A program made the position numbers and the translations under genes. A stretch of DNA of 63,170 nucleotides, counting the filler, from Kipferlia bialata (Eukaryota), in the NCBI GenBank assembly GCA_003568945.1. It is 7 parts of 7 records of this genome, joined end to end, with 100 filler letters (N's around TTAATTAATTAA, not from the genome) between each part and the next. Parts side by side here need not be neighbours in the genome. Positions count along the whole stretch, not along the records: positions 33,409 to 43,273 come from BDIP01001543.1; positions 43,374 to 53,224 come from BDIP01001544.1; 5 more parts are not named here. The stretch is one strand, 5' to 3'. Positions 1 to 63,170 of this stretch are shown piece after piece (positions within the stretch are counted from its first letter, which is position 1; the number at the start of each line of letters is the position of its first letter). Under the pieces are notes generated by a model, which saw only the letters and a list, made by a program, of their open reading frames with translations, had not been told where the DNA came from and did not search any database.

Positions 1-47
<47 letters not shown>

Positions 48-87
48 GTGTGTGTATGTGGCTGTGTGTGTGTGTGTCTTACCCTAG

Positions 88-3000
88 GGTGATGACTGGC
101 ATGGATGGGATGTATGGGAGGAAGGGACTCTACCCGGCATAGTGGAGATCGTGAGAGAGTGTCGCACAAACGGAGGGACAAAGGTAAGAAAAGCTGTATA
201 TATATGATACACATGGACGTGATAGCGACAGGGAGAGCAAATATTCCCTTATGGGCAAGAACTATAGTGTAGGTAGCATCTGTGTCTTTATATGTGGTCA
301 TTAATGTTATGTGCGGATGGGGGGCAGACACACCTCTTTGTGATACACTTATCTCTTCACACACTGCTTCATATGTACTCCACATACTTCGGGGATAATA
401 TGTATTCTTATTGATAATAATGTCATTTATATATGTATTAACGCATCATATAGTAATTAGTAGATCGTTGTGATTATTCATATAGTTGTAACTATATAAC
501 ATGGTATATATTAGTATAACTTGAATATTACAACTAGAGTAGTCGTCATTTTTGATGGTATGCACCGATCTAATGTGAGTGTTATGCACTACTGGATGAC
601 AAGTAAAATATAGTTTATGTGTATTGTTCTAACACTAGCTGTCTGTCATGGATCTGTTCATGGCAGAGGGAGAGACAAAGAGAGATGAGGATATTGTATC
701 GCTTGCAGACGCTCTCTACCACCTGCCAGACCTTCAGAAGGTGAGGAGATAATGAAACATACTAATAATGCTCTTGTATGAATATATTCTTTAATTGTAT
801 ATACTTGCCAGACCTGCAGAAATATGAAGGGAGATCTACAGTGAGTAACTAGCATCTAGTGTCTCACACTATATTCCAATATTGCAATATAGTATAGCAC
901 ATTCAATACTTATGCCGTTCTGTTTCTTCCTTCTGTTGGTCACTCTTGTTGCACTCAGGTCTACTTTGCCTCTAACCTCAGTTGTTCTTTTCGTCTGTCC
1001 AGTTGGTTGACAAGGATATAGAAGTCCTATCGGAATCAATCGGTAGGCTGAAGGACTTAAAGGAGGTTTGTGATTCATATCCTCCACATTTGCCATATAA
1101 AGTGTTTGTAAGTGGGATATCTGTTACTGTTCACATATCAGTGATACTGCTGCTGTTATTGACACTGACCCACGAGACGGGTTACAGTGCGGTGTATATA
1201 CAATACTATATATATACCATACTATATGTATAGAAATTTATATATAGTATAGCACATCCTACCACTAGCGCTGCATTGTTGACCTGTATATGTATATTGG
1301 TGTATATGACATATGTAGGGTATTGTATACTGGGTGCCAGTGGTTGGCACCCACAGAGGAGACACAGCTCTCTCTCTCTCTCTGTAGCCACATTTGACTG
1401 TGATGGGTGTCACACCATTGTCTCTCTCTCTCTCTCTTTTCATCTAGACCCTTTTACCCTCAGCTGACTGTGATGGGTGACCCTATTGGCGACACCGGTG
1501 TTAGAATCCTAGCCAGTTGTGTGCTCCCCAAGCTGACTGACCTCACTATGGTACGCCTTAGTCTCTCTCTCTCCACTCTTAGACCCTCGTTGACCCATAT
1601 AGAATAGTGTGTCATATACTGATGAATTGGTAGATGGACTGCATATATCAGCATGGTACTCGGATTGATCATCCTCTATATATGTATATACTATAAGAAT
1701 ATATACTATAAATACACATAGTATACATGTAGACGGATGTGTGTATATTTGTGTGATGCTATCATATCCATACGTAGCAGTGCAAATGTACCCTTCATAT
1801 CCATATGTAGTGCATATATATCCGGTATACATATGTATACTCATTACTATACTCACCTGTCAGCTTAACCTGGGTCTGGTTGGCATGACAGACACTGGTG
1901 CTGCTGCCCTAGCTGAGGCCTTGCCCTACCTCACCAACCTGGAAATGGTATCATACCACACAGTGTTATCATATAGCTACAGAATACACACTATTTAGTA
2001 GTAGATAATGAAAGAAGAAGTATATATATAGACAGGTATATGCACTAAACTGGAAAGGCGATGAATTGCACTACAATACCAGTGTTTGACTGCTACAAGA
2101 TGTCTCACACCAGCTCTATATCTTTCGCAATAAGATCGGAGACTCCGGTGCTAGGGCTATGGCCAAGACTCTTCCCAGGCTGACTGGACTGAAGACGGTA
2201 TGTGATTAGAATCCATATACCCCTCTCTCACTTGCAGTGGTTACTATTCTGCTGGTTGGAACATCACGCCGGTTATACAACAGAACCTGTTCTATCCAGT
2301 ATACTCACAATCAGTTTCTGTTGACAAACAATCTGATTGGACCAATTGGCAGAGCAGCCTTGGCAGAGGCTCTCTCATGGCTATCCTGCGGTCAGCAGGT
2401 GATGCCCTCTCATCGATACATCATCCATCACGTTTCTGTTTATGTACTCTCTTGCACAGTAGTCCGACTACCGCCAAGTTCTTTCAAATGTGAAAGAACA
2501 CCGAATTCAATGACAGGTTGACTGTATTCTCTTTTCATGGCAGTTTCTATCTCCTATTTCCGGCCTTATGACGATCTCACCCTCACACCCAGAAGAGTAT
2601 GGACTCTCTCTATCATTAAAGGAGCGGCTTCTTCTCTCAATCTCACCCAGGACTATATCGACCCTGGCTTCCAGGGGTGGGCCCACTGGGAAACTGAGGC
2701 TAAGTCAGAGATAGTGGAGGTGGTGAACGAGTGCCGCTCTAACGGAGGGACCCACGTACGTTTAAGTGGATCTCAGTGTTGTCAGTTGTGAAGTATACTA
2801 TTGGTTGTACTGGAATCGTTCCTAGCACACACCTGGTCTAGCTAACAGCAGTTGAAGTGTGACGGTGTACACATGAGTGCAGTGGATGTCGTATGCCTGT
2901 CACAGGCTCTGCTGCAGTTGGCTGACATGGAAAAGGTGTGTGTATTTCAGTACCTTATCACTGACTAAATGAATACGTCCACGTGTGGGTTTCAACATAC

Positions 3001-6000
3001 TTTACCCCTAAATGTCACCGGTACTTTTCCTCATACTACCTGCAAGTGGAGGACAATGAGACGCATATCTCCATATGATCTCCCCTCAGCTATCTCTGTC
3101 TGGCATCACCCACAAGACGGGTGTTTGTGGCATCCATGAGCATCTAACACCGGCAATAGGCAGCCTGACTAATTTGACTGAGGTAAGAAGCATAATGAGA
3201 AATGCATTTGCAATTGTGGTCTAATAATAGAATCTGTGTATAACAATAACCTGCTAACCACCTGGTTCTATCAAGAATATGTAATGGCTATTGTATCTTT
3301 CTCGGAACTCTGAGTGATTCGTAATATTGATCAATGAGTGGAGAGAATAGAAACTCTTCATCCCAGCACAATACTCTCTCTTTCATTGATATGCCTCTGT
3401 AGCATGCTCCTAACCATTACCTCATTGCAGCTTCGAATAGCTGCTGTATCTCTCTCTATGTATTTCTCATTACTCTCTCCGGTATCACCAACTCACTCCA
3501 GCTGCGTATTGTGTACTATCCCCTTGATTCCTGTGTCTTTTCTCTCTCGGAAGTCCTGCGGAACATGACCCGGCTCACCCTGGTATGAACTCATTTCATA
3601 TTGCATTACCTGCATATAGCATACATACCATTCTTACTCTTTCACAATACTTGTTCTGGACCACATGCCAATGGAGGTAGACTTTCTAAATTCTTGCAAT
3701 TCACCACTCTACAGGTGTTCATATTTTAGTGATATATCGGTTACTGTGCACTAACTGAGTAGTAATCAGTTCTGAAGTTGCAATTTTACGATATACATAG
3801 CATACTAGCCCTATTACTAGCCCTATTACTACTAGCTCATTTGGTCTATTTGTTGTATTGTTGCTATTGACGCTAGCTCGACCTGAGTGGCAGCGAGGTC
3901 TCCTGTGATCATGTCTCCCACCTATGTGATGCGCTCCCGCACCTACCCTGCTTAGACACGGTCAGTGCTTGTGTGTATACATTTCCCATGTTACTCGTAC
4001 TCACTGTAGTTGATCCTGTCACACAATGAGATCGGTGATGAAGGTGCAATGGATCTCGCCGTCGCACTTCCGCAGTTGCCAAGTTTGAAGTCGGTGAGTG
4101 ACATTCTAGTACGGGCATTCTATTGCAAATCAATATGTTTGACAATAGTATTCACTGACACTAATGTAAGGTCTGGCTGGAGGACAACCTCATTGGAGCA
4201 CAGGGGAAGGCCGCTCTAGCAGAGACAACCATTGTCTCTAAGTTGCAGTGTATGACGGTAATGATCGCTTCAATACATGTACCATACTTTAGACATTACA
4301 CTACGTATCATAACTGATGGTACTCACTCAGCCTCCGTTCCTGTCCTGCTTATGAACTATCTTACAGTATCTCACGATAGGGCAGTGTGATAGCCCCTGG
4401 TATTGGTTTCCAGGGCTGGGACAACTGGTGTCTAGAGAACCCAGACTTAGCTTCCTCCGTAAGAGACTGTCTTGACGATGATGGAGACAAGCATGTAAGT
4501 ATCTGAGAGTGTGGGAGACCAGTTGTGACATCTTACTCTACTACCACACACAATACAGTATGGATGTATATGTAGAGAGACACTCCAATTAATTCCAGCT
4601 GAGTCTTAGACGCCTGAAAGCCAGTGAGGTCCTACCTCTTACTGAATCCCTGCCTTACATGCATGGTCTTGAGGCGGTAAGTATCAGTGTCGTATTTAGT
4701 CGGTCAGTATATAACGTGTGTTGAGGACCACACTTGCATATGTATATTTGCTGCTGTAGCAAGTGTCAATTTGGCACAATGCTTGTATTAGGTAGATTGG
4801 TATACATCGATGTCTTGTTAGAATACTGAATAATCAACCCAAGACGTACAGATATTAGAGCAGAGAAATGCGATATAGTTGGTATACTTGACAGTCTCAC
4901 TGTTATGTTACTCACTTCAGTTGGACCTTCATGGTGTCCAGACTCATGATTGGGACATGGCTGTACTCTTCTCGGCCATTGGCACCTTGAAGGGATTGAC
5001 CGAGGTACTTACTATTTCACCATATGATATTATACTATTCTGTATTATTGCTTATATTAGTATAATAGTTTATAATGTTGTACATCCGGACATTCCCCCT
5101 CACTATCTGAACCATCTTAGCATATATTTGACATGTGTGTTTCCTTAGTAGAGTGTTTCCTTGAATATGACTACATATTCCGGCATCTATACATGTCCTT
5201 CCTATTATATATAGACTTGTCATCTCCACGGAATGCTCTCTTTACAGTATCCCTTACCTCAGTTCGGTCTGAGTGGCGTCCAGATTGGAGAGAGTGTAAT
5301 TATTGCTCTCACTGAGGCTCTTGGGAACCTCAACGCACTGTCCTGGGTATGTAAATGTCTGCGTATCGCTCTTTGTAACTTCGAAAACACCTGGTATTTG
5401 AACTAGCACTATTCCTTATCCAAGCTGAGCCTGAATGGTACTATGATTGGGGATATCGGGGCCCTATGTGTGTCCAAGTACCTTCCTAAGTTGACTGAGA
5501 TCTCCATGGTATGTCTTAAGAATGCCAATTTGACATGTGAACATAGTATATATATAATATGTATATTGCAACGCATTGATTGGCTCTACCGTGAACACTG
5601 AGTTTGATTTGAGACATGTGAAACGTCTCATGATGCTTTAACCCTAGCTGGACCTCAGGGGTAACGGCATTTCTGACAAGGGTGCGATGGCCCTCGCTCA
5701 GGCATTGCCTCTCCTAACTGGTCTCACTGCGGTAAGTGCACTGTATATGACGCCGCTTCATTGGTATAGATATCACAAAAAGTAAATATCTTCCCTATCT
5801 CTCTCGACTTTACTGAGACCAGTTGCATCTCTCCGACAACCAAATTGGGGCAGAAGGAACTCAGGCGCTCACAGATGCCATCCTATCCATGCCTAGTCTT
5901 GAGGTGAGCCTTTCTAGTTGATGCCATACACACTCCTCTTAGTGCCTTATGTCTCTTCGTATATATCATTTTCGACTATTTCAATACTTGTATGTTGTCA

Positions 6001-9000
6001 TATGTCCCTATAGCATGTCTTAACTCTATACTACGACTGCTTACTCCCTTACTATTATCTTGTTTCTTCCAATTCACATAGGATGGAGCCCATATCATTG
6101 GCTGGCAGGGTTGGGATCACTGGGAGCAGCAGTCCCCACAGCACATTGTGGAAGGAGTGAAACGATGCCGTGCCAGTAATGGCTATAGGGTACGGGTAAA
6201 CACCTGGCTTTGCGTGAGAGATGGTTGTATGCGATTGTGTGATGCACAAATATGATATGTGCCATTAATCCATAACAGTGTTACTGCTTGACATCAGTTA
6301 GAGTTTTTTGTTGGCGTGGAGCTTGGGGATGATGTCAGTTCTCTGTCAGCAGCCCTGCTCCAGCTGCCGGATCTAAGAAGGGTGGGTACATGTAAACACC
6401 CACATGCACTTCATACATATCTACATGCCACTCTAATCGCGCTGTTCCAGCTACATGTTTACTACTACACTCAGAGCATTTCACTTAGGGTGAATACCTC
6501 CTTCAAGTAGGAGAGGAAATGTTTACATACATACATGTAGTTATATTTGTATATATGTCTATATATAGTATTGTATCAAGCATGTACATGCTGTGGATCC
6601 AGGTTAACTGAGGCAACTTCAATAGTTGATTCGTACATAGTAAAGCCCTACAGTTAGTAATACCTCAGTTGTAGAAGCATAGATGGTATAATCTTATGTC
6701 AGCTGAGTCTTGTGGACTGCATCAGAGGTCCAGCCTTGGAGACACTTGTCAGTGCTATTAGGAATTTGACTAGCCTCCAATCGGTATGTCAGCAGTATAT
6801 ATATGCCTTGAGCTGTTGGCTTTCTGAATACCTGGTCTGGTCTATGAGTCTGACCCTCTTCTGTCAACATACACATGCTCTCTAGACCTCGAACTGTATG
6901 GATACTGTGTATGCAGTCGGTATATACTCCACATATACACCTATCCACACGTTTTCTATAATCAAGTTGTCTTCAACTAATAGTAGCTGGATCTGAGTTT
7001 GAATGACATGTGTGATTCAGTGGCTTCCCAACTGGCTGAGTCTCTATCCAGCCTCAAAGGCCTTAGGACGGTGAGTGATACATGGAAGTGATACCGTGTC
7101 CCCAACAATGTAATCTACTAATCTGATTCAGAGACTGTGTTTTTTACAACTGTATCTGTGCTCAAGAGTGAGTGTGCCATCGTTACATTCATGTCAGTTG
7201 TCGCTGCAGGGGAACTCAATAGGAGACCCTGGCGCTATAGCTCTGTCCAAGACCCTTCTTCAACTGAGAGGCCTCACAAATGTTAGTTCCCCGTTAGAAG
7301 TAGTTGAATATCTATATCTGGAACAGTATTTTTCTTCAATGATTCCATTCTGATATATCTGTCATAATTGTACAACTGTGATGTCTCTTCCGCTCTCTAT
7401 CTGTGTATATGAGAGTTTATGCTATGTCTCCACGTCCAGTGGTTCCCCCTACCTACTTTGTAAGTGTAAGTGTGTGCATTAGAATATGTTGTATACATAT
7501 GTTACATGTCAATGCAAATGTATTCTTCAGAGGGACAGTTCGTCAAGACCTACATACCACGTGATCTCTCATACAAGGATTAATCTCTCTATGCCACCCA
7601 ATATGCATACCTGACTTTAACATCACATAATTCATTAGCTTCACAGAATTCATGTGTATATACTATTCATATATATAAACATACCTGACATTAGCTTGAA
7701 ATGGAAGACAACCGCATTGGCCATGATGGTACTGTAGCTATGCAGCTAGCGATGGCCCACCTGCCAAAGCTTCAGGTCAGTGGAAGGCTTTTGTTACTAC
7801 TTTCTCTGTCGTTTATGCAGCCAATATGTCAGTAACCTGCAATTATCTGATCATAGCAATCTCTGTTTCTATCTCTGTCACATTTCAAGAATTTCCTGGA
7901 CAGAGTCTCTCATTTAATACACATATCTATTTCCTTCTCTCTCACCCAGTCTGGCATGTGCGCTGGTATCGGATGGCAAGGGTGGGATATGTGGGAAAGG
8001 GAGTCACCGGATGAGGTTGTGGATATCATGAGAGCTTGGTTGGGTGGTGAGGATCTCTCTTGCGTGTCCCCTCTTGCACGTAGGATGATGCAGAAGATGG
8101 ACGGAGACACCCACGACATGGACCAGTTATTGGAAATGTCAGTGGAGCGAGACTCGTGTAGCCAGCTGTCCCTTTCCGGTCACTCTATTGGCGATGAAGG
8201 TGTTGAAGCTGTCGCCAAGATCCTCCCAAAGCTACTCGATACCTTAGAGGTTTGTACATGTGTGTGAATACACTTTGGAGTAGTGTCCTTCTGGAAATTG
8301 TAACTACAAGACATGTTGTTCCTATTGATGTACCTACCATGTTCTTACTGATTTGGTCATATCTAGCAGGTGACATATATATACTTTTAGTATGGATTGC
8401 TTCATTGCACTAAACTAACCCAGCTGGACCTCAGCAACACTGGTATGTCAGATGCTGGTGCTGTCGCATTGGCTGGTATCCTTGCTTCCCTCAGGAACCT
8501 CCACAAGGTATGGTCGATGCAACAGCTCCATTAGGCCCTTACCCCAGTTCCGTCTGCGTATAATGTGTGTTGTGGTGATATTATGAATCGGTGGCACCTG
8601 CGAAGTGCCTCAATTCCCCTCTCAGCGAGTTCTCTCACCCAAGTTGGATCTCAGCAACAACTGTGTTGGTCATTCAGGGTCCGTAGCAATCTCCAAGGCT
8701 CTTGAACGATTGAAGAGTCTTCAGGAGGTGTGTAATATTATGAGTTTGTAAACAATTATTTGATCATATTAATATGCGTTGAGATGTTTGACCTTACCAC
8801 AGTTCTCGATTGAGAACAACGAGATAGGACCTGCAGCGGCTCGTTATCTTCACGAGGGACTCTCACGGGGGCCTCGTATTAAGGTAAGGCACAGACATGT
8901 TTCTAGGTCTCGTATACAGGTGTAAACACGTTGCTGCTAGTTTTGGTGGTCCTGCCACTGTGGGGTAAACATGGGAATGTATCTAAGTCCAGCTTGAGCT

Positions 9001-9888
9001 TGGACATCAGAGGAGAAGGCTTCAGAAGAAGCATCTGAAGAAGAGAGAGAAGAAGCAACTCAAGGAGAGGACGAGAAGGGAGAAGACGAGAGTAGAGAGA
9101 GAGAAGAGGGAGAGAGAGATGGAGAGACAGAAGAAGGAGAGAGAGGAGAGAGAGAGACTCGAGAGGGAGAGGAGAGAAGCGAAGGAGAGAGAGAGGAAGG
9201 AGAGAGAGAGGAAGAGAAGTGAGGAGGAAGAGAGACAGAGAGCAGATCGGGAGAGGCTCGAGAGAGAGAGAGAGCAGAGAGAGAAGGAGGAGAGAGAGAG
9301 GAGAGAGAGAGAGGACGCTGAGTATCTGAGATTGCATGGGAGAGAGGAGATTCAATCGCTGAAGGAGACGAATGCCAGTCTCCGGAGTGACCTGGAGACA
9401 GAGCGGAACAGAGCAAACCAGGCTGAGATAGAGAATGCCAGGCTCATGGAGAAGGTTGCTACCCTTGAGTCTACGTTAGAGAGAGAGAGGGACAGGGAGA
9501 GAGAGAGAGAGTTTGAGAGACAGAGACAAGCAGTCGAAGTGGCAGCTCTCAAGAAGGAGGTTGCTATTCTCAAGGACCGTAACCAGACCCTCTCAAAGGT
9601 ATTGTCAAATGTCTGATCATCCTAACTATACTAGTAGTACATTATACTAAGTGCATGGCATGTTCATTAATAGTATGTGACTTCATATTTGCGTCCATGG
9701 TTGTGTGATTGTGTTACACAGATCACTTTCTGTCTCTCACCCCAGGCCGCATCCAAGCCAGCGAGACTCTCCCACTCAGAGCTAGACCGTCTAGTGAGCA
9801 TCGAGATTGAGAGGAGGGAGAGGGTGGAGAGACAGAGGATAGAGAGAGAGCAGAGGGCCGCAGAGGAGGCCGAGCGTGTGAGGCAGAG
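88..9888 (+). CDS. Large multi-exon leucine-rich-repeat protein (ribonuclease inhibitor/NLR-type 28-aa LRRs) with Trp-rich spacer exons and a C-terminal Glu/Arg coiled coil; both ends truncated
   Basis: Phase-0 exons of about 84 nt each encode one LRR. Examples: 982-1065 LFFSSVQLVDKDIEVLSESIGRLKDLKE, 1864-1947 LNLGLVGMTDTGAAALAEALPYLTNLEM, 2114-2197 LYIFRNKIGDSGARAMAKTLPRLTGLKT, and the exon at 4010 LILSHNEIGDEGAMDLAVALPQLPSLKS. Spacer exons start at 88, 2651, 4381, 6082 and 7950. Coiled-coil exons are 8993-9598 and 9746-9888. GT-AG boundaries throughout. Confidence 0.9.
9011..9530 (+). repeat. (GA)-rich low-complexity tract encoding an ERERE-type charged coiled coil
   Basis: Purine-rich AG/GA runs are in frame within exon 8993-9598 (ORF 9119-9616). 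Confidence 0.85.
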
Positions 9889-9988
9889 NNNNNNNNNNNN
9901 NNNNNNNNNNNNNNNNNNNNNNNNNNNNNNNNTTAATTAATTAANNNNNNNNNNNNNNNNNNNNNNNNNNNNNNNNNNNNNNNNNNNN
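9889..9988. other. Artificial contig linker N44-TTAATTAATTAA-N44
   Basis: An identical 100-nt spacer with stops in all six frames occurs six times. Confidence 0.99.
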
Positions 9989-10040
9989 AAAAACCCGGCA
10001 TAGTACCTCCCCCCCCCCCCCCCCTGCATCTGACTGACAG

Positions 10041-13000
10041 GTGGATGGCCAATGCTGAGAGGCGTGCCCGGTCTGCCCTTTCTACCATCAGACACAGGCC
10101 CATGTTTGTGACACAGAGGTGGGGGGAGAGAGTGCAGTGTGTGCTGTGTGATCAATGCCCCCATCCACCCCTCCCTCACCTCCTCACTGTCTAGGGTCCC
10201 AGGTGCCGACCCTTCTCTGTCCGATGTCCAGACTACCAGGATAGTGCTTCAGTCGTCGGAGGACGTTGTGGCCCTGGCACAGGAGCTCAGGTGGGACATG
10301 TGGGGACATGCCGTATTCATATCTGTAGTGTGTATCACTTGTCCCGCTGACCCCCAGGTTCCTCCGCACCCGCACTGCGTATGAGTCATTGACCATGGAC
10401 AGAGTCACAGCAGACATGCAGACGGCACGAGGTGGGGATGTGTGGAGGATGTAGTGCATATAGGCACATGGGTGGAGTGGCGGCATATGGCTGTATGACT
10501 TGCTATTATGGTAGTGCTATTGACCAGTCTTAGATATGGGTTTCTGTATGGATGTACATATATACTCCAACCTGTTGACTGCATGTATATATATATATAT
10601 ATGTCTCACCTCCAGCTGAGAAGCCCCCCCTCCCCCCAGGCCCCATGTCAACTGCTAGGGGCAGCATAACCCCTAGCCTGTTCACCCCTGCCCTGTCAGG
10701 AGAAGGTGGGTGTCGGTATGAGCTGTGCTGGGGGTGGACATATATACACAGTGCCTTGCTTTGATAGGAGTATGTGTGTGTACCCTAGTCCTGTACTACC
10801 CCCCAGGCCGCGATGGCCAGAAGGAGAGGCAGAGCATACAGGCACTGGCTGACAGGTGCACAGACATACACGCAGCCCTGGAGGTTCTGAGTGAGGGCAG
10901 GTAGGGGTGGAATGGAATGGGAGTGCATGTGTGTATGAGTGCGTAACACCGCTCTCTCTCTGTGTCTGACGCCCAGGTACCCTAGGGACAGTCCCACCTG
11001 CAAGGACATAGCCAGACGCGTCCTCATAGCCCCAGGGTATGCATATGATATGACATGTGTCTGATGGATTGATAGTGGTGTATTGGATGCCTCTCACCCC
11101 CAGGGCCATCGAGAACCCTGCCAGCCTGGCCCCCCCTCTTCTGCACCACAGGTGTGTGTGTATATATATGTATATATAGATATATAGATATATAGATATA
11201 TATATATATAGATATATACAGGTGTGTGTGTATTGTGGTGTATTTGTATATGTGGAAAACGAGGGTACCTATGTCTATGTCTATGTCTGTGTCTGTGTCT
11301 GTGTCTGTCTCTGTGTCTGTATCTGGCATGGTCCGTCCACACCCAGAGCCTCAGTCCTCACCCCAGAGAGAAGGAGAGAGACAGGGAGAGAGATGCAGTG
11401 CTATCCGGCACTGCGGAGGAGCTCTTACAGCTGGTAGAGAGGGGAGGCATGGTGGGGCTAGAGAGAGAGGCACAGCACCTCATGTACGTGTCCATGTGTA
11501 TAAGATTGTATGAGTGCGTGGTTAGTAGAGACCCTTGCATTATGCCATAGCTGTGTGTCCCCATACCCCCCCCCCCTGACCCCAGCTCCACCTTCAATGC
11601 CATTGTGTCTGACATGATGCAGACGGCCAAGGGCGCAGGGGCATCAGCCAAGGTGGGATCGGATACTCAGTCAACTCCACACCAAATCAGAGTTTGTACT
11701 GCTCTGCATTGTGTTGTTCTCTGACGTATACCATTTGTGTAATGGCTGACTATCAGGCCGCTGCATCGGGGACTGATTCTGAAGAGGCAGAGACAGAGAC
11801 ACCACAGGCTGGGGGCTCGGACTTCGGTCTGATTCAGAATAGGTATGGGATAGATATCTGATATTTTGATGGCTATACATGTGTATAATATACATATACA
11901 CTGTATATGGATCACTACCCTCGGTCTCTGACCCCCTAGGCTGCTGGCCACCCAGCGTCTCCTGATCGACGTTGCGGCAGATGGGACCACTCTGACAGAG
12001 GCCACGCCCTCCACAGAGGGAGGGGGAGGGCCCCCGTTCCAGCAGGGTAGGGCGGATATGTACATATAGACTTGTACTTTGGTGGTCATGTATTTGTCAG
12101 CGTCTCTCTCTCTGCCACTCCCCTCACCCTAGGCCCCCAGGGCCCCCTGGCCCTGTCCCTAGATGCCATTGGGGAACACAGCTCAGAGTGCACGCCCAGG
12201 TGGATATATATGTATATATATTTATATATATGCCACGTGTCCCGATAGCGTTGCCGTGTGCCGTCTGACCCCCAGGTCCAACCCCAAGGTGCTGAGACTC
12301 ACAGACACGGAGGAGGCAGGGGTGTTCCTCAGGACTCTGCAGGTATATATTATAGATATATATTATGTCTATCCACTGGTACAGTCAAGCATCCGTGGCA
12401 GTAGCACCTGATAGTTCCATGTAAGTACCCGTGTCTATAGTGCATGTGTGTCTCTACCTCTCATACCCACCCTAGTCTGGCCTTGTCCAGCTGTCAGACG
12501 AGGCTGCCCTCGTGGTATCCGTCAACAGCAGGGTGGACCAGTTCGTCAGGTACGGGGAACACTAGAGACTGTAGTTGGTGTCCTGTGACTGTACTGTCTA
12601 CATACATATGTATATCCTTGTGGGTACCCCCTCTCTCCCTACCTGCCAGGCGGTGGACTGCCGGGGTGCTCTCCAGGTTGAGGGTGGCCCGAGGCACAGA
12701 GGGACCCATGCCCCTCACAGAGTGAGTATGGATACTGTATATGGGCTACAATGTCTCCTATACCGGTTTCCTATCCTTATGCTGGGATTCATGCCACGCA
12801 GACAGGGATATTTGTGTAACCATAATATATGTAAGTGTATCCCCCCCCCCCCCCCCCACCTCAGGCTGGTTGACGGCCATATACTGGGGTCGGAGATGTT
12901 CGACCGAGTCGTGTCGGACTTCATACTCAATGCCAACGAGAGAGCACGGTCAGGTACAGCATCAGTATCAGTATCAGTGTCAGTATGAGGGTCAGTATCA

Positions 13001-16000
13001 GTATCAATATCAGGATGAGAGTGGTCGATGGATGTACCTGACGTGGATACCCTCAATCTCCCCTCCACGATATCCTCTCACACACTAGGCAAGAACAACC
13101 TAGCTGTGGGGTCTGTGTATGAGTTCAAGGGCCCCCTTGAGCTGACCCCTCTGGTCCAGAGCCACCTGTACACAACACCGAGGCTGTCTGACGGTGAGTG
13201 AGTGTACGCATGCGCCCACAAGTATTCATATGTCTGTTCTCTTGCTGTATTCTTGCATAGCTCCAATATCGGAGTTCAGTGAATATCTACACATGACACT
13301 TTGACAATGGATGCATCAGCGTCTCACCCAGCTGCTGCTCTGTCTGTGTCCACCCAGGTGGAGGCCATGTTCCATAGGTGGGTACATGCATGTTGATATA
13401 TGTATATGTATGGATATGGGTACATGCATGTTGATATATGTATATGTATGTATATGGGTTTGTATATCGAGGATATCGAGGCGATATTTCTTAGGTAGGG
13501 GAGCGTGTGAGACCATATGTAATTATGTCACTGTGTTACAGATGCATGTACCTCAGTGTGATCCCCTCAACACTCTCACTCCAGGGCTGTTCAGGCCCAG
13601 TCAGAGGTGCAGTCCCCCAAGACACCCACCGGAAAGAGGCACTCACGTACCAACCAGGCCAAGCTACTGGCCTACACTGAGTTTGTGAAGAAGGTATGAT
13701 ATAGATGGATAGGTATGATATAGTGGATGGACAGACACTCATGCACAATCAGTGGAGCTGGTGCAGAAGTGATCATTCTAGCTAGTATGAGGTCATCCCT
13801 GTTGTTTCTCCCTATCCCATTCTTCCTCTGATGCCAGATTGAGACTGCCTCCAACACCATGACAGAGCTCTTGACCCGTACTCTCACAGGTGGGGGATCT
13901 CTATATGTCACATTAATTGAAGAGTACATTTGTATTGGGGACCCACTGAGCACGTGTCTCTCTCTAGTACTGAGCCTCATTTGTATTTGTGTATGTGTAC
14001 AGTCTCTCACCCTAGGTATTGCCACTAGACTCCATGGTCTCAGCAAGAGTCTTCGTGTCCCCCCAGGGTCCCCAGGATTCATAGCATTCCTCCGCAGGAT
14101 TGTCGATAGAGTGGTACGGTTTTGGTCTACATATGTAGTGTACACATTTTTGTATTGACACAGTCGTCTATCTCTCGGACTTCTCCATACCATATCCATA
14201 CCCCACCCCCAGATATGCGGCCTCATCGACCTGTCCTGTCTCTGGCTAGTGTGGCTGTACGCCCTTGTCCACCCCCAGAATGACCCCTCTCTGTGAGTGC
14301 ATTAAGTGTATAGTCTACAGTGTATGACACATTGTATATCATGATGTACCCTGTTTGCTGGATTCATACACCCATACCCACTCCCAGGTATGTGGACGTC
14401 ACTGCCATATCCGATGGCAAGCTGGTGTTCAAGCCCCCCCTGGGCCCAAAGAGCACTGAGTCCATAGTACCTGCCTCCAGAAACAAGGGGGAGGTGAGGG
14501 TGGTACATGTATATGTCTGGCTTGCAACACACCTTCTTACCCCAGAGCACCCTGTGGCCCCTTGCCCTCCACAGACAGTGGGGGTCTGACTCCCAGGGCA
14601 CGTCTCTCTCCCAGAAGATGTCAGCATGTGTGCTCGAGGCCCTGTGTCTGCCAAGGTATGGATGTCAGTATGAGTATGTGTGTGAGTGGAGAAGAATAGA
14701 CTCGCGATGCTGGTACATCGTCATATTCATATGCCTATATACTCTCTTGTTTCCATACCACTCTGTCCCTCCTACTTACCTCCCAGGGCTGTGGAGCACA
14801 TGGTCAGCCAACTGGCAGCATGTGTACTGGCCAACCCCACCCAGACAGAGGTGAGGCAACGTACTGTAATAATTGTTGGCTAGAATTGTTGTATTTCTGT
14901 TTGTCTCCCTCTCATGTGCTGGTGTCGTTGTATTACTACTCTATGGTATGCTATACATGTGTGACGCTGCCTGTGCCTCACCCCAGGAGGGTGCCGCACC
15001 CATGGCCCCATCCCACCCCTCCCAACAGCCTGTGTCCGTGTCCTCTCTCACATCTCTTGGCATAGGGGGTGGCGATAAGGAGAGAGAGAGAGAGGCTGCC
15101 GAGGAGATGGCAGACAGCGGTAGTGCCCCAGGTGGTACAGGGGCTGTGACAGAGTCATCGCTCACGGTACGGAGGATATGCTGTATTGACGTCTGGTGCT
15201 GTAAGAATGATGATGATGTGACAGCTACCTCTGCCATCATTGAACATATCCATAACATATTATTATCCCCCCTGACCGTGTAGGGCATGGACCTCGTGTC
15301 CACGGTGCTGGTGAGGGGGGTGCAGAGAGAGAGGGCACATGCCAGGGAGGCCGAGCTCACCCAGGTAGGGCACTATCACCCCCATCCACCCATGCTCATC
15401 TCTTGCCCTACACCCTTAGCCATGCACCCATGCACCCATTCACCCATTCACCCATTCACCCATATCACCCTCAGGCCCTGGAGGATGCCCTGCCCGGGTC
15501 CAAGGGTGTGGTGTCCTCCGACGTTTACACTGTCAGAGACGGAGTGCTGTGTAAGCTAGGTACGTGACAGTCCGTCACTACGTGCTGTGACCTGGTATTG
15601 TGGTGCTTGTATATATCTTCGCTGACCTTAGGACTGGGTGTGCTCACGATGGTACAGAGCGGGATCGACAAGGCATACACATGTGCCCTCCCGCTTGCCG
15701 AGATAGTCACTGCCATGAGACCACCGAGGTAGGTTTGGGATGGAGGTTTAGATGTTGATAGATGTCGTTTTGCCCTATTCCTCCACTGACCTCCCAGGGA
15801 GCTAGTGCTGTCCCCCCCTGCCCCCGCCACCCCCTCCTGCGAGTGTGACACAGGGGCCGAGTATGCACTGTGGACACAGAGGTATGGATGTTAATGGTAT
15901 GTATATGTATAAGGCATTCTTGTAGCATATCACCCACGCCATGCATACCCTCACCCCTAGGATCCCCACCATCGATACTGTGGCTGGGCGCCTGGTCTCT

Positions 16001-19000
16001 CCTAGGCTTGTGGAGACCAGGCTCAGTCAGTTCGATCCCAACACGTTCTCATGCGGCTGTTTCCTGCTCAGGTGGGTACTTGTGTATCTGCAGTGTCGTT
16101 GGTTGTGTATGTTGCTAACAGACACCCGTGTACATGCCTACCCACCCCAGGACGCGGTCTGCTCTGGCCTCTGTCAAGAGAGACATCTCGGAGCTGATCT
16201 ATGCCGCGTGTGCCTCCCCTGTCGACAGCATGTACCACGCACTGACAGCGGGTGCGTCCTACCTGGGTGTCATCCACAGCGACATGGCAGAGGTATGTGT
16301 ATGTGTGCTTGGGTACATGGGTGTAATGCTATATCTGTAGCTATCGGTGGTGCAAGGATAGTCTATACAATGCTCCTCTCCCCCCAGGTCCTGGCCCACG
16401 TGCATGACTGGAAGCCCCTCCCCCCCTCCCCCCCTTCCCCCATGGTCACGAGAGGGTCTGCCCCACCCTCGGGTCCTTCCTCGCTGCCACCCCTGGAGGA
16501 GGTGCGTGGCGGTGCTGGTGTCTAGAATATGTATTGTTGAGGAACATATTGTAGTATAGAGTATTATATATATCTGCGTGTGTGACTCCTTCCCTCCCTA
16601 GGTCTGTGACCCCAGGTCTGTGACCCAACTCTGGTGTCCTGTGTTCTTGCACTGCTGAGAGGTCTCAGACGCATCGATAATGTCAAGCCGCTCTTCTACG
16701 ATGCAGAGAGGGCATCTCTGGTCTGTATGAGGTGACTGCATGCTATGTATATGATGATGATATGTTATATCAGCAAGATACGATAGTGTGACGTGATGCA
16801 TGCGCCTATATGGAGGCCCCCTAACCTCAGGTTCTTTGACGGTGCCGACATCAGTATCCCCGACAGAGTGCACGTGGCATATGCACAGAGCGAGGAGGCC
16901 ATGTCCGCTGTGCTGAGGTATGGGTGGTCATGTGCACATACTCATCCGTCCTAAGTCTTCAATTGTGTATATGTAACACCCAGAGACTTGCCTGCCTATA
17001 TATGTATATAGGTATACCAATATATATAAATATATATCATTAACAGCCAGAGACATGCCTGCCTATCTCTCCACATGGGACTCCCTCAGACCCGGCCTTC
17101 TCTCGTACAACTCTGCCCTGGAGGAGCTCCTCTTCGATGCTGCTCCGTCCATCCTGCAGGTGGGCGCAGTGTGCCATGGGTGTATGTATATGGATGGGTA
17201 TGTGTATGAGTGTATTGACAATGTCACTCACCATCCAGGAGATAGAGAAGAGCTCTGGCATCGGGCGTCTTGTGTGCCACGTGGCCAACGAGCATGCCCA
17301 GCACATCAACGCCCTGGACAATGGCATTGTGACGGCGTCCATAGAGAGCGCGGTGGAGAGGTATGACACCAGCGACAAGTGGCCGGGTGTTTACATACAT
17401 GAACCCCCCCCCCCTTACCCACCAGGCACGATACCCTGCGGCACAACCTCGACAACCTGCTGGCATATGAGACAGGTCTACAGGTGGGGAGTATCAGTCC
17501 TCAGTATTATCAGATATAGATAAATATAGATACTGATACATATGAGGCAGGTCTTCAGGGAGGGAGGCTCCTGTCTTCATCCGTGTGTTGATTGTAGTAT
17601 GTCCTCTGACTCCCAGGAGTTGCTGGACCTGCAGGGCATGGACACCAGGCACTTTGAGCAGCTCCATGCCTCAGACGCCATCCTCAGGGCGTGCAGGCTG
17701 CTCTGGGGCCTATTGGAGGTGGGGTGCCTCTGTCTTATACTGCTACGTTGGGTGAAACAGTAGTTGCATACTATTGTTGTTCACATGTTCCTGTTTTACT
17801 CTACCGTTTAGTGTGTATGTACATGTGTTCCAATTGTGTCTTCCTGTCTCTCTCACCCCACCTCAGGATGTGAATGCTCAGATTGAGGGCATATCACGCC
17901 TCAGACTGGGGTCCCTAGACCCCCTGGCCGAGAGAGACATCTTGGTGCAGCGGGTTCACCACCTGCTCGATGACATACACTGGTGAGGGAGCAGTTGGAT
18001 ACATATATACTGGTACAGTGTTGGTGTATGTCAGTGCGTTTGCTCCATTTGCTGTACTTGTGATGACTTGACTGTTGTCTCCCATCAGGTCTCGTTTGTA
18101 CCTTCTCACCCATAGGTTTGACGAGACCATTGTGTTCACCCACAACACCACCAATGTCGTGTCTACATTCCTGAGACACTTCCCACAGGTAGGGCGTAGG
18201 CGTGTGTACTCCCTGTGAGTTGGGTGCCACCCATCTGGCTATATCTATCAGTTGTATATGAAGAGTTCCGTCATTTCAGTTTGTATCGCGTTCATATACG
18301 CCTCTGACCCCAGCCTCCATCCCAGCCTGTGTCTATGCCACTGGAGCCCCGCCGTGCTGCCTTCTCCCCTTCCGAGGTGGAGGATCTGTGTGTGGTGGAG
18401 TGGGCCATATTCCAGAGGGTCTTTGAGGTAGGAAGTCATTAGCATTCCTAGTCTCCATCCATCTTCAGGTATCCGTCCCTCTCTGTCCGAGACTGACTGC
18501 CAGGTCTCTCTGTTCTACGCGCAGTGCCTGTCCACCATCCACCACCTGGCACCCCTGTCGCCACACCACTGGAGGTGGACACACACCATGTCTCTCGTCT
18601 CTCATCACCCCCTCTCACCTCAGAGACTTGGCCCATGACATAGCCGTCATCACAGAGAACTCACGGTATGCCGACAAGATACCCCTGGTGATAGGACCAG
18701 ACGCAGAGGGAGAGGGAGAGGAAGGGGAGGAGGAGGAGGTGCGTGGCAGTTTGGTAGTTGACGCTTGGTTATAGAGTGTTACACTCATCGTTGCTGAAGT
18801 GTATCTGTGTCTGCACGTCTCACCCTCAGGGTTCCGAGGCCTATAAGGCCTCTAAGGACACTGGTCTCTTTGGCAATGGCAGTGAGGCACTCACAGTGAG
18901 GTCAGTGTCTATCTAATGAGTGCCCATGTCGAGTGCCGGGTCTGTGTCTCTAGTCCGTGTGTCCCCCCTCTGACCCCAGGAGTGTTCTCTCCTTGGACGT

Positions 19001-19684
19001 GTCGCTCTTCGGCGAGGCCTGCCAGCAGACTCTGGACAGGACCCTAGGGGAACAGGAGGTGTCGTCGGCCATCTCCACCCTCAACACCACCTGGGAGGGC
19101 ATCGCAGGGTCTGCCCTGCTCGACGCCTCCATGACCGTGGCAAGGGCCCTCGACAGACACGCCAGCGACACAAAGGTGGGCATGTGTATCGTGGCATGAA
19201 GTATAGCCCCTGCCCCTAACCCCAGGGTCAGTTCTTGGCCTATGACGGCTACTCCTCCTGTGTGGAGTGGGGTGCGGTGGCTGGGTATGTGTCAGTCGTG
19301 CCCGGGGGCACACGGCGCCCCGGGGTCAGCGACCTCTTCCCCCTCCTGATTAAGCAGAGACAGGTACGGGGATACTGCAGTGTATGTGTATAGGGTCCGT
19401 GCAATTGTGCTCTTCTCCGACTCTTCACCTGTCTTGATGTCTCACCTGTCTAGGTTTTCACCGACCTGAGGCGTTCCTCCCATGCCCAGCGCTTTGAGGA
19501 GGAGTTGGCGACACTCAATGGGTATGTGGATTGTGTGGATGTGGTGGGAGGTGGTATGGCTTTTCATATTGTGTGGATATGTTATGTATGAGTATCCCTG
19601 TCTGACCCAGGCTGCTGTTGACTGGCACCCGGTCCATCTGGCTGCTGTCCTGCATCTCGTGCATGTGCAGGATGTGCTTCAACG
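10041..19684 (+). CDS. Divergent dynein heavy chain, tail and start of linker (DHC_N2-like); many short exons, both ends truncated
   Basis: A continuous chain of GT-AG exons. The spliced 3' part reads LCVVEWAIFQRVFE...ALTVRSVLSLDVSLFGEACQQTLDRTLGEQEVSSAISTLNTTW...GVSDLFPLLIKQRQVFTDLRRSSHAQRFEEELATL. By eye this follows the order of the dynein motifs HW, LTLG..D, E..LE..L..I...W and GWDDLF....MK.SPY...FEE. No AAA motifs lie within the contig. Confidence 0.65.
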
Positions 19685-19869
19685 GTATGAAAGATGTCCA
19701 ATGCTTGTGTGGTTGTAGAGCATTATTACATGTTGATGATTGAAGAGTAACACTATGACACCTTAACATACGATATCCACTGATTGTGTAACTTCAGCAT
19801 GGCAGATATACCATACATATATCCTACCCCCCCCCCCCCCCCCCCCAATAACCCCAGGGGGGATGCCCC

Positions 19870-19969
19870 NNNNNNNNNNNNNNNNNNNNNNNNNNNNNNN
19901 NNNNNNNNNNNNNTTAATTAATTAANNNNNNNNNNNNNNNNNNNNNNNNNNNNNNNNNNNNNNNNNNNN
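19870..19969. other. Artificial contig linker
   Basis: N44-TTAATTAATTAA-N44. Confidence 0.99.
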
Positions 19970-22900
19970 TGGGCGATCCAGTTTGGCTTCAGTCCAGACT
20001 GGATCCATTCTGGCACCCCTGACTCAGGCAAAACCTAAGGTAGGACTACTGGCGTCAATGGGAGGTCTCTACTTAGAAGTAGTGGTCCCAAACTTAAACA
20101 GAGAGTGTAAGAGTACTACTACTACTACAACTTACACACTCACAGGGAATAGTACCTCTGAATGTGTGTTGTCTGGTGGCATCTCATATAGCCAGTGGGC
20201 TGTGTCCTCTACCTGAAATGAGGGGTAGGAAAGAGAAATGCTACCTGACAAGTGATAAGAGCGTGTTATCAACAATACGTATTGTATGACTATTTTAACG
20301 CAGACTTGCCTCTGGCAGGTGTGGCCCCATAGCGGCTCTTGCTCTCTCTCTTGCCCTGTACACAGGGGCTAGTGGGTCTTCCAGGTCATAAGGGTCCTGC
20401 ATGTAAGAGTATGATAACCCATATACATACATACATATACCCAAACAAGTGGGTACATATATGGAGGGCTCATGCTGGTGTAGCTGGCTTGGTGGTCTTG
20501 TCTCTATCTTATGTGCAGCATTGGTAGGGAGAGTATGTATCTATTGCGCTGTCTGACCATACCTCCCCCAGTGTCCTGTTAAGGATGTCCCCAGTACCTA
20601 TGTCCATGGCAAGGAAGATGGGCTGGATAGCAGCACGGACTGGGATTGGAAGTCATGTACATACATACACTCAGTGGCATTGCAGTACAATATACGTCAA
20701 AGAGAACATCTGATATACTACATCAGGTATCCAACTACGTCGACTTACGTTGGGGGTTGCCTCTCCTGGTTGTCGTGTTCAGCTCAGAGAAGAAGGCTGT
20801 TGTGCTGGTCTGGAGTGCGTCTAGTTGTGCCAGAGAGAGGTCAGACAGCATTGCCTCCTGAAGGGTAGTGACAGGGATATAGAGTACATATCCCTCTATA
20901 TATATGTGTGTCTGTCACTAACCGAAGTACTGAGGGTATCGGAGGTCACTGAAGGCCCAGACACTGCATCAGTGTCTGCCCCACGAGTCTGTAGTTAGAA
21001 AGATGGTTGGGTGTTAGTATGTACTAACTACATGATGATGTTTACAGAAACAGGTTCTCTGTTCTTCTCAGAGTAGTCTCTGCCCCATCATTATATATAT
21101 ATGTAGTACAATACACTGCATATATACTAGTGGGTGTATGTCGAATTTACCTCCGTGGTACTGGGCCAGGTGGAGACCTCCTCTTGGGCAAGTGAAAGCT
21201 GCTCAAGAACACGCTGGTTCTCTGTCTCCTCCTAGCATCAGAGGTGGGGGACTGGTCATACGGTAATGCACAATACTTAGGGTTACAAGGTCGAGTATCT
21301 CACATGAAATATGTCGCATGAACATCTACAGATCTCACCTCCCATCCAGTGTCATCTCCCCCCTCTATGTTGGATAGAGTATGGGCGAAGGCAGCAGTGA
21401 CATCATCGGTGGTTCCCCAGAAGACCTCGACAGCCTCTGTTTCCTTATCACCCAACCTATCTGCCGTTAGTACAAGGATATTACCTAAAGAGGGTATGGT
21501 TGCTTTCTCTCATTCTGCCACGTAAGAAACACCAACGTCTTGGCCTGTAATATACGAATTTCTTGTTTCATACTAAGATCGGCAGCATATACGATAGAGC
21601 TGCACTTGCTGCCATACCTGCTGCTGCCGACTGAACCTCCAATACAATTGCATCGTTGATCCAGCCCTGACCCTCACGGAGGAGGTCAAGGGCGTGCATC
21701 TCCTACCACTTAGACTAAACAAGGGTGGTTGAGGTATCAGTATCATACTGTAGTACTCGACACCAGTAGTTCAATCAGAGTCTAAATATCAGAGAGAGTG
21801 TTACCTTCAGCAGCTCGTGCCGTCTCTCCTGAAGCCTCTCCCTCTCAGTCAGTGTGACTTGCGGCCCAGTGAGGGAGTCGGACTCAGAGACTGCAGTTGC
21901 TGCGTCTGGGCTTTCCCGCTGGGTCTCTTCTTCACTTGTCTCTGTGTACCCACATGTTTCTGTTAGAGAATGGTTGGGTATGTGGCACCCCAGGTCGACT
22001 TCCATCTTAGGTTACAATACAGTAATCATTGTCATTGTAGATTATCCATATATCACGTATAGACACTACAACCTACCTTGTGTGTCACCACGACCCCGTT
22101 CTTGACATAGACACGGAGATAGACCCTCTCCCTTGGATGAAGGAATAGTAGTGGTAAAGGAGATAGTATGAACAATGCGGTGATTTAATATGAGTATACT
22201 GATACGTCTCATACCCTGCTGCGCTACTTGCCCTCACAGCCGACTTGATTGCATCCAGTATGTCTGTACATTAGCGTAAGCACAAGTGACTATATCATAT
22301 TGTTCGGTGAGTATATAGTGAAATGGTTCAGCTATGGACCCGAGATATTGAATGGTGATGGATACAAAAGCTCTTGATGTGAACACTGACCATAAGCACT
22401 CAAGATAAATAATTAAATGTATACTAATACAGCACCTGGGGCCAGCTGGCCCAGTTGCTCCATGTTGACAAATGAAGTGCACTGCCTGACGGTTCTGGCG
22501 TAAGAATGCGAGACAAGTCTAACGTGTAGCAATGTATGTGTTGGCAATTGAGAGAACCTATCTTGTTTACACCATTACGACCCCAAGACAAGCAGAACTT
22601 GCACTTGTTTGGTATATACGCAGTAGGATTACATGCTTACAGCTAGTCTGTGGACAACACACTGTACCTGAACTGTAGCTCCGTCTTACACCCTGGCTGG
22701 AGGGCACACTGTGCACTGATGTGAGGATATGGGAGTAAACATATGTGACACACTCATCAGATGTTACAGCTAGAGACAAGGTAACGTTGAACGATATCTT
22801 ACTATGCACACACATGATATGTGTGTGCTCATCATTCCGTAAGATATATATAACTTACATACTTTAGAGGAGTCCAGGGAAAGACATGTACACCGGGTCG

Positions 22901-24793
22901 AGTCCGGAACAGGTTGCCTGCCATAAAAGAACTCCTTTGAGCCACAAGGTCAATGCATATATATGTATATACACACTGTGATCCTAGGTACAACTCTAGC
23001 ATATACTGACAGAACCCATGGTATAATCACAAAGACAGCTGCAAGAGCATAAGTGGCAATTGCAACACAATGGTTGGAATAACAGTACCTTCGAGAGACT
23101 TGTGAGGAACTCCACCTATGACACCACTGGCATACATTCCAACATTGGTGACCGTAGTATGAGACATGAACTGATGTTAGGGTATCACATCCAAAACAAT
23201 ACTGGTGTACGTAATGTTCACTCTATAAGGTAACACAAAGGCATGGAATACATATGTGGTACTCGAGAGAGCTATCTTTGAGTATATACTTTACTGTTGT
23301 GTTATACACGGAGCTCTTACCGACACAAACACCCTGGCAGCGTCGGAGTCTATGTGGCGCTTGACGTGTAGGAACAGGTGGTCCCTCACACTGTTGTGCT
23401 CATTTACCTGCGGTCATTGGACTAGGTCAATTCGTTCTATGATAGTTACCCCTCCTACGTGTAGTTGAGTACAGCTGCTAACATCATATACCTAATGAGT
23501 AAGTGATTGCGTTGACTACCATTTCTAGTTGGTTATTCATACACATTAATAACCTCGCTATTACCTTGAAGTTCTCTAATCTTGATAATACAGTGTTGGC
23601 TTCAGATTACCTTGAGTGGAGTGATGGTAGTCAGCTGGTCCAGGCGAAAACGAGAGTAGTGAGGGATGTAGGGGGGTATCTCCTGAGATCCCCATGCCAT
23701 GTTGCACTGGGTATCAAACCGGGTCTGGAGCCTGACTGTCAGAGGTGTAGAACCTAAAGTAGCATCAGTGGAAGACAAGTATGCATTGTATTCGTTGAAT
23801 ACTAGTGTACGTAAGCATATAGCAGTACAACACCAATACTACGTACTCTCTCTGGTGCTCTGGGGTGATGTCCAGTTCGTCAAGACGGGCTAGACCTACA
23901 TCCACAGGAGGGAGAGGCGCTAGAGTGAGCTAGAGAAGAACCATCTGTACAATATTAGGCACAATCTATACAGTATGTATATATGCACTATTGTGACTGT
24001 TTACAGTATATTGCGAAGTTGTGAGTCTCATAGGACATTTACAGAAGGGAAGGGTGGATGACATTATAGTGTCCACATATATCATAAGAATTCAATGTGT
24101 ATACACATAGTTATACACACTAACCTGTTCCGTCAGGGGTGGAGGACCACACACTTAGTACAACTTGGGGTCTCATCGGGAATGTACCACCAAAACTCTT
24201 GCAGGATGTCTGAGTCACCCTACTATGAGCTGTGTGAACATACAGTATCGACTTCAGCATTATGATGTTCAGTGAATAACTACTTAAAGCCAATATCAGT
24301 TGTATATCAAGGATAAATGTGTCACAGCCTAGAAGGACACGTACCCCACCATTGCCCGTAGATTAACATCAATGCTGTAGAAGATGTCGAACAGACCGGA
24401 GGTCTCAGGGTTCTCTCTCAGGTACTGCCGGGCATCTGAAGTAAGGGTCTCCTATTCTATATTCATCTAGTTGATGTAACAGCCATGGGATCCTACCTTC
24501 TCCATCAATCACGAGTGAGACCAGAGAGGTGTGATCAGTTGGGATATCGTCCTATGTGTCAGTCACACTGAGCAAGTGTGTGTGATCGGTGAGTGATTCC
24601 TCTCTACTACCTATAGAGAGTAGAGTGTGTTGTGCTACGCATACATAATGTAAGACTAACGATATACACCAGCGGCAGTGTCGCACCAGCACCCATTCAG
24701 TTCTGGGCTGACCGTACCTCAGAGGGTGGCACATATCCCTGCTGGTGCAGGAATGGAAGGCAAGGAGGTGTCTGTGTCATCAGTGGTACTTGA
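19970..24793 (-). CDS. Multi-exon hypothetical protein (boundaries approximate; may be more than one gene)
   Basis: Minus-strand exons splice in frame: QVPLMTQTPPCLPFLHQQGYVPPSE|DDIPTDHTSLVSLVIDGE|DARQYLRENPETSGLFDIFYSIDVNLRAMV|GVTQTSCKSFGGTFPMRPQVVLSVWSSTPDGT|APLPPVDVGLARLDELDITPEHQR|ELQTRFDTQCNMAWG. Further exon-like blocks continue to the contig end. No family recognised. Confidence 0.55.
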
Positions 24794-25152
24794 CTAATAC
24801 TAACTGTAGACAATACCCAAATGACACACCCTCCTGACAGATTCGTCGCCTATATGCATAAGGTTGTATATACTCACCATGTGCTATGTGGCTTGGCAAC
24901 TTAGGAGGTCAGTAAACTATCCTCTAGAGAGACTCCACTGCGAGTGTCGAGAGACCAACAGTTGAAGAGTGAAATCGTCAAACGCGGTTCCTTGAGTTTG
25001 ACCAACTGTTTACTAAACAGCAGCTGTTTAGAGGTACTATCAGTTCAACTGTTGATCAAGAGGGTATCTTTTGACCCATCCTCTTGTAGGTAAACAGTCA
25101 TTTCAGAGACCTCTTCTCTCTCCCTCTTCAACCTGTCTCTGCAATCCCACAG

Positions 25153-27762
25153 GAGAGACAAGACACCGTTCACACACCCAACATGGTGAGTCATACCTTC
25201 GTAAGTGGATCTATCACAAGCTGTGTTGTATCTACACGTTCTTTGTGTTATGTATGGGTTGCTTGTACATAGAACTGAACAGCTACATTGTCTCTTCACG
25301 TTTCACCCAGCCACTCAAGCCTAAGTCAGTACCCATAGTGGCATTGGGACTTGAGCCGTTTGCAGCCGACCCCAACTATGAGACTCAGGTATAGTATGGT
25401 GTACATCATCACTCTCCACACGGGTATTTGACTAGAGTCCCTGGGATAGAGAGACCACTAATAAGGCAGTCCTCTCTTGATACAGCATCACTAGCGTACT
25501 CCCCACTTGGACTGCAGATCGGCCCAGGTATGCTGTTGTATCAATACTCTGATATATATGGGTATGGTACGCTATTCATACACTGTATATTTGTGAATCT
25601 ATCGCCATGGTATTGCTATCAACCCCCAGGCATCTCTTCTCACAGCCTAAGTGATACCCCCTCTTTCCTGCAGAGGGTCCACAACCAACTGGGTCACGTG
25701 ATGAGGTACCCAATTGAGAAGACCTGTATCGTAAATATTAGTGGTGGTAAGAGCATGCTAATAACACAATGGTTCATACAAAAGTATAACCACAGGTCCG
25801 TAGGTGCCTACCACAGAAACTTCGCCACTGGTCGCGACCGTGTAGAGAGAGCCAAGACTGGTCGCACCCCTTCCCTACGCGTATCCTCTCTTGCGCAGGG
25901 AGACACAAGTATGTTCCAAATGCTACATCGACCCAGTATCAATATATAGAGTGTAGTATAGTTGTATAGCCGTACTACGTGAGTCTATAGGGTGAGTATG
26001 GCATCTATATAGTGCTGGTATCATGAACATCTACATCCTCGAGACACACATACTTGAAACAGTCCTTGACACCTAACACAAGGTCAGAACCGCCCGGATA
26101 TTGACGTTGGTCTCTTTGAATACCAGCTGCTACGTCTGGACAAGGACATGCACAAGTGGTGAGTGCCTTGAAGTACAAGTTGTATTCCAACTCCATATCT
26201 CTTCGCATTGCTGTACCCTCAGTGAGTATCTCACATCAGGTGCGAGGACACGTTCTCTAGGCAGGCACCTGCTGACAGTGATGTGATCCCTATTACCCAC
26301 TACACCAAGAACTACAAGCCTGGAAAGGTTAGTACCCACTTGATATTTGAGACTCTATACAAATTGCATGCTCATACAGCATAGTACCTTGTCCTATGTA
26401 GAGTCTATTGTTCTCAGTTTTGACATACCACGGTTCACGCTTATCCACAGGGTGCTATCAACGTGAAAGACCTTCTATTTCACAACCTCCTACTGCACCT
26501 CACATCTGGTGTTCACTCAGCAAACGTGTGGGTAAGTGCTAGGCTACCTCCGGGATAGCATCGACTCAACACATACTATCTTCACATCCGTATACCTATC
26601 TACAAGGGTACACAGTCACGAGTACCTTGTGTCCTCATGTGGTTCTAATTATCAGCTTATGGGTGTATACCGTGTCACAGAGCAGAGCATCTTCCTCTCT
26701 GGTACTGTGTCTATGGAGAGAGTGATTGTACCAGGCATGGATGGAGTCCAGTGGCGTCTTGCAGGTGATACAGTGTAGTCAATATATATTACACAGAATC
26801 TGTCTAGATACTGTAGGTAGTAAGGAACAATACTATTGAAAGCAGGGAGAATGCTGATATCGTATAGAGAAGTGGTGTGCTCTTGCAACACATTCAGTTC
26901 TGTGCATGCTCTCTTACCACAGGAGAGTTCACTCTGATAGAACCAGGGACCATCGTTACCATGCCATTCAAGACAGACAGGTAATGGACAGAGTATAATT
27001 CATATCACATATTGAGTGATAACTCAGAGGGAAGAGACCCTAGTCACAGTCTCATGTAATACCCACACTCGTTTGTCTATTCACCATTCTAGGCACACAC
27101 AGACAGTGCAATCCCTCAGTGTGGCACAACAGGAGTTCATCAGGTACAATATACCCTCCATCTACTACTTATCGGTGTATATATATTACTATTGGTTGGT
27201 TCTAATTTCTATAGGGAGAGACTCAGTGACCCGGAGTTGATGGGACGCATATACTGGGAGGAGCTACAGCAACTTGCACCAGGTATAGTAGTGGGCATAG
27301 TCTTGTGCTCCTGTGACAATTTCTATGGGAATGTCTCACACACAGCTGTGGCCAGACACCTCCACGAGGCTGTGAAGCCCAACATCAACAGCGGGTGAGG
27401 ATTTCATGGATATATACAGTGGGTCCTGTAGACTGCAGTATGCCAAGTCCGAATCACTCTACAGTATACAGTCTACAATGTGCTTTGCCAAAGTATTGTT
27501 GACACACACCTCTAGCATCACACCCTCACTCAAAGGCAGAGAGTGTCCCTGGATGTCAACATTGTGGATGGTGTCGTCTTCGCACACAAGGTACTCCTTA
27601 CTATATGGTTCTAGTTTAGTGTACTGGCCCTCTGATGAGTAGACAGTCTGTGCTACTGAGGCGCCAAAGAGAAGAGCTGCACATGTACATGTCACAGGAC
27701 TGTCCCGTCACATGGCGGTAGAGGGTCCCTCTAGTGAGTACGAATACTATCAGCATATCGCA

Positions 27763-27794
<32 letters not shown>

Positions 27795-29498
27795 TTCTAT
27801 ATATATCATACCTACTGTAGTGAATATTTGTGTGTGTACTGTCTCACCCACATGTCCTATTCCTCCCCCACCCTGTCCGATGCAACCACTGAGGAAGTGA
27901 CATCAGAGGAGGAGAGGGACTTCTCCTGGAGGGTTACCCCATCAGACACAGAGGTGCTTTGTGTATGAGATATATATATGTATATACGTATTGTAGCTGA
28001 ATAGGTGTCTGTCCAGCAGGTCCTTTCTCCTTATCTTGAGTGTTACTATGTGGCCCTATTGGGATCACTCGCTCACCCTAGTGTACAGAAAGGGTGCGTC
28101 TCTCTCTTCCAGAGAACGCAGAGAGTTGCATTGCTTATTATACAGAGTATCCTCTTCTAACTGGCAGAGTGGCGAGGCACCCTCACTCTCTGCCAGAGAG
28201 CGCAGAGAGAGGCTATTGACCAGACACATCCTGCTGAGTGAGGCCACCTGGAAGGCAACCCACATCCAGTGCGACCCAGGTGGGACAGTGTTGTGTAGAT
28301 GTATATATATTCAAGTACTGACACTATATGTGTATGTATTTATATATATAGTCAAGTACTAGTCCTATATGTACATATGTATATATGTTCATATATACAC
28401 ATGAACATATACATAGACAGCAAGTGTGATACAGTATCTGTAGAGAGCTCTATATGTTCTCACCCTAGGTCTGCAGAGAGACCTAGCAGAGGTGCAGAGT
28501 GGGTATGACTCTGTTGTGTCACGTACACGCCAGCAGGTCAAGAACCAGCCTCAGTTCTCAGAGGTACGTAGTACATACAGTGTACCCTCACGATTCTCTC
28601 AGACAGAAGAGTATATACTGATTGGAAAACAGTCAGAGTCATTTGATAAGAGGTCAGGCTGACCTGTATGTCAGCGCTTGTATATGATATATACTGGTGG
28701 CTCTCTAATCCAGGTTGTATGCCGCACCCCAAGAGATGAGCGCTGTTCAACAGCCAGGGTCAGCAAAGTGCCCCCACTGGTGAGGCCAGTAGGTAGGGCT
28801 TCAAAACTATACTCATACATCTATATCAAAGACATTTGAAACCTCACCCGTAGATGATGACACCATCAGTGATGACGACCTTCGCAAGGAGATCAAGGTC
28901 CGTATACATATGCTTCCTCTTTGAATAATCATACTTGTGACTGACCTATAGAGACACTGTTACTGGTATAGATGGATAGGTGTGTCGTTGTGTCTCTATG
29001 TATACTATACTGTCCAAGTATACCCGTACTATTCCATACACTCACCCTAGAGGCTCGAAGCCCAGAGAGACAGACGCCTGAAGCGTCTCAGGCAAGACAG
29101 GATCTACATGCACATGGTGGGCATTGCCTATGCCAGGGCAGCTGAGAACACCACAGATCCAGGTAATGTATGTCCAGTAACAACTTCACTAATATTCTGT
29201 ATATGAATTCTAGTGTACGGGCACAATACTGTCCTTACCCTTGTATATTGTTGAGTGGGTACTTTCTTACCCCAGAGGCCAAGCAGCTGATGCAGGACAT
29301 GCTGGTCATACTATAGTCAAAGACTATATACTCAATCAGCGTTAATGGTCTATTCAAGTGTGTGTACACTATTAGTTGTATCTGATATACCTCACCCCAG
29401 AGGCCAAGCAGCTGATGCAGGACATGCTGGCCCTCTACGGCAGAAAGGTGGCTGAGATCACCAAGGAGACCCTGGTTAGTGATAGTATCTATGCATGA
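25153..29498 (+). CDS. Multi-exon hypothetical protein with helical C-terminus (boundaries approximate)
   Basis: In-frame splicing gives ...VPGMDGVQWRLA|GEFTLIEPGTIVTMPFKTD|RHTQTVQSLSVAQQEFI|RERLSDPELMGRIYWEELQQLAP... and ...DDDLRKEIK|RLEAQRDRRLKRLRQDRIYMHMVGIAYARAAENTTDP|EAKQLMQDMLALYGRKVAEITKETL. Confidence 0.6.
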
Positions 29499-29840
29499 GG
29501 CTTGGTGACAATGAAAACATTGCAGTACATGAATATTCTCACCTGATGTCTGCTGCTTGTACACTGAAAACCAGGACAGGGTCAAGTCCCAATCCGATTT
29601 CGTAGACTAGTCCCTGACTAGTAATCAGGTCTCCTACCAGACCATTCCCAGACCCACAAGTGGGGCCAACAAATAGATATTCACCTCTAAATGAGTCTCT
29701 TGGACCCAGACTGAGTGGAGTGATGTAGTGGGTGGTTACACCCTTTTTCATTTTTGGTTTTTCGAGTTGTGCCGCAATGTGTACCCAGTCTGCCTTTCCT
29801 TCCCCCCTGTCTTTCTGAGCTAGTGACCATGTCCTGTGAC

Positions 29841-29940
29841 NNNNNNNNNNNNNNNNNNNNNNNNNNNNNNNNNNNNNNNNNNNNTTAATTAATTAANNNN
29901 NNNNNNNNNNNNNNNNNNNNNNNNNNNNNNNNNNNNNNNN
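29841..29940. other. Artificial contig linker
   Basis: N44-TTAATTAATTAA-N44. Confidence 0.99.
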
Positions 29941-29965
29941 GGGGGGGGCGGGGGGGTGGGGGGGT

Positions 29966-29996
<31 letters not shown>

Positions 29997-30309
29997 TACC
30001 ACTTGGGCAACAGGCTCCGCCACTATATAGTAATACTAGGTCTCGCTACACCCACTACAATACACAGCAATGTATATATACATGGTGTCGTATATGAATG
30101 GTACCTAATAGTGCACACCAGAGCACCCCTCTCATGTTCATGGACCCCCCCTCCCCTCACAATCACAGTACAACCACTGTATAGACTCAGTGGATGCTGC
30201 TGGGGGAGTACAGACTCTGCAGGGTGGGGGTATGCTCTATTGTGCTATGAATAGTGAAACCGGAAGGCGGTACCTGAACCCTTTTGTAGTTTTTGAATGT
30301 GAAGACATC

Positions 30310-32620
30310 ACGGACACCGACCGTCGGTGACCGACGGTGTCACACCGTGATGTGTCACAGTGACCGTGATTCACGAATCTGCACTGAGGGCAGACTCCAC
30401 TGTGGAGTACATTGGCTCTTCTTGTTTTCAGATGAGGATACCGCTATCCCCACTGTCGCATCACGTGATCTTACTTGGAACAGGCCCTGTTCAACAGGCA
30501 GTAGTCATATGATTTTTCAATATTTTTGAAGCCCTAACAGGCAGTAATCATATAATTATCAGTTCTTGTTCATCAATCTCCTCTTCAATTGGAAGCGATC
30601 GGGCAGGTTGCAAATTGCATCTTGCAATGTCTCTGATAGTTGCAGACTCTGCAGTGGACATGTGTGACAAACGGTTTGTCACAAACCCCGAGTGAAAGCA
30701 CAAGTTTCCCTGATGTTCCGGAATTTCTCATCACTCTGGATCAAAATCTGAAGGTACCAATGGAACTTAACTGTATTCTGACAGAACATCTTCTCGTTTC
30801 TGGGACGCGAAGCCATATTCATGCTACCTTACCCCCAAATGCAACGCGACTCGCGTTACTAGAGGCTCACGTGTAGTAGTATTGCCAAGATGCTCTTAAT
30901 ACATGGAGACAAGTCCACACTGACAACCTATTCACGACTCGTGAATCACGAGTATATGGGTCATAAAGTATGGCACTTCAAGTCTCCCTTCAGGCCCTGA
31001 AGTTTCAAATGTAAGAGATAGCCCTGAATCAGAGCAATATCATATATTAGAGGTATAGTCTAATTTCTCGCCCTGGTAATATAAGCTGTATTTCTCCCCC
31101 AGTGACTTTGGTAGGTTCTACATAATCTAATGTCTTCAGACTAAAGAGCACTAAAGTTTAGTGCTCTTGTATTATACAAGTGGGTAGATTCTACTGGTAG
31201 AAGTTCTACCGTAGAACTTGAGCCTCAAGACTTGAGGACTTTACCATAATTAGTAAATATCTATTACCATAATTCCTAGCTATTTTGAAATAGGGTAGGC
31301 TTAGTGTACCTGAAGAAGGAGAGAGAGAGACTGTGTTACCCATATCGAGTGACCTTCGGACCTCCGTCGCCGGAGAAGATCGGACCTATCCCTCGGTCCA
31401 TGGTATCCATAAATATGTTTGTATTATATTGATTTTTTTATTTATTTATTTTTTTTTTTTACATGATAGTGCTGGCACTATCATGCTGGGACATGAACGA
31501 CAGTGTGCTTAGACTCCTAACTTAGGAGTCCTAAGATGCAATTGTAAGTGGGTAACAGTGTAACTTACGTAGGGTGTTTACTGGACTACAAAATTTCTTT
31601 TGGTGTTACAGTTGTACTAAGCTTAAAAGGGGCTCACAACACATATCTATTAAAATGCCGGACTCCAACTGACCAGCGTGACGGCCACTCCCACTCTCAG
31701 TTGGAGAGGAGGGTGGTGACTCACCAGCGTGACGCAAAGTGAAGACACTAAGCGTGACACAATCAAGAAGACTCTCTGAGAGGGTGATCCATCTCGACGG
31801 CTACATTGTCCATATACAATACGACCGCTACCACCCGCAGAGCCCCACCTATAGTGAACTACAACAACGTCTCGAGTCCTTCACGCCTAGAGATTCTGGA
31901 CATGATGCAGCTTGGAAGAGGCCTGAGGTTGGATAGAGTCTCTATCTCTAATAGAGCTAGTCTCTCAGGTGTATGTATATGTACTATTGTATAAACACTG
32001 TGTAATATTGTATATATAATATATATACATATGTGTATGTCACGCTATATATACTGACCGTCCCTAAGGGCAGTTACACGTATGAGGTTGGGAGAGTGGC
32101 TACTACTAGTAGCCTACTAGAGATGCCGAGTCGGCATTGCCGACTATAGATATATGTACGTATATATATATAAATGTATATCACCGACCCTCAGGGGTCT
32201 TCGAGCCTTCCCAGGGTGGGAGTACTGCCCCTGCTGCCTCGGTCACCCCCGAGACTATGCAGCAACTGGTCCAGCTCCTTACCGATCAGGTAAACCAGTC
32301 TGTGGCCAACCTAGGCGCCCAGCTCGCTCAGCAGCTCGGTGGTAGGCGCGCAGGGAACACCCCTGCTTTGCCTAACATCTTCCCGGAGTACCTGGAGTGC
32401 TTTCGGTTTCGCGTTCAAGTCTCTCTGAGATTTGTGATATATAGTATAAGGAATAATGTCAGTAAACTATATACTAATAGTATATGACAGTATCATTGAT
32501 ACATATATCGGTCTATGTATATAGTCCTAAGTATATGTGACACATATTATGTATATGTATATACCTATGTATGGGAGAGTGGCTGACACCATAGCCTGCC
32601 GTTCGCCGAACGGTTCGGAA
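30310..32620. repeat. Dense cluster of short perfect palindromes/hairpins with 1-2 nt centres
   Basis: ccgtcggt-g-accgacgg (~30321), tgtgacaaac-g-gtttgtcaca (~30663), attcacga-c-tcgtgaat (~30930), aagagcactaaa-g-tttagtgctctt (~31144), catgatagtgc-tg-gcactatcatg (~31462), gactcctaa-c-ttaggagtc (~31512), tgccga-g-tcggca-t-tgccga (~32124). Confidence 0.85.
32195..32430 (+). CDS. Isolated GC-rich exon-like segment encoding an amphipathic Gln/Leu helix; gene fragment or mobile-element remnant
   Basis: Acceptor gaccctcag| is followed by VFEPSQGGSTAPAASVTPETMQQLVQLLTDQVNQSVANLGAQLAQQLGGRRAGNTPALPNIFPEYL. The composition is coding-like against AT-rich flanks. No downstream exons were found. Confidence 0.35.
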
Positions 32621-33308
32621 GTTGAGGTAGATCTTCTAGCCTATAGAGTGAGTGTTTGTAGGCATACATACATACACACACACACATATAAATGTATATA
32701 TTTATGTGTGTGTGTGTGTGTGTGTGTTCTGGTACCTATGGATATATATGGAAAGGGAGTGACTCACATACACGATATCCTGATCAATACATTCTACCAG
32801 ACAATCAAATCATATGTATCAATATCATTTTTACGTGTATAATACAAGGTGTATCTATCTCATACCTACACAGATGTTGTTTTGGTCGCGGAGTAGAGAG
32901 AGAGGCTCAGTAGAGAGGGAAAGAGAGAGAGAGATAGATAGGTTGTGTAGGACCTACACTGTAGGTAAGACTCAGCCGGCACTGGAGAGAAGGTGTGTAG
33001 AGAGAGAAAAGAGTGTATATACATCTACGGAAAAGAGGTAGAATGCATAGTACTCGATCTTATACTAGCAAGAGAGAGTAACATCTGATAGAACGTGGGC
33101 GTCTATAACGCGATTGCAATGGTCACAATATATACATATACCTATGTATACCATTAATAGTGATCACAGTGTAATTAGTTCACGACTGAAAATGAGTAGT
33201 ACCGTCTATATAACTACAAGCACTATACATCATACAATACGTCTTACCTGCACATAAATGTGAGTCTTTGGTCGCTGTGGGCAGACACCACTACGAAAAC
33301 CCAGTCAC

Positions 33309-33408
33309 NNNNNNNNNNNNNNNNNNNNNNNNNNNNNNNNNNNNNNNNNNNNTTAATTAATTAANNNNNNNNNNNNNNNNNNNNNNNNNNNNNNNNNNNN
33401 NNNNNNNN
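33309..33408. other. Artificial contig linker
   Basis: N44-TTAATTAATTAA-N44. Confidence 0.99.
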
Positions 33409-33410
33409 GG

Positions 33411-33578
33411 GGGCCTCTGGTGACTGTGGATCCCTCTGATGCCCACAACGACCCTGGTCTGATACACCCCCATCAGGCTGACACACTGCATGCCAGGGTG
33501 TGTGCCATGCATGATGGCAGGATCATGTGCTACGATAAGGTGCTGGGGAGCATATACGTGGTGGACCTGGGAGTCTGA
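33411..33578 (+). CDS. 3' end of a gene, possibly the last blade of a beta-propeller/kelch-like protein
   Basis: Open frame from the contig edge: GPLVTVDPSDAHNDPGLIHPHQADTLHARVCAMHDGRIMCYDKVLGSIYVVDLGV*. Confidence 0.5.
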   Translation, partial: GPLVTVDPSDAHNDPGLIHPHQADTLHARVCAMHDGRIMCYDKVLGSIYVVDLGV

Positions 33579-35719
33579 TGGTTGTCGCCCCGCTAACGGT
33601 GTGCACTTCTACCATAGTTTCAACCACACTCTCAATGAATAGATGTAGTATTTTACCTACCTAGGTATTCACCACCCTCACTGACGCCACCAGTGGCACT
33701 AGCAATACACACATCCAAGGGAACAGAACACGTCTACAACATATCTATCTGACACATACTGATAATCCGATCAAATATCACCGTTGCGTATACGTGGTGG
33801 ACCTTGGGGTAGAATAGATACACCCTCTGATCGTGAGTCTTGGAAATTATCTCTTAACTATGCTCCAAGAATACTCTCGCTGTCTTCTATTCTACGATCA
33901 CTCAGTAGGGCAGAGAGAGGACACCCATATCCTCGTCTGAGTATATGGATATTCAGAAACACGCGACAATTATTTCAAGAGCTTTGAGTCAGCTGTTCTG
34001 ACCACCACTCTCTTTTGGCCTGATGTCTGTTTTAGTCATCTACTCCAACGCCACTCTACATTCTCTAGTGTCCTGGCCTGGCTCCCTTAGTACTCCTCCT
34101 TCTCCCCCTACCACTAAGCCTTTTCTCTCTTCTGGTGCTACCACACTCTACTACCAGGACACCCTATGTGTTAGGAAGTGCACAACGAGCTATTGTCCCA
34201 CAATCGACACGTAGCATACGTAGGAACCCTTCTTTCTCGTCCTTGGTTAAAGTACTCAGCTGTATAGTTTGCGTCTTACACTGTTGTTGCGGTGTTTATG
34301 CCACAAGTGTGTTCCAGAGCAGAGGGTGTCGACCACAGTATTGCGCAAACGAGGGACTCTATCCCTGTGGTTTTAACATATCGTTTGTGTTGTGTTACAC
34401 AACTTGTGTACATATTTGCTGGGTTGGCAACAGCTACCTTGCTCGAAACCAATTTCACTCAAATAGGAAATCTTGCACACGTAGAAGCGGGGAACATAAT
34501 GTGTTCAACACACCTACTGTGCTTTCCTCTCCCTGTGATGACGAGTAGGTAGACCCTTCTGTCACACAGGTCTAACTGGGGTGTTTTAGAAAGAGCGAGT
34601 GGGAAGATATATATGTATACACTGCAACGTGTATCACGTACTCCTGTCGGGAATCCTGAAACTATATTTCTAAATACCTCCTCTATGCACCCCTTCAAAT
34701 TGAAAGTTTCAATACACACTGTGCTTGACTTACTGTACAACCATGCAGGTTCAGATGGCAGATATGTGTCTTCTTGCCCTGTGCACAACTCCACTTCAGA
34801 ACAGGGTCCGGCACATGCTCAGATCCAGATGATGGTGTTATGCAGTGACATGTGACTCACAAGTGTCGTACTCTACGCCCCTTACAAACCAGCAACGACT
34901 TCAAATGAGAAGAACAGATATCCGCTCCGACAACCGTATTTGCGGACCTACGAAGGCCAGTGTTCGCAGCCTACGAACCCTCGCCAATAGAACTGCTCTA
35001 TATTACATATATATATTGATATTACTCTAAACACGAAACGATATACAAGAGTGTGGCGTAAGCACTGCAAACTGCACATTGCAAATAGTGGTACGTTTTA
35101 CAGAGTGACACAGGTCAGATCTTACTAGGATCACTTGTATGCAGATACAAATTTTGAACTCCATTCTTCTATACAATCAATACTCTATTCATCTTGACTA
35201 GTTCGGTTTGTATTGACACACCATTTTGATAATGACAACACAGACTATGGATTACGAAGTATCAATATGTAGTACTGAATTAGAGGTCCACTGCGAGAAG
35301 TATATGTGTCTTGAGGTAAGTAATACCAATGATTTAGTGGACCACTAAATTAGACGGTCAAGTGATGCCTTCTAGATGGAAGACTTCACTAGTACTGTTG
35401 ACCGAATGTATAGTGTTATTGAAAGCCTCCTGAATGAATAGATATCCTCGCAACTGATTACCTGAGGACCTGACGAAGGTTGGCTATCGTCTATACAGTT
35501 GTTTCTATCTCTAAGCTCTTGCGTACAAGAAGTAACTTGTGTCAGGAGGACTAAACACAGGAAATACCCACCAATATCCGAGGTATACTTAGTGTTGTGT
35601 CCATGGTGTATTAGAGGAAGAAGTGTGAACACATCTCTCTAGCCATGGGGACTTATAGTTACGGTATGCATACTGGTCAATACAGCCACAATATCTACTC
35701 TAACCGTAGCCACACTGCA

Positions 35720-36852
35720 ATGTCTCTGCCGTGGTATGAAAGGGAGAGGGAGAGAAGAGACAGAACACTGCAACTGGAGAATGCCACTGTATCCACGGGG
35801 TCTCACCCCCTTGGTCCACCTCATGGGCTAGGGTAGTGTCCACAGGGCATGACACATTTATAGCTATACAGAAGCAGGGGGAGGTGGATGTGTTCTACCA
35901 GTTCAGGCTGGACTCTGAGGGGAGTCTAGTGTGTGGTGACTCGTGGACACTGGCTGCGTCTTGGTTGGGAGGCAGCCGTGACAACATGGTATACATAGGG
36001 GGAGAGGTGCTGTCATATGTAAGGGAAGATGCCGCACCTACACGTGGTATCCACATACTCGATGCTGCGGATCCAACCCGTGGAGTACTCACTCAACCTA
36101 GGGCACACACACTCTCTCGTGGCACTGATGGCCGGACAGAGACGTCTGATCACCTCTCCTACACCGGTATCCTTTACCCGTGCGTGCTTGATGATCGAGT
36201 TGTTGTGTTTGTAAAGAGTGAAAGATCGACTGAGACTCTGGTCCGACAACTTATCGCACATCTATACTATCCAGAGAGCAATGCGTGGGCTGTAGATGTG
36301 GCTGAATGGAACCCCTACCATTTTTCGCTCGGCCCGTGCACTGTTGTCCACGGAGTGCTACACGTCTTCGACCTAATACTACGCCATCATTACACATACA
36401 CTCTGGATAAGGGTTGGAGAAAGGATGTACAGGTACCTAGAGGACTCTGTAAACGCGCGGAGTACGTGTTTGGTGCTCAGGTATCTGATTATATATCACT
36501 GGTAATAATATGACATATTGAATATGCTAAGATCTCACTTATCATATCTAATAGATATTATCTATATACTTCTCATTTTCAGAGTGTTGGTCGCCTGATT
36601 GTGCTGTTTCTGGAGAAGGAGTATGTAGTGTTACACGACACCGTCAGTGGCGAGTGGTGTGCTGTGGAGTGGGTTAAGCACCAACACAGAGAGTGTGTTA
36701 AACTAGGGGAGGGACAGTTTGTCCAGGTAGTGCGTCGTGGGATTGGCCCTGATGCTGCAGGGTGTCACGTATCTGTAGTGACTCTCAATGAGGCTCTGAT
36801 CTACCCCAGTGAGCAGATGGGGTGGGTGTGTGAGATTTATTGGACACAGTAG
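35720..36852 (+). CDS. Divergent kelch-like beta-propeller protein; 5' end unresolved (possible frameshift)
   Basis: ORF 35836-36480 splices (intron 36481-36582) to SVGRLIVLFLEKEYVVLHDTVSGEW...LNEALIYPSEQMGWVCEIYWTQ*. Kelch-like motifs include LYYPESNAW, CTVVHGVLHVF, YTLDKGW and HDTVSGEW. The upstream ATG at 35720 (MSLPWYE...) is in another frame and stops at 35836. Confidence 0.65.
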
Positions 36853-37170
36853 GTATCTGAGTCTGCTCAGTAGAAAGAGAACTCATTTGAAACACTGACA
36901 AGTTGTGAGTCACAAGTTTTGACTCACAAAACATAATAGACAACTGGATTGTGAACTATCTAAGAGTACTAAATCGTCTATTAGAGACTGGAACCGAAAC
37001 CTACGTAAGACTTAGGTCCTAAGTTAGGAATGATAGAGAATATTCCGGGCGCCTGTGAATACACTTGACTTCACAGGTGTCCATCATGTGGACATAAGAT
37101 CATCCACCCCTGGGATACACGAAAGGGTCCCTCGAACCGAAAAGTGTCACCCAGACGGGATAAGTATAAA

Positions 37171-40100
37171 CTATACAGGTACTCTGGTCACTGGGTTTGG
37201 TGTCTTAGACCTGCGACTAGATGCCCTGGGGTCAGTATAGATATATATATACATATATATATATAGTATACACATATGCAGTATTATCATGATCGACTAG
37301 ATGCCCTGGGGTCAGTGTATAGAGTGTGTTCCACACAATACATATACTTAGACTAGTATGAATATGACAGAGAAGCATTGTTATGCAGAAAGTAAGATCA
37401 GACTGGTTACTCAAGGGGAAGCATACATTATATATATCATTCGAAACCTGCATGTAAACACCACCCTCACCCACAGGACCCATATACATACATATATGTA
37501 AACACCATACCTGTATGTGAACATCACTCCCACCCAGAGGATATATACACATGATGAATATATATATACACATATTTACATACACTTATACATGTCATGT
37601 TAGTGAGTGTACCTGCATGTGAACATGACCCCCATCCAGAGTGTCTATATACAAGAGGGATTAGTGTGTATACACTTGATATATGGGTAGTGTATATATA
37701 TATACTGTACCTGCATGTGAACATGACCCCCATCCAGAGTGCCACTGCCCCATACCCACACAGGGCCCATAGGGTGACCTAGGTATTAGGTGCAGATATG
37801 CAGTATGAAAGACTGAATCAGAAAAAGAGAAACAGAAGACTATAGTCATTGAATGATGAATTCCCACAGGGCCACAACAACCTAGTGATAAGGAAATTAG
37901 TGAAATAGTATATATATATGCAGTCATCTGTCTTTGTATACTAAACTGGCAGACATCAGCTTACCTGGTATGACTAGGTACACACAAACCCACATGTATG
38001 TATATATATATATATTACAATTATATTTATAAATATATAGGTATTATACCTGGTATGATATGCCACTGCTGCTGGGTGCAGACTCCATCCAGTAGTCCTC
38101 AAGGTAGGACATCCTGGTGGTTAGTGCATTGAAATATGTGATGATCAAACCTTAAAATTTTTGATATATCAATGTGTATATATATCATCCTCACCTCCCA
38201 TCAGTCATCAAAGTGACTAGTGTATCACTCTCATGTTAGTGAGGGTAGCACATATACATATATATAGAGAGAGAGATACACTATATCAATTGTATATATA
38301 CCATCCTTATTATACCTCCCGTCTGACATCAAAGTGATGCCTCATCAGTACTTCTAATGTTCTCGATACATATATAATTCACTATATTGTATAGTACTCC
38401 CAAGTGAAATACCTCCCATCAGTCATCAAAGTCACCAGTGCCTCATTCATCGAGTCCAATAGGTCAGTCTCATCCCTGGACACCACGCTGTACACCTGCT
38501 GCAGCTCGGCAACCTAGAGGTTACGACATAACTATTGAGTATATATGTATATATATATATGGATCTATCTATACTTGAACACCACGCTGTACACCTGCTG
38601 CAGCTCGGCAACCTGAGGTTAAGAGGCATCCAATACAAATATACAAATACAAGTGCACACACATATGTATGCATAAATGCACTTCCCTGCCTCACTGTGT
38701 ACACACACATCTGCCTGTGTGTATACGTTGATACCTATCGATATAGATATATATACATATACATATATACTATCCCTACCTCGCTGTGTACACACACATC
38801 TGCCTGTGTGTATGCGTTGACACCTATGCATACATATATATACTTGTATACATACATACATATATATATATATACCTATACTATCCTCACCTCGCTGTGT
38901 ACACACACATCTGCCTGTGTGTATGCATTGACACCAATTGAAATGGAGTCAAGGTCACCAGAGCATGCAACGATGGGGGGGTCTGGGATGAGAGTATGTA
39001 CATACTGTTACACTATATAAAGCATACTTCCTTCAATATATATGTCGGTTCATGACACGATTAAGGTTTCTGCGATGAGTGTATAGAACAGGTGTACTGA
39101 ATATGTACACATACACATACATATATAAATACAGCAGAGTAGTATAAGTGTATCCTCACCCGACTCAAACAGAGTACTGAAGCAGTCATTCAAAGATACT
39201 TCTGGTTATGTACGAGTAGTATGGCATGTCACATACACTATGCACATTACCATATGTATATATATATACAGAGTCACCCACCTGACTCAAACAGAGCACT
39301 GAAGCAGTCATCGAAGGACTCCTCAGGATAGTCAACGGGGGCTGCACCCTCATCCAGCAGCCAGTCCCAGAAGGAGTTGCCAGACTCGGCTCCTGAAACA
39401 TTAGACACACACACATATATATAATTTATCATATATAGGAGGGAGAGAGAGAGGATTCAGTACCCAGTCCCAGAAGGATGTTGCCAGACTCGGCGCCTAA
39501 CATATTAGAAGGAGCAAAATATATTCATATAGGGGAGAGAGAGAGAGACGTATCAGTAGCCAGTCCCACAAGGAGTTGACGGATTCAGCTCCTTGTGTTA
39601 CATATTAGAAAGAGAACTCTATAGAAATACAATGTTGGATATTACGATATTACCGCCACTCCCGCACATATATGCAAACACGTACACACACATATATATA
39701 TATATATATGTATGTAGGCCTCTCTCTCTCTCTCTCTATAAATATATATTCATACCTATCGCCACTCCCTCTAAGGAGTCCAGGCTGAATGTCCCCGTGC
39801 CCTGCTCCACACCCTCCAGTGTGACAGCAGACAGATACAGGGCGAGAAGGATAGCGGAGACCTGAATATTAGGGTCTAAATATATACCTAATATGTATAA
39901 TCATAGATGTATAGAGTGACGGCAGACAGGTACAGGGCAAGGAGGATGGCTGAGACCTATCGGTTAGTGTATAGATATATATATAATGTAAAATAAGAAA
40001 TGTATAGGGCAGCAGATAAATAGAGGGCAAGGAAAACGACAGAGATTAAGGGTGTCAGTATACATATGACATATATAATGGGAATCTCTACTCAGTATGC

Positions 40101-43100
40101 ATACCATGTTGTGTATGAGTGCCACCAGTCTTCCTATATATATATATATTTTCCTATATATATATGGACAACTGAATCCATACACACACTATATATATAG
40201 AAAATGGCGCGATTATATATACACTCTCCCTACCATTGTTGTCTATGAATACCACCAGTATGCCGATATTATTTGTAGCCACATATAACCAATCATAGAT
40301 ATATAGTACATGCGCACAAGTAGTATATGTACACATATGCACATATATATGTACCAACAATACCATACTGTCTATGAATACCACCAGTCTGCCATATATA
40401 CTAGTAGACCACTCTATCCATACATAAATGTTTAGTGAATATGCTATAATCATTTCAGTGTCTGTCCATACCACACTGTCTATGAATGCCACCAGTCGAG
40501 ATGTATATACTAATACACTACTTAATCCTGGAATATACCTCATCAATAGATATACCATGGGACACTACATACCATGCTGTCTATGAATGCCACCAGTCTG
40601 CCCCAACATACTTATGGACATATCTACTCACACATACATACTATATATACATATTTCTACATATATCCATACCATGCTGTCTATGAATGCCACCAGTCTG
40701 CCCCCACTGGTCCTGACCTTGTCGGGGCTCCAGCCTAGTATGTAAGGGTATACTATATATATGATATATATATATATATGAGGTATACTGTATATACACA
40801 CTTATATGTATATATATGTATACATTGAATGTATCAGTCCTGACCTTGTCGGGGCTCCAGCCTGGTACATAAGATCTAGGGTACATATAGATATTTACAA
40901 ACGCTTACCCACACACTACTCATTCGCACACTAGAGAGTACACTATCAGTAACACACCTAGCATACTGACCCACAGCATGAGCAGGGCACTGCTACTATA
41001 TGTACATACTATATCACAATATATATATATTAATATCCACATGAAGGTATACATAATTACTTGGAGAGAGGGAGAGAGAGAGAGAGAGGGAGAGAGACAG
41101 TACCTAGCACACTGACCCACAGCATCAGCAGAGCACTGCTACTGTACTCCTCCCTTCTGGCCGCACTGCTGCCATAGTACTCACACAGGTACCTGTTGTG
41201 AGAATGACAGGTTACTATATATGTATACTATATATATGTAGTATGTGGAATATATGTGTGACACTTCGTACTGGCCGCACTGCTGCCATAGTACTCACAC
41301 AGGTACCTGGCATGAGAATAATGTAATAGTAATGTACATACAGACACTGTAACAATAGAATACTCTCATCTGGGTACTAGTCATATAGTACTAATAAAGT
41401 TACCTGTTGTATGTCTATCATGCAAACATATGAGAATGTATTTTGTATGTACGTTACAAACTGTTATCGTTATAATGATGTGTATATCCGTAATGATCTT
41501 TCACTCACTTGACATTGGTCAGTATCAGGTGGGTATGTATTAATATGAATACTGTATGAATAAATACATATATACACTAATCATAGTAGTCACACTCACA
41601 TGATATTGGCCAGTATCAGGGTATTATACACTCACATACTGCATATACATCGACAGGAAGAATCTACGGCTAAAGAAAATAGTATATATATATATATATA
41701 TATCTATATCCTACACTCACATGACGTTGGCCAGCACCAGGTGGGACAGCAGGATCATACACATTCATGAGTATATATAGTATGAGTATATTTATATATA
41801 TACAATATAAGTACACTATAACCATATACTCACATGACATTGGCCAGCACCAGGTGGGACAGCAGGATCATACACATTCATGAGTATACATGTATAGTAT
41901 ATATAGTATGAGTATATATATACTACATTAATATACACTATATATATATACACATACTCACATGACATTGGCCAGCACCAGGTGGGACAGCAGAATCAGG
42001 GCAAAGATGTTGACGGCTGGGGATCAGTGCATCACAATTAAGGTATAGTACATGTATGAACATATATACATTGATAAACACATCTCCAGTGGGCTCCAAG
42101 AGAGGAAATAGAATATAGAAAAAGCAAAGATGTTGACGGCTGGGGATCAGTGTCAGTGAGGGTGTTGTGAATACATAAAACGATATATATATATATATAC
42201 ACCATCACATATGTACCATACTATGCATACGTACACACATGAATATACATTGTATTATACGTACCTAGAGCACTTGTGATGGGTGCAAAGATGTCCCAGT
42301 CACTGGCAAGGCCTGGGGTGGGGGGGATACCCTTTAAAGTCACACATATATAGATAGCCATATTAATAGATGGAGAACATAGATGCATGACGGATAACTG
42401 ATACGACAACCACTCACTCTCGCATGGGACTGCAAATGCAATGCCTGTCTCGTGGAATGGCACAGTGTATCTGGGGTCAGAGAGGTAGAGAACGGTATGA
42501 TACTATGTAAAACTATTATATAATATGAATATATATAAATTATTATATTATATATATAATTATATATTAGTATATATAAAAAGAACGAGAGTGTCGGATG
42601 TTGGACAGTAAATCTGGCAAGAGACATTTAGGTATATGGATCATTGAACATTGAATTAGTGCGTACACACATATACATACACATATATGTACATATGCAC
42701 CTATATATATATATATCATATTGACTACGCATTGGGAATCAATGTATGTATGTATACCTGACATATACTATATACACAATAATAATGAAGAAATAATAAT
42801 ATACTATTGAAAGTGTCAATAGCTTTATAGCATACTACTGATGTATACCTCACGTTCTTATACACCCTGTCCTCATAGAGTGACACACTGCTGAGGAAGG
42901 CAGGGTTAATATATATACACACACACACCCATATATATATATACATATATATAGACTATATATTACTATACCTCACGTTCTTGTACACCCTGTCCTCATA
43001 GAGTGACACACTGCTGAGGAAGGCAGGGTACTGGTTGGCAGCAACGGCGTCAACGGCCTAGTATAAGGGTGATATACTAATATGTAAATATATAGGTAGT

Positions 43101-43167
43101 GTCTAGTAGAGACATATAACATGCCCTACCTCATCGAACGACAGATCGGCACAGGTCAGCTCGTAGT
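37171..43167 (-). CDS. Ionotropic glutamate receptor-like ligand-gated ion channel (S1-M1-M2-M3-S2-M4), 5' truncated, 14 exons seen
   Basis: Spliced translation: YELTCADLSFDE|AVDAVAANQYPAFLSSVSLYEDRVYKNV|RYTVPFHETGIAFAVPCE|SLASDWDIFAPITSAL|AVNIFALILLSHLVLANV|MYLCEYYGSSAARREEYSSSALLMLWVSVL|GWSPDKVRTSGGRLVAFIDSM|VSAILLALYLSAVTLEGVEQGTGTFSLDSLEGVAI|GAESGNSFWDWLLDEGAAPVDYPEESFDDCFSALFES|DPPIVACSGDLDSISIGVNAYTQADVCVHSE|VAELQQVYSVVSRDETDLLDSMNEALVTLMTDG|RMSYLEDYWMESAPSSSGISYQ|VTLWALCGYGAVALWMGVMFTC|RASSRRSKTPNPVTRVPV*. All junctions are GT-AG and in phase. The domain order matches iGluR/GLR channels. Confidence 0.85.
37290..42910 (-). repeat. About 30 intronic partial copies of flanking exon ends ('exon echoes') in TA-rich filler
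   Basis: Examples: 42849-42907 copies the end of exon 42972-43057. Four copies of the M1 exon end lie at ~41834, 41719, 41600 and 41510. Five copies of the RLVAFIDSM end lie at ~40572, 40469, 40363, 40233 and 40103. 39912-39956 copies the start of the M3 exon. Confidence 0.9.
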
Positions 43168-43273
43168 CTGGGGGGTGAGTATATAGTGATCATTACTGTA
43201 CACCACACATATACAGATATAGGGTAAGAGAGAGATGGGGGGGGGGGGGCATGTCGTATAATAGTCTCGGGAG

Positions 43274-43373
43274 NNNNNNNNNNNNNNNNNNNNNNNNNNN
43301 NNNNNNNNNNNNNNNNNTTAATTAATTAANNNNNNNNNNNNNNNNNNNNNNNNNNNNNNNNNNNNNNNNNNNN
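43274..43373. other. Artificial contig linker
   Basis: N44-TTAATTAATTAA-N44. Confidence 0.99.
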
Positions 43374-43561
43374 TAAAAGGGGTGTTTTTTCCCCCCCCCC
43401 CCCCCCCCCCCTCCGTCTCGCCCTCTTTCCATTCTCTCTCTCTCAGATCATACTCTCTCATGATGGTATAGTGTCTCCCTATCCCTCTCCCTCTTCCTCC
43501 AATTCCACGATGAGTCCAACATAGAGACTCCGTGTCTCTCTTTTTTTCTCCCCCCCCTCAG

Positions 43562-44548
43562 GTCAACGATGACCTGGACACAGACTCTCTCTCTCTCTCT
43601 CTCTATCTGCATATAGATATTTGCTTGTATATCTTGTCTCACCTCAGGTCAATGATGATCTGGGCACATACTTTGATGTGTACTGCTCGCTGGACGGGTG
43701 AGTATGCATAGTAACAGCACTTACATCCCACACCTCTCTCTCTCTGAGAGAGTCTCTCTCTTTGCTTTCTCATACTCTTCTTTCTCTCCCAATCTTTCTC
43801 TGTACGGGGTGATTGTCTCTCATCCAATCGCTCTCTCAACCCAGTTTTCGACATCTTGTTCTTCGCTCTCTCTCTCCCACCCACCCCAGCTCCTTCATCT
43901 CTCTGTTCGAGGCTGTCAACCAGGACGAGTGGCCATTCCTCATAGGTATATATATACTATATATATATATATATACATATACTTGGTATAGAGTATGTGT
44001 GTGTATCTATATCTATGTCTGTTCGAGGCTGTCAACCAGGACGAGTGGCCGTTCCTGATAGGTATTTATAGGATGTATATATATTGAGTGTGTATATGTT
44101 AATCATCAGGCAATATCGTTAATCTGAGAGGGCGTTGTACATTTCATCACAAGCAGAGTAGCTGATCCGAGCTGACATTCCACCAAGCACATATTTCCTT
44201 CTCCCCCCGCCTCTTTCTCTATCTCATGTCTATTAGGCATACTATAACTATATATACACTTATATAGAACTATATATATAATTATATATAATAGTATTAA
44301 TAATTATACTACAACACCAGGAGCCCAGTTGTCTCTCTCCTCATCTGTCTCTCTCTATTAGCTAATATCTGTTAAAGCTCCAGGCGCCTTTGCCACCAAG
44401 CCCAGCAGTCCCTCCACCTCCCTCTCTCCCCCAATATGAATACATATATATATACCTTATCCCTAGGCGCCTTTGCCACCAAGCCCAGCAGAGTATCTCT
44501 CTCTCTCTCTCTCTCTCTCTCTCNNNNNTGCCACCAAGCCCAGCAGAG

Positions 44549-44598
<50 letters not shown>

Positions 44599-47500
44599 CT
44601 TCTAACATCTAGGTGCCTTTGCCACCAAGCCCAGCCGAGTGGCCCTGGCAGACTACATGCTCAACATCAACCTCAGCAGCAAGAGTACGTAATTACCATG
44701 AATGTTTGTTGACTCTTCAAGATATATATATGAGCTTTTGTCCCCATCTAACCCATGCCTGATTTCCCCCTGTTCCCTCTCTCTCTCTCTCTCCCCCTAT
44801 TACTCTATCTAACCCATGCCTTATTGTACCCTGTTCCACATCGGTGTCAGGCTTTGCAATGTTCGCACCAATGTAAGTGACATCCCTGTATATGGTGCAT
44901 ACGTCTATACTACCCTTTCTCCCGCTCTGACAGATCTATGTTTGTATCAACCACCTTGTCCACGCCACTCTTTTCCCGCTCTAATGTCCCAGGTTCGAGC
45001 CCCTCTCTGTCAATATCTTTGCCATGATGATACTGGTGCATCTGGTATCAGCCAATCTGGTGTTCCTCACAGGTACTCTTCACCCGCCCTTTCTCATTAT
45101 GTAAATATTACTTTCACATTGAGTTTCTGCACGTAAAGTCTTCCCTGAGTTCTTGAACTCCACTCTTATATATATAGATCTATATACATAATACATATAC
45201 CCTTTTGGCAGAGCAGTGTGGCTCGTCCCTGAGGAACACATGACCCGTTGCATGCTTCCATGAACGATATACATATATCAAGTGTGTGTACATGTATACT
45301 AACAATACCAGAGTACTTTGGGTCCACATCGCTGAGGAAGACCATGCAATACTCCAAGAATGGACCCATCATGTTCTACATGGCATTCATAGGGTATGTG
45401 ATACATGTATATACATTATATATATCTAATAGGTATATATACTATATATAGATAATACATATATATACCATATATACACACTACATCTGCAGGAGTGGAC
45501 CCATCATGTTCTAGATGGCATTCATAGGGTGAGTTTGTATATGTATTTATACATATATATTAGTATCGTAACTATACTGTAATATATACTGTATATGTAC
45601 CAATGAATTGATATATGCATAGTACTCCAAGTATGGACCCGTCATGTTCTACATGGCATTCATAGGGTATGGACATGTATATATATATACATATTCTATA
45701 TATATACTATATCTCTAGTATGTATATATGTGCTATATATACGATATATACATACTACATATGCAGGATTGGACCCATCAAGTTCTACATGGCATTCATA
45801 GGGTATGTGATATGTGTGTATATATATGCTGTATATAAACTATATATCTTGTATGTGTATATACCATATATACATACTACACTAGCAGGAATGGACCCAT
45901 CATGTATACATGGCATTCATAGGGTATGTGATACATGTGTATATATTCTATATATCAAATATATATATATATATATATATACTATATATAGGTACTGCTA
46001 TACTGCACGAATGGACGGACCCGTCATGTATACCTCCTCCCCCCAGGTGGGACCTCAACAAGATCAACACTAGTCTGGGACGGTTCATCATGTTCATAGG
46101 TGGGGTATACATACATGTGTGTATATATTTACATATATTTATATATATAATGTTCATAGGTAGGGTATATATATATATATATATATACATACTTAATGCT
46201 TCGAATTGGATAGAACATGATGTGTCCACCTTTACCAGTCTGAGACGGTTCATGTACAGTAGAGTATAAATTCAAACGTAGATATACATATATGCATGTA
46301 TGATGCTCATAGGATATGTGTACCAAGAATTCCACTATATAGTATAGACACAGACTCTTCGTTCTCTCTTCTCTATACTATAATATATAGCTGTCTCACC
46401 CTTAGATGTCATGCTGGAGACTGTCCTCGCGGCATATTCATGTATAGTACCATAATAGTACGCTGCTCTACATATTTGTTTCTCTCTCCATATATATGTT
46501 TCTCTCTCCATATATGTGTTTGATTCACATATACTTACAGTAGATGTGATGCTGGAGACTGTCCTGGCTGCATACTTCATAGGGTCAGTCACGGCATCCA
46601 CAGAGGTGGGTATATCAAATAGACTAGTATATATAGTAGGGTATATATACCTATGCACTATTAGCTTCACACTTCATAGGGTCAGTCACGGCATCCACTG
46701 TGGTATATAAACACCTGATATATTGAGATATATATGTATCTCTTCACATGTCTCACCCCAGCTTGGCATCAATGTCAGCTTCAGTTGCATTATACATACC
46801 TCTCTCACCTTCTGTATCGATATGGATGTGAATATCCTCAATTGTATACTAGTAAACCTCTCACCCTCAGCTGGGCATCAATGTCAGCTTTAGTGTGGAC
46901 ACGGCCAGTGACTTCACAATAGGGTGCAGGTACACATCCATGATATATAGTAGTATATATATATGTAGTATATATATATATATATATGTATACATAGGTG
47001 TGTGACACCGCCAGTGACTTCACAATAGGGTGCAGGTACATGGTGGTATAAGTAGAGTGTTAGTATCGTGCAACATATAGTGTATAATTATTATAATTAT
47101 TCTCGTGTAATTGTCTTATTCTCAGAGCCTCCTCGTCTGTGGACCAGGTGGAGGAGTGTACTCTATCTCTCTTTCTCTCTCTCTCTTACCCTATACGTAC
47201 CTATATACTTACTACCAGACCCTCCTCGTCTGTGGATCAGGTGGAGGAGTGGGGGGCAGACTTAGTCTTGGTGGACAGTACAGGTGGGTGTATTTATAGT
47301 ATATTGGAATACGAGACTTACACTTTGTTCTCACCCCTAGAGGAGTGTGCTGCCCTTATCAATGTGCCTATTGCAGATGGTGGGGTGGATGCGTGTCTAG
47401 GGTATGGATATGGATATGCAATTGTACTATGTATATATGTATATACCTATGAGACTATATTGAGAGATATAGTATATATACATGTCCGTAGCAGATGGTG

Positions 47501-48077
47501 GGGTGTATACTTGTCTGGGGTATGAACTTACCCAATACGTATTCGTGTATGAGTGTGGTGCCTCTCTGTGTTTCGGTCCCTATTCTTCGTCTCTCCCTCA
47601 GACTCACTCTAGATCCTATGAGCCCCTTGCCTACCTCCAGAACCACGTATTATCTCTCTCTCTCTCTCTATCACTTACACTTAGTTCCTATGAACCCTTG
47701 GCCTACTACCTGCAGAACCATGCTGGGGATGGACTGTGCATATACGATGAGACACTCGTACCAGGTGTGTATACATATATATGTATACCTATATATATAT
47801 ATACATGTATATAGTGGTGTACTATACTTTTGGAAGGACTGTGCATATACGATGAGACACTGGTGCCAGGTAGAGATGAAACTATATGTTATTTCTCTAT
47901 AGCACCTCTCCTACTCTCTTTAACCCTTCAGGCACCCGCACCGGTGCTGTGAACTTTGCATACCCAGACCTAAGGAGGGATATAGATGGTAGGGATGAGT
48001 ATATACAAATCAAATTTTTTTTTCACATATAGAGTTGTTTGAATTGATATACATACAGGTATACCGAAGGACACGTT

Positions 48078-48108
<31 letters not shown>

Positions 48109-48640
48109 ATGTATAGGTATAAATATGCACCCTCCCCCCAGGTGTCATTGTGTGTAGAATGATGGCAGGATGTACGTATCTCTCTCTCTCTACTTATCAA
48201 TACAATTCTTTTCTTTGTTTCTCTCTCTATATATACACCCTCACCCCAGGTGTCATTGCGGCCATGCAGGATGACGGCAGGATGGATGCACTCGAGGAGA
48301 AGTGGTTCGGAGGTATGTAAACATATATACCAACTGGCAATGTGTATATATGTTGAGATAACTAACCCCCAGGCCTTGATGCTTATATGCTCCTGGGCAG
48401 CGTCTCTTTCTCTCACTCGCTCTCACTCCCCCGTTTGTCTTTACTCTATCATTGTGTGTATACTAACCCCCAGGCCTTGATGCCGATATGCTCCTGGGCA
48501 ATGACACAGCCAGTGTCTCCATGGAGGTATGTACTATGCACAGGCATTATATATATAGTGGATTATACATTTCCTTAGGTATGCGGGTATGTGTGGTGTA
48601 TATGTATTAATGGCACAGCCAGTGTGTCCATGGATTTATG
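43562..48640 (+). repeat. Intronic partial copies of flanking exon ends ('exon echoes')
   Basis: Examples: 43562 (VNDDL), 44022-44061 (FEAVNQDEWPFLI|gt), 44383 and 44467 (ag|GAFATKPS), four to five GPIMFYMAFIG|gt copies at 45495-46030, 46406 (ag|DVMLETVLAAY), 46762, 47010, 47126, 47490, 47612, 47836, 48142, 48373 and 48613. Confidence 0.9.
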
Positions 48641-48977
48641 CAGTGAAAACACACACACACTATCTCTATCTCTCTCTGTCCACGCGCAATCTCTCTCTCT
48701 CTCCCCCTCTACACCCTTATTGTCAGTGGTGGACCTTCCTGGCCATTGGCCTCCTGGTCTTCTTCCTGTTCTCCACGATGCTCCACAGGTACACAGTAAA
48801 TATATATATGACATCACCTTCGTGAGTGCAAATGTAGGTAGATGTGTTATATGTGTACATATACCTCACCGTAGACTCTGCACCAGGAGTGCCAACAGGG
48901 AGGAGAAGAGAGAGAGACAGAGGGACAGAGAGACAGAGGTCCTGAGGACAGTCCCAGTGGGAAGACTCCACATGTGA
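43648..48977 (+). CDS. Second ionotropic glutamate receptor-like channel, paralog of 37171-43167, 5' truncated, 17 exons seen
   Basis: Spliced: VNDDLGTYFDVYCSLD|GSFISLFEAVNQDEWPFLI|GAFATKPSRVALADYMLNINLSSK|SFAMFAP|MFEPLSVNIFAMMILVHLVSANLVFLT|EYFGSTSLRKTMQYSKNGPIMFYMAFI|GWDLNKINTSLGRFIMFI|DVMLETVLAAYFIGSVTASTE|LGINVSFSVDTASDFTIGC|RPSSSVDQVEEWGADLVLVDST|EECAALINVPIADGGVDACL|GSYEPLAYYLQNHAGDGLCIYDETLVP|GTRTGAVNFAYPDLRRDID|GVIAAMQDDGRMDALEEKWFG|GLDADMLLGNDTASVSME|WWTFLAIGLLVFFLFSTMLH|RLCTRSANREEK...LHM*. The segment DG.M..L..KWFG is typical of the PBP2/S2 end. A short exon may be missing between S1 and M1. Confidence 0.85.
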
Positions 48978-49183
48978 CAAGCTGAGCCTACTTGATTTGT
49001 GACAAGCTAGGGGGTCAACGCCACCCCACTTCTGAATAGCCAGCTACTAGCCACTGTAAGCGCCTTTGATAACACACTCTATATGTCTTAATAATCATGT
49101 TTCTACTCTCCGTGTGCATTACTCCCTTGGCACTTGGGTGTCGGGGATCAAGGATAAATGACGGTTCTTTGTTGAGGGTCGCA

Positions 49184-50359
49184 ATGACTTCTTCTGACAT
49201 ATTGGAGTCCAATTTGGATATACCTAATGATACGTACAGTAACGGTGTAAACACCATGTATATACCACTCACTGACACTGTAGATTCTCTACAGTTAAGG
49301 TGCATTTCTACAGTGATGGGCCTTTGCTACAGTTCAAGTACACTCTTTCCCATCAGAGAGAGACACAGCCATCACACACAGACACGAAGACATAGGCAGT
49401 CTATTCTCCATATGACTCTTGAGAAGCCAAAGGAAGGGGAGAGAGAGGACGGTACACACTCAGTGGCTGGTGGAGAGAGAGATACAAAGGGTGGTGGAGG
49501 GACACATCACTCTGACCCAGCAGGTACATGATATACCGTATGTCAAGCCATGAACCTCATGGGTTGGAGGTACATGAGTACATTGCTTGTCTATTACTAT
49601 CAGTGGTTAAACACCACATGCTCACGGAAGTAGCTAGAGATGCATTGTAACTCATAAATACCATGAAGACATTGACTGACTCCTCAGGTGGCATCTCGAG
49701 AGAGGCAGACACACTCGACACTGTCCCAGATGCCCAGGGAGAGAGAGAGGGAGAGGGTACCGTGGCTACAACCCAGGATGGTGTTGATGGTGCCAGACCC
49801 CAGCCAGTGGGGCACAGACACAGGCCAAGGGAGGTAGAGGTGAGTACCCGTATACCACTCTGAGCGTTGATCTCTGTCCAGGTACAGATGTATTGCTAGA
49901 GACTATACCCAAATAGGGTACCAAAAGTACATGTATGTCTCACCCCAGTTCAGGGCCAGGTGGCACCGGCTGCTCTGCTCATGCTTCCTAGGTGGGGACT
50001 GGGAAGACTCACCATTACTACATATTCTCCATTCTCTCAACTATGTTACTTTCGGTAGGAGTATATCCTATCCCGTATTGGATTCCTATCCGTTACGGCT
50101 AATCCGACAATTAAAGATACTATCAAATCCCACATGTAGGGATGTTGACGTATAGCTGTGTACCATCATTGTAATGTGTTTACTCATGCTAGGAAGGGAC
50201 CTCCGGAGGGAGAGAGAGGAAGAGCTGAGGGAGAGAGAGGAGGTGAGCAGGAGAGAGGAGAGGGAGCAAGAGGATACTGACAGGAGGAACGCACGGGAGA
50301 GACAGGCAGAGGGGGTGGATGCGGGGAGAGAGAGGGAGGCACATGGTAAGAGAAAGTGA
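49184..50359 (+). CDS. Small hydrophilic, probably disordered hypothetical protein, 5 exons
   Basis: MTSSDILESNLDIPND|TERHSHHTQTRR...HSDPA|GGISREADTL...REVE|FRARWHRLLCSCFL|GRDLRREREEE...HGKRK*. Phases are compatible. Confidence 0.6.
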
Positions 50360-50834
50360 CCTAGGTTTGAACCGGCATTCCGTGACAGAAGATGCCACAT
50401 GTTGACTTTGACCTCATGCGACCATTACTCCTTACTGTAATTTGTCGGATCTCTGATTCAGCAATTCTCTGAGTTCCTTGAATAGACATTTGACACATAC
50501 ACCGCAGCCTGCAATTTGCAGGAGAGACAATGATGAATATAGGAGACTGAACAGGATCCTATTGATAAATATCATATGTACCACACAGAACTGTGGGGAC
50601 ACACTCCTAGATTCATACTATATCATATATAGTATATGAACTATTTTACATCGACGCCACCCAAACATCTAGTGGCAGGGGCACTGTAGTCTATTGTTGC
50701 GCAAGCAGAATGATTATGACCCAGATTCACACATAGTGTGGCAGGTTAGTAGATACTACATTGTAGTAACTACAGCCTTGTCACATACACTCACACATTA
50801 CCAAGCAATGAAGTATAGATGTATATATCTCTAC

Positions 50835-52445
50835 TCACACATTACCCAGCAGAGGCTGTGTCTCGTACTGCACGGCATCTAGCTTAGGGTTGTACACTGG
50901 GGGTGCTGAGCCACCATTGCCCGACCCCTTGCCCTGTCTGGAGTAGCACACGCACAGGCACAGGGAGACTATAGTGCCCAGGGATACTATACCAACCATA
51001 CCAACCAGGGCATACTGCCACCAGGGGGTGCCTGGAGTATCAATGTGCCTAACTGCATATACAGTATATAGTAAGTACATACATAGTGTACACGTGTATA
51101 ATGGTGTGGTAACCATACATATATATATGCGTGTATCTGGGGGGGTACCTGTTGTGTCACTGCCGTCTGACACGTTGGAGGTGTAGCTGCAGGACATGCT
51201 GACCTAAGAGTGAGTGACATGCTACTCTCTCTATATTCTGTGACATGTCACACTCACCAGCACATCGTAGTCATCCGAGTAGTCCTGCTCCGTCTCAATT
51301 GTCACAGCCACACAGTTCTGGTCAGTGCCAGGCTCCGTGTTGAGGGAGAAAGACTCGCGAAGATGGGCAACGCCATACCTGGGATGAGTGCACAAATACA
51401 GATATATATACATATACATAAACAACAATGTACTTCCATATCTAAATGTACATATTTACATGTAGAGACTACTTCTACCTAGCATCCTTGAGCTCCATCT
51501 GGGTCACCTCGACGATGTATAGTATGTATCAGTATACAACTACTAACGTTAATAGTAGTATATACATATATACATAAGCATTGTATACCTAGCATCCTTG
51601 AGTTCCATTTCAGTCACCTCGACATCCTCCCCCTGTCCCTCACAGTGTGCGGCATACACACCCACATAGCCGGAGAAGCCACTCACACCCTTACACCTGA
51701 GGTCGGTATTATGAATATTGAAGTAACACAATCTCAATACTCGGTACTACAGTAATAGTATACCTAATGTCAATGCTCTCCAGACCCTCGGGATGGATGG
51801 CCCAGGTGTCATACTGGAAGGGTACATAGCGAGAGGTGGCGAAGGTATCAGCGCCGGCAGTGAGGGAGACTGTCTGGGTGTCATAGACTCCTGTCTCGTA
51901 GGTCAGGGTGAAGCCGTAACTATCAGAGCCGTAACAAGTATCCGTAGCGTCTGTGTCGTACTGCACCACCCAGCAGTTGGTGGAGTCATGGGTGTAGATG
52001 GGGGTGACCACTGACACGTGCTCGTGGTAGTTGCTGTCGTCGTAGTGTATCTCTGCAATGGTATCCTCAATCGTCACCACACCACCGTTGCACATACCGT
52101 GGGAGACAGTGATCTTGTCGCCGGAGATACAGTACTCTATGGTCATCTCCGTGTGCTCCTTGCCGCTGTATGCATACACATACCGAGCGTGTATGTCGAC
52201 CCCTGTTGACTTGTCAGCAGGGACATAGAAGGAGTCACTGGGGGAGGTCAGGTAGGTCACGTCAAACGCAACATCAGCGGAAGCAATACATATGGCGAAG
52301 AGCAAGATCAGCAACGCAGCTGGGGTGAGGAGGTAAAGAGAAGAAAGAGAATCCCAAAACTCAGTATTCTCGTCAATAACGTTCTTAAATAGGCACCAAA
52401 CGACCTTGGACGGACATATTGAACAAAATGTTACTTACCTATCAT
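50835..52445 (-). CDS. Type I membrane/surface protein, 6 exons, apparently complete
   Basis: ATG-ATA-G|gtaagt at 52445. Signal peptide MIAALLILLFAICIASA. Beta-rich Thr/Asp/Tyr/Cys ectodomain (ORF 51709-52314 plus three exons). TM segment WWQYALVGMVGIVSLGTIVSLCLCVCY. Tail SRQGKGSGNGGSAPPVYNPKLDAVQYETQPLLGNV*. Confidence 0.8.
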
Positions 52446-52742
52446 TCGGAGTCCTCCGGGAGCCGGAATAGCATGAAAGAAGCATAGTTGTCACCAACTC
52501 CTATCAACTGTGACCAACGGTAAAGGGTGCAGGATCAATTAGAAACTTAATAATGGAATTTAAGGACAATAGTTTAGAATTTAGCTGAAATCATTTGGAA
52601 TTTGCCCTTCCGTCTACTCATAGAAGCAGTGCACACCCACCCAGCCTGTAGTGCGTCACGAGCACTCCTAACACTCCGCATACATCCAGAGGGAGGGAAG
52701 AAGAGGAAGAGAGAGTCCCTGAGTCCCTAGAGTCCCTAGAGT

Positions 52743-53069
52743 ATGGCAGGGAACAGACGTCCCTCCATCGCCCACACCCCCCACCCCAACCACCCGTCTG
52801 ACACACCGTCTGATGGGGTGAGGGTGTATGTGCGTGTGCGGCCTGGCCTCAACGGGGAGGTGACGTGTGTGGAGGGGCACGAGGACATGGAGTCGGTGGT
52901 GGTGACCAATATCGAGAAGGGGGAGGGGGAGAGTGAGGGTACGAAGAAGAAGGGGAAGAGAGGGAAGAAAGGGAAGAACATCCACGCCATCACCTGCAAC
53001 GTGGGTGTGTATGACCCCAGACAGTTCCAGTTCGATGATGTGTTTGGACCCACAGCTACGCAGAAGCAG
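52743..53069 (+). CDS. Kinesin motor domain, first exon (rest beyond contig end)
   Basis: GVRVYVRVRP and RQFQFDDVFGPTATQKQ are canonical N-terminal kinesin motor motifs. Donor GT at 53070. Confidence 0.9.
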
Positions 53070-53170
53070 GTGTATTCTATATATACTATAGTCCATGCAT
53101 CCTGCCCAGTTTTGATATATGACACAGCCAAGGCCATGTGTTTACATGTGTGCTCTACCCCTTCTGTATC

Positions 53171-53216
<46 letters not shown>

Positions 53217-53224
53217 ACCTCTCC

Positions 53225-53324
53225 NNNNNNNNNNNNNNNNNNNNNNNNNNNNNNNNNNNNNNNNNNNNTTAATTAATTAANNNNNNNNNNNNNNNNNNNN
53301 NNNNNNNNNNNNNNNNNNNNNNNN
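53225..53324. other. Artificial contig linker
   Basis: N44-TTAATTAATTAA-N44. Confidence 0.99.
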
Positions 53325-53325
53325 T

Positions 53326-53550
53326 ATGGCCCCTGTCAACCAGGGACCCATAGCACCTGCAGTGTATGCACAGGTATATATAGATATGTATATATATATG
53401 TGTATATGTATATGTATATGGTATCTATATATGTATGGCCCCAGTCAACCAGGGACCCATAGCACCTGCAGTGTATGCACAGGTATGGGTATATGTGTGC
53501 TACAAGTCTACTGATACACGTTGATGCCACTGCAGTGTCTCACCCCCCCC

Positions 53551-53587
<37 letters not shown>

Positions 53588-53754
53588 GTGTGTTATAGAC
53601 TCACCCCCAGTTCAACGCCCCCAACCCCGCCCCTGCCCCTGTTGCCCCCCCTGTCTACACCTCATATGCCCCCTCTGCCCCTGCCATGCCCTACCAGCCA
53701 TACACACAGCAGGAGGGGCCATACACACAGCAGCATGAGGGGCCATACAACTAG
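53326..53754 (+). CDS. 3' end of a gene with a Pro/Tyr/Gln-rich C-terminus
   Basis: MAPVNQGPIAPAVYAQ|gt ... ctcacccccag|FNAPNPAPAPVAPPVYTSYAPSAPAMPYQPYTQQEGPYTQQHEGPYN*. Confidence 0.65.
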
Positions 53755-54076
53755 GGAGAGATAGAGAGAGAGAGAGGGAGAATGAGTAAGAGTGTGTGAC
53801 ACACTGGGTGTGTTTGTGTGTTTGAATAGTGTAATATCAGCCGAGTTATCATAATAGTGTATCATAGTGTGCTTTTGATTATGGTTTCTGTGTGATCAGT
53901 GTGAGAGTGAATATATCGCATTGGTCAGTCATTTGTGGTGGGAATCTCAACCAGATATTGATGTTCATCAAAGATGGGACCAATGCAGCAGTGTTCCATA
54001 GTCATATATTCCTCACTAGAGACACACAGTATGGTCTCAAGTCAACGATGAAATACACAGACAGTATGCAAGGACA

Positions 54077-57000
54077 CTAATAGTACCCGCGTCTCCTGTC
54101 TCTTTCTCTTCTCTCTTCCCTCCGTCTCTCAACCTCAGTGGCTCGTGCGTGTCCCTCAAGGTATCTGGTATCCGCTAGTAGTAAGTATAGGGGGGTTAAT
54201 TCGCAGTGAGACAGGCAGGCTGTCCCTATATACTCCCCAAAGCGGAAGTGTTAAGAGACCCAACAACATATATATACAATGGCTTGTATGTGGTAACGGA
54301 TATAGACAAGGGCACCAGCACCCACTCACCCCTAGCCAATGCCTCGTCTGCGTCCCATAATAATAATAATAATAATACAATAATATAATAATAATATAAT
54401 AATAAGCATCACCTCTACCCCTTGCCTCGTCTGCATCCCACCTAGGCAGGGTGAGGGAGGTGTCTCCAAAGAGCAGCTGGGTGTGAGACGATACAGACAC
54501 ATAGTCTACATACACTGTATGTCATAGAGACACTTCTATGTTGAGTGGGCAGGATGAGGGAGGTATCCCCAAACAAGAGCTGAGTGTACACATAGCCAGA
54601 TCAGTATACATAGTTTGTTGTTCACTTAGCAACACTGTACCTCACTGTTCAGGGTCACTATCCCATAGGTGGGGGATTCAGCATGATAATCGTCGTTCTC
54701 TGGAGTTATACTTATCGCAAAGAACATGACAACAACGAGCGAATACATATACATATTCGGGATGTATCTGCTAATTGCCACGGTGTTTCGAATAGCGTGT
54801 AACGACGTACTGTGGGGAGTGAATGCGACTAGTACGGACACCGAGTCGTCAGAGACGGAGTAGAGAGTGACATGGGGTTCTCTGAACATGTGATCAGAGA
54901 GAATCATAGCGATAGGTATACATATATAGTATAGATGTAAACGCAATGAGTAAAAGACGGAATACTAGAGTGCATCCCATCACCTTTCCTCCATGTCCAC
55001 AAACTCTCTCTCACTTCTCAACCACGACCGGCGCTCCTCTCTCTCTCTCTTGCTGCGCTTCGGGAAGAGATGCCCTATCCTGTACCACTCACCAGACGCA
55101 CAGTCATACAGACAGGCCTGGGTTAATACACGCAGAGAGAAGACATTGACGAGTGTAAAATGCAAAGATACACTCTCATACTCCCTGACACATAGTCAAG
55201 CAGGCTACAGGTCCAGAATACAATATGAGTAATATGATATATACATGTCTATACACCACACCTCTTTGGGCACACTTCCAAGGGCCAAGATCTTCTGCCC
55301 TGGTAGCTGGAAGTCAGTGGGTGGGGTATGAAGTATGTCTATACTATCAATGCAACTCGTCCCGTACCCCCACCAAGTCTCCCTCAGGTCTCAGCATCGA
55401 CCCATGGACCACTTCATCAGTCCACTTGCACCCTGTCTCACCCCCATTACCATAGATGAGGGCCATGGTGATGTGGTGATGCTCCGCCCTGAGATGAGTG
55501 ACTCTTGATAACTAGTATATCAATACGAAGGGGTTGACATTCAATAATGCAGTCACCTCGCAGTCCTGGGTTGGTACCCGTATCTTCTGTTCTCCCCAGT
55601 GACCCTGGCTCTCTCGGCCTCTCTCTCTCTCTCCTCAGGAGTCAAGGGGATCTGGTAGGTGTGGAATATGTGCAAGGTATCGTCTACCACAGCATGGCTG
55701 ACGGTGAGATCATGGTAAACAGAACTATTACATATAAACAATACTACTGATGTAGTAGTAGTTATGGACAGAGAGCGTGGCTGGCAGTGATTAGACATTC
55801 ACTATACAACAAAAGATTCTCTCCCACTAGCATCATTACTCAGATAAGTATCAAACCAATACCACACCTGTTGCAGCCTGTTCCCACTTGGATGTGTGCT
55901 GGAGTGTCAGGGAGGGGGGTCCACATGCTGTGGTGAGGATGATTTAGAGAATGATGATCCGACATCATAAGATTGCTCTTTTGCTGATAGGGAGGTGGTC
56001 TGTATCCCAAGTACCTAGTCTCTGGATCGTAGAGTGACACCGCAGAGGAAGGTGTGTCCTCAGGTGGCAGAGGGGGAGCATTATCCCTGAGTGAAAGATG
56101 AACAGGAACATACACCAACTGCTACCCCAACACACATTATCGAGAGACATACTCAATATGTAGGATTACTAGTACAACTACTCATACCTAGTTGTGTCAT
56201 TCACCTTGGGCTTGGTATAGCCGCCTAGCAACACAAGCTGAGAGTCAGAGAGCAAACTCTTGCTAGATACTATCACACACCCTATTAAACCGTGGACACG
56301 TACCTTCCCCTCCAGACAGCATGTGATGGGGGCATGAGCGGGAGGCGGCCAGAAGGACTGGTACTGAGGATGTACATCACACACCCTCAACCACTCCCTT
56401 CTCCTCTGGGCAATCTCTCTCTCCCTCTCGAAAACACCAGGGGCCAAACGCGCATATCCGTCCACACCTTTATCATCCCTAAGTAACATGTCAAGGAAGA
56501 TACTCAACTTGGCACGGACGCACGCTATTCTGGCCGATGTAGCTAATGCCTCGTCCTTGTGACACTCGCAGTCAAAGTGACTCATATCATCGGGCACTGG
56601 GTCCTCTGTCCCACCCTCCTCTTCCAGCCTCTTGACCAAGGTCTCAAGGCAGGAGAGAAGCGGCACAACACGGTCTCGATTCTGAATCTGGGGTCATATA
56701 CGGTGACTTCACTCAGGAATGACACTAACCAGTGACAATGGGATAGACCATATATAATGAGTTGCTGTTAGTCATAGTGAGCACATGGGAGAGTACCATC
56801 AAAATAGAAGTCTCTATACAAGTATACTAATCATGCTAACCATAAAGGAGTATTCCTTTACGTGACGGTTCCTGTCTCCCTCTCTGGATCTCAACTCATC
56901 AGGGGTTGGAAGGTCGATCTCTCCCTCACTGCGTCGCCTCTCAACCTCAGCCAGCAGTGTTGTCCTCTGCATGTCAGGCAGAGTGTATACAGACAAGTAA

Positions 57001-58530
57001 TTAGGGATACTAGGAAGTAGTATGTAATTCACGCTCAAATATACCTTGTTCCTGATGGTCCAGTCTTCAGTTGGTATGTCGTACTCAAACAGATAACTCT
57101 GCTCCCTGGAGATGCCTACATAGAGGACCTTGTCCAGCACTCGGCACACACAGAGATTGCCTGGACATGAGAGAGTTACTACATATATACTATTAGAGGG
57201 CCACACATCGGTTGTAAGGGGACATATCTATTACTATCTCGACAAAATCCACACAAATACCTATATTCATACTTGAGCTTCTATGACGCCATACCATCTG
57301 AGCCTAGCCTGAATGGGAATTGGTGAAGCACGCGTCCTCCCATACGCCTAGTATGTCTAGTATGGCGGTATGGGAGGTGTGGCCTCTCTGTGTCTGGGTC
57401 ATCTGTCTCTGGGTCCGTGTCCCTCTTGACAATGCGTCTATACCATGCCTGAGGGGTGAGCACTGGCAATCAATTATCTATTCTGAGAATATATACAGTA
57501 AAGGGCGCAGCCTATCACATAATCTGGTACCCTGTGGTCCCAATTGTACTCCAACGTCTCGTGCAGCGTGTACTTCTCCTGAGAGGTCAGTAGCAGATGT
57601 AGTATCACTAATTGTATCTTCAAATATATGAGAGAGAGCGTGTGTGTACAGAATACTCAGTATGACAATTTTCACCATCATACCTCACCATAGCCTCAGG
57701 CGACAAATGTGGATGTCTGTGGATGAACAGAGATATATGTGTGTGGAGGTGTAGTTACCTGGGATCTCTGACCACGGCCTACCCGAACACCGGTGTCACC
57801 TGTGTCCATCTGGAGTCAGAGATAGGTACATTCATATGATTATGTACTGATTAGATACATGATCTTACCAGCATATACAACATACTGCAGAGGGGGGACA
57901 TATCCATCAGGACTAGGGGGGAGGGGGGGAGGCACCAACCTGACACACCATGACACCCTTGTGACCTATGTTAGTCACTGCCATGGGCTTGGGATCGTTC
58001 CGTTCACTGATGTTAGAATGCAATGGAATACAATGAATACCAACCGTAATCATACCAGTCATAGACCGAGGTAAAGAGAATACAAAGCATATATGCTTGT
58101 GCATAGTGTATACTTGGCCACATACTATCGGAGCCAACTATCGGTTGAGTGAACGCCTTTCAACTCTCTGTAACCAATGAGGGGTGGGATACTGCGTCTC
58201 GGGAGAGGAGGTCGACGTGTTGCCTATTGGCATTAGGATGAAGTGGTTCAAGACAGGTGAAGCAGAGACAGAAAGATACATGATGGGGGGGGGTAGAGTC
58301 CGAGAGAAGAGGTATATCAAGATTCACACATACATATATATGTGAATATATATAGAGATACACCTGCATACACAAATGCATATATCAAGCCACAACATCG
58401 TACCACCCGGTGGCGCCGAACAAAGAACCAGGAGCATAGAGCGAGCAGCTTCAACCTCCTCTCTATCCTGTGCTGGAGGGAGAGGGCCCGTCTGCCTGCC
58501 TTCAAGGCATCAAAGGCACTGAGATGAGCT
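54077..58530 (-). CDS. Kelch-like repeat protein, paralog A of a tandem pair (start probably upstream, near 59100)
   Basis: Exons include AHLSAFDALKAG...VRRHRV|ATRRPPLPRRSIPPLIGYREL, EKYTLHETLEYNWDHR, NLCVCRVLDKVLYVGISREQSYLFEYDIPTEDW, FWPPPAHAPITCCLEGK|LVLLGGY, SLYDPETR, HAVVDDTLHIF, LYDCASGEWY and LLFGDTSLTLPRWDADEARGR|ADTRYLE...RRRGYY*. Confidence 0.7.
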
Positions 58531-59357
58531 ATGTACCAATATACATGCATATATATATGAGGGGGAGAGAGATAGTGCAAGAGAGAGAGACTGCCCTGGG
58601 CATCGAAGGCACTGAGATGATTTTGTACCACAAGTGGTATCAGCATTAGGGAGGGGGGGGGGGTGCAAGATGGAGCCATGTTGAAATCAGAGTATAGCAA
58701 CACTTGACCTGAGGGCATCAAAGGCACGGAGGTGTGCTGAATATCTGCTATATACATATAGTATACCACTATCCATCACTATGGATGTCAAGTATACAAG
58801 AGGTGAGAGAAAGACCACATATATGCATTGTGAAAGTGTCCTGAGTCCATAAACATAGAAGATTCCACTCAGACACTGGCGAGCGAGGACACCTCGCCGA
58901 GGGGTGGAGAAAGGTATGGGTAGAGTGATGACAGATAGTGTATGTATACGTGTGTGTGTAGGGAGGTTGGGGTGGGGGAAGGGGGGCACTCCTCGAACAC
59001 ATTGCACTATATACATATATATATACATTGTGTGTACAACATGCACCATTAGTGTGCACTGACTGCATCATATCATATCATACCAGACCCACCTGCTCAT
59101 TGCCACCAGAGGCAGTTAATAGGTGCTCTGGATTCTAACTGGCAGTGAATAGGTGCATCTGTCTTTTTGGTTTCGTACGTCAACCCTTTCTCTTTACCAA
59201 AAACACTTTCGCAAGCCTGGTCTATTTGTCATCATAATAGACGAAAATCATCGTCTATTTCTATGGGCACGACTACATCCAAACACTCTGGGACACAGTC
59301 TGGCACAATTATTATCAATGACCGTAAGTGATGTGTGTAGACTTTCTAGCGGAATAG

Positions 59358-62300
59358 TCAATATGCATATTGGCGGTATCGTCTGTCCCGCAGTCGTGCT
59401 TGCCTCCTGGTCTCATCAGCTCTCTCCTTAGCTGTATGTCAGAACAGAGCGATACAGGGAAGGCAGTATATTCCACAACATACACACACCTCTCTCCATT
59501 GCCTCGTCTGCATCAACAACATATACATACATATATATATATATATACAATGACTTGCATGAAGTAACTGACATGGAATAGGACACTAGACAAGCACTCA
59601 CCCCTTGCCAATGCCTCGTCTGCGTCCCATCTGGGCATGTGGAGTAAGGTATCGCCAAACAGGATCTGAGGGGGTGAGACGACATTAACACATTGCCTAG
59701 AAAACAACTGAGATGTGATGGTAGTGTACCCACCTCACTATTGAGTGTGACCACACCGTGTGATGGTTTGTCTCGGTGGTACGCATCACTCCCTGAATTA
59801 ATTAAATAATATTTATTTAATTAAGTAAATAAATTATTAAGTCAGTACAAGGGCAGAGAGAGACAATACGACTGGTAATGTACTCTCCTAGTAGTTGGTA
59901 CAGCAGCTACCTTCATGACGAGACTTGTCATCTATACTACGTACCGTCATGAACGAAAGTCACTAGGACAGACACGTAATCCTCTCCAATGAAGTAGATG
60001 GACATAGTGAGTACAGCAGCACTGAACCTGGAGGTGAGAGCCATTGTCCACTGGAGAATGAAAGACACATGTTGTCTCAAAGATAGCTGCGGCCTTGCCA
60101 AATCCCCCACCTTGAGTCAACACTCCTCCCGTCTAACGAACCGGAATCTAGGTACCAAAGAAGAGACTCCTCCTCCCTCTCACTTGGGTGAGGGAAGAGA
60201 TGCCCTATCATGTACCACTCACCGGAGACACAGTCATACAGACAGGCCTGGGTGTCAGCATGGGTACGTATATTCTTATCTCTCCATACCGACGACCGAA
60301 GTAACGGCTAACACAGCCCAACACCTCAGAACCCCATGCACATAGAAATAGTAGTATGGGTCGGTGTGCTTGGTACTATGTCTCCTCTCTCAAAGAAGTG
60401 ATATGCATGAAACAGTGTACACATTGAGACTGGGTCTGTACCTCCTTGGCGATATCCCCTAATGCAAAGATCTTGTGTCCAGGAAGCTGACAGTCAGCCA
60501 CGAACATGTGCAACTATTAAACAACGAAATGATACACTGATAACGTACCCCAACAAATGCTCCCTTTGGCAGGTAGTTGCAGTCGTCTACCACATCATTA
60601 GTCCACTTACACACTGTCTGTCCCTCTGTATATACCAGAGACAGGGTGACGTGGTGGGGCTCCAGCCTGCCACGTCAGTCGTCGTGACAGTGTGAGAGAG
60701 TACAATCTACACAATCTAAGCGTCCAGAGCGTACTTTGTGGTCTTGGGCGAGTCCCACATTGAAATATCCTCTTCACTCAGTCTATCTCTCTCAGCTTCT
60801 AGTGCCGCTTCATTAGGGGTCAGAGGGACCCAGCACCTTTGGAATATGTGTAATGTGTCATCTACCACCGCATGCCTATTAGTGAGAGTGATAAGTGACG
60901 TGTAAGGTATTATGGCTATCCTTACCCAAGACTGCCGTAACCGACTTCAATCCCAGCGGGAATGTCTGGAAGGGGGTACCAACAGCTAGAGATCAGAAAG
61001 AGTCAAAATCCACTCCACAAGGTGTCAATTGAAACACATATACGCTCCACCTTGTACCTTGTGTCCGGGTCATATAGTGACACAGAACGGGAGGAGTACT
61101 CATCTCCAGTCGCCTCGTCTCTAGTATATCCCCCGAGAATGACAAGCTGTTTGTAAGGACATAAGAAACACACTTTAGAAATGGGTTTAGCAGGAGACCA
61201 CAAGCATCAGGCAGTATCACCATGAAGTGGTCAGATACCTTCCCATCCAAACAGCATGTACGGGGGGCGTGGGCGGGTGGAGGCCAGAACACATGATACT
61301 TCGGCTCAGGGCCATCGCAGGCCTTCAACCACTCATGTACAAACTCCCCCCTCTCCCTTTCTTTCTCCAGCACTCCAGGACGAAGGATACTAATACTCTC
61401 TTCCCCACATCGTGCCCTGAGGTTGTCGAGGTTAAGCATAACCTTGCAACGGATGCAGGCTACTCTAACTGCAGTAGGCACTGAGTCATCTTTGTAATGC
61501 ACACAGAACATATGCTCTTCTTCATCAAGGAGTGGCATCTCTTTCCCCCCTTCCTTCTTCAGCTTGTCTAGCAATGCCTTCAGGGACACAAGCAGGTTCA
61601 GTACTCTGTTACGTTGCTTGATCTGGTAAATTAGTAATGTATATATTCAGTATATGGTATATACAGGTGATGCACTGGTACAATTGATCAGCAGACAACT
61701 AACCCGCATGGTATACGCGTCAAGGTGGTAGGTCCTGGAACTCCTTAGGCGTTCCCACTGCAGGGGGGTTAGGAGGTCAATCTCTCCACCCCTCCTCCTG
61801 ACCTCTGCCTCCTTCTGTATAGACATCATCTATCGTGAGGTAGGTCCTATACTAATGCAACTGTTATATTACAGGACAAAGTATATATCTTACAATGAGG
61901 TAAAGCAACCCCTCTCCATATACCTCATCCCTTCCGACCCACTCATCCGTTGGTATGTCATACTCAAAGAGGTAACTCTGTCTCGCGTCCTTAGACAGCC
62001 CTACATAGAGGACCTTGTCCTGCACACGGCACACACAGAGATGTCCTAGTCTGTGAGATACATATATATATACTATATTATATATATGTACACATACAGT
62101 GGGAGGAACCACCCAAAAGACCTACCATCTGCCCCTCGTCCTACTGTCTCCCTCCCATTGGGTATATGGGACTCAGGGTCTGTGAGGGTCTCTGTTAAGA
62201 CAGTGGTCCAGTACTGTGGTAAAGACATGATATCATGTAAATGAGAAATCTACAGTGTATCTGGTTATACAGGACTCACCCTGTCGCCCCAGTTGTAGTG

Positions 62301-63035
62301 CAGAGTCTCCTCTAGAACATACTTCTCCTGCGAAATCAGTTGAACTAACAATGAGGTACCAACTCAAAGAATACAAAAGAAACAGTATTGTATATAGTAC
62401 ATATAAGATATACGGATATAGAGGAGGGGAAAGGCTACTTCGTCCACCCACCTGCCACGGCTCTGTCCGTCCATGAAACAGCTGTGACTGGTTGTTAGAA
62501 AGGGAAGATGGCGATATAGTCGACATCAATGCCTGCCTCTTCAATCATCAATGAATAGACATCATTCAGAGACAACTAGACACTCGACACCCACAAGAGA
62601 AGGAGTATGTGCACATGTATCCTTAGATATACACATCGATATCTATCTGTATATACAATATAGGTGTCAATATATATATACTATATTAAGGCAAGAGGAG
62701 GCACCTGGCATATCATGACCCGTCTCTCACCGATACTGACACTAGTCATATATGTGGGATCCTTAAGTCTCCTGGAGGTAAGGTGCGTATGATTCACTAT
62801 CAGAGACACATTGATCGGTTTAGTGATAGATACCTGTTCCTCTCAGCATATGACCGATACCCTACTCAGAATAGTACACATGTGTTTAAGTATATTCATA
62901 GATCTAAGGATAGATACCATATATAGATACCTGTTCCTCTCAGCATATTGCAGGTGTCGACGTAGCTCACGATACGCAACTAGAGGGGGAATATCAGTGA
63001 CCATGATAGGACGTGAACGTGTTGCCTGGAGTGAG
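59358..63035 (-). CDS. Kelch-like repeat protein, paralog B of the tandem pair (5' end probably beyond contig)
   Basis: Exon-by-exon homologous to A: ATRSRPIMVTDIPPLVAYREL, EKYVLEETLHYNWGDR, HLCVCRVQDKVLYVGLSKDARQSYLFEYDIPTDEW, FWPPPAHAPRTCCLDGK|LVILGGY, SLYDPDTR, LYDCVSGEWY and ILFGDTLLHMPRWDADEALAR|AKERADE...RQYAY*. Confidence 0.7.
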
Positions 63036-63170
63036 ATGTTGAGTGCGGAATGCTGTCTGGAGTGATGGAGCATTAAGTAAAACAGGAGGAGAATGTATGA
63101 CAGGGGAGGGGTGGGGGAGAGAGAGAGTCATAAGAGGGGGGGGGGGGGGGGGAAAAACCCAAAACCCGAA

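What the first reader, a model, noticed from the sequence alone, without database searches (positions are those of the whole stretch)
37290..48640. 'Exon echoes': introns stacked with splice-site-bearing partial copies of the adjacent exon ends, in strict polarity
Seen: in both iGluR-like genes, which lie on independent contigs, most exons are flanked by about 15-60 nt copies of their own ends. Copies of acceptor plus exon start lie upstream of the intact exon. Copies of exon end plus GT donor lie downstream. There are up to 4-5 per junction, separated by TA-rich filler that mostly differs between copies. I found no complete duplicated exon, so this is not ordinary mutually exclusive exon duplication. 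Inference: a recurrent, junction-focused process lengthens introns and leaves many decoy splice sites that the spliceosome must skip or use (recursive or alternative splicing). I do not know of a description of this architecture, but I cannot search the literature.
Basis: partly seen in the sequence, partly recalled or inferred. Interest (0 to 1): 0.92.

Follow-up and report, generated by a model that had tools for sequence, protein, structure and literature searches.

The report
Exon-end echoes in Kipferlia introns
In two receptor-like genes of the free-living protist Kipferlia, half of all exon ends are repeated with their splice signal about 110 bases into the neighbouring intron and the transcript contigs seen skip these copies; they resemble lancelet 'mirage' repeats, but their unrelated intron flanks and excess of silent differences suggest they are likely scars of DNA repair from a non-identical gene copy.

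Summary
Both genes rebuild to intact iGluR-like frames; gene B is an annotated Kipferlia bialata gene. A scan gave 47 partial exon copies at 30 of 60 exon ends, none on the wrong side, spaced 63-165 bases (median 109). On the 2 kb where contigs were laid, DNA contigs bridge four echo sites and RNA-like contigs join only intact exons, skipping 10 of 10 echo sites. The architecture is known: lancelet 'mirages' and the human F7 minisatellite; this scan met it before in animal genomes. Polarity is simple geometry. What differs here: intron flanks of exon and nearest echo are mostly unrelated (3 of 30 alignable), and nearest echoes differ mostly at silent sites (38 synonymous, 22 replacement; pN/pS 0.21 against 0.5 expected). 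So most are not plain tandem copies. Best reading (0.5): one-sided recombination repair pastes an exon half, splice signal and about 70 intron-like bases from a diverged copy without removing the old half. No such donor was found. Decoys score as well as real sites yet are skipped, which points to exon definition. No support for recursive splicing. New variant of a known kind.

The parts
37172..43167 (-). Gene A, iGluR-like, 14 exons, 5' end cut by the contig end; 26 echoes at 14 exon ends
   Evidence: one open frame of 341 aa, 28% to gene B, 51% to K. bialata paralog P0006; no RNA laid
43648..48977 (+). Gene B, iGluR-like, 17 exons, 5' end cut; annotated as KIPB_006144 (partial); 21 echoes at 16 exon ends
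   Evidence: 370 aa frame; P0001 matches except 11 aa; exons 1-7 joined in RNA-like contigs
42849..42906 (-). Echo of A exon 2 end, 57 of 58 identical, GT kept, intron flank unrelated to the working one
41510..41870 (-). Four echoes of A exon 5 end; first two fillers related (secondary in-place expansion)
42124..42139 (-). Echo of A exon 5 start with a 13-nt identical acceptor
41264..41306 (-). Echo of A exon 6 start
40958..41000 (-). Echo of A exon 6 end
40837..40861 (-). Echo of A exon 7 start, 25 of 25 identical, different acceptor and flank
40105..40607 (-). Five echoes of A exon 7 end, more decayed with distance; the six intron heads are mutually unalignable
39913..39956 (-). Echo of A exon 8 start, 7 of 7 differences synonymous
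39455..39591 (-). Two echoes of A exon 9 start
39162..39208 (-). Echo of A exon 9 end
38691..38827 (-). Two echoes of A exon 10 end
38571..38612 (-). Echo of A exon 11 start
38195..38345 (-). Two echoes of A exon 11 end
37448..37643 (-). Three echoes of A exon 13 end
37294..37319 (-). Short echo of A exon 14 start (below scan threshold)
43562..43586 (+). Echo of B exon 1 start; not used in the RNA-like contig
44018..44061 (+). Echo of B exon 2 end with GT; skipped in the RNA-like contig
44384..44494 (+). Two echoes of B exon 3 start; skipped in the RNA-like contig
44529..44549 (+). Third B exon 3 copy beside a 5-N gap; probably an assembly overlap, left out of counts
   Evidence: exact repeat of the stretch before the gap
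44685..44817 (+). GT..AT intron; holds an echo (44746-44776) of its own AT acceptor
   Evidence: RNA-like joint; the 11 aa it keeps align with paralog P0002
45212..45250 (+). Decayed echo of B exon 6 start (by eye); skipped
45487..46029 (+). Four clear and one doubtful echo of B exon 6 end; fillers partly related; exon 6 joins exon 7 directly in the RNA-like contig
   Evidence: (loose end equals exon 7)
46234..48634 (+). Single echoes at exon ends of B exons 7-15 (46234, 46406, 46664, 46762, 46998, 47128, 47477, 47614, 47832, 48142, 48373, 48609)
   Evidence: no reads laid here
54326..54587 (-). Two echoes in one of a pair of tandem paralogs on contig 7, used to tell old from new copy

Best explanation
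The echoes are real partial exon copies with intact splice signals that the observed transcript contigs skip, and they are likely scars of repeated one-sided recombination repair that used a non-identical copy of the gene (probably a diverged allele, possibly a paralog) as template. Inferred steps: a broken end pairs where the two copies match, which is in the exon; synthesis runs across the splice site and about 70 bases on into intron-like DNA; the end then rejoins by microhomology without trimming the resident exon half, so one half-exon, either the old one or the incoming one, is left in the intron about 110 bases away. Events that copy a whole exon or lose a splice site would be purged, which leaves the two polar classes. 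Some units were later expanded in place like minisatellites. A half-exon has only one splice site, so it would be invisible if sites are paired across exons (exon definition, inferred). The source of the filler is unresolved.
For: Shown: polarity and density; unit median 109, SD 20, n=47; RNA-like contigs join intact exons across 10 of 10 echo sites, and DNA contigs bridge 4 echo sites at depth 390-480. Not plain copies: flank beside working site versus nearest echo aligns at z>=3 in 3 of 30 and z>=2 in 5 of 30, while simulated in-place copies with 5-20% substitutions plus 5-20% dinucleotide indels reach z>=3 in 87-100%; exact identity runs only 0-6 nt into the intron in 27 of 30; 5 of 7 near-identical echoes have unrelated flanks. 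Coding-type divergence: nearest echoes 38 synonymous and 22 replacement, pN/pS 0.21 (junction bootstrap 0.11-0.35) against 0.5 for in-place copy plus neutral decay; with a direction-aware mutation model P=0.004-0.02; third and later copies decay neutrally (ratio 1.05). Outgroup: in a tandem paralog pair on contig 7 one echo with its flank is the old exon end (28/30 and 44/60 to the paralog; the working end's flank does not align), and at the other end of the same exon the echo has the foreign flank and differs from the working exon mostly silently. Family members P0003 and P0005 share 63 identical residues at 59% overall identity, a hint of exchange between paralogs. Metamonads lack Ku/NHEJ and are thought to rely on HR and alternative end joining (PMC8516963, passages). 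Decoy strength: echo acceptors score at least as high as the real one in 10 of 16, donors in 13 of 31; 9 introns hold an inner donor-acceptor pair 59-322 nt apart, most with GT and AG intact.
Against: No donor was found: the nearest known paralogs are 63% (B) and 51% (A) identical, and the DNA contigs showed no second allele at 95% or more over 43374-45400 (which does not prove absence). An allele at the observed silent divergence (about 0.16) should keep an alignable intron, as the contig 7 pair does, yet most fillers do not align, and donor-side fillers are TA-richer (0.47) than ordinary intron heads (0.30-0.31), which hints at newly made DNA. The synonymous excess weakens when all 47 copies are pooled (P=0.19 or 0.04 by trimming). 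Old-versus-new was polarised in only 2 cases, in another gene whose exon was called by eye, and the two cases differ in which copy is the echo. Arrays at A exon 5 and B exon 6 do behave like ordinary tandem repeats.
Confidence: 0.5

Rival explanations
1. Plain mirages: in-place tandem duplications across a splice site. The intron part then scrambles fast by microsatellite slippage, and the silent excess comes from later allelic conversion of the working exon, or from selection on the nearest echo because it converts the exon in cis.
For: Same layout, unit size and harmlessness as lancelet mirages (PMC3087553, PMC3902484); related fillers in the A exon 5 and B exon 6 arrays; pN/pS rises with distance (0.21, 0.28, 1.05); needs no unseen donor.
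Against: Echoes with 0-1 differences over 25-58 nt have unrelated flanks in 5 of 7 cases, and heavy simulated slippage stays detectable; an older intron head on contig 7 still aligns at 44/60; six mutually unrelated intron heads at A exon 7.
Confidence: 0.22
2. Break repair copies the gene's own exon end and splice signal, then inserts foreign or newly made AT-rich DNA (template switch to another intron through the shared splice consensus, slippage synthesis, or an RNA-derived intron), like Daphnia neo-introns but with much longer direct repeats.
For: Identity stops at the splice consensus; donor-side fillers are TA-richer than ordinary intron heads (P=5e-5 and 8e-4); no close paralog known; Daphnia intron gains show AT-rich inserts with 4-12 bp repeats (PMC4202315, passages).
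Against: Does not by itself give a synonymous excess; working and echo acceptors often differ yet both fit the branch-point consensus, unlikely for random DNA; no filler source in the window (which sees about 0.1% of the genome).
Confidence: 0.17
3. The echoes are functional: used in recursive, nested or alternative splicing, and kept under coding constraint for that reason.
For: Splice motifs are intact and strong; silent excess; a naive gene finder echoes as small exons, some in frame such as 46406-46441.
Against: 10 of 10 tested sites are skipped in RNA-like contigs; 16 of 47 have AG|GT and the B exon 6 array has none; unequal numbers of donors and acceptors rule out inside-out splicing there; several echoes carry stops or frameshifts. 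Contigs drop rare forms, so low-level use is open.
Confidence: 0.07
4. Assembly artefact: alleles or paralogs stitched in tandem.
For: Short-read contigs; silent differences and unrelated introns are what alleles or paralogs look like; one copy beside an N gap is probably artefactual; the DNA run laid may be the window's own source.
Against: Single DNA contigs of 382-462 bases run through filler, echo and filler at four sites with depth like their neighbours; in a real allele an exon end is preceded by the rest of its exon, not by filler; copies decay with distance and carry stops.
Confidence: 0.04

Closest known systems
Lancelet 'mirages' (globin BflGb6 and BflGb9, Adh3, PGBD5; PMC3087553 passages, PMC3902484 passages and section 16; the Adh3 paper was not held)
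   Same: Partial exon plus splice signal repeated into the intron at both 5' and 3' boundaries; units of 60-160 bp; many copies keep AG/GT; normal mRNA.
   Different: Mirage units are head-to-tail copies that include the intron part (81-100% identical in BflGb6) at one or two junctions per gene. Here half of all exon ends are hit, the intron part is mostly unrelated, differences are mostly silent, and the host is a fornicate protist.
Human F7 intron 7 37-bp minisatellite (PMC1557585, abstract)
   Same: Functional downstream pseudo-donors stay silent; the most upstream donor is used.
   Different: One simple VNTR at one donor; does not explain skipped acceptors or foreign fillers.
Internal gene duplication and intron gain by tandem duplication (Gao and Lynch 2009 as cited in PMC3087553; PMC3265369, search listing only)
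   Same: Short intragenic duplications that carry splice signals.
   Different: No new intron arises here; existing introns grow and the protein stays collinear with its paralog.
Daphnia neo-introns from double-strand-break repair (PMC4202315, passages)
   Same: AT-rich inserted DNA bounded by direct repeats of exon sequence.
   Different: Repeats there are 4-12 bp and new introns form; here repeats are 16-58 bp at existing junctions, in a group reported to lack NHEJ.
iGluR-like channels without the N-terminal domain (AvGluR1, bacterial GluR0 homologue)
   Same: Family profile hits GluN2B in two stretches (E 6e-13), AvGluR1 and the bacterial homologue.
   Different: K. bialata-specific family of at least 8 members; ligand and channel activity untested.

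Membership tests
Mirage (junction-spanning minisatellite) | Repeat holds part of an exon and its splice signal and lies in the adjacent intron | tested here: met
   43 of 50 hits reach the exon boundary on the expected side
Mirage (junction-spanning minisatellite) | Units are tandem copies that include the intron part | tested here: not met
   3 of 30 nearest echoes have an alignable flank; met only in part in the A exon 5 and B exon 6 arrays
Mirage (junction-spanning minisatellite) | Normal mRNA is made from the outermost sites | tested here: met
   10 of 10 echo sites skipped in two RNA-like contigs over B exons 1-7; 37 or more other sites untested
Mirage (junction-spanning minisatellite) | Copy number varies between haplotypes or cells | not testable with these tools
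   one sample only; no match in metagenome contigs
Mutually exclusive exon duplication | Whole exon copied with both splice sites | tested here: not met
   0 of 50 hits cover both ends
Recursive splicing | AG|GT ratchet sites used stepwise | tested here: inconclusive
   16 of 47 echoes have AG|GT (by eye); intermediates cannot be seen in contigs
Intron gain by tandem duplication | A new intron splits the exon between the copies | tested here: not met
   intact exons in RNA-like contigs; protein collinear with P0002
Exon-definition splicing | Sites are chosen across short exons; closer intronic pairs are ignored | tested here: inconclusive
   consistent: exons 38-111 nt, introns 57-811 nt; four nearer donors skipped at B exon 6 and an inner 322-nt GT-AG pair skipped in B intron 2; no direct test; cassette-exon rate not measured
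iGluR-like receptor | Split ligand-binding domain around membrane helices | tested here: met
   profile hits to NMDA subunits in two stretches; Pfam SBP_bac_3 in 5 of 7 members, just under the cut-off for P0001; helix order fits but model confidence is low, pLDDT 47
iGluR-like receptor | Ligand-gated ion channel activity | not testable with these tools
   needs expression and recording

The most novel reading that the evidence does not exclude
Kipferlia runs a genome-wide exon-end replacement process: break repair, precise to the splice junction, swaps half-exons between diverged gene copies and brings in fresh intron DNA each time, leaving a dated stack of earlier exon ends and, in some introns, the whole former intron nested inside the new one. 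A protist with a reduced spliceosome tolerates this only because it defines exons, not introns.
Probability: 0.35. Interest if true: 0.8.

Novelty: new variant of a known kind. Interest (0 to 1): 0.58.

Why it matters
If right, it is a route of intron growth and turnover that acts at existing junctions and records its own history, in a lineage reported to lack NHEJ; over half of the intron bases in these two genes come from it. It also gives a large natural test of splice-site choice: decoys as strong as the real sites, at fixed spacing, in an organism with about 87 of 174 surveyed spliceosomal proteins and no snRNA candidates found (PMC6679479), where protists are expected to use intron definition (PMC2397502). 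In practice the echoes mislead gene finders. If the plain-mirage rival holds, it is a known oddity at unusually high density in a new lineage.

Tried and rejected
No whole genome is held, so no genome-wide count and no search for filler donors. No run on record as RNA was listed; run X2 is a guessed RNA run, judged by its intron-skipping joints. The bin 44530-44597 had no DNA contig cover, but it lies at skipped repeats and proves nothing. A protein search with gene A exon 9 found nothing (weak evidence). A degenerate pattern for the family found 0 matches in metagenome contigs. Single-exon Pfam scans gave 1 weak hit in 12. The structure model was too poor for a fold search. Fillers have no source in the window beyond sibling fillers in two arrays. 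Replacement differences in echoes do not follow paralog P0002 (read by eye), so it is not the donor. The first filler-composition test was not position-matched and was redone: the TA excess holds for donor-side fillers, weakly for acceptor-side ones. One search had two donor positions off and was redone. A hard exon-size cap was rejected because other genes here have exons over 300 nt. Searches of earlier scan notes for this genome and protein were empty.
Full report
Setting. The window is seven short contigs joined by N spacers; no whole genome is held. The finding spans two contigs. I rebuilt gene A (minus strand, 14 exons, 341 aa) and gene B (plus strand, 17 exons, 370 aa) as single open frames, 28% identical, both cut at the 5' end. 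A search with B exon 6 returned a Kipferlia bialata protein from a contig of the same length as this one; it equals my model except for 11 residues. Six further K. bialata paralogs were found, the nearest 63% to B and 51% to A. A profile of seven members hits NMDA subunits in two stretches, AvGluR1 and a bacterial iGluR homologue, so 'iGluR-like' is fair; function is untested.

The observation. Aligning each exon with each intron of its gene gave 50 hits: 27 exon ends downstream, 16 exon starts upstream, 6 trimmed copies on the expected side, 1 distant, none on the wrong side and no whole exon. Cross-gene pairs gave 1 hit in 445, reverse-complement pairs 11 in 454. I dropped 3 of 50 (distant, weak, and the copy beside the N gap) and kept 47 copies at 30 of 60 exon ends; one of them, the fifth at B exon 6, is doubtful. 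They account for 57% and 55% of intron bases. Site-to-site spacing is 63-165 nt, median 109. Elsewhere in the window echoes are sparse: about 13, among them 1 in a leucine-rich-repeat gene with at least 26 predicted introns; by eye they show the same polarity. So the process is probably general but much denser in these two genes.

Are they real, and are they used? Contigs of two public runs from one sample were laid on 43374-45400. In X1 (DNA, possibly the window's own source) single contigs bridge the echo sites at 44062, 44384, 44757 and 45212 with depth 390-480. In X2 (RNA by guess; its joints skip GT-AG introns) two contigs run through exons 1 to 6, and the loose end after exon 6 equals exon 7. 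The exon 2-3 joint is read from contig continuity, since its joint row was dropped as lying at repeats. All 5 echo acceptors and 5 echo donors crossed are skipped. Contigs drop rare forms, so low-level use is open, and gene A and B exons 8-17 have no read evidence.

Polarity. A direct duplication across one splice site must leave the intact exon first at a donor and last at an acceptor; copies of a whole exon or losses of a site would damage the protein. Polarity is therefore geometry plus selection (reasoning).

Why these are not plain tandem copies. First, flanks. The 55 bases beside the working site and beside the nearest echo align at z>=3 in 3 of 30 cases, whereas simulated in-place copies with up to 20% substitutions and 20% dinucleotide indels do so in 87-100%. 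Exact identity runs 0-6 nt into the intron in 27 of 30. Of 7 nearest echoes with at most one difference, 5 have unrelated flanks. At A exon 7 six intron heads are mutually unalignable. Against this, fillers in the A exon 5 and B exon 6 arrays are related, so in-place expansion also occurs. Second, codon pattern. An in-place copy that decays neutrally while the exon changes only silently should give pN/pS near 0.5. Nearest echoes give 38 synonymous and 22 replacement differences, ratio 0.21 (bootstrap over junctions 0.11-0.35); second copies 0.28; third and later 1.05. With mutation rates taken from the replacement changes, P is 0.004-0.02 for nearest echoes, but 0.19 or 0.04 for all 47 pooled, depending on trimming. 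Third, an outgroup. On contig 7 two tandem paralogs share an exon. In one copy the downstream echo and its flank match the paralog's working end (28/30; flank 44/60, z 9.0) while the working end's flank, a TTA run, does not (z -0.7): the echo is the old end. At the start of the same exon the working acceptor's flank matches the paralog (z 5.8) and the echo's does not (z 0.5), and echo and exon differ mostly silently: the echo is the newcomer. In both the upstream copy is new, but two cases in a gene called by eye are thin.

Mechanism. Shown: the anatomy, the skipping, the unrelated flanks and the silent excess. Inferred: a broken end invades a non-identical copy where exons match, copies across the splice site and about 70 bases on, and rejoins by microhomology with the resident half still in place. 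Metamonads are reported to lack Ku and DNA-PKcs and to depend on HR, with alternative end joining present in some (PMC8516963, passages). Two family members share 63 identical residues at 59% identity overall, a hint of exchange, though a chimeric gene model could give the same. The weak point is the donor: no close paralog is known, no second allele showed at 95%, an allele at 0.16 silent divergence should keep an alignable intron, and donor-side fillers are TA-richer than ordinary intron heads (0.47 against 0.30-0.31). I give this reading 0.5, plain mirages with fast scrambling 0.22, own exon end plus foreign or newly made filler 0.17, functional use 0.07, artefact 0.04.

Splice-site choice. 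With leave-one-out models from these genes, echo acceptors score at least as high as the working one in 10 of 16 and echo donors in 13 of 31; nearest echoes do not differ significantly from working sites (P 0.39 and 0.13). Nine introns hold an inner echo-donor to echo-acceptor stretch of 59-322 nt, most with GT and AG intact, like a former intron. Pure intron definition would use these nearer pairs; where tested it does not. First-come choice explains donors (as in F7, PMC1557585, abstract) but not last-acceptor choice. Exons are 38-111 nt while introns span 57-811 nt. Exon definition fits best; this is inference. A survey predicts intron definition for protists while noting both modes in nearly all species (PMC2397502, section 12).

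What is known. Earlier notes of this scan pointed to lancelet mirages, which I checked: tandem duplications of 5' and 3' exon-intron boundaries, units 10-160 bp, normal mRNA, mechanism unclear (PMC3087553, passages; PMC3902484, passages and section 16). The original Adh3 paper was not held. This finding works like a mirage but fails one defining feature, tandem identity of the intron part, at most junctions. The K. bialata genome paper reports 124,912 introns and has no word beginning 'duplicat' in its main text (passages and section 12). Ten library searches listed no description of such copies in a protist or of mirages with foreign flanks and silent divergence; the library lacks most subscription papers and I opened no supplements, which may bear on this.

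Verdict. Real, apparently tolerated, a new variant of a known kind. Interest 0.58; 0.8 if the replacement process and exon definition hold genome-wide (probability 0.35).

Noticed in passing
window 44685-44817: Intron with GT..AT ends in an RNA-like contig; the public annotation uses a later AG and lacks 11 residues that paralog P0002 keeps. Its echo also ends in AT.
   Followed up: partly
window 37172-43167: Gene A has an intact frame but no matching annotated protein was found (nearest 51%).
   Followed up: partly
window 45017-45044: DNA and RNA-like contigs both break and overlap here inside B exon 5, which suggests a word shared with another locus; P0002 has 16 identical residues across this region.
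   Followed up: no
proteins P0003 and P0005: 63 identical residues in the membrane region at 59% overall identity: recent conversion between paralogs or a chimeric model.
   Followed up: partly
window 54268-62340: Tandem paralog pair with a period of about 5 kb, exons 72-85% identical; both copies carry echoes at the same exon end.
   Followed up: partly
genes A and B, acceptors: Branch point fused to the acceptor: 6-8 nt from the intron end in 27 of 31 acceptors, as recalled for Giardia and Trichomonas.
   Followed up: no
window 88-9877: Long leucine-rich-repeat gene with many 84-nt exons and only one echo (1385-1409); a natural low-density control.
   Followed up: partly
window 16974-17566, 29266-29430, 50789-50851, 51476-51623, 53325-53486, 58506-58738, 62826-62948: Scattered echoes in unrelated genes with the same polarity by eye and spacing 44-125 nt.
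   Followed up: partly
window 46406-46441, 45767-45802, 42849-42890: Echoes that have both a candidate acceptor and a donor and a length divisible by three: possible cassette mini-exons.
   Followed up: no
window 52740-53070: Start of a gene that looks like a kinesin motor domain (recalled motif, not searched), cut by the contig end.
   Followed up: no

Follow-up and report, generated by a model that had tools for sequence, protein, structure and literature searches.

Splice-anchored partial exon copies in the introns of two receptor-like genes of Kipferlia bialata

Boundary duplications in other organisms and the genes examined

The closest described counterparts of the intronic exon copies reported here, which we call echoes, are the mirages of amphioxus, tandem copies of exon-intron boundaries found in Adh3, in the globins BflGb6 and BflGb9 and in PGBD5, with splicing left intact (available text of PMC3087553 and PMC3902484). 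As in the echoes, the 5' or the 3' boundary is duplicated and many copies keep GT or AG, the mirage units being of about 100–160 bp. On the other hand, as far as the available parts of these accounts go, mirages are minisatellite-like and alike over the unit (81–100% in BflGb6), whereas the echoes nearest to an exon share with it only the exon part and the splice motif; moreover, in Kipferlia, both ends of most exons are affected and the copies are ordered by decay. The same parts of the two papers report no silent-site bias. Since likeness over the whole unit was not found (0 of 27 nearest pairs with alike flanks), we regard the echoes as a variant of the mirages rather than as a member of the class.

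In vertebrates, duplications mediated by repair through synthesis-dependent strand annealing, filler included, have been described; like the echoes they are close, short and accompanied by filler, and they can copy exons and splice sites (available text of PMC2671141). There, the filler is of 1–68 nt and the duplications are scattered and proven against outgroup genomes, whereas the echoes have fillers of 39–134 nt and lie at the exon edges of two genes; a close donor and junction filler were found in 31 echo pairs. In Daphnia pulex, intron gain by break repair leaves repeats of 4–12 bp in the new introns and, as in the echoes, an AT-rich insert is bordered by repeated sequence from the end of the adjacent exon and repeated breaks lengthen introns (excerpts of PMC4202315). 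In that case the insert becomes a new intron, while the echoes are of about 12–60 bp and lengthen an intron that already exists. Tandem exon duplication can also give rise to mutually exclusive exons, for which whole exons with both splice sites are needed. These resemble the echoes in being neighbouring copies with mostly silent differences; by contrast, none of the 50 echoes covers 90% of its exon and the echo of the M3 exon, described below, is absent from the spliced contig. No published account of this pattern in Kipferlia emerged from a literature search that missed most subscription papers; the K. bialata genome paper holds 0 occurrences of 'duplicat', and the available portions of PMC5874029, PMC6679479 and bioRxiv 10.1101/051292 do not describe it.

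The window, that is, the whole stretch of DNA analysed, is of 63,170 nucleotides and consists of 7 contigs joined by N linkers. Two receptor-like genes in it contain 42 of the 51 repeat pairs, the other intron-rich contigs having 0–6 each, and 7 kb of mostly intergenic DNA in the window had no echo-type repeat pairs.

37171–43167, minus strand: gene 1, likely a glutamate-receptor-like membrane protein, 14 exons read, 5' part past the contig end
43648–48976, plus strand: gene 2, a distant paralog on another contig, 17 exons read, open frame of 370 codons

The exons of gene 1 form an open frame of 342 codons with a single terminal stop and GT-AG introns, and 28 echoes were kept in 10 of its 13 introns (counted by hand); gene 2, whose exon structure was read from the sequence alone, has 22 echoes in 11 of 16 introns. 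The exons are of about 40–110 nt in both genes. The two products are identical at 85 of 282 residues, with an alignment score of 318 where 200 shuffles gave no more than 60. They probably resemble glutamate-receptor-type channels, a family in which ligand-binding lobes surround three membrane helices and a pore loop; three hydrophobic regions lie at matching places, and the motifs may correspond to M1–M4. Database support is weak: one exon matched SBP_bac_3 with an E of 0.0065, below the cut-off, and amino-acid-binding proteins with an E of 0.65, while 14 of the 15 exon queries had no match in the Pfam search. Protein searches with the M3 exon gave 0 relatives among 57 candidates, and the sole match in another such search, the 922-aa repeat protein P0001, was judged spurious; the frame at 35740–36510 had no relative among 221 candidates. 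None of the 11 mapped intron positions is common to the two genes, one pair lying 1 nt apart, so that the intron positions of the two paralogs seem turned over.

Layout of the echoes

Aligning each exon by nucleotides to both neighbouring introns gave 53 matches, of which 50, in 21 of the 29 introns, were kept. The three dropped by eye (upstream of gene 1 exon 6, scores 30 and 24, and downstream of exon 10, score 26) lie within the background of 841 control alignments (maximum 30, 99th percentile 26); four kept echoes also score 24–30, and thresholds of 31 and 44 gave similar silent shares.

The echoes are anchored on the splice site: 47 of the 50 reach an exon end and 42 of these keep the GT or AG (downstream, 29 of 31 and GT in 26 of 29; upstream, 18 of 19 reach the exon start and AG is kept in 16 of 18). 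The share of the exon that is covered has a median of 0.48 and a maximum of 0.79, and is at least 0.9 in 0 of 50 cases; this, together with the splicing out of the M3 echo, speaks against the cassette archive within the gene that the initial annotation had envisaged. Echoes keeping GT or AG are decoys for gene prediction, and stop-free frames could likewise mislead; long ones pass through echoes and TA-rich filler at 47097–47525 (plus strand) and 40154–40564 (minus strand), likely by chance.

In the 31 nearest pairs the echo spacing is 109 ± 21 nt and the filler 74 ± 20 nt, ranging between 39 and 134 nt. The likeness between exon and echo stops about 7 nt past the donor or about 13 nt before the acceptor, and the flanks beyond the splice motif resemble each other no more than unrelated introns do (mean z 0.02, above 2 in 0 of 27 pairs), whereas control copies decayed by 10%, 20% and 30% gave flank mean z values of 3.9, 2.2 and 0.9, respectively, the 20% control consisting of 20% substitutions plus 10% indels. 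Flanks were still unrelated in seven pairs with at most one difference in at least 25 nt; these pairs call for new filler or later homogenisation. Compared with the flank on the far side of the echo, the filler is richer in A and T and alternates more between purine and pyrimidine (both P ~0.02). Copying of the filler from nearby DNA was unsupported, the longest local match being of 10.0 nt against 11.3 for unrelated introns, and a mobile element with a long target-site duplication was rejected, the filler-filler matches listed in the self-search of the window being simple repeats.

Divergence rises with rank off the exon across 9 arrays (rho 0.48, P 0.01), with the exceptions of gene 2 exon 3, which decays in reverse order, and gene 1 exon 11, which has no rise. 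In the introns with both kinds of echo (n = 10), a central core of 61–96 nt was observed in 6. The cores between the oldest copies have normal intron size, and such an ordering is expected of any local duplication. A constant unit length with a trade-off between echo and filler found little support (rho −0.22, P 0.23). Some echo-echo pairs are alike over nearly the whole unit, as at 38684–38859 (87 of 89 nt). This layout, with its unrelated filler, age order and gene specificity, is an odder feature than the silent lean discussed below: introns are seen growing outward from both exon edges by small repeated duplications in a free-living metamonad.

Two observations concern gene 2. Near-identical echo copies at 44469 and 44529 (44469–44549) lie on either side of a 5-N gap and are possibly a single copy that was assembled twice. 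Intron 3 (44685–44818, plus strand) has a frame-keeping end without AG, ending CTAACCCAT or a single base further on. This non-AG end, which, to judge from its letters, is possibly a non-canonical acceptor, is shared by the echo at 44745–44776.

The M3 exon and its transcript

The region around the M3 exon of gene 1 was compared with contigs of two sequencing runs, X1 (DNA) and X2. It is composed, in the direction of the gene, as follows:

40673–40734, minus strand: exon 7, spliced to exon 8; loose end of the spliced contig
40105–40607, minus strand: five echoes downstream of exon 7, all of which end at a GT
40044–40104, minus strand: 61-nt core starting with GT, with a branch-point-like motif, between the oldest echoes of exon 7 and exon 8
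40010–40038, minus strand: second, older and more decayed echo of exon 8, score 30 (top of the background), in register with the first
39912–39956, minus strand: nearest upstream echo of exon 8 (the M3 echo), 15 codons, with its own branch-point-like motif and AG
39862–39911, minus strand: TA-rich filler that contains an in-frame stop and ends in the used acceptor
39756–39861, minus strand: exon 8 (M3 helix), live copy; the X2 contig covers 39755–39862 with 0 other letters
39282–39392, minus strand: exon 9, spliced to exon 8; the loose end of the contig matches the exon version

Read from 39956 to 39912, the M3 echo differs from exon 8 at 8 third positions in 15 codons, all silently, and past these codons it reads YIYDYTY and then a stop; on re-alignment, its initial description, filler included, was reproduced in every point. 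In simulated sets of all 50 echoes, an echo with at least 7 silent changes and 0 replacements occurred in 0–3 of 300 under each of four mutation spectra. The pattern of the M3 echo is more than chance, but it is an outlier among the echoes. The five echoes of exon 7 have divergences of 0.03, 0.00, 0.07, 0.11 and 0.13 moving off the exon, and mostly replacement changes (2 silent : 8). The core at 40044–40104 is likely the earlier intron.

The RNA comparison covered a single 311-nt stretch around the M3 exon of gene 1. The X2 contig covers only exon 8 and runs, at its loose ends, into the end of exon 7 on one side and the start of exon 9 on the other; that X2 is an RNA source is a guess from its listing, and the spliced nature of the contig rests on this joining of exons 7, 8 and 9. 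Both echoes of exon 8, the five of exon 7 and the two upstream of exon 9 (39494, 39591) are skipped by it. Echo-specific silent variants, predicted in mRNA if echoes were used, were absent from this contig over the M3 region, although contigs can drop rare forms. Hence the main transcript leaves out the M3-region echoes, and splicing is undisturbed at this one checked region.

It was suggested initially, as one option, that echoes are still translated, and one might think of present or recent use as alternative exons or acceptors, as most of them keep GT or AG and upstream echoes differ from their exons by 32 silent to 11 replacement changes. If the splice site of the echo were used, the frame would remain open in 3 of 42 cases, all upstream echoes of gene 2; among them, the echo at 47613 differs by silent changes and a whole-codon deletion only, and is the best candidate for a translated echo, with a frame that would stay open if its acceptor were used. 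However, at the other 39 sites the frame would be closed or shifted, none of the echoes amounts to a whole exon, and the M3 echo and the surrounding echoes of exons 7 and 9 are skipped in the spliced contig, which makes translation very improbable.

An 878-nt DNA contig of run X1 spans exon 8 and both M3 echoes with 0 differences. X1 is possibly the source of this same DNA, and its contig shows contiguity rather than giving independent support. A second allele or a donor was not seen over the M3 region, where there is one DNA contig with 0 other letters (contigs drop rare variants). The contigs are short and, as in the case of the copies around the 5-N gap, alleles or repeats could have been stitched in tandem during assembly. 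This explanation is hardly credible in view of the X1 contig, of the presence in X1 of 0.96 of the 31-letter words sampled at 36700–43200, and of the partial exons on filler, the stops and the graded decay, which are unlike merged live alleles.

Silent and replacement differences and the origin of the echoes

The other echoes that were inspected individually are listed below.

42849–42906, minus strand: downstream echo of gene 1 exon 2, 1 difference in 58 nt
44018–44061, plus strand: echo lying downstream of gene 2 exon 2, with 2 silent changes
45487–46029, plus strand: array of five echoes downstream of gene 2 exon 6, a counter-example
46406–46441, plus strand: echo lying upstream of gene 2 exon 8, with 3 silent changes and the deletion of 1 nt
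46762–46785, plus strand: echo lying upstream of gene 2 exon 9, with 2 silent changes
47613–47645, plus strand: echo lying upstream of gene 2 exon 12, with 4 silent changes and the loss of one codon
47832–47869, plus strand: downstream echo of gene 2 exon 12, 2 silent changes and 1 replacement
48142–48172, plus strand: echo lying upstream of gene 2 exon 14, with replacements, a deletion of 4 nt and one codon turned into a stop, a counter-example

In the exon 2 echo, the flank after the GT is unrelated to the exon's own (z −1.2). The changes reported initially for the echoes at 44018, 46762 and 47613 (in the last case with its 3-nt deletion) were found again. At 46406, three of the four changes called silent are clear, while the fourth aligns as a 1-nt frameshift deletion, and at 47832 the two silent changes are accompanied by an edge replacement, D>E. 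These examples were silent-rich ones, and the silent trend proposed for the second gene does not extend to the exon 6 array, with 0 silent changes, 15 replacements, one stop and frameshifts.

The initial premise of mainly replacement differences in a dead tandem copy also proved mistaken. The null, in which a constrained exon and a dead copy were simulated and passed through the same pipeline as the real data, is already 40–48% silent, because the live exon adds only silent changes. With log-odds scoring, all 50 echoes gave 70 silent and 58 replacement changes (0.55, against 0.40–0.48 simulated), with P from 0/300 to 0.04. Under three trimmings, the silent share was 0.50, 0.58 and 0.49 for unique events and 0.50, 0.58 and 0.47 for per-pair counts, the latter against nulls of 0.40–0.46 and with P from 0/150 to 0.44. 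The excess over neutral decay thus stands in the log-odds pool and fades in some trimmings, and the description of the echoes as differing almost only at synonymous sites fits the M3 echo and a few others rather than the whole set; 10 of the 12 gaps shift the frame and 2–3 changes create stops. Eight of the 25 echoes with at least two differences are all-silent and three all-replacement.

The excess is found beside the exons. Exon-adjacent echoes had 42 silent to 24 replacement changes (0.64, P ≤ 0.007 in simulation), and distal ones 28 to 34 (P 0.17–0.59 against the null); this split was chosen after the data had been seen, and the direct contrast is borderline (P 0.05). Leaving out both M3 echoes, the pool was 59:58 (0.50). 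The cluster bootstrap interval was 0.38–0.71 for all echoes, which includes the null, and 0.48–0.78 for the exon-adjacent ones, and the excess silent divergence was 0.055–0.10 (0.036–0.079 without M3) in the exon-adjacent and about 0 in the distal echoes. The silent lean of upstream echoes is stronger than that of downstream ones (38:47; P 0.0015, or 0.06 without M3), for which we offer no explanation. Changes private to one echo were 18 silent and 22 replacement, set against a neutral share of 0.25–0.30 as a descriptive comparison, and G<->C changes were 15 silent and 5 replacement, with a silent share of about 0.34 expected. A modest silent excess above the null is likely real, partly driven by M3 and dependent on trimming.

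Part of these results would be explained if the echoes were plain tandem duplicates, dead on arrival, with flanks decayed by slippage and a silent lean due to the constraint on the exon and to the picking of examples. The pool without the M3 echoes is close to the simulated share, the distal echoes match the null, the bootstrap interval includes it and some arrays are alike over nearly the whole unit, as at 38684–38859. On the other hand, the excess in the exon-adjacent echoes and the rarity of an M3-like echo in simulation (at most 3 of 300) disagree with this explanation, and the pairs with 0–1 differences and unrelated flanks would need the flank to decay at least 10 times faster than the exon-like part. 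We consider it a rather doubtful, though serious, possibility.

Ongoing gene conversion between echo and exon, which would keep the exon-like part alike and indirectly purge harmful replacements from the nearest echo, agrees with a likeness that ends at the splice motif and peaks beside the exon, and with a silent excess that sits in the nearest echoes. But frequent conversion would wipe out the 8 differences of the M3 echo, the nearest echoes still hold 24 replacements and some frameshifts, and no echo variant is found in the transcript contig, so that this process appears unlikely. The chances are smaller still that paralogs of the receptor family were the source of captured echoes or exon ends, an event that would bring unrelated flanks and silent divergence together. 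Both hot genes belong to one family, the divergence of the M3 echo is paralog-like and the G<->C changes lean silent; by contrast, no other contig matched the M3 exon at 80% likeness, where an 82% copy could be missed, genes 1 and 2 cannot be mutual donors, as 0 of 11 intron positions are common, many echoes are identical to their own exon, and echoes occur in unrelated genes too.

The explanation that we favour, with about even confidence, is that the echoes are dead copies of exon ends left by the repair of DNA breaks, and that the residual silent lean comes from allele differences. A break near the edge of an exon would be repaired by copying across the splice site, and the copy would be joined with about 40–130 nt of AT-rich filler; only those events whose leftover falls inside the intron would survive, and each new event would adjoin the exon and displace older copies towards the middle of the intron. 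Metamonads have been reported to be without Ku70/80 and DNA-PKcs, to lack Ku-dependent end joining and to rely on homologous repair (available text of PMC8516963). The remainder of about 4–10 silent changes per 100 silent sites in the exon-adjacent echoes would likely be ordinary allele differences: either the repair template may have been another allele, or the exon may have been swapped later by recombination or conversion while the echo stayed unchanged. An excess of 0.04–0.10 per silent site would be about that of allele differences in a large population.

Capture from diverged alleles had been one of the initial proposals, and the exon-adjacent excess fits it, with the limit that this excess depends on trimming and is partly driven by M3. 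Against the allele view stand the one DNA contig of the M3 region with no other letters, and the seven near-identical pairs with unrelated flanks, unexpected for a strongly diverged allele. Moreover, silent divergence is not raised in the distal echoes, where an allele origin would lead one to expect some excess, and the M3 echo, with 8 silent changes in 15 codons, needs far more divergence than 5–10%. If the allele reading is true, the echoes would allow estimates of past silent diversity and recombination from one protist sample. They would also offer a direct way of testing if duplications of this kind shift introns or give rise to new ones, the two paralogs having no intron position in common.

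A more tentative proposal is that exon ends in these genes are repeatedly replaced from diverged alleles, the displaced old ends being pushed into the intron. If so, the intron would be a polarised, time-ordered record of former alleles of the exons on either side, with the most recent at its edges and the earlier intron in its centre, readable from one haploid sequence.

In the rest of the window, single echo-like pairs are found in other genes at 16974, 29266, 51476, 53325, 54326, 54445, 58506, 59483 and 62826, with the same spacing (67–125 nt); therefore, the process is not limited to receptor-like genes. Six echoes in other genes have the same mix of identical, silent and replacement positions, their frames being judged by eye. 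A leucine-rich-repeat gene at 1–9888, with many short exons and a charged coiled-coil tail, had 0 echoes found. The start of a kinesin-like gene lies at 52743–53069 (plus strand; weak Microtub_bd match, E 0.045) and is truncated where the contig ends. At 54268–57193 and 59539–62076 there are two diverged copies of a gene, next to each other, which share short blocks that are 72–85% alike.
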